Shown here in pieces: positions 1-29,457 of a DNA stretch of 29,457 nucleotides. The stretch lies in the UHGV virus genome UHGV-1280367; one strand, written 5' to 3'. Numbering within the stretch: position 1 is the stretch's first letter; each line of letters starts with the position of its first letter. The position numbers and the translations under genes are program-made. The DNA comes from a virus. Below the pieces are notes generated by a model that worked only from the letters and a program-made list of their open reading frames with translations, was not told the origin of the DNA and made no database searches.

Positions 1-446
1 CAGTTGACGTTGACAGAACAACTTTCCATGGTTCTCCTGCTGTAGCTATCTATGCAATGGATGGAGCAATAGTTAAATGTACCAATGGAGAGTCTCAGAC
101 AACTACAGGTACAACAATTATTGCTCAGAACGCAAAAGTCAGCGCCGACGGGTTTAAAGTTAGAGGAAAACCAAGCAATGGATTCAGAGCCACGGCATCA
201 GGAAGAATATCAGCCAGAAATTCAGTAGTAGAAGAATCGGGGCAATATTCATTTTCTGCAGAAGGACTTGGTTCATTTATTGACGCAACAAACTCAACAT
301 CAGGAAGCGCATTTACAGGCTATAAAGCGAGTGGGGGCGGACAAATAAACGCAACAGGCACGACAACGACGGGGTCATATGTTGATGCGCCATATAATCC
401 TGAAATCAACACTACTGACAATAAGTTAACACTGATTAGTAAATGA
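1..446 (+). CDS. Tail fibre protein, C-terminal part (5' end lies outside the window)
   Basis: The frame of ORF 57..446 stays open back to base 3 with no stop, so the gene is 5'-truncated by the window. Gly/Ser/Thr-rich low-complexity tail typical of fibre tips. Sits directly upstream of the lysis cassette. Confidence 0.45.
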   Translation, partial: VDVDRTTFHGSPAVAIYAMDGAIVKCTNGESQTTTGTTIIAQNAKVSADGFKVRGKPSNGFRATASGRISARNSVVEESGQYSFSAEGLGSFIDATNSTSGSAFTGYKASGGGQINATGTTTTGSYVDAPYNPEINTTDNKLTLISK

Positions 447-528
447 TACAAACAATGCGTATTAACCATATATGGTTGTTGTATATAATTTATCCGCCAG
501 TTAATTGATTATTTATGCATAATAAACG

Positions 529-942
529 GTGTTGGTTATGTCGATGCAAATTACTAATGAGTCTTTAAATCAGTGGCTTAGCATGAGTTCTCTGGCGGCA
601 GTTATAGCAGGAGCACCTCCTGAGGTTGCTTTGGGGTCTTTGGCTGGTGCAGTAATTTTTATTACCTCTGCGGTAGAGTACCCAATGCGTCGTCGCGTAC
701 TATTGTCGATGCTTAGCTTTATCTGCGGACTTCTTTTCTACAAACCAGCAGCATCAATTCTTATCGGCATAGCCAGCCTGATCCCTACCATTACGCAGGA
801 CTCGTTTGAGAAAGGGATTGTTTTCTCTGCTGGCGCTTTCGTGTCAGCAATTGTTGCAGTGCGAATTGGCATCTGGCTCTATCACCGTTCCGATAATCCA
901 CGCGAGCTAATTCCGGGGAGAAAAGACGATGGTAACGCATGA
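529..942 (+). CDS. Multi-pass membrane protein, possible holin or antiholin partner
   Basis: 137-aa ORF with 3-4 hydrophobic helices. GTG at 529, alternative ATG at 538. Its stop overlaps the start of the next membrane-protein gene, immediately upstream of the endolysin. Confidence 0.45.
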   Translation: MLVMSMQITNESLNQWLSMSSLAAVIAGAPPEVALGSLAGAVIFITSAVEYPMRRRVLLSMLSFICGLLFYKPAASILIGIASLIPTITQDSFEKGIVFSAGAFVSAIVAVRIGIWLYHRSDNPRELIPGRKDDGNA

Positions 943-1237
943 GCTTTTTTTGCTTATCACCAATGCAGTTATTTGTACTGGCATAGCAATTCGCGTTGTC
1001 AGTTTCCGGCGTAACGGTTCGCAACACCGAAGATGGGGTGGGTGGCTTGCTTATTTCCTGATTGTTGCTGCAGCCAGTATTCCAGTTCGTGTCGTCTATG
1101 CAATCTGGTTACGCATACCAATGGCTGTGGATTTATCTGAGGTCATTATCAATGCTGCCATGCTTGCTGCGGTTATTAAAACGCGCGGTAACGTCGTGCA
1201 GATTTTTAAAATAACGAGGTCTAAACATGGAGATTAA
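929..1237 (+). CDS. Holin-like membrane protein
   Basis: 102 aa with three hydrophobic segments and a charged C-terminal tail. Its stop (1235..1237) overlaps the first endolysin start codon (atggagattaa), the usual holin-endolysin coupling. Confidence 0.55.
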   Translation: MVTHELFLLITNAVICTGIAIRVVSFRRNGSQHRRWGGWLAYFLIVAAASIPVRVVYAIWLRIPMAVDLSEVIINAAMLAAVIKTRGNVVQIFKITRSKHGD

Positions 1238-1714
1238 ACAATTCCAGCGAGCTGCTGGTATTAGCGAGGCGCTGGCCGCACGCTGGTTCTCGCATATAAC
1301 TTCTGCGATGAAAGAGTTTGGTATCAGCAAAGCAGAAGATCAGGCAATGTTTATTGCTCAGGTCGGGCATGAGTCTGGTGGCTTGCTTATTTCCTGATTG
1401 TTGCTGCAGCCAGTATTCCAGTTCGTGTCGTCTATGCAATCTGGTTACGCATACCAATGGCTGTGGATTTATCTGAGGTCATTATCAATGCTGCCATGCT
1501 TGCTGCGGTTATTAAAACGCGCGGTAACGTCGTGCAGATTTTTAAAATAACGAGGTCTAAACATGGAGATTAAACAATTCCAGCGAGCTGCTGGTATTAG
1601 CGAGGCGCTGGCCGCACGCTGGTTCTCGCATATAACTTCTGCGATGAAAGAGTTTGGTATCAGCAAAGCAGAAGATCAGGCAATGTTTATTGCTCAGGTC
1701 GGGCATGAGTCTGG
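1041..1714. repeat. Perfect tandem duplication, 2 x 336 bp (1041..1376 and 1377..1712, identity extending two further bases to 1378/1714)
   Basis: Base-by-base comparison shows the two copies are identical. The six-frame track also shows identical antisense ORFs at 1133..1330 and 1469..1666. The unit covers the holin 3' two-thirds plus the first 50 codons of the endolysin. Confidence 0.95.
1227..1397 (+). pseudogene. Truncated 5' copy of the endolysin gene created by the duplication (56 codons then stop)
   Basis: ATG at 1227 gives MEIKQ...AQVGHESGG, identical to the first 52 residues of the full endolysin, then crosses the duplication junction out of frame (LLIS, stop at 1395..1397). Confidence 0.55.
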
Positions 1715-2192
1715 GGGCTTCACCCGGTTGCAGGAAAATTTCAACTACAGCGTCACCGGACTGGCTAACTTCGTTCGGGCTGGGCGTCTTACCCATGGAC
1801 AGGCTAATGCACTGGGTCGCCGTGCTGGTGAACCACCATTGCCACTCGAGCGCCAGCGCGCGATCGCAAATCTGGTGTACAGCAAACGCATGGGGAACGG
1901 TGCTCCCGGCGATGGCTGGAATTACCGTGGGCGCGGACTTATCCAGATTACCGGTTTGAATAACTATCGTGATTGCGGAAACGGTCTGAAGGTTGACCTG
2001 CTGGAGAGCCCTGAACTGCTGGCGCAGGACGAATATGCGGCTCGTAGCGCGGCGTGGTTCTTCGCCAGCAAAGGATGTATGAAGTATACCGGCGATATTG
2101 CACGTGTAACTCTGATTATCAATGGTGGCCGGAACGGCATCGACGACCGGCGCGCGCGATACATCAATGCCAGTAAGGTGCTGGCGGTATGA
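1563..2192 (+). CDS. Endolysin, glycoside hydrolase family 19 (chitinase-like) type
   Basis: 209 aa; the block [13 protein letters not shown]...GRGLIQITG...AAWFF is recognisable as GH19-type phage endolysin (recognition by eye). Start overlaps the second holin-tail copy; stop overlaps the Rz start (atga). Confidence 0.8.
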
Positions 2193-2686
2193 TCCTGACA
2201 TTCGTAAAAGCATATTGGAAACAGCTGCTTATCGTGTTGATGCTTGCTGCTCTGTTCATCGTCGGAGTGGTTGCCTGGAATATACACGGCAGCCGCCAGT
2301 ATGATGCCGGGTATGCGCAGGCACAGGAAGATCAGAAACAGGCTGATGATAAGGCCAGGTCACAACGTGATCAGGAGAAAACACAAATTGAACGTGAAGC
2401 ACAGTCCCGTATCGATGTGGCGCGTGTTGATGCTGAGCATGCTAATGCCGCTGCTGACAGCCTGCGCGCCGAGCTTGACAAAACCAAGCGACTCGCCGAA
2501 CACTATACCGGATCTTTCCCCACTGGCACGCCAGCCAGCAAGGTCATCGGTGTGCTCGCCGACATGCTTGAAGAAAGCAATCGAGTTTACAACGCAACAG
2601 CAGCTGAGGCTGAAAAGTATCGGATTGCAGGAGAATCCTGCGAACAGCAATACGATTCACTGAAGAAGCAAAAATCGTGGCACTGA
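2189..2686 (+). CDS. Rz: i-spanin (Rz-like)
   Basis: 165 aa with an N-terminal transmembrane helix followed by a charged coiled-coil-like region. Directly follows the endolysin with an ATGA overlap. Confidence 0.75.
2415..2663 (+). CDS. Rz1: o-spanin (Rz1-like lipoprotein) embedded in the +1 frame of Rz
   Basis: Internal ATG at 2415 gives [17 protein letters not shown]..., a signal peptide with lipobox LTAC followed by a Pro-rich mature part. Wholly embedded in Rz as in lambda. Alternative starts at 2430, 2439 and 2445. Confidence 0.7.
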   Translation: MWRVLMLSMLMPLLTACAPSLTKPSDSPNTIPDLSPLARQPARSSVCSPTCLKKAIEFTTQQQLRLKSIGLQENPANSNTIH

Positions 2687-2836
2687 TTTCCGGTGACGGT
2701 ATATAAAACGGTACAGTGAAAATCAGGTTGCAGAAAATTGTTATCAGTCAATTGGTTATGTATGTCGTAAATAATTGAGTGGGAATGATTAACAGCTAAC
2801 TCATAGCAACTCATTCCTATTCAGATACTAATTTAA

Positions 2837-2866
2837 CCCTCTGTTTTTACAGAGGGTTTTTTGTTT
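2837..2866 (+). terminator. Rho-independent terminator after the lysis cassette
   Basis: Hairpin ccctctgt / acagaggg followed by ttttttgttttt. Confidence 0.7.
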
Positions 2867-2924
2867 TTATGTATTCATTTCTATTCACTCTACACCATAT
2901 TTTTCGGCGGTACAGGTGACGGTA

Positions 2925-2939
2925 TTACCTTAAAGGTAT
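2925..2939. promoter_or_regulatory. Operator-like palindrome TTACC-ttaaa-GGTAT upstream of int
   Basis: A copy of the 15-bp TTACC-N5-GGTAA motif that recurs across the window, 43 bp upstream of the int start. Confidence 0.4.
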
Positions 2940-2981
2940 ACTCTCATACCGTCATGAAAATGGTTTCTATACGGGTGAATT

Positions 2982-4232
2982 GTGCTTACCGATACAAAAT
3001 TAAAGAACCTCAAGCCACAGGACAAACTGTACAAAGTTTCCGATCGTGACGGGCTGTATGTAGCTGTGCTTACGTCAGGTACGGTCTCGTTTCGCTATGA
3101 CTACCGTATCAACGGTCGCCGCGAAACACTGGTAATCGGGCAGTATGGGCGTGACGGTATCAGCCTGGCAGAAGCGCGAGAAGAACTGATTGCTGCAAAG
3201 AAGCTGCTTAAAGCAGGCCAGTCGCCGGCTGCGGCTAAACGTGACGGTATCAAAAAGATTCGTGGTGCCGAGACGTTTGCGGTACATACCGACAGTTATA
3301 TGAAACACGTCATCCTGGCTGAAAGTACCCGCGCAATGAAGCAGGCAGTGATCGACCGTGACATACTTCCTGTTCTTGGCAACAAAATGATGACTGAAAT
3401 TACCACATCGATGGTTCGTGATTTGTGTGACCGGATTGTCGAACGCGGTGGTCGGGCAACAGCTGTACAGGCCAGGGAGATCATCAGCAGCGTATACCGT
3501 CACGCCAATGACCGTGGTCATGGTTTGTTTAATCCTGCGGCTGACATTAAACCTTCGTCTATCGCCATATTTAAACCACGAGAGCGAACACTGACACCAG
3601 AAGAAATTGGCCTGTTCTTCCGCACGCTGGATGCCATTGGTGCTATGGGCACTATGAAAATGGCTTTAAAGCTGGTGCTTATCACTATGGTTCGTAAAGG
3701 CGAATTCACCAACGCAACGTGGGATGAAATAGATTTTAAAAAATGGACATGGACAATTCCTTCAGACCGCATGAAGGGAAGCCGGGCGCACGTTATTTAC
3801 CTGCCTAAACAGGCTCAGGATATATTGATCGGGTTGCAGATGTGCGCTGGTGGAAGTGAATATCTGGTTCCTGGTCGTTACAATTTCCGGAAGCCATTAT
3901 CTAATGCCGCGCTGAACTCTCTGATCGACAGAACGGTGAAAATAATAAATGAAGATGGTGAGCATATTCAGGGCTTCACCGTACACGATATGCGCCGTAC
4001 AGCCAGTACGTTGTTGCATGAGGCTGGTTATCCTTCAGACTGGATTGAAAAGGCTCTGGCACATGAGCAGAAAGGTGTGCGCGCCGTATATAACAAAGCG
4101 GAATACGCCAGACAGCGCGCCTACATGTTGCAGCAGTGGGCCGATATGATCGATTCCTGGATTGACGGGGAGCATACGGATCTGATTCCGTTCTCCCCGT
4201 CGAAGTTTGAGAAGTGGATGGCGGGGGAATAA
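2982..4232 (+). CDS. int: Tyrosine integrase (P4-like, with N-terminal arm-binding domain)
   Basis: 416 aa, GTG start. The N-terminus MLTDTKLKNLKP...DGLYVAV and a C-terminal catalytic region with conserved R, H-x-x-R and Y residues fit the phage integrase family. Confidence 0.85.
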   Translation: MLTDTKLKNLKPQDKLYKVSDRDGLYVAVLTSGTVSFRYDYRINGRRETLVIGQYGRDGISLAEAREELIAAKKLLKAGQSPAAAKRDGIKKIRGAETFAVHTDSYMKHVILAESTRAMKQAVIDRDILPVLGNKMMTEITTSMVRDLCDRIVERGGRATAVQAREIISSVYRHANDRGHGLFNPAADIKPSSIAIFKPRERTLTPEEIGLFFRTLDAIGAMGTMKMALKLVLITMVRKGEFTNATWDEIDFKKWTWTIPSDRMKGSRAHVIYLPKQAQDILIGLQMCAGGSEYLVPGRYNFRKPLSNAALNSLIDRTVKIINEDGEHIQGFTVHDMRRTASTLLHEAGYPSDWIEKALAHEQKGVRAVYNKAEYARQRAYMLQQWADMIDSWIDGEHTDLIPFSPSKFEKWMAGE

Positions 4233-4235
4233 CGT

Positions 4236-4430
4236 TTAATTATTCTGCTGATTTTCTTCCATCTCGGCTTCTGCTGCCAGTGATTCAATTTTATCTGTGA
4301 ATATTGCTGACAGTGTTGCAAATTCAGCATCAGTGACAGCGGGAATTGGAACAAACCTGATCCCGCTGTGTGCAAGCATGTTTGCAGTTTCAAGGCATTT
4401 TCTTAAATCTGCTGGTGATGCCCTGTTCAT
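4236..4430 (-). CDS. Small hypothetical protein (64 aa), translationally coupled to the methyltransferase
   Basis: Internal ATG at 4430 of ORF 4236..4550 overlaps the methyltransferase stop (ATGA). Acidic C-terminus. It converges on the int stop with a 3-bp gap. Confidence 0.4.
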   Translation of the reverse strand: MNRASPADLRKCLETANMLAHSGIRFVPIPAVTDAEFATLSAIFTDKIESLAAEAEMEENQQNN

Positions 4431-5077
4431 GCTGCACGCTCCCGCCCCTGGTTGTCTGTTGGTGACAGCGGAGTATTGCTGAATGCATTTGTTAATCTGG
4501 CAATATCCAACGCGTATCCAGGGTGTAGTTGCACTGCCGGGTCTTCGCACTGATTACCCCAAACATCGAAACCATGAGACGACTGGCGGGCGAACAGTTC
4601 AATGCGAGAAACATCGCCTAACAATTGCACAAGTTTTTCACGAACGATATCTGGTTTTCTTGAATGCTCAAGCCGCGGTGCGGTAAATGACTGAACGATC
4701 CCTGCATTAATGCGCGTAGGTAGTTTTCCCTTTACCGCAAACAGGCAATCTTCACTATTGGCGCGAGTCATGTGCCCCATACCCATAACCAGTTTATCTG
4801 GTTGTCGACTACCACATTTTATCCACGTGAAGCCCTTCATGGTCATCAGACGGAATCCCCAGGATTCAACAACTTTTAGTGCTTCGAGTGGTTGTGTTGG
4901 CACCCACCACATGGCCAACAGACAGTTTTCATCGGCCAAATCCCACACAGGAAGGCGGCAGATATCCAGCACACTCATAACCGGATATTTAAAACCGGCA
5001 CCGCGATTACCATCTGCGGCTTTGTCCCGGTATACCCAGGGTGGATCTGCATAGATTAGTGTGTATTTCTTAGTCAT
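4427..5077 (-). CDS. MT-A70 family N6-adenine DNA methyltransferase
   Basis: 216 aa. N-terminal YADPPW catalytic motif and overall pattern typical of phage orphan Dam-like methylases. Confidence 0.75.
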   Translation of the reverse strand: MTKKYTLIYADPPWVYRDKAADGNRGAGFKYPVMSVLDICRLPVWDLADENCLLAMWWVPTQPLEALKVVESWGFRLMTMKGFTWIKCGSRQPDKLVMGMGHMTRANSEDCLFAVKGKLPTRINAGIVQSFTAPRLEHSRKPDIVREKLVQLLGDVSRIELFARQSSHGFDVWGNQCEDPAVQLHPGYALDIARLTNAFSNTPLSPTDNQGRERAA

Positions 5078-5369
5078 AAACCACCCCGCAACATCCTATG
5101 CCGCTATAGTCGCCACGGCGAAGGCCGTTACCTTTTGTGATACATTGGTCCCTGCGAACCGCGATCCTTGCACGCTCAACATCACCAGAAGCAACATCCA
5201 TACACTGAAGCCAAAGGTGGGCGGCAATGCGGAACTGCCCTTTTTTCTCTCTTTCAATCGCGCGTTTTTCGATCTCTATCGCCGCAGGAGTAACGGCAAC
5301 AACCTTTGAAGGGCTGCGCATTGAAACCTTGTTCATGTGATATTTTTCAAGTCGGCTTAACTTTCTCAC
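5070..5369 (-). CDS. Hypothetical protein
   Basis: ORF overlapping the methyltransferase start by 8 nt; start is uncertain (GTG at 5369 or ATG at 5336). No recognisable motif. Confidence 0.35.
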   Translation of the reverse strand: MRKLSRLEKYHMNKVSMRSPSKVVAVTPAAIEIEKRAIEREKKGQFRIAAHLWLQCMDVASGDVERARIAVRRDQCITKGNGLRRGDYSGIGCCGVVYD

Positions 5370-5478
5370 TTAATCCAACCCTCTCTGAAAATTAATGCCA
5401 GCAGATAAAGCCATGCAGAAACAGAGGCCAGGAATAAGTACCATCCTGACCATTTGCTCCAGTGCCTTAGCAGCACAC

Positions 5479-5727
5479 TCATGCCGCGTTGCTCACGGGA
5501 CGATATACACGTTGCTGAACAGGAGGTTTTTTACCCTGGAACTCTGCCGGGCTTGCTGCCTGACGTTCATCAAGCCAACGCTCAACTTCATCACGGTTCC
5601 ATGCGCAGCGTTTATCGGTGATATACCAGCGTTTAGGAAATTCCCCTGCGCGCTCCATACGGTCGATAGTGCTCCATGACAGTGGCACCACCGCCATGAG
5701 TTCCTTCTTACCTAATGCACCTTTCAT
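5479..5727 (-). CDS. AlpA-family DNA-binding protein (putative excisionase or regulator)
   Basis: 82 aa; the segment LSWSTIDRMERAGEFPKRWYITDKRCAWNRDEVERWL matches the AlpA/Xis-like helix-turn-helix pattern. Confidence 0.65.
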   Translation of the reverse strand: MKGALGKKELMAVVPLSWSTIDRMERAGEFPKRWYITDKRCAWNRDEVERWLDERQAASPAEFQGKKPPVQQRVYRPVSNAA

Positions 5728-5776
5728 AAATACCTCTCTTGGTTGCAGTGCGGCGCGCGTGGCGCCGCGGTGGTGG

Positions 5777-6799
5777 TTACTCGAATTCTGGACGCATATC
5801 GTTAAGCGTCATCATGAATTTTTGGTGATATTCATCACCGAGCTTGTCAGCCATGGTGTTAATTTCATTTTCAGCGCGCTTGAACATCGTTTTTGCATCT
5901 TCAGCAGATGGATCCAGGCTATTAAGTATCGCGATGATATATTCTCGAGCTTCTTCTCGTTCTGAATCTGAAATTGGCGATAGGTGTTGACGCTCATCGT
6001 CAACTACGGAATATTCACCAGTGATAACAGCTGCGTTATCTTGGCTAAGTCCAGCTTCAGCGCGCTCATCCATAACAACAGCCTTCTGCATTTCAATAGA
6101 AACAGGAAGATATTTGAACAGTCGGCGAATTACTGTTTTTTTAGCCATCTCATCGAAGTGATCAACCCATGGGCCACTGCTACCGGCTTTGCTCAGTGCA
6201 CGAACTTTCTCAACGTCTGCCCGGCTCATAACTTCAAATTGGACTCCGCCATCTTTCAGTCGTGCAACGGCGTAAACGTGCGTTAATTCTCCGCGGTCAC
6301 CTGTTTCGCAAGGTAAATGCTCGAGCGTTTCTTCCAGGCCGTATGAGTAGCTGAATTTGTCGTTTGTATGTACGGTACGAGCCGAGATACTCAGGATCTG
6401 CCCAGAGCGGCGGGCAAGGTCAATCATTCCGCGATAGCCGATAATCAGCTGTGCTTCTGTAGATACGGTTTCCCATCTTCCATTTACTTTCTGGCGTTTG
6501 TCGAACGGTATCAGGTAAGCGTGTCCAAGAGCTCCGCCTGGTTCAAGACCCAATTGGGCACATTGCATAATTGCCCCCAGGAAGCTGGCTTGGTCGCATG
6601 ATGCAAGTTTTGGAACCTTTCGGATCTCTGTGGTTGCTATGCGCGCCAGACGGTCTGCTGTCATGTGCTTTGGAAGTGCCAAAGCCATCTGAGCTTTAAT
6701 TTTTGGGTCTGCCAGAAGTCCGGCCAGAGTTGTTGGTTTCTCATTATGATGTGCAACTTGGTTACCGGTAGCCGCTGCCTTAAGTGCATTGATAGACAT
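5777..6799 (-). CDS. recT: RecT-family single-strand annealing recombinase
   Basis: 340 aa; blocks such as HMTADRLARIATTEIRKVP, QLIIGYRGMIDLARRSGQI, THVYAVARLKDGG.QFEVM and AKKT.IRRLFKYLPVSIE closely follow E. coli Rac RecT as I recall it. Confidence 0.85.
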   Translation of the reverse strand: MSINALKAAATGNQVAHHNEKPTTLAGLLADPKIKAQMALALPKHMTADRLARIATTEIRKVPKLASCDQASFLGAIMQCAQLGLEPGGALGHAYLIPFDKRQKVNGRWETVSTEAQLIIGYRGMIDLARRSGQILSISARTVHTNDKFSYSYGLEETLEHLPCETGDRGELTHVYAVARLKDGGVQFEVMSRADVEKVRALSKAGSSGPWVDHFDEMAKKTVIRRLFKYLPVSIEMQKAVVMDERAEAGLSQDNAAVITGEYSVVDDERQHLSPISDSEREEAREYIIAILNSLDPSAEDAKTMFKRAENEINTMADKLGDEYHQKFMMTLNDMRPEFE

Positions 6800-6808
6800 T
6801 TTTTCTCC

Positions 6809-7708
6809 TTACTTCATTCTGAAGACGCGTTGTGTCGTTGTTGTTTTGAATTTTTCGAATAACTCAGGGTGTACTGACTGGAATAGCTTCTGGTCGAATC
6901 TGTTGCTGATCTGAGATTTCCATGTGCAGAGCGGCTTTCCGTCCAGGGTCAGGACTGAGTGCTCTTGCATGTACATCTTCAGCTTCTCTTCTGATATAGC
7001 TATTTCTTCTTCCAGTGATTTTCTGCGTGACTTCATGTCTCGTAGATCGTTGAATAGTGCGAGTGCCTTTCCGTCAGCCTCGATACTTGTACCGGCATCT
7101 TTCTCAAACATCAGTGATACATCGCTTACGCTGGTAGCTTCCGGCGGGTTAAGATTTTTCACTCGGTCCCAGAAAGCGATTTCTTTTTCTAAGATCGCCT
7201 GGATAGTTTCTTCATCACGCTCAACCCGATAGATTCGGAAGTCGTCGCCACCGATAAGCACACCGAAAACGCATACCTGTTTGTTTGTAACCATCAACCC
7301 GTGCATGGCCTGGGCCGTGTAATGCACAGGAATTGCATCTGTCTGGATTTCTCCCCATTCTTTGGCTTTGAACGGACTAACTGTTTTGATCTCAATGTTC
7401 TCGCCTGACGCTGCTTCTGCATCGATCTCAGCTGCAATAAAATCGTAATCACGGTGGATATAGCGGTTTCCGCGATGAACGATTTCCATCCCTGTTTCCT
7501 CAGAAAGCAGGTCTATTACGTATGGCTCCATACGCTGGCCACGCGTGAAAACTTTCTGCTTGCTTGGGTCTACTGGTTTGACACGTGGCTGGACCTTATC
7601 CAGATAAACCTCAAGCGGGGTGCGCCATGGGCTAATTCCAAGAATCCCTGCAACATCGCTTCCTCCGATGTATTTTGTTCTATCCATGATTCCAGCGTTC
7701 CGCATCAT
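6809..7708 (-). CDS. YqaJ-like (lambda-Exo fold) recombination exonuclease
   Basis: 299 aa. N-terminal IGGSDVAGILGISPWRTPLEVY is the YqaJ hallmark. Sits immediately upstream of recT as the expected exo/annealase pair. Confidence 0.7.
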   Translation of the reverse strand: MMRNAGIMDRTKYIGGSDVAGILGISPWRTPLEVYLDKVQPRVKPVDPSKQKVFTRGQRMEPYVIDLLSEETGMEIVHRGNRYIHRDYDFIAAEIDAEAASGENIEIKTVSPFKAKEWGEIQTDAIPVHYTAQAMHGLMVTNKQVCVFGVLIGGDDFRIYRVERDEETIQAILEKEIAFWDRVKNLNPPEATSVSDVSLMFEKDAGTSIEADGKALALFNDLRDMKSRRKSLEEEIAISEEKLKMYMQEHSVLTLDGKPLCTWKSQISNRFDQKLFQSVHPELFEKFKTTTTQRVFRMK

Positions 7709-8004
7709 GCCGCGTCCCTCTGCCCATCAATCTGATCAGCCAGATCCCAGCGGGCGATAATTGCCATTGCCTCGCGACGGTAGGCATCCATCAGTTCTTC
7801 GAACTCAGGGCTGTCTTTAGCAGCCTCCAGTACTTCCTGACGAACGCCTTTGCCTGTTACAACGTCGAAAGTTGAGGACAGTTGATGAAGTCGGATGCTC
7901 TCAATCAGTTCAACTTGTCGGTCATATAGCTGTTCTGACAGGCGGTAGTCCTTGTCGAATGCCAGCATGATTTTTTGAAGATTTTTCTGCTGATTAACGT
8001 TCAT
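7705..8004 (-). CDS. Hypothetical early protein
   Basis: About 100 aa from the ATG at 8004 (the track ORF extends to 8019). Overlaps the exonuclease start; no recognisable motif. Confidence 0.4.
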   Translation of the reverse strand: MNVNQQKNLQKIMLAFDKDYRLSEQLYDRQVELIESIRLHQLSSTFDVVTGKGVRQEVLEAAKDSPEFEELMDAYRREAMAIIARWDLADQIDGQRDAA

Positions 8005-8007
8005 TAT

Positions 8008-8159
8008 CAGCCCTCCCATATCTCGTTATCGTTGGCCACATCGCGAGCTTCTTTGCTGACGAAAGCCCACTTAATGCCTTCCTGTAAGGTGCGGAACTTC
8101 CAGCTCATGAATCCGCATGCAGTAACGCAGTACCAACCGTTGATGATTTTCCACTGCAT
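8008..8159 (-). CDS. Small hypothetical protein (50 aa), first gene of the leftward early operon
   Basis: Found by manual translation of the minus strand: MQWKIINGWYCVTACGFMSWKF..., stop 3 nt before the next gene's start. Below the ORF-track length cutoff. Confidence 0.3.
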
Positions 8160-8178
8160 AACTTGTTACCTCGGTCTG

Positions 8179-8255
8179 TTACCGTTGAGGTAATAATTAT
8201 GCTTATTTGGTTTGGTGTCAATAGATATGAGTTAAAAAAATTACCCGTAAGGTAA
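8179..8255. promoter_or_regulatory. Leftward early promoter/operator region with two TTACC-N5-GGTAA palindromes (8179..8193, 8241..8255)
   Basis: Two exact copies of the palindrome lie between the repressor terminator and the first leftward gene. Confidence 0.5.
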
Positions 8256-8265
8256 TCTATCTGGC

Positions 8266-8292
8266 AATAAAAAAGCCGCCATGAGGCGGCTT
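8266..8292 (-). terminator. Rho-independent terminator of the repressor gene
   Basis: Hairpin gccgcc-atga-ggcggc with an A6 run on the + strand, giving a U-run on the minus-strand transcript. Lies just downstream of the repressor stop. Confidence 0.7.
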
Positions 8293-8312
8293 ACTTGCTG
8301 AAAACTATAGTT

Positions 8313-8897
8313 TTATTGTTTGCTTTTTTCGTTCTGGTTGATGACAAATTCAATGTAACTTTCGATCTTTGCTTTCTCGGTTTCGGGTAACAATGCGTAG
8401 CGCGAGCGGTCATAGTTGATGGTCGCAGGGTCGTGCGGGTGAATCAGTAATTCATAGCCGTGACGCCCGAATGCGGATGCCACATTCTCCAGGGTGGAAA
8501 TGGAAACGCTAACCTCATTGTTTAACAGGCGGCTGATTGTCACCTGGGCGACGCCGGATGCGCGGTGAAGTTTTCCCTGTGTTGAAAGGTCGCGGCTTTC
8601 GCTCATCCAGCGTTCCAGGTTGTGAGCCGCCAGCTGACCAATGTCGCTTGGGCCGACAGGCTGAAAACCTTCCTGAGAAAGCGAGCGATCGATATCAAGC
8701 CAGTTACGGGGTTTATTGGCGGCAGCTTCAATTTTTCGCGCAACCTGGTCGCCGATAACCTTCTTGCCAAGAGCCCAGCGGTTTACCAGATTTGCCTGAG
8801 TTCCAAGTTTTTCTGCCATCCGCGTCTGAACACCATTGAATTCACGGTCGATCAAGTCGTTGAGATTTTGCCTGCGGACGTCCTGGATACTTTTCAT
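8313..8897 (-). CDS. Phage repressor (CI-like), two helix-turn-helix regions, no S24 peptidase domain
   Basis: 194 aa. XRE-type HTH pattern near the N-terminus and a second HTH-like segment around residues 110-150. Divergent from the Cro-like gene across an operator-rich intergenic region. Confidence 0.65.
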   Translation of the reverse strand: MKSIQDVRRQNLNDLIDREFNGVQTRMAEKLGTQANLVNRWALGKKVIGDQVARKIEAAANKPRNWLDIDRSLSQEGFQPVGPSDIGQLAAHNLERWMSESRDLSTQGKLHRASGVAQVTISRLLNNEVSVSISTLENVASAFGRHGYELLIHPHDPATINYDRSRYALLPETEKAKIESYIEFVINQNEKSKQ

Positions 8898-8952
8898 TTT
8901 CTGGAAAATCGCCTCATATATGAATCAGTAGATGATTCAATTTAAAGCAATA

Positions 8953-9015
8953 TTACCCAACAGGTAAATGCACCTCATAGGTAACTATCCTTGATTTTTG
9001 TTACCTTATGGGTGA
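8953..9015. promoter_or_regulatory. Immunity-region operator cluster, three palindromes (8953..8967, 8970..8984, 9001..9015)
   Basis: TTACC-caaca-GGTAA, GCACC-tcata-GGTAA and TTACC-ttatg-GGTGA in the 154-bp repressor/cro intergenic region, arranged like an OR1-OR2-OR3 set. Confidence 0.55.
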
Positions 9016-9051
9016 ATATTTATTATCTGAAATAAATATCAGGCAATAGCT

Positions 9052-9282
9052 ATGAGCGATAACGGACATTTCGATTTCAAAAAGCACTGGCTTGCACTTA
9101 CTCCGGATGAGCGTGAAGCCTTCGCACAGGAAGCCGGAACGACGAGTCACTATATCCAGACTCACTTAACAGGTAAGCGCAAAATGCCAGGTAAAGTATT
9201 GATGAATGGGCTTTTTAAAGCCTGTAAAACAAGACAATGGCTGCGCTCAAAAGCAGAACTGGCATACTTCTTCTACTCATGA
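9052..9282 (+). CDS. Cro-like (YdaS/Cro family) DNA-binding protein
   Basis: 76 aa divergent from the repressor. HTH-like segment LTPDEREAFAQEAGTTSHYIQTHLTGKRKMP. Confidence 0.6.
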   Translation: MSDNGHFDFKKHWLALTPDEREAFAQEAGTTSHYIQTHLTGKRKMPGKVLMNGLFKACKTRQWLRSKAELAYFFYS

Positions 9283-9304
9283 TATCCAGCCACAACCCTC
9301 TGTA

Positions 9305-9328
9305 GACCGCCATCCGGCGGTCTTTTCA
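9305..9328 (+). terminator. Rho-independent terminator downstream of the cro-like gene (tR1-like position)
   Basis: Hairpin gaccgcc-atcc-ggcggtc followed by ttttcat. Confidence 0.6.
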
Positions 9329-9337
9329 TATCTATTC

Positions 9338-9352
9338 GCACCTTAAAGGTAA
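9338..9352. promoter_or_regulatory. Operator-like site GCACC-ttaaa-GGTAA
   Basis: Shares the core accttaaaggta with the site upstream of int. Lies between the tR1-like terminator and the zinc-ribbon gene. Confidence 0.4.
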
Positions 9353-9432
9353 CAAAAAACCAAATATGGTTGATCTTTTTTTTGTGTCAGCACAAAATAA
9401 CCGTAATCCCAATACTAATAACAGGGATTACC

Positions 9433-9633
9433 ATGGAAATCATTACACGTATTGATGCCGCAAAGCGCGGACTTAAACGCTACTACACCGGAAAAACATG
9501 TAAGCACGGACATGACAGTGAACGCTGGGTTTACAACGGACACTGTGTTGAGTGCACCATGGAATCAAACCGTCGTATCAGGGCAGAGATTAAGCAGATC
9601 ATGATTAATTCCTCCCCACAACATTCAAGCTGA
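9433..9633 (+). CDS. Small zinc-ribbon protein (Cys/His cluster), possible cII-like regulator
   Basis: 66 aa from the ATG at 9433, with an AGGGA-type ribosome-binding site upstream. Motif C-x-H-G-H ... C-x-x-C. Assigned by position between cro and O; function unproven. Confidence 0.4.
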   Translation: MEIITRIDAAKRGLKRYYTGKTCKHGHDSERWVYNGHCVECTMESNRRIRAEIKQIMINSSPQHSS

Positions 9634-9648
9634 TAGCGGAGATTAATC

Positions 9649-10464
9649 ATGAGCAGACATGCAACAGATTGGGCCTGGGAGACAGATCCAGGTAGCTCGT
9701 CATTAAAGCTCATACTGCTCTCGATGGCTGACAGAGCCGATGAATATAACCTCTGCTACCCCAGCATAGAACGCCTCGTTAAAGACACTTGCCTGAATAA
9801 AAAAACCGTGCAGGCCGGGCTTATATCGCTCATGAAAATGGGGCTTATTTCAGATACCGGAGAGAGAAAGGGAGCGACGAAAAGAGTGCGGGTTTTCTCT
9901 CTTAATATAACCAAAAACGGGAACATTAAAGGCAACCGGGAAGGGGGTAATGAACCCGAAAACGGTAATGTTACCGAAAACGGGAATATACCCAAAAACG
10001 GGATGTTGAATGATCCCAAAAACGGGATGTTGAATGATCCCAAAAACGGGATCCAGAACCAGTCATATAACCAGTCATTTAACCAAGAGAGGGAGAGCAG
10101 GACAAAAACCGGGGATTCTGTTCCTCATGACCCCGGCGCAAACAACGCCGTGATGAATAACTTTGTTCCTCCTGGTGGGCCAGGGCAATTAGGCAAATTT
10201 GTCATGCATGAACAATGGCAGCCATCAGATGACTTTCTTCGGAAAAGCTCATTGCAGGGGATCTACCTGGACAGTCTGCCAACGGCACAGGAACTTGCAG
10301 AGTTCAGAATTTACTGGATGGCTGAGGGTAAGGCATACCATCAGGCACAGTGGGAGCAGAAGCTGGCAAGGCGGCTGCAGATTAGCAGACAGAAGCAATC
10401 AACATTACCTGATAACAACGTTCCGCACTGGAACAGCCCTGAAGCGTGGGAGGATTTCTTGTGA
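9649..10464 (+). CDS. Replication initiator (lambda O-like, N-terminal HTH, DnaT-like C-terminus)
   Basis: 271 aa. The N-terminus resembles the phage replisome-organiser N-domain; the gene contains DNA iterons; it is followed by a lambda P-like gene. Confidence 0.7.
   Translation: MSRHATDWAWETDPGSSSLKLILLSMADRADEYNLCYPSIERLVKDTCLNKKTVQAGLISLMKMGLISDTGERKGATKRVRVFSLNITKNGNIKGNREGGNEPENGNVTENGNIPKNGMLNDPKNGMLNDPKNGIQNQSYNQSFNQERESRTKTGDSVPHDPGANNAVMNNFVPPGGPGQLGKFVMHEQWQPSDDFLRKSSLQGIYLDSLPTAQELAEFRIYWMAEGKAYHQAQWEQKLARRLQISRQKQSTLPDNNVPHWNSPEAWEDFL
9911..10049. repeat. Origin-like iteron array: six direct repeats of CC(A/G)AAAACGG
   Basis: Copies start at 9911, 9956, 9974, 9992, 10016 and 10040 (spacings 45, 18, 18, 24, 24 bp). 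They encode the peptide repeats PKNGMLND and lie inside the initiator gene, as in lambda ori. Confidence 0.7.
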
Positions 10465-11246
10465 ACAACGTTTTTACCGCGATACAAAACCGTGACGGAG
10501 AAGCCCTTTCTCGCATGTCAGGTTATGAGCATCAGTACGTCAACAATGACAATGTGGTGAACATGTCAGCAGAGAGGCTTGTTGATGCCCTTTTCAAACA
10601 GCTGAAACAACTGTTTCCGGCGGCAGTGGTAACCAACCTGAAGACGCCAGAGCAGGAAGTTGCTGCAAAACAGCAGTGGATTGCTGCGTTTGCCGAAGGG
10701 GGAATACGTACCCGTGAACAGGTTTCTGCTGGTATGCGCCACGCCCGCGCCAGTGAATCTCCGTTCTGGCCGTCGCCAGGGCAATTCATCAAGTGGTGTA
10801 AAGACAGCAAGATGGTTCTTGGCGTCACCATTGACGATGTGATGGCGGAGTTTCACCGGTACAGCAAGGAAAAAAGTTTATATCCTGGTGGTCCCGAAAG
10901 ATTCCCGTGGCGGCATCCGGTTATGTACTGGGTCGTATGTGATACACGCCGTGCAATGTATCAGCGCCAGCTTAGCGAGATTGAGGTTGAGAAACACGCG
11001 CGCAGGCTGCTCGATGATTGGGCGAAAAAGGTGGCTTCCGGACAGCAGATACCCGATCCGGTGATCAGCATACAGGCAAAGCCAGAACCCATGAGTACAC
11101 CTCCGGACACAGGGAGAGACGTTTACCATCCACCAGGGCGAAGTTTCGGGTGCATGCCTAACGCCGCCACCCTGGGGGGAATAACACCGGCGCAGTGGCT
11201 GATGGAGGAATACAGGCGGGGAAAGGCGGCAGGATTTATCAAGTAA
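10446..11246 (+). CDS. Replication protein P-like helicase loader
   Basis: The block FPAAVVTNLK...QQWIAAFAEGGIRTREQVSAGMRHARASESPFWPSPGQFIKWC parallels lambda P (FPAS...RRQWVLAFRENGITTMEQVNAGMRVARRQNRPFLPSPGQFVAWC) as I recall it. Start could be GTG at 10446 or GTG at 10461 overlapping the O stop. Confidence 0.8.
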   Translation: MGGFLVNNVFTAIQNRDGEALSRMSGYEHQYVNNDNVVNMSAERLVDALFKQLKQLFPAAVVTNLKTPEQEVAAKQQWIAAFAEGGIRTREQVSAGMRHARASESPFWPSPGQFIKWCKDSKMVLGVTIDDVMAEFHRYSKEKSLYPGGPERFPWRHPVMYWVVCDTRRAMYQRQLSEIEVEKHARRLLDDWAKKVASGQQIPDPVISIQAKPEPMSTPPDTGRDVYHPPGRSFGCMPNAATLGGITPAQWLMEEYRRGKAAGFIK

Positions 11247-11251
11247 TACCA

Positions 11252-11271
11252 GCGCGATGGCGCATTTTTTT
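11252..11271 (+). terminator. Weak terminator-like hairpin plus T-run after the P-like gene
   Basis: gcgc-gatg-gcgc followed by a T7 run; the stem is only 4 bp. Confidence 0.3.
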
Positions 11272-11283
11272 ACGTCTCGATGA

Positions 11284-11360
11284 TTACCTTCTAGGTAATA
11301 AAATATTCTAAAATCTATTGATTTCGTGTCTTATGTGGTTTTTAATTACCTCAGAGGTAA
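11284..11360. promoter_or_regulatory. Two TTACC-N5-GGTAA palindromes (11284..11298, 11346..11360) upstream of the DUF1064-like gene
   Basis: TTACC-ttcta-GGTAA and TTACC-tcaga-GGTAA. The second overlaps the ribosome-binding region of the gene starting at 11364. Confidence 0.5.
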
Positions 11361-11363
11361 ATC

Positions 11364-11708
11364 ATGAGAAAACAGATACAGGCTCTTGGTCGACTCAAAA
11401 CAGGCCAGATGAACAAAACAGAATCTGCGTATTGCCAGCACCTTGAGCAGCGTAAACGTGCAGGGGAAATCGCCTGGTATCGATTCGAGGGTATCAAGCT
11501 GCGGTTAGCTGACAACACGTTCTATACGCCCGATTTTGCTGTGATGCTCGCCACCGGCGAGATGGAACTGCACGAAGTGAAAGGTTTCTGGACCGACGAC
11601 GCCAGAGTGAAAACCAAAGTCGCCGCAGATCAGTATCCGTTCCGAATCATCGGGGTAACGGTTAAACCAAAGAAAGCAGGTGGTGGCTGGAACATCGAAG
11701 AGTTCTGA
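11364..11708 (+). CDS. DUF1064-like small protein
   Basis: 114 aa; pattern AGEI...Y.PDF.V...E.HEVKG resembles the DUF1064 family common in lambdoid early regions (recognition by eye). Confidence 0.5.
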   Translation: MRKQIQALGRLKTGQMNKTESAYCQHLEQRKRAGEIAWYRFEGIKLRLADNTFYTPDFAVMLATGEMELHEVKGFWTDDARVKTKVAADQYPFRIIGVTVKPKKAGGGWNIEEF

Positions 11709-11769
11709 ATCGACGATCTTTTTAGTTATCAATGTAATCAATAAGTTATGTGGATAAGCGAGGGTAAAG

Positions 11770-12330
11770 ATGGAAAGTAATATCAAAGGGTTAGTTTACG
11801 CCGGGCATGAGATGGCTTCGGAACTGAAAGCAGAATGTGGTGCCGTTGATATGCGTAGTGTGGCAAAGCTGATCAGCGATTTGGCAACGCAACTGGAAGT
11901 GCAACTGGTGCGTGCTAATGCGATGGCGTCGGAGAATGAGGCGTTGAAGTCGAACCTGATTTACTGGGGCGGCGAAGATTCAGGGGCTGTCAGAAGTCCG
12001 CTTGATTACGCCCGTGCAGCCGGGCTGGAATCTGGAGAGGAGTTTGAGATGCAAGTGGCAGCCAGAATGCCGAACCTGACTTATCGCGTTGTGTCGAATT
12101 CCCGATTCAGAACAACAATAGAACTGGTTGACGGATCATTGCCGGAAACCCCAGCCACCGATGCTTTTCTGGCTGAAGTACGGGCGCAGGCGTTTAATGA
12201 CCTTTGCTCGGCGTTCGTTAAACACGCGAATCTCGCGGGAATGGATGATGGTGAGCTAGTGAGTCTTAAATATGCGACGGACGCCCTGCTGCATTGTGCG
12301 GAACAGCTTCGCAAAGGAGGCAACCAGTGA
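11770..12330 (+). CDS. Hypothetical protein
   Basis: 186-aa ORF with compact spacing to its neighbours; no recognisable motif. Confidence 0.4.
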   Translation: MESNIKGLVYAGHEMASELKAECGAVDMRSVAKLISDLATQLEVQLVRANAMASENEALKSNLIYWGGEDSGAVRSPLDYARAAGLESGEEFEMQVAARMPNLTYRVVSNSRFRTTIELVDGSLPETPATDAFLAEVRAQAFNDLCSAFVKHANLAGMDDGELVSLKYATDALLHCAEQLRKGGNQ

Positions 12331-12872
12331 GTGTAACGGTTGAAAAGATTGATGTGTTGTCATTCGTTATAACCGGTGCAGAGCGACTAGATCCGGTTCG
12401 AGTGATGATTGAAAACTACGAACCTGGTAAGGGAAGAATCACCATCACCAGCTACGGAAAAGCGTGGACTGCGGCTTGGTTTGCTATGGGCGGTGATGAT
12501 GTGCAGACGTTCATTAAGCGAGTCAGCAACGACTATCTAATCGACAATTTCGACCCTCAACTGCTAAGCACGGTCGACGATGACAACGATGCAAATCTGC
12601 TTTTCGTGAAGTCAGAAATCATAAAGTTACGAAGAGAGAGAGAAATCGACGCTGTACAGGCTCGCGAAATGTGGGACGAGGCGGAAAACGCCGATGACGT
12701 AAAAGAAAGCTGCTGCTGTTTCGGCGTCGGTAACAAACTACTGAATCTCTTTGGTGATGATCCGTGGTATGCCAACTGGCCAACGATACCAAACCCGAAA
12801 TACCAGTATCTGGAACGCGTACTTAATGCAGTGAGAGACGGTCTTAAGCAAATAGAGAAGGTGGAACCATGA
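12327..12872 (+). CDS. Hypothetical protein
   Basis: GTG start at 12327 overlaps the upstream stop (GTGA), with a strong AAAGGAGG ribosome-binding site 7 nt upstream. Confidence 0.45.
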   Translation: MSVTVEKIDVLSFVITGAERLDPVRVMIENYEPGKGRITITSYGKAWTAAWFAMGGDDVQTFIKRVSNDYLIDNFDPQLLSTVDDDNDANLLFVKSEIIKLRREREIDAVQAREMWDEAENADDVKESCCCFGVGNKLLNLFGDDPWYANWPTIPNPKYQYLERVLNAVRDGLKQIEKVEP

Positions 12873-13168
12873 CTGTATGTCTTATTGATAAACGTCGACG
12901 TGGGCAACAAATACCATCTGTTGAAATGCCGAATCACACATGGTTTTGCGTACTTGATATCGATGGTATGGATACGTTGGTTGACACTCGTCATTACTGC
13001 GATACCGCAACAGCTACTCCGGCGAAAGCAAAGAAAATGGCTGCTCTGATAGAAAACTGGACTCCACCTGATGGTTGGTGCAATGGGAATGATCGAGATT
13101 GGCACGAAAAAATGAAGGGCTATATCTGCGATTTTTTACGTAAATGCAACGGCTTCAGGGTGATGTGA
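12869..13168 (+). CDS. Hypothetical protein
   Basis: 99-aa ORF overlapping the upstream stop. Confidence 0.4.
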   Translation: MTVCLIDKRRRGQQIPSVEMPNHTWFCVLDIDGMDTLVDTRHYCDTATATPAKAKKMAALIENWTPPDGWCNGNDRDWHEKMKGYICDFLRKCNGFRVM

Positions 13169-13169
13169 C

Positions 13170-13454
13170 ATGAGCAAGATTGACTATCAGGCACTGCGTG
13201 AAAAGGCAGAGAAAGCAACGTGTGGTGTGTGGTCGCTCGAATATGGAGAGGGCCGATTTGATGGTGATGATGCACTAATTCATCGCGAGGCTGCTGGGTA
13301 TATTCCCATTTGCAGAATTGAAGGAGCGCATCCAGAAAGCGGTTTCGATGAAGATTTCCAAATGGATTCGAAAGAATGCATTGACGTAATTCGTGAAGAA
13401 GTAAAGCGATGGAATGATTCCCGCGCCGCTGGTATTCGCATCAAAGGAGAGTGA
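13170..13454 (+). CDS. Ea22-like small protein
   Basis: N-terminal DYQALREKAEKATCGVW resembles the ead/Ea22-like family motif (recognition by eye). Confidence 0.45.
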   Translation: MSKIDYQALREKAEKATCGVWSLEYGEGRFDGDDALIHREAAGYIPICRIEGAHPESGFDEDFQMDSKECIDVIREEVKRWNDSRAAGIRIKGE

Positions 13455-13455
13455 G

Positions 13456-13647
13456 ATGAACGGACAAATATCAATTGTTCGACCAGGAGCATGTGACGAT
13501 CGCGAAATACGAATGATTATTCGTCTGGCGAGGGGGAAAACAATAACTGCTCTCATTACTCCAGAAAATCTCGCATTAGCATTAACCGGAAAGTCAGACC
13601 TGCCAGTAGAGCTAAAGCTGCGAAATGTTGAGATTAAGGTGAAATAG
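13456..13647 (+). CDS. Hypothetical small protein (63 aa)
   Basis: ATG at 13456 with a GGAGAG ribosome-binding site, directly after the upstream stop. Confidence 0.35.
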   Translation: MNGQISIVRPGACDDREIRMIIRLARGKTITALITPENLALALTGKSDLPVELKLRNVEIKVK

Positions 13648-13649
13648 TT

Positions 13650-14402
13650 ATGAATACTCTTACCAAAGAATGGTTACAGAACACGATTACCGGAATTGAG
13701 TCGATAATAGACGATAAATCGTTTGTATGTAGTGAAATAGCATTCGAAATAGGTGTGGTTAACAACATACTTACCGCATTTAAAATTGCACTGGCATCGC
13801 TGGCAGCAGTATCGGATGAACGGGCAGCCTATGAATTATTTATGGAGAAGCGTTTCGGGGAATCTGTAGATCGCCGCAGGGCAAAAAATGGTGATAGAGA
13901 ATACATGGCATGGGATATGGCGCTTGGCTGGATTATCTGGTGTCACCGCGCCGCCATGCTTCAGGGAGGCCAACCTGTAAACCAAACTTACAACTTGCCA
14001 GAATTAATCGAAGGCATGGAAGTTTCCATTGATGTAAGCACTTGTGATGCTGATTTAGGTAATCGCTATTTCGGCACCGTCACCGAGGCGTTAGAACTTG
14101 ATACTGCCAAGAATGGTTACATCCTCCTGGTTCAGGACGCAGAGCCAAACTTCGATGTAAATGGCAACTCTCCGGCAACTCCGGATAGTTGGATAAGCTG
14201 TAGTGAGCGAATGCCGGAAGACACCAAAATGTTACTGGCATTTAGTCAAGGTGAAATCGTGGCCGCATATTGGAACTGGGTTGTAAATCCAATTGATTAC
14301 AAAAAATACAGAGCTTTCACGTATTTATCAGGAAATATCCTAGATGACGTAACCCACTGGATGCCGCTGCCAGAACCGCCGCAGGAGGTTAACCGTGGCT
14401 AA
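13650..14402 (+). CDS. DUF551-domain protein
   Basis: C-terminal ...SERMPED...THWMPLPEPP is the characteristic DUF551 ending (recognition by eye). Confidence 0.55.
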   Translation: MNTLTKEWLQNTITGIESIIDDKSFVCSEIAFEIGVVNNILTAFKIALASLAAVSDERAAYELFMEKRFGESVDRRRAKNGDREYMAWDMALGWIIWCHRAAMLQGGQPVNQTYNLPELIEGMEVSIDVSTCDADLGNRYFGTVTEALELDTAKNGYILLVQDAEPNFDVNGNSPATPDSWISCSERMPEDTKMLLAFSQGEIVAAYWNWVVNPIDYKKYRAFTYLSGNILDDVTHWMPLPEPPQEVNRG

Positions 14403-14676
14403 CCTGCAACTTGCCGTCAAAGGTGAATACTTCGATGCCATGATTCGCGGAGATAAAACGGAAGAGTATCGCCTGTGTAATGACTACTGGGAAAAGCGAA
14501 TTATGTTCCGGGAATATGACCGCCTGATTATCACAAAGGGATATCCGAAGCGTGACGATTCCAGCCGCAGAATTGACGTTCCGTATGGCGGCTATGAAAT
14601 CAAGACAATCACACATCCGCACTTCGGCGATAAACCGGTAAAGGTATACGCGATAAAGGTAAATATTGATGGCTAA
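14395..14676 (+). CDS. DUF3850/ASCH-like small protein
   Basis: 93 aa; the start of the protein, LAVKGEYFDAMIRGDKTEEYR, resembles the DUF3850 fold family (recognition by eye). Confidence 0.4.
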   Translation: MANLQLAVKGEYFDAMIRGDKTEEYRLCNDYWEKRIMFREYDRLIITKGYPKRDDSSRRIDVPYGGYEIKTITHPHFGDKPVKVYAIKVNIDG

Positions 14677-15007
14677 ATCAGCAGCAGAGCGCAAAGCCGC
14701 TCAGAGAGCCAGACAAGCTGCATCTGGTGTACGTAAGCTGGAGATTGTGCTTGATGCTCAGGAAATTGAAATGCTGGAGCGTAACTGTGCCACACGTCGC
14801 CCCGGGCGTGCGCCTTACGAATTTGGTGAGTATATAGCGTTACTGATCCGCCAGGATGATGCACGCGTGCGCGGGCGTATAAAATCGATCAGCAGAAAAC
14901 GTTGCGGTAAGTGCGGCGAGAGAGTTCCTGTGAATTCATGCCCGTGTAATGGTGACTCGCAATGCTGGGTAACCAAAGGCTGGCATGAAACGAAATTAAT
15001 AGTGTGA
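14669..15007 (+). CDS. Putative ribbon-helix-helix-like DNA-binding protein with C-terminal Cys-rich zinc finger; candidate late-gene regulator
   Basis: N-terminal ERKAAQRARQAASGVRKLEIVLDAQEIEMLER resembles RHH regulators; C-terminal CGKCGER...CPCNGDSQC cysteine cluster. ATG at 14669 (the track starts at a TTG at 14666). Confidence 0.35.
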   Translation: MAKSAAERKAAQRARQAASGVRKLEIVLDAQEIEMLERNCATRRPGRAPYEFGEYIALLIRQDDARVRGRIKSISRKRCGKCGERVPVNSCPCNGDSQCWVTKGWHETKLIV

Positions 15008-15024
15008 CATGTCACGAAGGTGTT

Positions 15025-15237
15025 ATGCCAAAAATACGCTACGACCTTGAAGATATGAGAGATAACTCAGCAAATTTTCCGAAAGAGGTTAAATTTCTCA
15101 TGCATAAGTATGGTTGCGCCAGGAGGGATATAGTTATCGACAGTCAGCACCCTTGCGGCGAGGATGTAATTTTCATTCGCGGTAAATGGGAAGGGTATCT
15201 TGACGAGAGTTTTTACGATGAATTTGATGGACTTTGA
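15025..15237 (+). CDS. Hypothetical small protein
   Basis: ATG at 15025 preceded by a GAAGGTG ribosome-binding site (the track ORF starts at a GTG at 15004). Confidence 0.35.
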   Translation: MPKIRYDLEDMRDNSANFPKEVKFLMHKYGCARRDIVIDSQHPCGEDVIFIRGKWEGYLDESFYDEFDGL

Positions 15238-15279
15238 ATACTGCCGCCAACTATGGCGGCTTTATTTTGCATGGTACTA

Positions 15280-15312
15280 TTACCACAACGGTAACTATTA
15301 CCACGGTGGTTA
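15280..15312. promoter_or_regulatory. Two operator-like palindromes immediately upstream of terS (15280..15294, 15298..15312)
   Basis: TTACC-acaac-GGTAA and the weaker variant TTACC-acggt-GGTTA, ending at the terS start codon. Confidence 0.4.
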
Positions 15313-15908
15313 TGATGCCTGCTGAACCTAAAACCTATAAACGCAAATCAACGCAATTTAAGCCACTAACAGCAATGCAGGAGGCTTATTGCCAGTCATA
15401 CATCAAAACGCCTGAAAACCAGACTCAGGCAGCGATTAACGCAGGATTCTCCCCAAATACAGCGGCAGTTAAAGCCAGTGTCATGATGCGCGATGAACGC
15501 ATTCAAAAACGGATTGCCGAGCTGATGGAAGAGCGCAACAAACGAATGCGCGTCAGTGCTGATTACGTTCTCATGCGCCTGGTGGAGATCGACCAGATGG
15601 ACGTGATCGACATCCTCAACGACGATGGGAGCCTTAAGCCAATCCGCGAGTGGCCGAAAATCTGGCGCACTACGCTTAGCGGCTTTGATCTGTCATCGAC
15701 CATCATGAACATGAACGAGGATTCGATAGAGACAATCCTCAAAAAAATTAAATGGCCTGACAAGGTGAAGAACCTCGAACTGATTGGTAAGCACGTCGAC
15801 GTCAACGCATTCAAAGAACGCCTGGATGTTAATGTGAATGTGACAATTGCTGATCGCATAGCAGCAGCCAGGAAGCGACTCAAAGAACGTCAGGATGGTA
15901 ATCAGTGA
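15312..15908 (+). CDS. terS: Terminase small subunit
   Basis: From the ATG at 15312 (MMPAEPKT...): QEAYCQSYIKTPENQTQAAINAGFSPNTAAVKASVMMRDERIQKRI is a typical small-terminase N-terminal DNA-binding region. The track's longer N-terminal extension is low-complexity. Confidence 0.7.
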   Translation: MMPAEPKTYKRKSTQFKPLTAMQEAYCQSYIKTPENQTQAAINAGFSPNTAAVKASVMMRDERIQKRIAELMEERNKRMRVSADYVLMRLVEIDQMDVIDILNDDGSLKPIREWPKIWRTTLSGFDLSSTIMNMNEDSIETILKKIKWPDKVKNLELIGKHVDVNAFKERLDVNVNVTIADRIAAARKRLKERQDGNQ

Positions 15909-17380
15909 CAGATACAGCGTTATCTCCTGAAGAGCAGTTGATCGAGGATATTGCAGGGTTCACTCACGATCCGCTTGGCTATGCTCTCTATGCGTTCCCG
16001 TGGGGGGAAGAGGGGACTGAACTGGCACATGCTACCGGCCCACGTCAATGGCAGGCTGATGCGTTCCGAGAGATACGTGATCACCTGCAGAATCCAGAGA
16101 CGCGCTATCAGCCGCTTATGCTGGCACGCGCTTCTGGTCACGGTATTGGTAAATCCGCATTTATCTCAATGCTGATCAACTGGGGCATGTCCACTTGCGA
16201 GGATTGTAAGGTCGTGGTGACCGCCAACACCGACAACCAGCTACGAACGAAGACCTGGCCGGAAATTATCAAGTGGTCAAACCTTGCTATCACGAAAGAC
16301 TGGTTTACCTGTACCGCTACCGCGATGTACAGCAATGACCCTGGGCACGACAAGCGGTGGCGAGCTGACGCAATCCCCTGGTCTGAGCACAACACTGAGG
16401 CATTCGCCGGACTACACAACGAGCGCAAACGCATCATCGTGGTATTCGATGAAGCGTCGAATATTGCCGATCTTGTGTGGGAGGTAGCAGAGGGTGCGCT
16501 GACGGACGAAGACACCGAAATCATCTGGGTGGCGTTCGGGAACCCGACGCGTAACACCGGGCGTTTCCGTGAATGTTTCCGCAAGTACAAACACCGCTGG
16601 AAGTGTGCGCAGATTGACAGCCGGACGGTGGAAGGCACTAACAAACAGCAGTTGCAGAAATGGGTTGATGACTACGGGGAAGACAGCGACTTCGTTAAAA
16701 TCCGTGTGCGCGGCATATTCCCTGATGCATCTGAATTGCAGTTTATCCCTACCGGTCTTACTGATGAGGCAATGAAACGGGTGGTAACCGCTGCGCAGGT
16801 TGCACATGCTCCGGTGATAATCGGCGTTGACCCGGCATACTCAGGCGTTGATGACGCGGTGATATACCTGCGGCAGGGGCTGCACAGTAAGGTGCTGTGG
16901 ACTGGCAACAAGACTACTGACGATCTGATTATGGCGAAGCGTATCGCTGACTTTGAAGACCAGTACCAGGCTGACGCAGTGTTCATCGACTTCGGTTACG
17001 GAACTGGTCTGAAGTCAATCGGTGACGGCTGGGGTCGTACATGGCAACTTGTTCCGTTCGGTGGCGCGTCTACTGACCCGCAGATGCTCAATAAGCGCGG
17101 GGAGATGTTCAACTCATGCAAGACATGGCTGAGGCTGGGCGGCATGCTGGATGACCAGGAAACAGCGGACGACCTGTCGGCGGCAGAGTACAAAGTTCGA
17201 GTGGACGGTAAAATCGTTATCGAACCGAAGGAAGATATCAAGGAGCGGCTTGGGCGCTCGCCGGGTAAAGGCGATGCGCTACTGCTGACGTTTGCTTTCC
17301 CTGTGTCGAAGCGTCTGCGAATTCCCGGGCAGCAGAACCAGCAAGGCAAGGCCATCACAGATTACGATCCCTATGATTAA
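15905..17380 (+). CDS. terL: Terminase large subunit
   Basis: 491 aa. Walker A-like ARASGHGIGKS and Walker B-like IIVVFDEAS, with a nuclease-like C-terminal half. GTG start overlaps the terS stop. Confidence 0.85.
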   Translation: MTDTALSPEEQLIEDIAGFTHDPLGYALYAFPWGEEGTELAHATGPRQWQADAFREIRDHLQNPETRYQPLMLARASGHGIGKSAFISMLINWGMSTCEDCKVVVTANTDNQLRTKTWPEIIKWSNLAITKDWFTCTATAMYSNDPGHDKRWRADAIPWSEHNTEAFAGLHNERKRIIVVFDEASNIADLVWEVAEGALTDEDTEIIWVAFGNPTRNTGRFRECFRKYKHRWKCAQIDSRTVEGTNKQQLQKWVDDYGEDSDFVKIRVRGIFPDASELQFIPTGLTDEAMKRVVTAAQVAHAPVIIGVDPAYSGVDDAVIYLRQGLHSKVLWTGNKTTDDLIMAKRIADFEDQYQADAVFIDFGYGTGLKSIGDGWGRTWQLVPFGGASTDPQMLNKRGEMFNSCKTWLRLGGMLDDQETADDLSAAEYKVRVDGKIVIEPKEDIKERLGRSPGKGDALLLTFAFPVSKRLRIPGQQNQQGKAITDYDPYD

Positions 17381-17430
17381 TCCGCTGGTGGGGATAATGT
17401 CGTTGATATCCTCTGATGAGGATAAAACAA

Positions 17431-17450
17431 AGCCAGCTCATCGGCTGGCT
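17431..17450. terminator. Hairpin after terL and downstream of the reverse cargo gene, possible bidirectional terminator
   Basis: agccagc-tcatcg-gctggct; on the minus strand it is followed by a T-rich tract (ttgtttta). A second hairpin lies at 17407..17424. Confidence 0.4.
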
Positions 17451-17470
17451 GTTTGTGACATGTCACAGAG

Positions 17471-17893
17471 CTAGAAAATAATTTCATCAAATGCAGCATT
17501 TATTGCCTTTGCTTCGCTAATGGCGCCTTGTTTATCGACAATAGCTTTTTTACCAAGCACCTCGGCAAGGCACTGTAGCTTCATGTTGTATAAGTGTTCG
17601 CTCATGTAATCATTATCACTTTTTGCTTTAGCGCAAACAGAGCGAGAAATATCAAACACATCGCCTTTTTCCATTTCAGAACGTTGTGCTGTTATCCAGT
17701 CATGGAACGTAACGCTAGTACCATGGTCTTCTCTAAGAGTTAACCCGGTCAGCCCCTCACTCTGAATTACTTCGTAATGCATTTCATTACCAGCAAAAAC
17801 GCCATAAAAAATGCAGTCTTCAGCCTGAACGATACGAGAATATTTTAATGGCCATTCATTTAGATACTTAGCCAACATATCAATTGTCTTCAT
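17471..17893 (-). CDS. Reverse-oriented cargo gene of unknown function (140 aa)
   Basis: The only minus-strand gene inside the late region. Visibly more AT-rich than its flanks. Ribosome-binding site AAGGTGAG ahead of the ATG. No motif I recognise; soluble, no transmembrane segment. Confidence 0.6.
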   Translation of the reverse strand: MKTIDMLAKYLNEWPLKYSRIVQAEDCIFYGVFAGNEMHYEVIQSEGLTGLTLREDHGTSVTFHDWITAQRSEMEKGDVFDISRSVCAKAKSDNDYMSEHLYNMKLQCLAEVLGKKAIVDKQGAISEAKAINAAFDEIIF

Positions 17894-17904
17894 AATCTCA
17901 CCTT

Positions 17905-17930
17905 AAAAAAATGCCCGGCGAACCGGGCGA
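17905..17930 (-). terminator. Intrinsic terminator (minus strand) between the tRNA and the cargo gene
   Basis: Minus-strand reading gcccgg-ttcg-ccgggc followed by ttttttt, then the cargo-gene ribosome-binding site and ATG. Confidence 0.65.
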
Positions 17931-18092
17931 ACTGGAAGCAATGAGTTATGCCTTCCGTGGCTGTACTGGTTTACAGCATGAAGTCATCGCAATGGCGTCC
18001 TGCTGTAAAAAGGGCGGTGATAGTCCTTCAAGGGAAACCATCACCGCCAAGCCCCCTGGAACTTCTGGCATCACGGTCCTTAGGCGTGATTC

Positions 18093-18169
18093 TGGCGTGG
18101 CATGCAGGATTCGAACCTGCGACCAACCGCTTAGAAGGCGGTTGCTCTGTCCAGCTGAGCTAATGCCAC
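18093..18169 (-). tRNA. tRNA-Arg, anticodon UCU
   Basis: Minus-strand sequence GTGGCATTAGCTCAGCTGGACAGAGCAACCGCCTTCTAAGCGGTTGGTCGCAGGTTCGAATCCTGCATGCCACGCCA folds by eye into a cloverleaf: 7-bp acceptor stem, D arm GCTC/GAGC, anticodon loop CTTCTAA, T arm GCAGG-TTCGAAT-CCTGC, encoded CCA. Close to E. coli argU as I recall it. Confidence 0.85.
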
Positions 18170-18491
18170 AACGCTGAGAGCACTTAGCCTGTTAAGGCGC
18201 CACACTTTGTCGCGGCTCCATAAATGCTCTCATCGTTGTACCCTCGTCTCTTCCGAGGTGTCACACCGAATCGCCTGGATGGTGAATCCCCGTGCGCGGA
18301 ATAAAACCGCTCGACTTGCACATTCCGGCTACCTGGTTCGTTTGCCCGAGCAAGGGAGGGTGCCCCTTAAACGTATCCAGACCGCTATCGGCGCATGTGC
18401 CATACGCCGTACTGCTCAAAATAAAAGCTCACTCCACCTGTTCAATTTAACGACAAGCCAGTCAGGTTAGTAACCGGAATGAACTCTTTGG

Positions 18492-18506
18492 TTACCTGAA
18501 AGGTAA
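18492..18506. promoter_or_regulatory. Operator-like palindrome TTACC-tgaaa-GGTAA upstream of the portal region
   Basis: Exact copy of the recurring motif, about 90 bp before the small ORF at 18597. Confidence 0.4.
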
Positions 18507-18596
18507 TAATTCGTGCGTTAAATGTCAACTGTCTACGATAAATAAATCATATGTGGTTAAATTGGTAATAATTTAATTGCGTACGGAGTCATTGAT

Positions 18597-18803
18597 ATGT
18601 GCATGGGTAGCTCACCATCAGTGCCTGCAACACCAGAAGTTCAGGCAGCACCACAGGAGCAGGATGCCGCCGTTGTTGATGCCCGCGACGAAGAAACTCG
18701 TCGCCGTCGCGCTGCTGCTGGTCGTAGTTCTACGCTGCTTACCGGTTCTCAGGGCGACACATCAACCGCTAATACCAGCGGTAAAACGCTGCTTGGTCAG
18801 TAA
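18597..18803 (+). CDS. Small low-complexity protein upstream of the portal gene (68 aa)
   Basis: ATG preceded by ggagtcattga, the same ribosome-binding context as the portal start (ccggagtcattga). Ala/Arg/Thr-rich. The overlapping ORF 18577..18816 in another frame is the less likely alternative. Confidence 0.35.
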   Translation: MCMGSSPSVPATPEVQAAPQEQDAAVVDARDEETRRRRAAAGRSSTLLTGSQGDTSTANTSGKTLLGQ

Positions 18804-18817
18804 CCGGAGTCATTGAA

Positions 18818-20497
18818 ATGGCGGAAACAACTAAAGAGCGATTGAACAAACAGTTCGCACAACTTGAAAGCGAGCGTCAGTCGTTCGAGCCGCACTGGCG
18901 CGAGTTGAGTGATTACATCAACCCGCGTGGTTCCCGCTTTCTGACTTCTGAGGTCAACCGTAACGATCGACGCAATACACGCATTATTGATTCGACCGGG
19001 ACTATGGCGGCGCGCACTCTCGCCAGCGGCATGATGTCAGGCATCACAAGCCCCGCGCGTCCGTGGTTTCGCCTGGCTACGCCAGATCCTGAAATGATGG
19101 ATTATGGCCCTGTTAAGTTGTGGCTTGAGGCGGTGCAGAACCGCATGAACGATATGTTCAATAAGTCGAATCTCTATCAGTCGCTGCCGCAGTTATACGG
19201 AAGCCTCGGCACATACAGCACTGGTGCAATGGCAGTGCTGGAGGATGACGAGGACATCATTCGCACAATGCCATTCCCGATAGGAAGTTACTACCTGGCT
19301 AACTCACCTCGTGGCAGTGTGGACACCTGTTTTCGCAAGTTCTCTATGACTGTTCGTCAGCTTGTTCAGGAGTTCGGGCTAAATAACGTCAGCGAATCCG
19401 TAAAAAGCATGTGGGAAAGCGGCACCTACGAGAAGTGGATTGAAGTGATGCATTCGGTTTACCCGAACATTGACCGCGATACATCGAAGCTGGATAGCAA
19501 GAACAAGCCATTCAAATCGGTTTATTACGAGGTTGGTGGCGATAACGACAAGTTGTTGCGTGAGTCCGGATTCGATGAGTTTCCAATTATGGCTCCGCGC
19601 TGGGAAGTTAACGGCGAAGATGTTTATGGATCATCATGCCCGGGTATGCTGGCGCTTGGACCTGTTAAGGCATTGCAGCTTCTCCAGAAGCGCAAGTCGC
19701 AGTTGATTGATAAAGCCACCAATCCGCCGATGGTTGCTCCGACTTCCCTCAAGAATCAGCGCGCCTCCCTTCTTCCTGGCGACATCACGTATATCGATCA
19801 GATTACTGGTCATGATGGTTTCAGGCCTGCTTATCTGGTTAACCCCAGTACAGCAGATTTGGTGGCAGACATTCAGGACACTCGTCAAATCATTAACAGC
19901 GCCTACTTTGTCGATCTGTTCATGATGTTGCAGAACATCAATACCCGCTCGATGCCTGTTGAAGCGGTGATCGAAATGAAAGAAGAAAAACTTCTGATGT
20001 TGGGGCCGGTTCTGGAGCGTCTGAACGACGAATGTCTTAATCCTCTCATTGACCGCGCTTTCTCGATGATGGTGCGTAAAAACATGCTGCCGCCACCGCC
20101 TGACGCGATGGAAGGTATGCCCCTGAAGGTCGAATACATTTCCGTCATGGCTCAGGCGCAGAAGTCTATCGGCCTGTCCAGTCTGGCGTCTACGGTCAAC
20201 TTCATTGGTCAACTTGCGCAAGCGAAACCAGAAGCTCTCGACAAACTCAACGTTGATCAGGCGATCGATGCATTCGCTGATATGTCCGGAGTGTCTCCAA
20301 CCGTCATTGTTCCGCAGGAACAGGTTGAGCAGGCTCGCCAGCAACGGGCACAGCAACAACAGCAGCAACAAATGATGGAGATGGGGATGGCGGCGGCACA
20401 GGGTGCCAAGACGCTAAGCGAAGCTAAAACTTCGGATCCGAGTGTTTTGTCAGCTATGGCGAATGCAGTTAGTGGTCAGGGTGGGCAATCACAATGA
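18818..20497 (+). CDS. Portal (head-to-tail connector) protein, T7 gp8-like
   Basis: 559 aa. The C-terminal Gln-rich tail QARQQRAQQQQQQQMMEMGMAAAQGA parallels the T7 gp8 C-terminus (QKQQKMAQQSMQMGMDNGAAALAQG) as I recall it. Size and position fit. Confidence 0.75.
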   Translation: MAETTKERLNKQFAQLESERQSFEPHWRELSDYINPRGSRFLTSEVNRNDRRNTRIIDSTGTMAARTLASGMMSGITSPARPWFRLATPDPEMMDYGPVKLWLEAVQNRMNDMFNKSNLYQSLPQLYGSLGTYSTGAMAVLEDDEDIIRTMPFPIGSYYLANSPRGSVDTCFRKFSMTVRQLVQEFGLNNVSESVKSMWESGTYEKWIEVMHSVYPNIDRDTSKLDSKNKPFKSVYYEVGGDNDKLLRESGFDEFPIMAPRWEVNGEDVYGSSCPGMLALGPVKALQLLQKRKSQLIDKATNPPMVAPTSLKNQRASLLPGDITYIDQITGHDGFRPAYLVNPSTADLVADIQDTRQIINSAYFVDLFMMLQNINTRSMPVEAVIEMKEEKLLMLGPVLERLNDECLNPLIDRAFSMMVRKNMLPPPPDAMEGMPLKVEYISVMAQAQKSIGLSSLASTVNFIGQLAQAKPEALDKLNVDQAIDAFADMSGVSPTVIVPQEQVEQARQQRAQQQQQQQMMEMGMAAAQGAKTLSEAKTSDPSVLSAMANAVSGQGGQSQ

Positions 20498-20790
20498 CAG
20501 ATTACGAAGACGATCAACTGAAAGAAGAAAACGCCCGTAAGCAACGTGACATGGCGCAGCGTGAAATTGATGACATTCGCTTTGTCATGAGCAGTGAACA
20601 GGGGCGTCGCGTTGTCTGGTCTGTGCTGGAGAAAGGCCGGGTGTTTTCCGCTATCTCTCCGATGGACGCTATGGCAATGGCATTTTATGAGGGGCAACGC
20701 AATCTGGCGCTGGAGCTGTTTCAGCGCGTTATGGCGCATTGCCCTGAACAGTATTTGAAGATGGCCAAAGAGGCCAGTGAACAGGAGTGA
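20494..20790 (+). CDS. Hypothetical head-assembly protein
   Basis: 98-aa ORF translationally coupled between the portal and scaffold genes. Confidence 0.4.
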   Translation: MTDYEDDQLKEENARKQRDMAQREIDDIRFVMSSEQGRRVVWSVLEKGRVFSAISPMDAMAMAFYEGQRNLALELFQRVMAHCPEQYLKMAKEASEQE

Positions 20791-20792
20791 TC

Positions 20793-21500
20793 ATGAATTT
20801 ATTTGAGCGTTTGCTGTATCGCCGTCTTTGCAATGAGCAATCCACTGAAGGTGGCCAGGCAGATACAGCTTCAACGGGAGCAACTGAAACCACTCAGGGC
20901 TCGGGTGAAATGCAGGAGCAAACCCAGTCGCAGGATAACTCCCAGGGGACTGACTCTGAGAAAGGTTCTGAAGCTCAGAAAACTGAGGGAGAGCTTGCTG
21001 CTGAAAAAGCCAATACCGAAGAAGCAGAAAAGGATAAGAAGCCAGAGGGTGCGCCTGAGAAGTACGAGTTTCAGGCTGCCGAAGGCGTAGAGCTGGATAC
21101 AGAAGCGTTGAAGGAATTCGAGCCGGTGGCGCGAGAACTTAACCTGACCAACGAGCAAGCGCAAAAGCTGGTTGATGCTTATCCGAAGATTCTGGCAGGT
21201 GTTCAGCAGCGCCAGGCAGAAGCCTGGCAGAAAACAACCGAGCAGTGGGCTGCGGATGTAAAAGCTGACAAAGAAATCGGTGGCGACAAGTTGATTTCTA
21301 ACCTTAGCGCCGCACAGCGTGCGCTTGACCAGTTCGGGACACCTGAACTCAAAGAATATCTGAACACCACCGGGCTGGGTAATCACCCTGATCTGGTCAA
21401 AACGTTCGTGAAAATCGGAAAGGCGATGTCTGAAGATGGCATGGTCACCGGTGGTAATGAAGGCCAGCGTAGTGCGGCCGAAGTGCTCTATGGCAAATAA
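20793..21500 (+). CDS. Scaffolding protein
   Basis: Highly acidic, Glu/Gln/Lys-rich, predicted-helical protein between the portal and capsid genes. ATG at 20793 with an AGGAG ribosome-binding site. Confidence 0.65.
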   Translation: MNLFERLLYRRLCNEQSTEGGQADTASTGATETTQGSGEMQEQTQSQDNSQGTDSEKGSEAQKTEGELAAEKANTEEAEKDKKPEGAPEKYEFQAAEGVELDTEALKEFEPVARELNLTNEQAQKLVDAYPKILAGVQQRQAEAWQKTTEQWAADVKADKEIGGDKLISNLSAAQRALDQFGTPELKEYLNTTGLGNHPDLVKTFVKIGKAMSEDGMVTGGNEGQRSAAEVLYGK

Positions 21501-21514
21501 GAGAGGAAATGACA

Positions 21515-22501
21515 ATGGCTGTTAAAGGCTTAACTGCGCTAACGCTGGCTGACTGGGGTAAGCGCGTCGATCCAAACGGGAAAGTCGATAAGATTATCGA
21601 GCTTCTCGGTCAAACTAACCCGATCCTTCAGGATATGCCTTTTGTCGAAGGGAACCTTCCTACCGGACACCGAACCACCATTCGTTCTGGTTTACCTTCA
21701 GCTACCTGGCGTTTGCTGAACTATGGCGTACAGCCAAGCAAATCAACCACAGTGCAGGTCACCGACTCCGTTGGCATGCTGGAAACCTATGCTGAAGTCG
21801 ATAAGTCACTGGCTGATCTGAACGGTAATACCGCCGAATTCCGCCTGTCTGAAGACCGCGCATTTATTGAAGCGATGAATCAGCAGATGGCGCAGACGCT
21901 GTTTTATGGTGATTCCAGCGTTAACCCTCAGCAGTTTATGGGACTGTCCTCCCGCTATTCCAGCCTGTCTGCGGGTAATGCTCAGAACATCATTGATGCT
22001 GGTGGCACGGGTACAGATAACACCTCAATCTGGTTAGTGGTGTGGGGCGAAAACACCGTGCATGGCATCTTCCCGAAAGGGCAGAAGGCTGGCATCCAGA
22101 TGGAAGATAAAGGCCAGGTGACACTGGAAGATGCTAATGGCGGCAAGTACGAAGGCTATCGCACCCATTACAAATGGGATAACGGACTTGCTCTGCGTGA
22201 CTGGCGTTATGTTGTTCGCATTGCAAACATCGATGTCAGCAATCTTTCAGAACCTTCCTATGCCGCAAATATTGCGAAGTTGATGGTTAAAGCACTGCAT
22301 CGCATTCCAAACCGTGGCATGGGCCGCCCGGTGTTCTACATGAACCGCACTGTAGGCCAGGCTCTTGATCTGCAGTCTCTGGAGAAAACATCTCTGGCTA
22401 TCAGCGTAAAGGAGACTGAAGGCGAGTGGTGGACTTCATTCCGTGGTGTACCAATCCGTGAAACTGATGCGCTTCTGGAAACAGAAGCCCGCGTGGTGTA
22501 A
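21515..22501 (+). CDS. Major capsid protein
   Basis: About 330 aa directly after the scaffold gene, with a GAGAGGA ribosome-binding site 7 nt upstream of the ATG at 21515. Assigned by position and size only. Confidence 0.65.
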   Translation: MAVKGLTALTLADWGKRVDPNGKVDKIIELLGQTNPILQDMPFVEGNLPTGHRTTIRSGLPSATWRLLNYGVQPSKSTTVQVTDSVGMLETYAEVDKSLADLNGNTAEFRLSEDRAFIEAMNQQMAQTLFYGDSSVNPQQFMGLSSRYSSLSAGNAQNIIDAGGTGTDNTSIWLVVWGENTVHGIFPKGQKAGIQMEDKGQVTLEDANGGKYEGYRTHYKWDNGLALRDWRYVVRIANIDVSNLSEPSYAANIAKLMVKALHRIPNRGMGRPVFYMNRTVGQALDLQSLEKTSLAISVKETEGEWWTSFRGVPIRETDALLETEARVV

Positions 22502-22552
22502 CGCCTGTTATTAACCTGTGGGTCGTAACAGACCCACTAATGGAGAAAGAAG

Positions 22553-22990
22553 ATGATCACCGACAAACTGTTGATGTTCTCCGAAGCACAGGCGGTAACT
22601 GATACCGCTGCTTCTACTGACGTAATCGATCTCGGTCCAATTGACGGAAAACGTCGTGATATCGGCGTGGGTTACCCGCTTGAGTTTTGGGCGCTGGTTA
22701 ACACAGCCGCCGCAGCAAGCGGTGATGCAACTGTAAACATCCAGTTGCAGACGAGTGAGGATAACAGATCATGGACCACTATTTATGATAGTGGTGCACT
22801 GGCAAAGACCACCCTGACAGCAGGTAAACGAGTTGTTTCTGCAAAGGTGCCTGCCGGTGTTCAGCGATATCTGCGTGTTAACTACTCCGTCGCAACTGGC
22901 CCACTAACGGCTGGCGAATTCACTGCTGGTATCAGTCTTGATGTTGATGCCAATACGCCGTATCCGATCCGCTCAAAAGTAACTGGTTAA
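22553..22990 (+). CDS. Putative capsid decoration or accessory structural protein
   Basis: 145 aa with a good ribosome-binding site (GGAGAAAG), directly after the capsid gene. Function inferred from position only. Confidence 0.35.
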   Translation: MITDKLLMFSEAQAVTDTAASTDVIDLGPIDGKRRDIGVGYPLEFWALVNTAAAASGDATVNIQLQTSEDNRSWTTIYDSGALAKTTLTAGKRVVSAKVPAGVQRYLRVNYSVATGPLTAGEFTAGISLDVDANTPYPIRSKVTG

Positions 22991-23000
22991 GGTGATATCG

Positions 23001-23336
23001 ATGTCAGGTGAGAAACCAAGATACCGCGTTCTGCGCCTCTCTCATATCCATAACACTCTGTGGCCGGAGGGGGCAGAAATCGAATACGAAGGTGAGCCTG
23101 GTAGCGCACTGGAACCTGTTAACGATGCAGCCAGACAGGCAAAAGCAAAAGTTGCAGGAAAAGTGTCAATGGCAGCAACCAGCACCAAAATCATCAACGA
23201 TGTGTCAGATGATGGTGAACTGGATAAGCTCCGTGAAGAGTACGAATTGCTCTTTAACGAGAAGCCACACCATAACGCCAAAGCCGAAACGCTCCGCGAG
23301 AAGATCGCAGATAAGCGTAAAGAACTGGGCGTGTAA
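23001..23336 (+). CDS. Hypothetical structural-module protein
   Basis: ATG at 23001 with an AAGGTGA ribosome-binding site (the track ORF starts at a GTG at 22992). Charged, helix-prone. Confidence 0.35.
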   Translation: MSGEKPRYRVLRLSHIHNTLWPEGAEIEYEGEPGSALEPVNDAARQAKAKVAGKVSMAATSTKIINDVSDDGELDKLREEYELLFNEKPHHNAKAETLREKIADKRKELGV

Positions 23337-23352
23337 GCCTCGCGGATCAGAC

Positions 23353-23376
23353 AAGGGGCTTCGGCCCCTTTATTGC
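23353..23376 (+). terminator. Terminator-like hairpin after the capsid block
   Basis: aaggggc-ttcg-gcccctt (UUCG tetraloop) followed by tattg; the T tract is short. Confidence 0.5.
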
Positions 23377-23386
23377 AGGAGTGTAT

Positions 23387-23710
23387 ATGGAACTCGTAAA
23401 CCTCAAAACCGGCACTGACAGCTACCAGGATGAGAGCGGAGAAACCAGAACTCGCGATGAATACCCGTGGGGGCTGTGCATCACTCTTAATAACGACACA
23501 TTGAATAAGCTGAAGGCGCAACCTCAGGGCGTCGGAACAGAAGTGATGATAACTGCAAAGGCTGTTATTCGAGGCCTGTCTGCCAGAGAAACTGACGATG
23601 GTGTTAATCGCAGCGCCGATCTGCAGATCACTGATATGGCAATCGCTCCTGTTTCCGGTGATGTAGAAAAATCAGCGGCTGAAACTCTGTACGGCAATGG
23701 GGGTGAGTAA
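23387..23710 (+). CDS. Hypothetical virion protein
   Basis: ATG at 23387 with an AGGAG ribosome-binding site; stop overlaps the next gene's start. Confidence 0.35.
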   Translation: MELVNLKTGTDSYQDESGETRTRDEYPWGLCITLNNDTLNKLKAQPQGVGTEVMITAKAVIRGLSARETDDGVNRSADLQITDMAIAPVSGDVEKSAAETLYGNGGE

Positions 23711-24315
23711 TGGCCTCTGTAGTAGAGATCTGCAATCGTGCGCTGTCCAATATTGGCAACAGCCGCAGCATTAACAGCCTGACGGAAGCCAGCAAGGAAG
23801 CGGGGGAATGTTCGCTGCACTTTGAGGCCTGCCGTGATGCTGTGCTTTCTGATTTTGACTGGAACTTTGCTACCAAACGCGTGGCGCTTGCAGATACGAG
23901 CAATCCACCGCCTGACTGGGAATATGCGTACCAGTACCCGTCCGATTGTCTGCGCATTACTGAAATTATGCTTCCTGGTGTACGCAATCCAACAGCAGCA
24001 ATGCGCGTTCAGTACGAAGTTGGTGCAGACACCAACGGAACAGGAAAGTTGATCTACACAGACCAGCCGCAGGCATGGCTCAAGTATGTATCTCGCGTTT
24101 CAGATGTGAACATGTTTGATGCCATTTTTATGGAGGCGTTGGCCTGGCGTCTTGCGGCAGCTATTAACATGGCGCTGACTGGGAATGCAGACCTCGGTAC
24201 GTTTGCCCTCAATATGTACAATCGCGTGATTCTTAGTGCTGGCTCGCATAGCCAGAATGAATCACAGGAACCACAGCCACCGGTTGACGAGTTTACCATT
24301 GCGAGGTTGTCCTGA
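23710..24315 (+). CDS. Tail tubular protein A / adaptor (T7 gp11-like)
   Basis: 201 aa. Size, position before a gp12-like gene and an N-terminal pattern (ICNRALSNIGNSRSINSL) resembling T7 gp11. Confidence 0.5.
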   Translation: MASVVEICNRALSNIGNSRSINSLTEASKEAGECSLHFEACRDAVLSDFDWNFATKRVALADTSNPPPDWEYAYQYPSDCLRITEIMLPGVRNPTAAMRVQYEVGADTNGTGKLIYTDQPQAWLKYVSRVSDVNMFDAIFMEALAWRLAAAINMALTGNADLGTFALNMYNRVILSAGSHSQNESQEPQPPVDEFTIARLS

Positions 24316-26786
24316 TGGCTATCAGTTGGATCCAGCCCAGCTTTGCCGGTGGTGAGATTGGACCGTCGTTGTACGGTCGTATCGACATGGCGAAGTACCA
24401 GGTGGCATTGCGCAAGTGCGATAACTTTATCGTGCGGCAGTATGGCGGCGTTGAGAATCGACCTGGTACGCGTTTTGTCGGTGCCGCCAAATACCCAAAT
24501 CGGAAATGCCGCCTGATCCCGTTCCAGTTCTCGACTGTTCAGACCTATGCTCTGGAGTTCGGACACCAGTACATGCGCGTTATCAAAGATGGTGCGTTGG
24601 TGCTGAACAGCAGCAATGTTATTTATGAAATTGCCACGCCATATACTGAAGCCGATCTGTTCCGAATTAAATTTACGCAAAGCGCCGACGTGCTTACGCT
24701 GGTTCACCCGGCATACCCGCCGAAAGAGTTGCGCCGCTATGCGCATGACAACTGGCAACTGGTTGATGTGGTAACGAAGAACGGGCCATTTGAAGATATC
24801 AATATTGACGAGTCAGTGACGGTTTATGCCAGCGCCAGCACCGGGACAATTACGTTAACGGCAAGCGCCTCTATTTTTGGCGCGGAGCAGGTAGGCAAAT
24901 TGTTCTATCTGGAACAGCCTGCAGTGGATTCAGTGCCGGTATGGGAAACCAGTAAGAGTACGTCGATTGGCGATATTCGCCGTGCAGACAGTAACTACTA
25001 TCGCGCCGTTACAGCAGGCAAAACAGGCACTTTGCGCCCTTCGCATACAGAAGGCACATCATGGGATGGCTGGGGCGGATCCGGTGATGATGATACTGGC
25101 ATTGAGTGGGAGTATCTGCACAGTGGTTTTGGCATTGCCCGTATCACTGCTGTAAACGGCACTACTGCAACTGCCGAGGTGATTTCCTATATCCCTTCGC
25201 AGGTCGTTGGCGAGGATAATGCCAGCTATAAATGGGCTAAATATGCCTGGAACAGTGTTAATGGTTATCCTGGCACTGTTGTTTATTATCAACAACGTCT
25301 TTACTTCGCCGCATCGACTGCGTTCCCTCAGACTATCTGGGCCAGCCGTACCGGGGATTATAAGGATTTTGGCAAAAGCAATCCTACGCAGGATGACGAC
25401 AGAATTATCTACACCTATGCCGGACGTCAGGTTAATGAGATCCGCCACCTGATTGATGTCGGTTCGCTGGTGGCGCTGACTTCCGGAGGTGAGTACGTCA
25501 TCACCGGCGACCAGAACAAAGTGTTAACCCCATCATCATTTGCATTCAGCTCTCAGGGATCAAATGGCTCAAGCAACGTCCCACCAATTGCTGTGGCGAA
25601 TATTGCTCTGTTTGTCCAGGAGAAAGGCAGCGTTGTCCGTGATCTGGCCTACTCATTCGATGTTGACGGCTATCAGGGGAACGACCTGACCATCCTTGCC
25701 AATCATCTTTTTCAGAAGCACAGCATTGTTGACTGGTGCTTCTCGATAGTCCCTTACTCCAGCGCCTTCTGCATCCGTGATGACGGTAAATTACTGGTGA
25801 TGACCTATTTGCGTGATCAACAGGTTTTTGCATGGGCACCACAGTCCAGTACCGGAAAATATGAAAGCACATGCAGTATCAGCGAAGGCAATGAAGATGC
25901 GGTGTATTTCGTCGTTAACCGAACCGTTAACGGGCAAACAGTGAGATACATCGAGAGACTGTCTAGCCGTTTATTTACCAGCGATGAAGATGCTTTCTTT
26001 GTTGATTCTGGCCTTAGCTATGATGGAAGAAATACGTCTGACAGAACGATGACCATCACTGGTGGTTCTGGCGAATGGGATTATCGCGCGGAATATACAA
26101 TCAGTGTTTCTGGTGGTGCGTACTTCACCAGTAGTGATGTCGGCGCGCAACTACAGTTCCCTTATGTCGGAACTGATCCTGATACTGGCGATGAAGTGTC
26201 AAAAGAATTACGTTGCGACATTATTTCTGTAACCAGCAATACCGCTGTAGTGGTTCGTGCTAACAGGAACGTCCCGCCATCCCTCAGGAATGTGGCCACC
26301 ACGAACTGGCAGATGGCGCGCCGGACATTTGGAGGCCTGTCTCATCTTGAAGGCCAGACCGTAAACATTCTCTCTGATGCGAACGTGGAGCCACAGAAAG
26401 TGGTTTCCGGAGGTGCCGTCACGCTGGAATCTCCGGGGGCTGTAGTGCACATCGGCCTGCCAATAACTGCTGAATTCGAAACACTGGATATCAACATTAA
26501 CGGACAGGAAACGCTGCTGGACAAAAAACAGGTGATCCCGTCCGTTACTCTGGTTGTGAATGCCAGTCGCGGCATCTGGGCGACTACGCCCGGCGGTAAA
26601 TGGTACGAATATCCACAGCGTGAATTCGAGTTCTACGATGATCCTGTTGATGATGCTACCGGAAAAGTAGAAGTGAAACTGGACAGTAACTGGGGCAAAA
26701 ACGGACGTGTAAAAATCCGTCAGCTTGACCCGTTGCCGCTGTCTGTTCTTGCCGTTATTCCTCGCCTTACTGTTGGGGGATTCTGA
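24315..26786 (+). CDS. Tail tubular protein B / nozzle (T7 gp12-like)
   Basis: 823 aa. N-terminus MAISWIQPSFAGGEIGPSL parallels T7 gp12 MALISQSIKNLKGGISQQP as I recall it. Size and gene order are consistent. Confidence 0.55.
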   Translation: MAISWIQPSFAGGEIGPSLYGRIDMAKYQVALRKCDNFIVRQYGGVENRPGTRFVGAAKYPNRKCRLIPFQFSTVQTYALEFGHQYMRVIKDGALVLNSSNVIYEIATPYTEADLFRIKFTQSADVLTLVHPAYPPKELRRYAHDNWQLVDVVTKNGPFEDINIDESVTVYASASTGTITLTASASIFGAEQVGKLFYLEQPAVDSVPVWETSKSTSIGDIRRADSNYYRAVTAGKTGTLRPSHTEGTSWDGWGGSGDDDTGIEWEYLHSGFGIARITAVNGTTATAEVISYIPSQVVGEDNASYKWAKYAWNSVNGYPGTVVYYQQRLYFAASTAFPQTIWASRTGDYKDFGKSNPTQDDDRIIYTYAGRQVNEIRHLIDVGSLVALTSGGEYVITGDQNKVLTPSSFAFSSQGSNGSSNVPPIAVANIALFVQEKGSVVRDLAYSFDVDGYQGNDLTILANHLFQKHSIVDWCFSIVPYSSAFCIRDDGKLLVMTYLRDQQVFAWAPQSSTGKYESTCSISEGNEDAVYFVVNRTVNGQTVRYIERLSSRLFTSDEDAFFVDSGLSYDGRNTSDRTMTITGGSGEWDYRAEYTISVSGGAYFTSSDVGAQLQFPYVGTDPDTGDEVSKELRCDIISVTSNTAVVVRANRNVPPSLRNVATTNWQMARRTFGGLSHLEGQTVNILSDANVEPQKVVSGGAVTLESPGAVVHIGLPITAEFETLDININGQETLLDKKQVIPSVTLVVNASRGIWATTPGGKWYEYPQREFEFYDDPVDDATGKVEVKLDSNWGKNGRVKIRQLDPLPLSVLAVIPRLTVGGF

Positions 26787-27250
26787 TGATCGACGTTCAA
26801 ATTATTCCCGCTACCGAAGAGCATCTTCAGATGATTTTGCCGGATGTTCGTCAAGCTGATATTGACGAACTGTATGCGGTATCACTGATGACTACCGAAG
26901 ATGCGCTGCGTGTTGGTCTTCGCACTGCGACTATGGCCTGGTCAGGGTTCGCGAACGGAGAACTGGTAACCATGTTTGGTGTATCTCCGGCGTCAATGAT
27001 CGGTGGCAATGGTACGCCCTGGCTGGTCGGTACCAGCCATATTGAAAAATATCAGAAGACATTTCTGCGCCACTGCCGCCCTGTATTGCACCAGATGCTG
27101 GCAGTTTATCCGCGCCTGGAAAACTACGTCGACGAGCGAAACCATGTTGCCAAATCATGGCTGCACTGGCTTGGATTCAGGCTTGAAGAAGCCGCGCCTT
27201 ATGGTGCTCTTGGTCTTAATTTCCACAGATTTCACATGGAGAGAAAATAA
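26786..27250 (+). CDS. Internal virion protein (gp13-like position)
   Basis: 154-aa ORF between the gp12-like and gp14-like genes, translationally coupled (ATGA). Assigned by position. Confidence 0.35.
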   Translation: MIDVQIIPATEEHLQMILPDVRQADIDELYAVSLMTTEDALRVGLRTATMAWSGFANGELVTMFGVSPASMIGGNGTPWLVGTSHIEKYQKTFLRHCRPVLHQMLAVYPRLENYVDERNHVAKSWLHWLGFRLEEAAPYGALGLNFHRFHMERK

Positions 27251-27828
27251 TGTGTAACCCAGCCATCGCTTTGGTTGCCGTCACAGTGGCATCCACAGCC
27301 GCGTCAATGTACAGCCAGAGCAAGCAGGCAAAATACCAGTCAGCCATAGCTGATCGGAATGCTGAAATTGCTGAAGCTCAGGCACAGGATTCAATCAATC
27401 GTGGGAATATTGAAGCGGATCAGCGTCGTCGTGAAATGCGTCAACGCTCAGGTACTGCGGCGGCCACTATGGGGGCTACCGGTGCGGAATTAAGTAGCGG
27501 AACAGCTCTTGACGTTTTTGCGGATAATGCTCAGTTCGGCACTCTTGATGCGTTAACGACAGTGAATAATGCTCAGCGTGAGGCATATGGGTATCAGGTT
27601 CAGGGAATGAATGCTCAGGCACAGGGGGCTGCTGCTCAGTCGGCTGCTAAATCATCGATGACCAGCACTTTGTTAACGGCACCACTAAAAGCATACGGTG
27701 CATACCAGATGGGCGGCGGAACGTGGAGCCCGTTCTCTAAAGGAAGTACATCTGGTGGTGGGACGCCAATGCTATCTAACTCAGGTTTTATGAATTCTGA
27801 CTCCCGATTCAAAATAGGAGGTTACTGA
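27250..27828 (+). CDS. Internal virion protein B (T7 gp14-like)
   Basis: 192 aa. N-terminus MCNPAIALVAVTVASTAAS...QAK parallels T7 gp14 MCWAAAIPIAISGAQAISGQNAQAK as I recall it. Ala/Gln-rich. Confidence 0.55.
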   Translation: MCNPAIALVAVTVASTAASMYSQSKQAKYQSAIADRNAEIAEAQAQDSINRGNIEADQRRREMRQRSGTAAATMGATGAELSSGTALDVFADNAQFGTLDALTTVNNAQREAYGYQVQGMNAQAQGAAAQSAAKSSMTSTLLTAPLKAYGAYQMGGGTWSPFSKGSTSGGGTPMLSNSGFMNSDSRFKIGGY

Positions 27829-29457
27829 TGCCTGTTGTTCCTACTACATCCGGACGCCAGGTGCAAAGTCGTGGTGTGCAAACCGGTGGTTTTCAGACCT
27901 TCGATGTTCCTCAAGCAGGTCAGGTGCTGGCGAATGTCGCAGATCAGTATGCGGTGGCATATGGTGAAGCCAGGCAGAAAGCGAATGTTGCTATGGCCCA
28001 GGAGGCGTTACTGCAATTTAACCAATTTGCAGATGACCAGATTAACAACCCTGAAAATGGGCTGATTTCTAAACAGGGTAAAAACGCTCTTGGTCAGAGT
28101 GACGCTGTTATGAAAAATATGCAGGAAAGGGCTCAGGCATTATTAGGCTCAATCCCTGAAAGTGAGGAAAGGAATAAATTATCCTTTCAACTCCAGCAGT
28201 CTATGCAGTCTTATTACAATCAGGCACGTCGATATGAAGTTGGGCAGTTTCAGCAATTCCAAGATCAAACGTATTTGTCAGGAAATGCATTGGCTGTCAC
28301 TCAGTCTGCGGGGCTATATAGCGATAACCAAGCATTTGTCGATTTAGCCAAGCAGCGATTTGAATCTATTGATCAATACGCTGATGCGCATGGGCTTCCT
28401 GATGAGTGGCGTGTTCAGCAGAAAACTCAGCTCAAGGAACAAATGGGGCAGCAAGCATGGATAGGAAATATCGCTCAAAAATACAACGAGTTTCTTCAGG
28501 TTAATGGAGAGCCAGGGGATCTTGGTGGTGTGAGTCGTGCAATATCACATGGTAATTCATTGGATGCTCGTGGTTTACGTAATAATAACCCTGGTAATAT
28601 TGAAGCGAGCAAATCTAACCCGTGGGAAGGTCAGATCGGTAGCGATGGACGTTTTGCAACGTTTGCTACCCCTGAGCATGGAATCCGCGCGTTGGGTAAA
28701 AATATGTTGTCTTACCAGCGTCAAGGCTATGACACCGTTAGCGAGATTGTTAATCGCTATGCTCCGGCTAGTGATGGTAATAATACTGATGCTTATATTA
28801 GGGCATTGTGTGGTGAGCTTGGTGTTGGGGAGAATGATCAGCTTGATATCTCTAACCCAAAGACACTAGCTGCTTTATGTGCTGGGATTATTAAACACGA
28901 AAATGGCAGTATGCCTTATAGCACCGAACAGCTTGAAACTGGTATCTCGGCAGCCCTTGGTCTAACTAACCTTGATTCACCTAAGCGTTATACGGGCAAT
29001 GCGGCATTTGATGCTATGAGCCCTCAAATGCAAATACAGGCATTGAGGCAGGCTAATGAGCTGAGAAATCAGTACCGCCAGCAGTATGCGGACCAGCTTA
29101 GCACCGTAGTTAAAGATGCATATTCAGCCCTTGATGAAGGATTGAAACCTGAGAAGTTACCTTCTGAGGACGATTTTATCCGGGCCAATGGTCCGCGCAT
29201 TGGCGCTATGAAGTGGAAGGATATGCAGGCGCAGATACAATATGGAGGTGTCATTGGTGCCGCTAAAGACCTCACTCCAGAAGGACGACAAGACATTCTT
29301 GAACGTTTACGTCCACAGGATCCAAACGCTCCTGGATTTGCTGCTAACCAGCAACGCTGGGAGAAAATGCAGGCCAAATTTAAAGAGATGGATAGGGAGT
29401 GGGAGATTCAGCAGGGAAGAAACAGGTTCGTGTCTTCAATGCAAAATAACTTCCCGC
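27828..29457 (+). CDS. Internal virion/ejection protein (gp15-like), 3' end outside the window
   Basis: ATG at 27828 overlaps the gp14-like stop. I translated this frame by hand and found no stop before the window end (at least 543 codons). It is absent from the ORF track because it lacks a stop. Confidence 0.55.
   Translation, partial: MPVVPTTSGRQVQSRGVQTGGFQTFDVPQAGQVLANVADQYAVAYGEARQKANVAMAQEALLQFNQFADDQINNPENGLISKQGKNALGQSDAVMKNMQERAQALLGSIPESEERNKLSFQLQQSMQSYYNQARRYEVGQFQQFQDQTYLSGNALAVTQSAGLYSDNQAFVDLAKQRFESIDQYADAHGLPDEWRVQQKTQLKEQMGQQAWIGNIAQKYNEFLQVNGEPGDLGGVSRAISHGNSLDARGLRNNNPGNIEASKSNPWEGQIGSDGRFATFATPEHGIRALGKNMLSYQRQGYDTVSEIVNRYAPASDGNNTDAYIRALCGELGVGENDQLDISNPKTLAALCAGIIKHENGSMPYSTEQLETGISAALGLTNLDSPKRYTGNAAFDAMSPQMQIQALRQANELRNQYRQQYADQLSTVVKDAYSALDEGLKPEKLPSEDDFIRANGPRIGAMKWKDMQAQIQYGGVIGAAKDLTPEGRQDILERLRPQDPNAPGFAANQQRWEKMQAKFKEMDREWEIQQGRNRFVSSMQNNFP

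What the first reader, a model, noticed from the sequence alone, without database searches (positions are those of the whole stretch)
17381..18590. Reverse-oriented cargo cassette (unknown 140-aa gene plus tRNA-Arg) inserted between terL and portal
Terminase and portal genes are normally adjacent, but here they are separated by about 1.4 kb carrying a minus-strand tRNA-Arg(UCU), an intrinsic terminator, and an AT-rich 140-aa gene with no motif I recognise, bounded by hairpins. An insertion in the late operon with its own transcription signals is the classic signature of a moron. Such genes often encode superinfection exclusion, anti-defence or host-fitness functions, but this function is unknown.
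Basis: partly seen in the sequence, partly recalled or inferred. Interest (0 to 1): 0.8.

Follow-up and report, generated by a model that had tools for sequence, protein, structure and literature searches.

The report
Swappable accessory-gene slot with unannotated RNA
Between the terminase and portal genes of this epsilon15/phiV10-like E. coli phage lies a backward-facing unit, present across the genus, made of an undescribed structured RNA, a tRNA-Arg and one interchangeable gene position that in relatives holds known anti-defence genes and here holds a 140-aa protein with no recognisable fold.

Summary
terL ends at 17380. A conserved, AT-rich 140-aa gene lies at 17471-17893 on the minus strand and tRNA-Arg(UCU) at 18093-18169 on the minus strand, with hairpins on both sides of the gene.

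It is not a one-off insertion. Every epsilon15/phiV10-like phage (Uetakevirus) I examined has this antisense unit. Only the coding sequence is exchanged: compared with phiV10, the replaced stretch is 17467-17894.

Across 70 related loci the position holds at least 19 protein families. These include Tad2-like and Acb2/Tad1-hairpin anti-defence proteins, and the family of this gene.

It has strong covariation and no Rfam match. It occurs in 2150 of 5426 complete E. coli genomes and is unannotated in all 40 listed rows. It also sits at the head of the PL operon in lambdoid phages with no N gene annotated or detected nearby, and in the P1 ban operon. Its function is unknown; a put-like antiterminator is one candidate.

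The parts
15905..17380 (+). terL (large terminase), which converges on the accessory unit
   Evidence: 491-aa ORF. It is 99% identical to phiV10 PhiV10p02, annotated as putative terminase large subunit.
17431..17450 (.). T3: hairpin that ends the minus-strand unit. The same hairpin is annotated in phiV10 as the rho-independent terminator after terL. It marks the left boundary of the exchangeable stretch.
   Evidence: Terminator scan, minus strand, 7 pairs followed by TTGTTTTATC. phiV10 annotation at 2238-2257. Homology with phiV10 ends at 17466.
17471..17893 (-). ORF140: the cargo gene (phrog_4846). It encodes an acidic 15.9-kDa protein with an alpha/beta N-domain (residues 1-75), a poorly modelled linker and a C-terminal helical hairpin (93-137).
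   Evidence: AF2 models. dN/dS 0.17-0.29, GC 39.2%, pI 5.0. No family or fold match.
17897..17904 (-). Shine-Dalgarno sequence AAGGTGAG, 3 nt before the ATG. It belongs to the 5' UTR shared by different cargo genes.
   Evidence: Read from the sequence. The 5' UTR is conserved in E15, Klebsiella and Enterobacter relatives that carry other cargo.
17905..17928 (-). T2: GC hairpin GCCCGGTTCGCCGGGC followed by a U-tract, directly upstream of the cargo SD. It marks the right boundary of the exchangeable stretch.
   Evidence: Terminator scan. Homology with phiV10 resumes at 17895. Conserved across the genus.
18005..18048 (-). T1: 14-pair hairpin followed by CTTTTTACAG, downstream of the tRNA. An equivalent hairpin with a TTTTTACA tail follows the RNA module in lambdoid phage cdtI.
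18093..18169 (-). tRNA-Arg, anticodon UCU
   Evidence: ARAGORN. Rfam RF00005, 71.7 bits. Present in 30 of 128 loci that carry the leader RNA.
18176..18231 (-). 3' hairpin module (GAGAGCA ... TGCTCTC with a variable interior) between the RNA core and the tRNA
   Evidence: Read. The same module with the same flanks occurs in cdtI.
18220..18411 (-). Conserved structured RNA core, with 8 predicted helices. It is not in Rfam.
   Evidence: nhmmer E 2.5e-42. RNAalifold gives 36 pairs, 13 of them with compensatory changes. Shuffle and slide controls. No Rfam match at E up to 5.
18491..18528 (-). Putative promoter of the antisense unit: -35 TTGACA at 18528-18523, a 17-nt spacer, and -10 TACCTT at 18505-18500. 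It overlaps an operator-like palindrome, ATTACC-N5-GGTAAC, at 18507-18491.
   Evidence: Read. These columns are invariant in 7 phages. The same TTGAC-17-TACCTT arrangement precedes the RNA in unrelated contigs. epsilon15 annotates repressor and IHF sites here. The motif AATTATTACC is enriched, 6 matches against 1.5 expected.
18564..18573 (-). Second copy of the AATTATTACC operator-like motif, on the side of the rightward (68-aa ORF and portal) genes
18597..18803 (+). Genus-conserved 68-aa ORF immediately upstream of the portal gene (epsilon15 gp3, phrog_831). It is not part of the cargo.
   Evidence: tblastn hits in nearly all related loci.
18818..20497 (+). Portal (head-to-tail connector) gene
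   Evidence: PF12236, E 3.6e-187.

Best explanation
The region is the conserved antisense accessory unit of an epsilon15/phiV10-like temperate phage (Uetakevirus). It is not a private insertion.

Reading the minus strand, the unit runs as follows:
1. A sigma-70-type promoter overlapped by a repressor-operator-like palindrome (about 18528-18491).
2. A roughly 190-nt structured RNA (18411-18220) followed by a hairpin module.
3. tRNA-Arg(UCU).
4. Two intrinsic terminators, T1 and T2.
5. A shared 5' UTR with a Shine-Dalgarno sequence.
6. One exchangeable coding sequence, here ORF140.
7. A terminator, T3, shared with terL.

Shown:
- the anatomy;
- that only the coding sequence is exchanged between close relatives;
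- that the slot carries at least 19 unrelated families, including Tad2-like and Acb2-like anti-defence proteins;
- that ORF140 is a selected, family-restricted protein with no known domain or fold;
- that the leader is a covarying structured RNA.

Inferred:
- When repression is lifted, host RNA polymerase transcribes the RNA and the tRNA.
- The tRNA supplies AGA decoding, which the phage's early genes use about three times more often than the E. coli average as I recall it.
- The fraction of polymerases that pass T1 and T2 express ORF140 early.
- ORF140 acts in the cytoplasm as a counter-defence or host-takeover factor (about 0.45 for counter-defence specifically).
- Its C-terminal helical hairpin, which also occurs alone and fused to other N-domains, probably serves as an oligomerisation or common-partner module, with the N-domain as the specific part.
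For: Genus-wide unit with different minus-strand genes:
- phiV10p03 (PF13876), TL-2011b gp23, SPN9TCW_003, an E15 130-aa gene, and a Klebsiella phage Tad2-like gene.
- The exchange boundaries are 17467 and 17894.

Slot survey of 70 loci:
- 19 families: 23 members of the PF13876 family, 11 of a 292-aa TM/coiled-coil family, 9 of the ORF140 family, 6 of a Cys-rich family, 2 of the Tad2-like family and 1 of the Acb2 family.
- Tad2-like is PF11195, E 4e-26. Acb2/Tad1 hairpin is PF24729, E 3.6e-17.

ORF140:
- 80 homologues, and all those examined lie in this slot.
- Found in 62 of 5426 E. coli genomes.
- dN/dS 0.17-0.29.
- Only 32 cluster representatives among 1.84 billion proteins.
- The C-terminal module recombines with other N-domains.

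Promoter and operator:
- These columns are invariant.
- The same operator-like motif (AATTATTACC / ATTACC-N5-GGTAAC) lies at a TTGACA-containing stretch next to the HTH repressor gene.
- The epsilon15 record annotates repressor sites here.

AGA codons:
- 6.8 per 1000, concentrated in early genes and absent from terL, portal and capsid.

RNA:
-.
Against: - No promoter-like site lies between T2 and the ATG or between T1 and T2. ORF140 expression therefore depends on read-through of two terminators, or on a signal I cannot see.
- There are no expression data.
- The anti-defence assignment rests only on what occupies the same position in other phages.
- ORF140 shows no relation to Acb2 or Tad2 (hhalign probability below 1%).
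- The commonest cargo (PF13876) and most other cargo families have no known function.
- One frequent cargo (292 aa, TM plus coiled coil) looks more like an exclusion or abortive-infection protein than an anti-defence protein.
- The operator assignment rests on sequence similarity and on another record's computational annotation.
Confidence: 0.6

Rival explanations
1. Classical moron. ORF140 is expressed from the prophage and benefits the lysogen, for example by superinfection exclusion, by acting as a defence gene, or by improving host fitness.
For: - AT-rich foreign composition and flanking hairpins.
- Presence or absence differs between near-identical phages.
- A frequent alternative cargo is a 292-aa membrane/coiled-coil protein with weak coiled-coil matches to LmuB and PD-Lambda-1 models.
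- The gene is carried as a prophage gene in 62 E. coli genomes.
Against: - There is no promoter of its own.
- The only upstream promoter overlaps an operator-like palindrome shared with the early-left promoter.
- No PADLOC match.
- ORF140 has no membrane segment or signal peptide (sequence).
- The same slot holds Tad2-like and Acb2-like genes, which serve the infecting phage.
Confidence: 0.2
2. Concerning the leader RNA: it is a cis-acting processive antiterminator. It would work like the put RNAs of HK022 and HK639 without being related to them, letting RNA polymerase pass T1 and T2 to reach the cargo here, and substituting for N at PL in some lambdoid phages.
For: - It lies directly downstream of the PL-type promoter, right after cI, in cdtI, Stx2a_WGPS2 and mEp390, none of which has an annotated or Pfam-detectable N nearby.
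- In cdtI and in this window, strong terminators stand between it and the next genes.
- Terminator-like hairpins are enriched downstream on the sense strand: 1.64, against 0.99 antisense and 0.44 in the coding control.
- G-U pairs fix the transcribed strand.
Against: - There is no sequence similarity to HK022 putL or HK639 putL.
- 30 of 121 loci have no terminator within 700 nt downstream.
- epsilon15 has lost the 3' two-thirds of the RNA yet keeps T2 and a cargo gene.
- In P1 it sits in the middle of an operon with no terminator before ban.
- Only one copy was seen per locus, so no putR-like partner was found.
Confidence: 0.25
3. Concerning the leader RNA: it is a stable trans-acting RNA (regulatory sRNA, protein sponge or decoy). 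It would be released from the early transcript by tRNA-type processing or by termination, and the tRNA and cargo merely share its promoter.
For: - Helices and loop sequences are conserved independently of what follows, whether tRNA, tRNA-like inserts, protein genes or a terminator.
- The loop and junction sequences are invariant.
- In some contigs a terminator follows directly (L035).
- It is adjacent to tRNAs in Uetakeviruses and in P1, which would give RNase P and 3' processing sites. By analogy, phage T4 has small stable RNAs co-transcribed with its tRNAs (from my own knowledge).
Against: No target, binding protein or expression data are known. There is no Rfam relative. Its position is always promoter-proximal in early operons, which a purely trans-acting RNA would not require.
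Confidence: 0.3
4. ORF140 is a conserved virion-assembly component or a spurious, untranslated ORF. These are the first reader's own refutation conditions.
For: Its position between terL and portal, and nothing else.
Against: - It is absent from phiV10, epsilon15, TL-2011b and SPN1S, which make virions.
- Purifying selection, full-length conservation down to 38% identity and a good SD argue against a spurious ORF.
Confidence: 0.03

Closest known systems
phiV10 PhiV10p03 and the epsilon15 365-nt gene (PF13876, N4 gp49 / Sf6 gene 66 family), at the same position
   Same: The same slot, strand, 5' UTR (T2 hairpin plus SD) and downstream terminator. In Klebsiella and Enterobacter relatives an ORF140 homologue and a PF13876 gene sit in tandem.
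   Different: The protein is unrelated, and the function of PF13876 is also unknown.
Tad2 (PF11195) and Acb2 (PF24729) anti-defence proteins
   Same: They occupy the identical slot in related phages. They are small cytoplasmic proteins.
   Different: There is no sequence or profile similarity to ORF140. No ligand-binding or oligomer evidence exists for ORF140.
Morons of HK97/HK022-type phages (gene with its own promoter and terminator between late genes)
   Same: An accessory gene of deviant composition between structural genes, bounded by hairpins and variable among relatives.
   Different: It has no promoter of its own. It is embedded in a genus-wide, probably repressor-controlled unit with an RNA and a tRNA. 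No relative has terL and portal adjacent.
HK022/HK639 put antiterminator RNAs
   Same: A structured RNA just downstream of an early, repressor-controlled promoter, in lambdoid phages with no N gene annotated or detected nearby.
   Different: It is unrelated in sequence, has about 190 nt and 8 helices against about 70 nt and 2 stems, and is not always followed by terminators.
Phage P1 ban operon (C1-controlled; dicF-like region, tRNA-Asn, tRNA-Thr, tciABC, tRNA-Ile, ban)
   Same: It contains the same RNA core (80.7% identity over 163 nt) immediately after a tRNA gene in an early repressor-controlled operon.
   Different: The P1 copy lacks the last hairpin (model positions 3-152) and is followed by ban, not by terminators and a cargo slot.

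Membership tests
Moron (accessory transcription unit inserted between late genes) | The flanking genes are adjacent in related phages. | tested here: not met
   No relative was found with terL next to the 68-aa ORF and portal. All examined carry the antisense unit. Only the coding sequence varies.
Moron (accessory transcription unit inserted between late genes) | A promoter of its own immediately upstream and a terminator downstream. | tested here: inconclusive
   The downstream terminator T3 is present. No promoter-like site lies between T1 and the ATG. The nearest promoter is about 600 nt upstream and is shared with the RNA and tRNA.
Moron (accessory transcription unit inserted between late genes) | Base composition unlike the surrounding genome. 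| tested here: met
   39.2% GC against 49.0%.
Moron (accessory transcription unit inserted between late genes) | Expressed from the repressed prophage. | not testable with these tools
   An operator-like palindrome over the -10 suggests the opposite, but this is inference.
Phage anti-defence gene | Located in a locus that carries known anti-defence genes in related phages. | tested here: met
   Tad2-like PF11195 and Acb2/Tad1 hairpin PF24729 occupy the same slot.
Phage anti-defence gene | Homology or fold similarity to a characterised anti-defence protein. | tested here: not met
Phage anti-defence gene | Neutralises a defence system. | not testable with these tools
   Needs experiments.
tRNA-Arg(UCU) | Cloverleaf with anticodon UCU that scores above the family threshold. 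| tested here: met
   ARAGORN. RF00005 at 71.7 bits against a gathering score of 29.
put-type processive antiterminator RNA (HK022/HK639) | Sequence or structure related to putL/putR. | tested here: not met
   nhmmer found only a 14-nt chance match inside nun. putL of HK022 and HK639 were read directly and are unrelated.
put-type processive antiterminator RNA (HK022/HK639) | Lies just downstream of an early promoter and upstream of terminators in the same operon. | tested here: inconclusive
   True here and in cdtI and Stx2a_WGPS2. 30 of 121 loci have no terminator within 700 nt.
put-type processive antiterminator RNA (HK022/HK639) | Acts in cis on RNA polymerase through the beta-prime zinc-binding domain. 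| not testable with these tools
   Needs reporter assays and rpoC mutants.
Any Rfam 15 family (for the leader RNA) | Reaches the gathering score, or at least E below 5, for a covariance model. | tested here: not met
   On the RNA strand, within 18220-18411, there is nothing at E up to 5.
Virion or assembly protein | Conserved in all related phages. | tested here: not met
   Absent from phiV10, epsilon15, TL-2011b and SPN9TCW.

The most novel reading that the evidence does not exclude
The roughly 190-nt RNA at 18411-18220 (-) is a new class of phage early-operon RNA. It would be a protein-independent processive antiterminator unrelated to put. It would gate read-through of T1 and T2 into an interchangeable anti-defence gene slot in Uetakeviruses. 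It would also replace N at PL in a large group of lambdoid prophages and act in the P1 ban operon. On this reading ORF140 is a new anti-defence family with a new fold, whose dose is set by that RNA.
Probability: 0.2. Interest if true: 0.88.

Novelty: new variant of a known kind. Interest (0 to 1): 0.68.

Why it matters
This matters for two practical reasons.

First, the slot is a compact, well-delimited place to look for anti-defence genes. It has one shared 5' UTR and one shared terminator, and it holds at least 19 interchangeable families. Two of them are already known counter-defence proteins. The others are therefore ready-made candidates for new phage counter-defence proteins. They include the ORF140 family, whose N-domain matches no solved fold, and its C-terminal hairpin, which also occurs on its own.

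Second, the leader RNA is present in about 40% of complete E. coli genomes, in P1-like plasmid prophages, and in species representatives of 13 genera of Enterobacterales. It matches no Rfam family and is unannotated in all 40 listed rows. It always sits in early, repressor-controlled operons. In several lambdoid phages it occupies the place where N and nutL or put would be. Working out what it does could reveal a new mode of early gene control in temperate phages.

Tried and rejected
**ORF140**
- Pfam at E up to 10 on all 27 aligned homologues gave only scattered chance hits.
- NCBIfam and PADLOC gave nothing.
- A PDB profile search gave nothing.
- BFVD gave only uncharacterised viral proteins over the N-domain, best E 8e-4.
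- afdb50 was not available.
- I considered a Tad2-like relation for the N-domain, because both begin with a helix followed by a W-containing turn and strands. hhalign rejected it.
- hhalign also rejected an Acb2-like relation for the C-terminal hairpin.

**Leader RNA**
- It is not coding: indels between relatives are not multiples of three.
- It is not a put homologue. The 14-nt match in HK022 lies inside the nun coding sequence.
- Full-text searches for its sequence strings, and for a P1 ban-operon RNA, found nothing relevant.
- The King et al. 2011 paper on HK639 put could not be retrieved.
- Four of the 27 exact 18-mer hits in genomes (Azonexus and three MAGs) did not extend and are chance matches. 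About 17 such matches are expected in 596 Gb.

**Slot survey**
- The first ORF-based survey merged unrelated cargo through a shared read-through N-terminal extension. I redid it anchored on T2.
Full report
**1. What the window is**

The region 17300-18900 is 98.7% identical to Escherichia phage HEMP4 and 92% identical to vB_EcoP_PAS61. Apart from one replaced stretch, it is 97-98% identical to phiV10, ZX5 and the O157 typing phages 9 and 10, which are Uetakeviruses (epsilon15-like temperate podophages).

The genes are as follows:
- terS: 15234-15908
- terL: 15905-17380
- portal: 18818-20497 (PF12236)

**2. Checking the observation**

- The 140-aa ORF is at 17471-17893 (-).
- tRNA-Arg(UCU) is at 18093-18169 (-).
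- The ORF has 39.2% GC against 49.0% for the window.
- The minus strand carries three terminator-like hairpins:
  - T1, 18048-18013: 14 pairs followed by CTTTTTACAG.
  - T2, 17928-17913: GCCCGGTTCGCCGGGC followed by seven U.
  - T3, 17450-17431.
- T2 is followed at once by AAGGTGAG-ATT-ATG, the Shine-Dalgarno sequence and start codon of the ORF.
It is epsilon15 gp3 / phrog_831 and is conserved just upstream of the portal gene in nearly all related loci that reach that far.
- The ORF at 17911-18177 (+), annotated as a protein in phiV10 (p04) and TL-2011b (gp24), lies antisense to the tRNA and the terminators. It is probably not a gene.

**3. The unit is a genus-wide fixture; only the coding sequence is exchanged**

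Every relative examined has a minus-strand gene between terL and the 68-aa ORF:

| Phage | Gene in the slot |
|---|---|
| phiV10 | p03, 123 aa, PF13876 |
| TL-2011b | gp23, 115 aa |
| SPN9TCW | 003, 168 aa |
| E15-type phages | a 130-aa PF13876 gene |
| Klebsiella phage ST512-KPC3phi13.3 | 173 aa, Tad2-like domain (PF11195, E 4e-26) |
| Klebsiella and Enterobacter prophages | ORF140 homologue followed by a PF13876 gene |

Against phiV10, homology holds for 17201-17466 (95%) and 17895-18900 (99%). The replaced stretch is therefore 17467-17894, which is the coding sequence and little else. The T2 hairpin with its SD and the T3 hairpin are shared by phages with different cargo.

I anchored on T2 in 70 terL-containing loci from IMG/VR, GenBank and assemblies. 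The genes that follow fall into 19 families:
- PF13876: 23 members.
- A 292-aa membrane plus coiled-coil protein: 11.
- The ORF140 family: 9. In 3 loci it sits in tandem with PF13876, and in one with the 90-aa family C5.
- A Cys-rich 147-aa protein: 6.
- Tad2-like: 2.
- One Acb2/Tad1-hairpin protein (PF24729, E 3.6e-17).
- Others.

The slot is thus a hypervariable accessory position. Two of its occupants belong to families that Pfam names as anti-Thoeris and anti-CBASS proteins.

**4. The ORF140 protein**

- It belongs to phrog_4846, of unknown function.
- It has 80 homologues in E. coli, Citrobacter, Salmonella, Enterobacter and Klebsiella, down to 38% identity. All are named hypothetical.
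- All contexts examined are this same slot.
- The gene occurs in 62 of 5426 complete E. coli genomes, always on the chromosome.
- Pairwise dN/dS against the window copy is 0.17-0.29.
- The protein is acidic (pI 5.0) and has no hydrophobic segment.
- A profile search of 1.84 billion representatives found only 32 proteins, so the family is narrow.
- The hits show modularity. The C-terminal roughly 45 residues (LYxxKLQCL...AINAAFDKI) occur alone (44-70 aa) or fused to unrelated N-termini. Some members carry a further C-terminal extension.

Structure prediction gave the following:
- The AlphaFold model of the whole protein has pLDDT 79.8 and pTM 0.50. It shows an alpha/beta N-domain, a disordered linker (81-90) and a helical hairpin.
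- The N-domain modelled alone reaches pLDDT 90.2 and pTM 0.78.
- BFVD gave only uncharacterised viral proteins.
- Pfam, NCBIfam, PADLOC and PDB sequence searches were negative.
- Profile comparisons with the Acb2-like and Tad2-like slot proteins were negative.

The function therefore cannot be read from homology. The only functional evidence is the company the gene keeps.

**5. How the gene is likely expressed**

No promoter-like site lies between T1 and the ATG. About 600 nt upstream, on the same strand, a stretch of roughly 100 nt is almost invariant among E. coli, Salmonella, Klebsiella and Enterobacter phages whose genes are only 60-80% identical.

This stretch contains:
- TTGACA (18528-18523).
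- A 17-nt spacer.
- TACCTT (18505-18500).
- An overlapping palindrome, ATTACC-N5-GGTAAC.

The same TTGAC-17-TACCTT arrangement, with a similar palindrome, precedes the RNA in unrelated contigs such as L084.

The motif AATTATTACC occurs three times exactly in the window: at 18502, at 18564 and at 8189. Allowing one mismatch there are 6 matches against 1.5 expected. The 8189 copy lies in a TTGACA-containing stretch with ATTACC-N5-GGTAA palindromes, immediately beside the HTH (Cro/CI-type) repressor gene at 8313-8897. The epsilon15 record annotates "repressor" and IHF sites at the equivalent place.

I infer that the antisense unit is an early, repressor-controlled transcription unit. ORF140 would be its distal gene, reached only by polymerases that pass T1 and T2. 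This is inference; there are no expression data.

**6. The tRNA**

AGA makes up 6.8 per 1000 codons in the window's ORFs. It is concentrated in the early and regulatory genes (9649-15007) and is absent from terL, portal and the capsid gene. E. coli uses AGA at roughly 2 per 1000 (my own knowledge). A supply role early in infection is plausible. A role as a nuclease-resistant replacement tRNA cannot be tested here.

The tRNA is not a constant part of the unit. Only 30 of 128 loci carrying the leader RNA have it. In some relatives its place, between the GTGG and CCAC flanks, is taken by other structured inserts that ARAGORN does not call.

**7. The overlooked feature: a conserved structured RNA**

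The 420 nt between the tRNA and the 68-aa ORF are conserved at 70-80% even in Klebsiella phages. They are not coding, because the indels are not multiples of three.

Distribution:
- A 21-mer from this stretch occurs in at least 120 IMG/VR contigs. These fall into 48 clusters at 88% identity.
- About 40% of all loci with the element (57 of 142) have no Uetakevirus terL or portal nearby.
- A profile locates one copy per locus; in the window it is at 18411-18220 (-) (E 2.5e-42).

Structure, from RNAalifold on 23 diverse sequences:
- 36 pairs in 8 helices are predicted, and 13 pairs show compensatory changes.
- 94.9% of cells are paired, against 28-42% when partners are slid.
- The 13 covarying pairs compare with 6.7 ± 1.2 in shuffles (0 of 500 reach 13) and with 2-4 in slid controls.
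- The last hairpin, held constant by my seed, covaries in independently found copies: CCUCG/CGAGG becomes CCUGG/CCAGG or CCCGG/CCGGG.
- Frequent G-U pairs fix the strand as that of the tRNA.

Status in databases and the literature:
- No Rfam 15 family matches it, even at E up to 5.
- It is present in 2150 of 5426 complete E. coli genomes, at 2920 places, 554 of them on plasmids. None of the 40 listed rows has an annotated feature.
- It occurs in 23 species-representative genomes from 13 genera of Enterobacterales.
- No paper in the library contains its sequence strings.

Contexts:
- In P1 and P7-like phages it lies between trnI and ban, in the C1-controlled ban operon.
- In the lambdoid phages cdtI, Stx2a_WGPS2 and mEp390 it lies right after cI. 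It faces the leftward early genes and sits behind a TTGACA/CATAAT promoter. No N gene is annotated or detectable by Pfam nearby.
- In cdtI it is followed by the same 3' hairpin module, then a tRNA-like insert, then a hairpin with a TTTTTACA tail equivalent to T1.
- In most non-Uetakevirus contigs the first real genes are 400-800 nt further on. They are a mEp390 gp35-like protein and a ParB-like protein, or orf39 plus DUF2303.
- epsilon15 itself has a deletion that joins the loop of helix 4 to the loop of T1, which share the sequence TTCCCTTGATGCT. The deletion removes the rest of the RNA and the tRNA.

**8. What the RNA might do**

Its position behind early promoters of lambdoid phages that lack a recognisable N recalls putL of HK022 and HK639. 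I read both put sequences from the genomes, and they are unrelated to this RNA.

Terminator-like hairpins are enriched downstream on the sense strand: 1.64 per 700 nt, against 0.99 on the antisense strand and 0.44 in a coding control. However, 30 of 121 loci have none. P1 also has none before ban.

I put the hypotheses at:
- put-like antiterminator: about 0.25
- stable trans-acting RNA: about 0.3
- the remainder: a processing or stability leader, or something not yet imagined

**9. Verdict**

ORF140 is accessory cargo with moron-like composition and boundaries, and an anti-defence role is the best-supported guess. But it is one occupant of a conserved, probably early and repressor-controlled antisense unit, not a private insertion with its own promoter.

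ORF140 itself is a new member of a known kind: cargo of unknown function in a phage accessory hotspot. What raises the interest of the locus is the architecture (leader RNA, tRNA, two terminators and an exchangeable coding sequence) together with the widespread, unannotated structured RNA.

Noticed in passing
window 18220-18411 (-); also L132 2501-2669 (P1), L134 2501-2690 (cdtI), L136 3001-3190, L137 2439-2598: A structured RNA of about 190 nt with 13 covarying pairs and no Rfam match. It is present in 2150 of 5426 complete E. coli genomes, and none of the 40 listed rows has an annotated feature. It sits at the head of early, repressor-controlled operons in three unrelated phage groups.
   Followed up: yes
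window 18491-18590; 8189-8198: An almost invariant intergenic stretch of about 100 nt with two copies of AATTATTACC. A third copy lies in a TTGACA-containing stretch beside the HTH repressor gene (8313-8897). These are probably operators of the phage repressor, so the region between the antisense unit and the portal-side genes looks repressor-controlled.
   Followed up: partly
L133 2700-2790 (epsilon15) compared with window 18005-18411: epsilon15 has a deletion between two copies of TTCCCTTGATGCT, one in the loop of RNA helix 4 and one in the loop of T1. It removes most of the RNA and the tRNA but keeps T2 and a cargo gene.
   Followed up: partly
L005 about 5700-5900, L008 about 5400-5900, L134 2741-2860: Where this window has tRNA-Arg, some relatives have other structured inserts between the same GTGG...CCAC flanks. 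One is a tRNA-like sequence with a long insertion. ARAGORN calls none of them.
   Followed up: no
window 17911-18177 (+): An 88-aa ORF antisense to the tRNA and terminators. It is annotated as a hypothetical protein in phiV10 (p04) and TL-2011b (gp24), and is probably a mis-annotation.
   Followed up: partly
window 18597-18803 (+): A 68-aa ORF rich in Ala, Arg and Gln (MCMGSSPSVPATPEVQ...; phrog_831, epsilon15 gp3). It is conserved immediately upstream of the portal gene in nearly all related loci that reach that far. Its function is unknown.
   Followed up: no
window 9649-15007 compared with 15905-22501: AGA codons are concentrated in the early and regulatory genes (up to 6 per gene) and absent from terL, portal and the capsid gene. 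This fits a tRNA-Arg(UCU) needed early in infection, not late.
   Followed up: partly
proteins P0092-P0096, P0099, P0104; L070 and L087 slot genes: The C-terminal helical hairpin of ORF140 (LYxxKLQCL...AINAAFDKI) occurs as a stand-alone 44-70-aa ORF and fused to unrelated N-domains. P0047, P0088 and P0109 carry a further conserved C-terminal extension (...HPHxSVI(I/V)xS...).
   Followed up: partly
L059 and 10 other loci, same slot: A frequent alternative cargo is a 292-aa protein with an N-terminal membrane region and a long coiled coil. It gives weak matches to LmuB, DruC and PD-Lambda-1 models that are probably due to the coiled coil. It may be an exclusion or abortive-infection protein.
   Followed up: no
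L035 (and L092, L095, L124), just downstream of the RNA core: In some lambdoid contigs the RNA core is followed by a terminator-like hairpin and then TGCTCTTTAACAA, an exact match to the rrn-type boxA consensus. This suggests a nut-like site right after the element.
   Followed up: no

Follow-up and report, generated by a model that had tools for sequence, protein, structure and literature searches.

A conserved terminator-like hairpin directly ahead of a promoterless accessory gene in phiV10/epsilon15-like prophages

Introduction

The RNA gene dicF lies in a repressor-controlled early operon of the Qin prophage of E. coli, where it reportedly ends at an intrinsic terminator, and dicB, located behind that terminator, is said to be expressed from transcripts that continue past it, an arrangement that Faubladier, Cam and Bouche are said to have described in 1990. 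The classical moron, in the sense of Juhala et al. 2000 and Hendrix, carries its own promoter. Both the tufB operon of E. coli and the Stx phages, whose tRNAs lie between tR' and stx, produce tRNA and mRNA from one promoter, and in the Stx phages a terminator precedes the tRNAs and is overridden by Q. Most members of the AlpA family are excisionase-like. The AlpA protein of P. aeruginosa is a processive antiterminator (PMC9371919), and the put RNA of HK022 provides a precedent for antitermination by RNA alone (PMC9378689). In phage epsilon15, the GenBank record (AY150271.2, stem_loop 2559-2582) annotates a rho-independent terminator with a coding sequence directly downstream, this annotation being a prediction and not an experimental result.

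Here, we describe the orthologous element in a phiV10/epsilon15-like (Uetakevirus) prophage, contained in a 29,457-nt stretch of DNA that is referred to as the window. The non-coding part of the unit, which is encoded on the minus strand, consists in order of an operator-controlled promoter, a structured leader RNA of about 190 nt, a tRNA-Arg(UCU), a terminator-like hairpin (T1), a conserved trailer, and a second terminator-like hairpin (T2), directly behind which lies a 140-amino-acid (aa) accessory, or "cargo," gene. The epsilon15 element reads GCCCAC-TTCG-GTGGGC, A, T7, and it shares with the window the same trailer, a Shine-Dalgarno (SD) sequence and open reading frame (ORF) directly behind the hairpin, and an annotated repressor site upstream. 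It differs in that the tRNA has been lost, together with most of the leader RNA and half of T1, and in having an ORF of the PF13876 type instead of the 140-aa protein. Because its homologue is already annotated as a rho-independent terminator in epsilon15, T2 itself is not a new element.

The locus also resembles dicF-dicB, in that an RNA gene and an intrinsic terminator precede a protein gene in a repressor-controlled prophage early operon, and the T1 hairpin resembles the DicF terminator (GGCGGT...ACCGCCCTTTTT). However, the window contains no Rfam match to DicF, its RNA products are a tRNA and unknown RNAs, and its downstream gene occupies a swappable slot. As with morons, a variable accessory gene with its own downstream terminator is situated between terL and the portal gene on the opposite strand, but the cassette in the window is promoterless, and class II cassettes alone have promoters. 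The placement of tRNA and mRNA on one promoter recalls tufB and the Stx phages, the latter also having a terminator in the path, although here it is the stretch from tRNA to ORF that holds the terminators, and a Q protein is not known. Like the systems based on N/nut and Q of lambda, put of HK022, and AlpA, the unit has genes behind intrinsic terminators under repressor control and a structured RNA near the transcript start; unlike the lambdoid systems, it has no N-like ARM (arginine-rich motif) protein that we could find, no similarity to put, and a boxA-like UGCUCU that is paired. Transcript mapping for phiV10, epsilon15, SPN1S, ZX5 or any other Uetakevirus was not found in the literature, and the mEpimmI "Nus-dependent non-lambdoid" phages proved to be unrelated siphoviruses.

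Results

Promoter scans place the candidate promoter of the tRNA/accessory unit at 18506..18535 on the minus strand (TAGACA-18-AATTAT, or TTGACA-17-TACCTT in an alternative register), with a layout that is shared with the PL promoter of the phage (TTGACA-17-AATTAT at 8221-8193, then an operator). Its -10/+1 region is overlapped by the palindromic operator TTACCTGAAAGGTAA (18492..18506). The window contains 11 occurrences of TTACC-N5-GGTAA, where 0.31 would be expected, including sites that flank the HTH repressor gene (8313..8897) on both sides, and the homologous operator site in epsilon15 is annotated as a repressor binding site. Both TTGAC and the operator are invariant in the phages of E. 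coli, Salmonella and Klebsiella. Use of this promoter is predicted from these sequence features, and the predicted operator would make the unit an early, repressor-controlled one, as opposed to one that is expressed constitutively in the lysogen.

The conserved core of the leader RNA (18223..18415, minus strand) consists of invariant blocks with variable hairpins between them. Compensatory changes occur in 8 of its 30 predicted pairs, and the modeled structure is probably pseudoknotted. It has no Rfam match at E<=5. The sequence UGCUCU(U/C) upstream of the tRNA resembles the boxA of rrn operons but pairs with AGAGCA in a covarying helix and was rejected as a boxA. The leader RNA is present in a single copy per genome and generally accompanies the tRNA; it also occurs in the ban operon of P1 and at the head of PL operons in lambdoid phages. 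In phage cdtI, the one lambdoid PL case examined, it lies about 45 nt downstream of PL, where lambda has nutL-N, and is followed by a T1-like hairpin with UCUUUUU and then by the first gene; an N gene is not annotated. The tRNA-Arg with anticodon UCU (18093..18169, minus strand) was detected by ARAGORN and by the Rfam tRNA model (71.7 bits), and it is the sole match in an Rfam search of the window at E<=5, a hit to RyhB (E=2.2) having been rejected as merely the terminator. When genome contigs were searched with the 3' half of the tRNA, almost all matches were to unrelated tRNAs.

Beyond the tRNA, T1 comprises a 14-bp hairpin followed by CTTTTT (18007..18048, minus strand; terminator scan, -22 kcal/mol), and covarying changes in its stem distinguish the E. 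coli lineage from those of Salmonella and Klebsiella. At two loci (L070 and L106), an SD sequence and a promoterless 81-aa ORF begin 2 to 3 nt past the T1 U-run. The trailer contains two further minus-strand hairpins. One of these, H3, is formed by UUUACAGCA and UGCUGUAAA (17970..18009) in consensus and single-sequence folds, and comparison of lineages identifies its conserved loop, ACGCCATTGCGATGAC (17983-17998), a 16-mer with no differences among the lineages of E. coli, Salmonella and Klebsiella, in contrast to its variable surroundings. The loop and the H3-T2 block are retained where the tRNA and T1 have been deleted, as in epsilon15, or where an inserted gene parts the tRNA and T1 from them. 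The other, H4, is a weak, dispensable hairpin (GGAAGGCA..UGCUUCC, 17934..17956, -6.1 kcal/mol); phage PAS61 has lost it through deletion of the 33 nt immediately 5' of T2 and has kept the ORF. T1, H3, H4 and T2 form as independent hairpins in both the alifold consensus and single-sequence folds.

T2 (17905..17928, minus strand) is composed of a 5' arm, GCCCGG (17928-17923), a TTCG loop (17922-17919), a 3' arm, CCGGGC (17918-17913), a single A at 17912, and a run of seven T's at 17911-17905. The stem contains six G-C pairs, with a hairpin energy of -11.2 kcal/mol, and the element has the G+C-rich stem-loop (stem of 5 to 14 bp, loop of 3 to 8 nt) and 3' U-rich tract of an intrinsic terminator. 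A consensus scan, which lists T2, returned four terminator-like sites in 2.2 kb, relative to 2.2 +/- 1.3 in shuffled sequences; the pattern by itself is thus not above chance, and it is conservation that makes T2 real. Among 192 related loci, the 6-bp stem is perfect in 181, contains a G.U pair in 2, and has a mismatch in 9. At pair 5, 165 loci have G-C and 22 have A-T; at pair 6, 168 have G-C and 23 have C-G; and the two change jointly in a compensatory manner (GG/CC to AC/GT, giving GCCCAC/GTGGGC), although this double change may come from few events. The T-run is 7 nt long in 165 of the 192 loci and ranges from 5 to 10, never falling below 5, and the loop is inverted (CGAA) in some relatives. 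There is no U-run 3' of the hairpin on the plus strand, and a bidirectional terminator was accordingly rejected. On the strength of its form and conservation, T2 is expected to terminate transcription in vivo, but with a 6-bp stem and an A preceding the U-run its strength is uncertain either way.

The SD sequence of the accessory gene, AAGGTGAG (17904-17897), is followed by ATT (17896-17894) and the ATG start codon (17893-17891), together spanning 17891..17904 of the minus strand. The initial annotation had described a gcccgg-uucg-ccgggc hairpin plus U7 directly before the ribosome-binding site and AUG of the 140-aa gene, and our coordinates agree with this description. It had also spaced the terminator 5 nt from the ribosome-binding site and omitted the A between stem and U-run; in fact, the gap between the U-run and the SD is 0 nt, and the distance from stem to SD is 8 nt. 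The SD is conserved ahead of unrelated ORFs, and the centroid fold computed for the read-through RNA leaves it unpaired.

The accessory gene (17471..17893, minus strand) belongs to PHROG 4846. It is under purifying selection (dN/dS of 0.12 to 0.29, with dS of up to about 1), indicating that the ORF is a real gene. All 80 homologues of its product are unnamed hypothetical proteins, and the organisms that are named in the records are all Enterobacteriaceae. Searches of the protein against Pfam and PADLOC gave no match, nor did a Foldseek comparison of its AlphaFold2 model (pLDDT 76) with the PDB return a matching fold.

An SD and ORF directly follow the T2 U-run in 146 of the 192 loci, and this site, which lies between terL and the tRNA, has taken in at least 10 unrelated ORFs, exchanged at the SD. 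Among them are ORFs for a PF13876 protein and a Tad2-like protein, and there is also an "empty" version of 8 codons. The remaining 46 loci, about a quarter of the total, have other sequence behind T2, mostly a cassette with its own strong, operator-bearing promoter. These class II cassettes display xTGACx-17-TATAAT plus an operator. The 3' junction of the slot is the palindrome GTGACATGTCAC (17455..17466), which comes after the stop codon in most of the class I cassettes as tabulated by cluster and has a second copy at 15004 (2 copies in the window against 0.05 expected). T3, a terminator-like hairpin found by scanning (AGCCAGC-CGATGA-GCTGGCT then TTGTTTT, 17424..17450, minus strand), ends the unit facing terL and is annotated as a terminator, on the other strand, in the phiV10 record. 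By the usual definition of a moron, the 140-aa cassette has the variable gene between conserved genes and the terminator of its own (T3), and it lacks the directly upstream promoter, which only class II cassettes possess.

Scans and manual reading detected no sigma-70-like promoter between T1 and the ATG, including the 11 nt that separate the T2 U-run from the start codon, which bears out and extends the earlier statement that no promoter fits in the gap. Individual candidates (TTTACA/TGACTT, TTGCGA/CCAGTA, TTGCTT, an extended -10 in the SD, and sigma-28 and sigma-E sites) were neither acceptable nor conserved, and a sigma-54-like GGCAT-N-TTGC (GG/GC) was rejected due to spacing that is off by one and a lack of conservation. 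The absence of a promoter between T1 and the ATG, the PAS61 deletion, selection on the ORF, and the shared terminator-SD junction together imply that transcripts of the accessory gene must cross T2. From these four observations we infer, with good support, that the gene depends, as had originally been proposed, on read-through, with the transcripts starting at the promoter ahead of the tRNA. The accompanying proposal that the cargo is coupled to transcription of the tRNA gains support from the position of the nearest credible promoter and operator, upstream of the tRNA.

Discussion

The account that we favor, and to which we give somewhat better than even chances as a whole, is that T2 is a genuine intrinsic terminator closing the non-coding part of a small, early minus-strand unit, and that directly behind it would lie a promoterless expression slot, made up of a fixed SD, a variable ORF, GTGACATGTCAC and T3, into which unrelated accessory genes are swapped by recombination at the conserved flanks. 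The only polymerases to transcribe the 140-aa gene would be those that initiate ahead of the tRNA and miss the stops at T1 and T2, and read-through of T2 would be passive and partial. With read-through as the sole source of its transcripts, T2 would act as a valve, yielding much stable RNA product and little accessory mRNA, and this only when the phage repressor is off. Counting against such a valve, two terminator-like hairpins in series, if both efficient, would let few polymerases pass unaided, and the existence of promoter-bearing loci hints that some cargo may need more than read-through can supply.

Polymerases from the operator-controlled promoter might instead be rendered terminator-resistant, either in cis by the leader RNA, in the manner of HK022 put, or by a phage protein such as one of the AlpA family, in which case T1 and T2 would stop unmodified polymerases only. 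We regard this as unlikely, but it draws on several features: a covarying RNA just past the promoter and ahead of both terminators, the presence of that RNA near PL in cdtI at the nutL-N position and in the repressor-controlled ban operon of P1, promoterless SD-ORFs behind T1 as well as T2, and an AlpA-family gene at 5479..5727. That gene is, however, located in the int/xis region. It qualifies the initial annotation, which had recognized nothing N-like or Q-like in the window: a search of the window for a plausible early ORF containing an ARM was indeed negative, whereas the statement about Q-like proteins must allow for an encoded protein with a processive antiterminator in its family. The leader RNA, for its part, is not similar in sequence to the put region of HK022 (a 14-nt match inside nun is all that nhmmer gives, and homology to put was rejected), and being single copy it could not serve PR. 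Its copy in P1 is far from the promoter and directly before ban, with no obvious terminator following, and epsilon15 and two other loci have kept T2, the SD and the ORF intact despite losing most of the leader RNA. Moreover, its usual association with the tRNA makes a tRNA-related or trans-acting role equally possible. That the leader RNA represents a new class of cis-acting antiterminator, or another RNA acting on RNA polymerase that lets polymerases through T1 and T2, is a rather slim prospect, although it would explain why promoterless SD-ORFs stand behind terminators in repressor-controlled early units.

The remaining alternatives concern the trailer. T2 could chiefly be the 3'-end and stability element of an H3-T2 trailer RNA of about 100 nt (18012-17905), for instance an sRNA of the Hfq type or the 3' external spacer of the tRNA after processing, and the downstream gene would be incidental. 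The H3 loop, identical in three lineages amid variable sequence, the survival of the H3-T2 block when the tRNA and T1 are deleted or separated by an inserted gene, a fold z-score of -3.4, and an end consisting of a GC hairpin plus U7, the typical 3' module of Hfq-dependent sRNAs, are all consistent with this view. Yet the trailer matches no Rfam family, and a search for targets in the window was without result; the only other near-complement of the H3 loop there, at the start of the portal gene, was rejected because it has three mismatches, is at chance level, and lacks conservation in the Salmonella phage. The ORF would, in any case, still need read-through, such that a trailer RNA, itself rather doubtful, would complement the favored account and not replace it. 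A promoter overlooked by the sigma-70 scans (weak, activator-dependent or using an alternative sigma factor), overlapping H4/T2 or within the trailer, would make T2 either an insulator that works efficiently or a portion of a 5' untranslated region. TTTACA, which matches the -35 consensus at 5 of 6 positions, is conserved at the T1/H3 junction despite differing upstream context, and conservation of the trailer exceeds the needs of a simple spacer, but manual reading found no acceptable -10 at 16 to 18 nt from TTTACA in any lineage. A start upstream of T2 would still have T2 to cross, a start past the hairpin would leave no space for the SD, the H4 region is absent from PAS61, and the cassettes that do have promoters show them plainly, as xTGACx-17-TATAAT with an operator; we consider such a promoter improbable. 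A classical attenuator, with T2 as its terminator and with control by a leader peptide or an alternative fold, appears very improbable. A 13-codon upstream ORF (ATGACTTCATGC.. at 17987) begins inside the H3 loop and in some lineages crosses T2; there it either shares the frame of the cargo ATG, which is the case in certain phages of Salmonella and Klebsiella, or terminates at an ATGA overlap. Against this, it has no good SD, and its stop lies 17 nt ahead of the hairpin in 45 of 62 distinct sequences, with frame and stop varying elsewhere; leader-peptide attenuation was rejected because neither its frame, its length nor its stop position is conserved. Regulation by an antiterminator was likewise rejected: alifold and single-sequence folds offer neither an alternative fold nor a sequence that could pair with the 5' arm of T2, PAS61 does without the adjacent 33 nt, and there is no Rfam family match.

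With T2 read as a leaky terminator ahead of an exchangeable gene, the overall arrangement is a tidy, fairly ordinary phage design. It bears on annotation: in deposited records, at least one gene start has been placed such that the gene extends across the hairpin, and two ORFs overlie the tRNA and the leader RNA. The T2-SD and GTGACATGTCAC-T3 flanks offer a precise handle for mining accessory and anti-defense candidates, in a scope of about 10% of complete E. coli genomes (the module is carried by 514 complete genomes of this species), and the slot is a possible insertion site for low-level reporter expression in reporter phages of the phiV10 type. The greater potential value may lie with the neighboring leader RNA and not with the terminator. 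If the favored account is true, this phage family has a promoterless accessory slot in which a terminator sets the level of expression and the repressor, acting through the tRNA promoter, provides the switch; among the products encoded there in relatives are a Tad2-like (anti-Thoeris-type) protein and further small proteins.

A conserved terminator-like hairpin abuts the ribosome-binding site of a small phage gene

The 1.2-kb region around hairpin T2 (17905..17928, minus strand) is 90 to 98% identical to phages of the phiV10 type (HEMP4, PAS61, ZX5, phiV10, and TL-2011b); these phages, or at least most of them, are Uetakeviruses, kin of Salmonella phage epsilon15. In the layout taken from annotated relatives, the plus-strand large terminase (15905..17380) and portal (18818..20497) genes enclose a minus-strand insert of about 1.2 kb containing tRNA-Arg(UCU) (18093-18169) and one small gene. 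Plus-strand ORFs at 17911..18177 and 18207..18470 overlie the tRNA and the leader RNA and are probably spurious; such overlying ORFs have been deposited as genes (PhiV10p04, at 2066-2317 of record L001, with copies in TL-2011b and EC.W1-9).

On the minus strand, T2 consists of a GCCCGG/CCGGGC stem (17928-17923 and 17918-17913) with a TTCG loop, an A, and seven T residues (17911-17905), directly followed by the Shine-Dalgarno (SD) sequence AAGGTGAG (17904-17897), ATT, and the ATG (17893) of a 140-codon ORF that ends at 17471. The initial annotation, which placed a terminator 5 nt before the ribosome-binding site, described this junction correctly overall, except that a single A parts the stem from the U-run and that the U-run touches the SD. 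A consensus terminator scan that includes T2 returned 4 such sites in 2.2 kb, against 2.2 +/- 1.3 in shuffled sequences, so the motif alone constitutes no proof.

To gather relatives, viral contigs were scanned for exact patterns anchored in the spacer and the tRNA, and GenBank phages and one metagenome scan were added. Across 192 loci, the 6-bp stem is perfect in 181, contains a G.U pair in 2, and has mismatches in 9; the U-run is 7 nt long in 165 and never shorter than 5. The two loop-proximal pairs covary (G-C and G-C to A-T and C-G, giving GCCCAC/GTGGGC, in 22 to 23 loci), the loop is 5 nt in the Klebsiella lineage, and the hairpin energy (-11.2 kcal/mol) is similar to that of the end terminator T3 (17424..17450, minus strand; -11.5 kcal/mol). 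The epsilon15 GenBank record labels the orthologous stem-loop, 12 nt upstream of a CDS, a "rho-independent terminator," so a homologue of T2 had been predicted as a terminator before this analysis. Conservation, covariation, U-run length, and energy, along with this annotation, indicate that T2 is an RNA hairpin maintained by selection and built like a terminator. The T2 loop of L050 (CGAA) and the loop of the upstream hairpin T1 in L068 are inverted relative to other loci, with stems unaltered, a pattern that marks palindrome-mediated inversion of the DNA.

Expression of the accessory gene probably depends on transcripts that cross T2

Compared with diverged homologues (dS up to about 1), the 140-aa ORF has a dN/dS of 0.12 to 0.29, and it is a real gene that needs a transcript. 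Promoter scans of the minus strand between T1 (18007..18048) and the ATG reported nothing, and manual trials in this interval (all -35/-10 combinations, extended -10, sigma-54, sigma-28, and sigma-E) yielded no site of acceptable quality and none that is conserved. In PAS61, the 33 nt adjoining T2 on its 5' side are missing, yet the ORF is kept. Transcription initiating upstream of T2 would have to cross it, and initiation downstream would leave no room for the SD. The lack of a recognizable promoter and the tolerated PAS61 deletion thus bear out the earlier inference that the gene is expressed from RNA that continues through the hairpin; of the initial annotation overall, the observation is confirmed and the interpretation, read-through coupled to the tRNA or to an antitermination factor, is supported in part. 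In SPN9TCW_003 (L004 1079-1585), the deposited start passes through the T2 hairpin, and the ATG 12 nt past the U-run is likelier to be the true start.

A putatively repressor-controlled RNA unit precedes T2

Promoter scans identified a minus-strand promoter-like site (TAGACA-18-AATTAT, 18535-18506), whose -10/+1 region is overlapped by the perfect palindrome TTACCTGAAAGGTAA (18492-18506). Palindromes of this type, TTACC-N5-GGTAA, number 11 in the window (at 662, 2925, 8179, 8241, 8953, 9001, 11284, 11346, 15280, 15298, and 18492), compared with 0.31 expected; pairs stand on either side of the HTH repressor gene (8313..8897), and others are at the int, terS, and tRNA-unit promoters. The PL-like promoter at the repressor gene (TTGACA-17-AATTAT, then the operator) matches the tRNA-unit promoter in layout, and the epsilon15 record labels the site homologous to 18492-18506 as repressor binding. 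TTACC-N5-GGTAA is probably the operator of the immunity repressor. On the plus strand, a terminator-like hairpin at 9304-9330 (AGACCGCC-ATCC-GGCGGTCT, then TTTCAT) lies between the cro-like gene, which it directly follows, and the replication genes, and the operator-like ACCTTAAAGGTAA comes next; the early-right operon therefore also holds an internal terminator.

Behind the tRNA-unit promoter, the minus strand carries a leader of about 330 nt with a conserved core of about 190 nt, then the tRNA, a short hairpin, T1, hairpin H3 (17970..18009), the weak hairpin H4 (17934..17956), and T2. T1 has a 14-bp stem (-22 kcal/mol) that covaries between lineages and is followed by CUUUUU. Phages of E. 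coli, Salmonella, and Klebsiella share the 16-nt loop of H3, ACGCCATTGCGATGAC (17983-17998, minus strand), without a single difference, while its flanks vary. The loop could be an sRNA seed or a site for protein binding; a search for its target within the window found none. The RNA of the unit has a more stable fold than its shuffled counterparts (z = -3.4), and the centroid structure leaves the SD unpaired.

In epsilon15 (L308 1140-1200; also L041 and L058), a deletion has removed the tRNA together with the bulk of the leader RNA and the T1 hairpin's 5' half. It fuses two loops that both contain UUCCCUUGAUGCU, suggesting that it arose through recombination between the leader-hairpin loop and the T1 loop, which resemble each other. 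Another lineage (L137 from Citrobacter portucalensis, L139, L141, L144, L148, L151, L155, and L156) has the same tRNA-Arg and T1 but carries, in place of H3 through T2, another long hairpin region (ACTCAACTGAAAGCGCG...CGCGCTTTCAATTGAGT, then GGAGAAAC), an architecture also present in the PL operon of phage cdtI (L305 2350-2520).

The leader core recurs in diverse phages

The core (18223-18415, minus strand, between promoter and tRNA) is made up of invariant blocks with variable hairpins between them, and its indels are not multiples of three. Its consensus fold comprises 30 pairs, 8 with compensatory changes; the terminal helix covaries in the cdtI and P1 copies (CCUCG/CGAGG to CCUGG/CCAGG or CCGG/CCGG), and an invariant loop, GCACAU, could form a pseudoknot with an invariant AUGUGC. 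Rfam held no match for the core. By blastn, it occurs in 83 phage records, from Uetakeviruses, lambdoid phages (cdtI, several Stx2 phages, Ayreon, 2H10, and mEp390), and P1/P7 and relatives. The cdtI copy (L305 1984-2170) starts about 45 nt past the PL promoter and is followed, before the first gene, by a T1-like hairpin and UCUUUUU; no N gene is annotated in that record. In P1 (L304 2480-2660), P7, and relatives, the core belongs to the ban operon, which C1 controls, and is situated between trnI and ban.

Unrelated genes occupy the slot behind T2

Sequences 3' of the T2 U-run in the 192 loci were sorted into two classes. In class I (146 loci), AAGGTGAnnnnATG directly follows the U-run and precedes at least 10 unrelated ORFs, including the 140-aa protein of the window (PHROG 4846), PF13876 proteins (phiV10p03, epsilon15), Tad2-like PF11195 proteins, and a small membrane protein. 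Homology breaks right after the SD, and most class I clusters have cassettes that extend as far as the palindrome GTGACATGTCAC, with T3 next. This palindrome occurs twice in the window (15004-15015 and 17455-17466; 0.05 expected), and the copy at 15004 stands before an SD and an ORF of 70 aa whose end reads DEFDGL-stop. "Empty" slots (L016, L057, L077, L103, L111, and L114) consist of T2-SD-ATG, 8 codons (MKYEFDGF-stop), GTGACATGTCAC, and T3; given the end of the 70-aa ORF beside the second palindrome, this mini-ORF seems to be what a deletion has left of a related gene.

The remaining 46 loci, about a quarter (among them L006, L008, L013, L034, L044, L045, L060, L088, and L118), have no SD directly after T2. 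Most belong to class II: next to the U-run comes a cassette that brings a strong promoter of its own (xTGACx-17-TATAAT), and this promoter overlaps either the operator palindrome described above or another upstream region. Between T1 and H3, L070 and L106 contain a promoterless SD and 81-aa ORF, 2 to 3 nt behind the T1 U-run, with its own hairpin merging into the H3 stem. An ORF directly behind a hairpin and U-run thus occurs twice in the unit, and this insertion gives the unit a further accessory slot, again preceded by a terminator-like hairpin.

All 80 homologues of the 140-aa protein are named only "hypothetical protein," and every named organism is a species of Enterobacteriaceae. Pfam and PADLOC gave no match for it, and its moderately confident AlphaFold2 model (pLDDT 76) had no fold match in the PDB; the other genes in the slot suggest an accessory or counter-defense role.

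Read-through and its alternatives

On balance, we lean toward T2 acting as a valve: it would end the majority of transcripts from an early RNA unit under repressor control (leader RNA, tRNA, and trailer), the accessory gene would be made at a low level from the read-through fraction, and recombination within the conserved flanks (T2-SD and, at the far end, the palindrome and T3) would exchange gene content. The main uncertainty is that two serial hairpin-U-run elements may leave too little passive read-through, and because some cassettes carry their own promoter, there is a hint that T2 is not very leaky. Active antitermination by the leader RNA or a phage protein is rather unlikely. As for regulation of read-through, folds of the RNA contained no alternative antiterminator pairing, a small uORF in the H3 loop is conserved in neither frame nor stop position, and Rfam gave no matching element. 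A boxA-like UGCUCU upstream of the tRNA was rejected, being one strand of a covarying helix. The early-left region encodes an AlpA-family protein (5479..5727, minus strand) and a PerC-like small protein (5070..5369, minus strand). The AlpA-family gene is integrase-proximal, AlpA-family proteins encoded in such a position are usually excisionases, and this role is more likely here than antitermination. One AlpA, from P. aeruginosa, is a processive antiterminator (PMC9371919). The initial annotation recognized no N-like or Q-like protein; the window indeed contains no arginine-rich N-like ORF, but the Q-like part is not strictly true, as an AlpA-family gene is present.

The distribution of the leader core across phages is as expected for a put-like cis antiterminator, but the core has no similarity to HK022 put, is present in one copy per genome, and lies far from the promoter in P1, and epsilon15 has lost most of it while retaining T2-SD-ORF; we regard this assignment as improbable. 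Equally doubtful is that T2 serves as 3' module for a trailer sRNA; such a role would complement read-through rather than replace it. A promoter that escaped recognition by scans and manual reading is very unlikely, and classical attenuation is almost certainly not at work; the element lacks the tested hallmarks of attenuators and of the N/nut and put systems.

T2 resembles internal operon terminators that set expression ratios and, in function, dicF-dicB of the Qin prophage, where an operon under repressor control has an RNA gene with an intrinsic terminator and, behind it, a protein gene. The slot cassette is moron-like, except that it lacks a promoter of its own. If the operator reading is true, there would be many separately repressed promoters, each sited after a terminator. 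The neighboring leader RNA is a more intriguing lead than T2.
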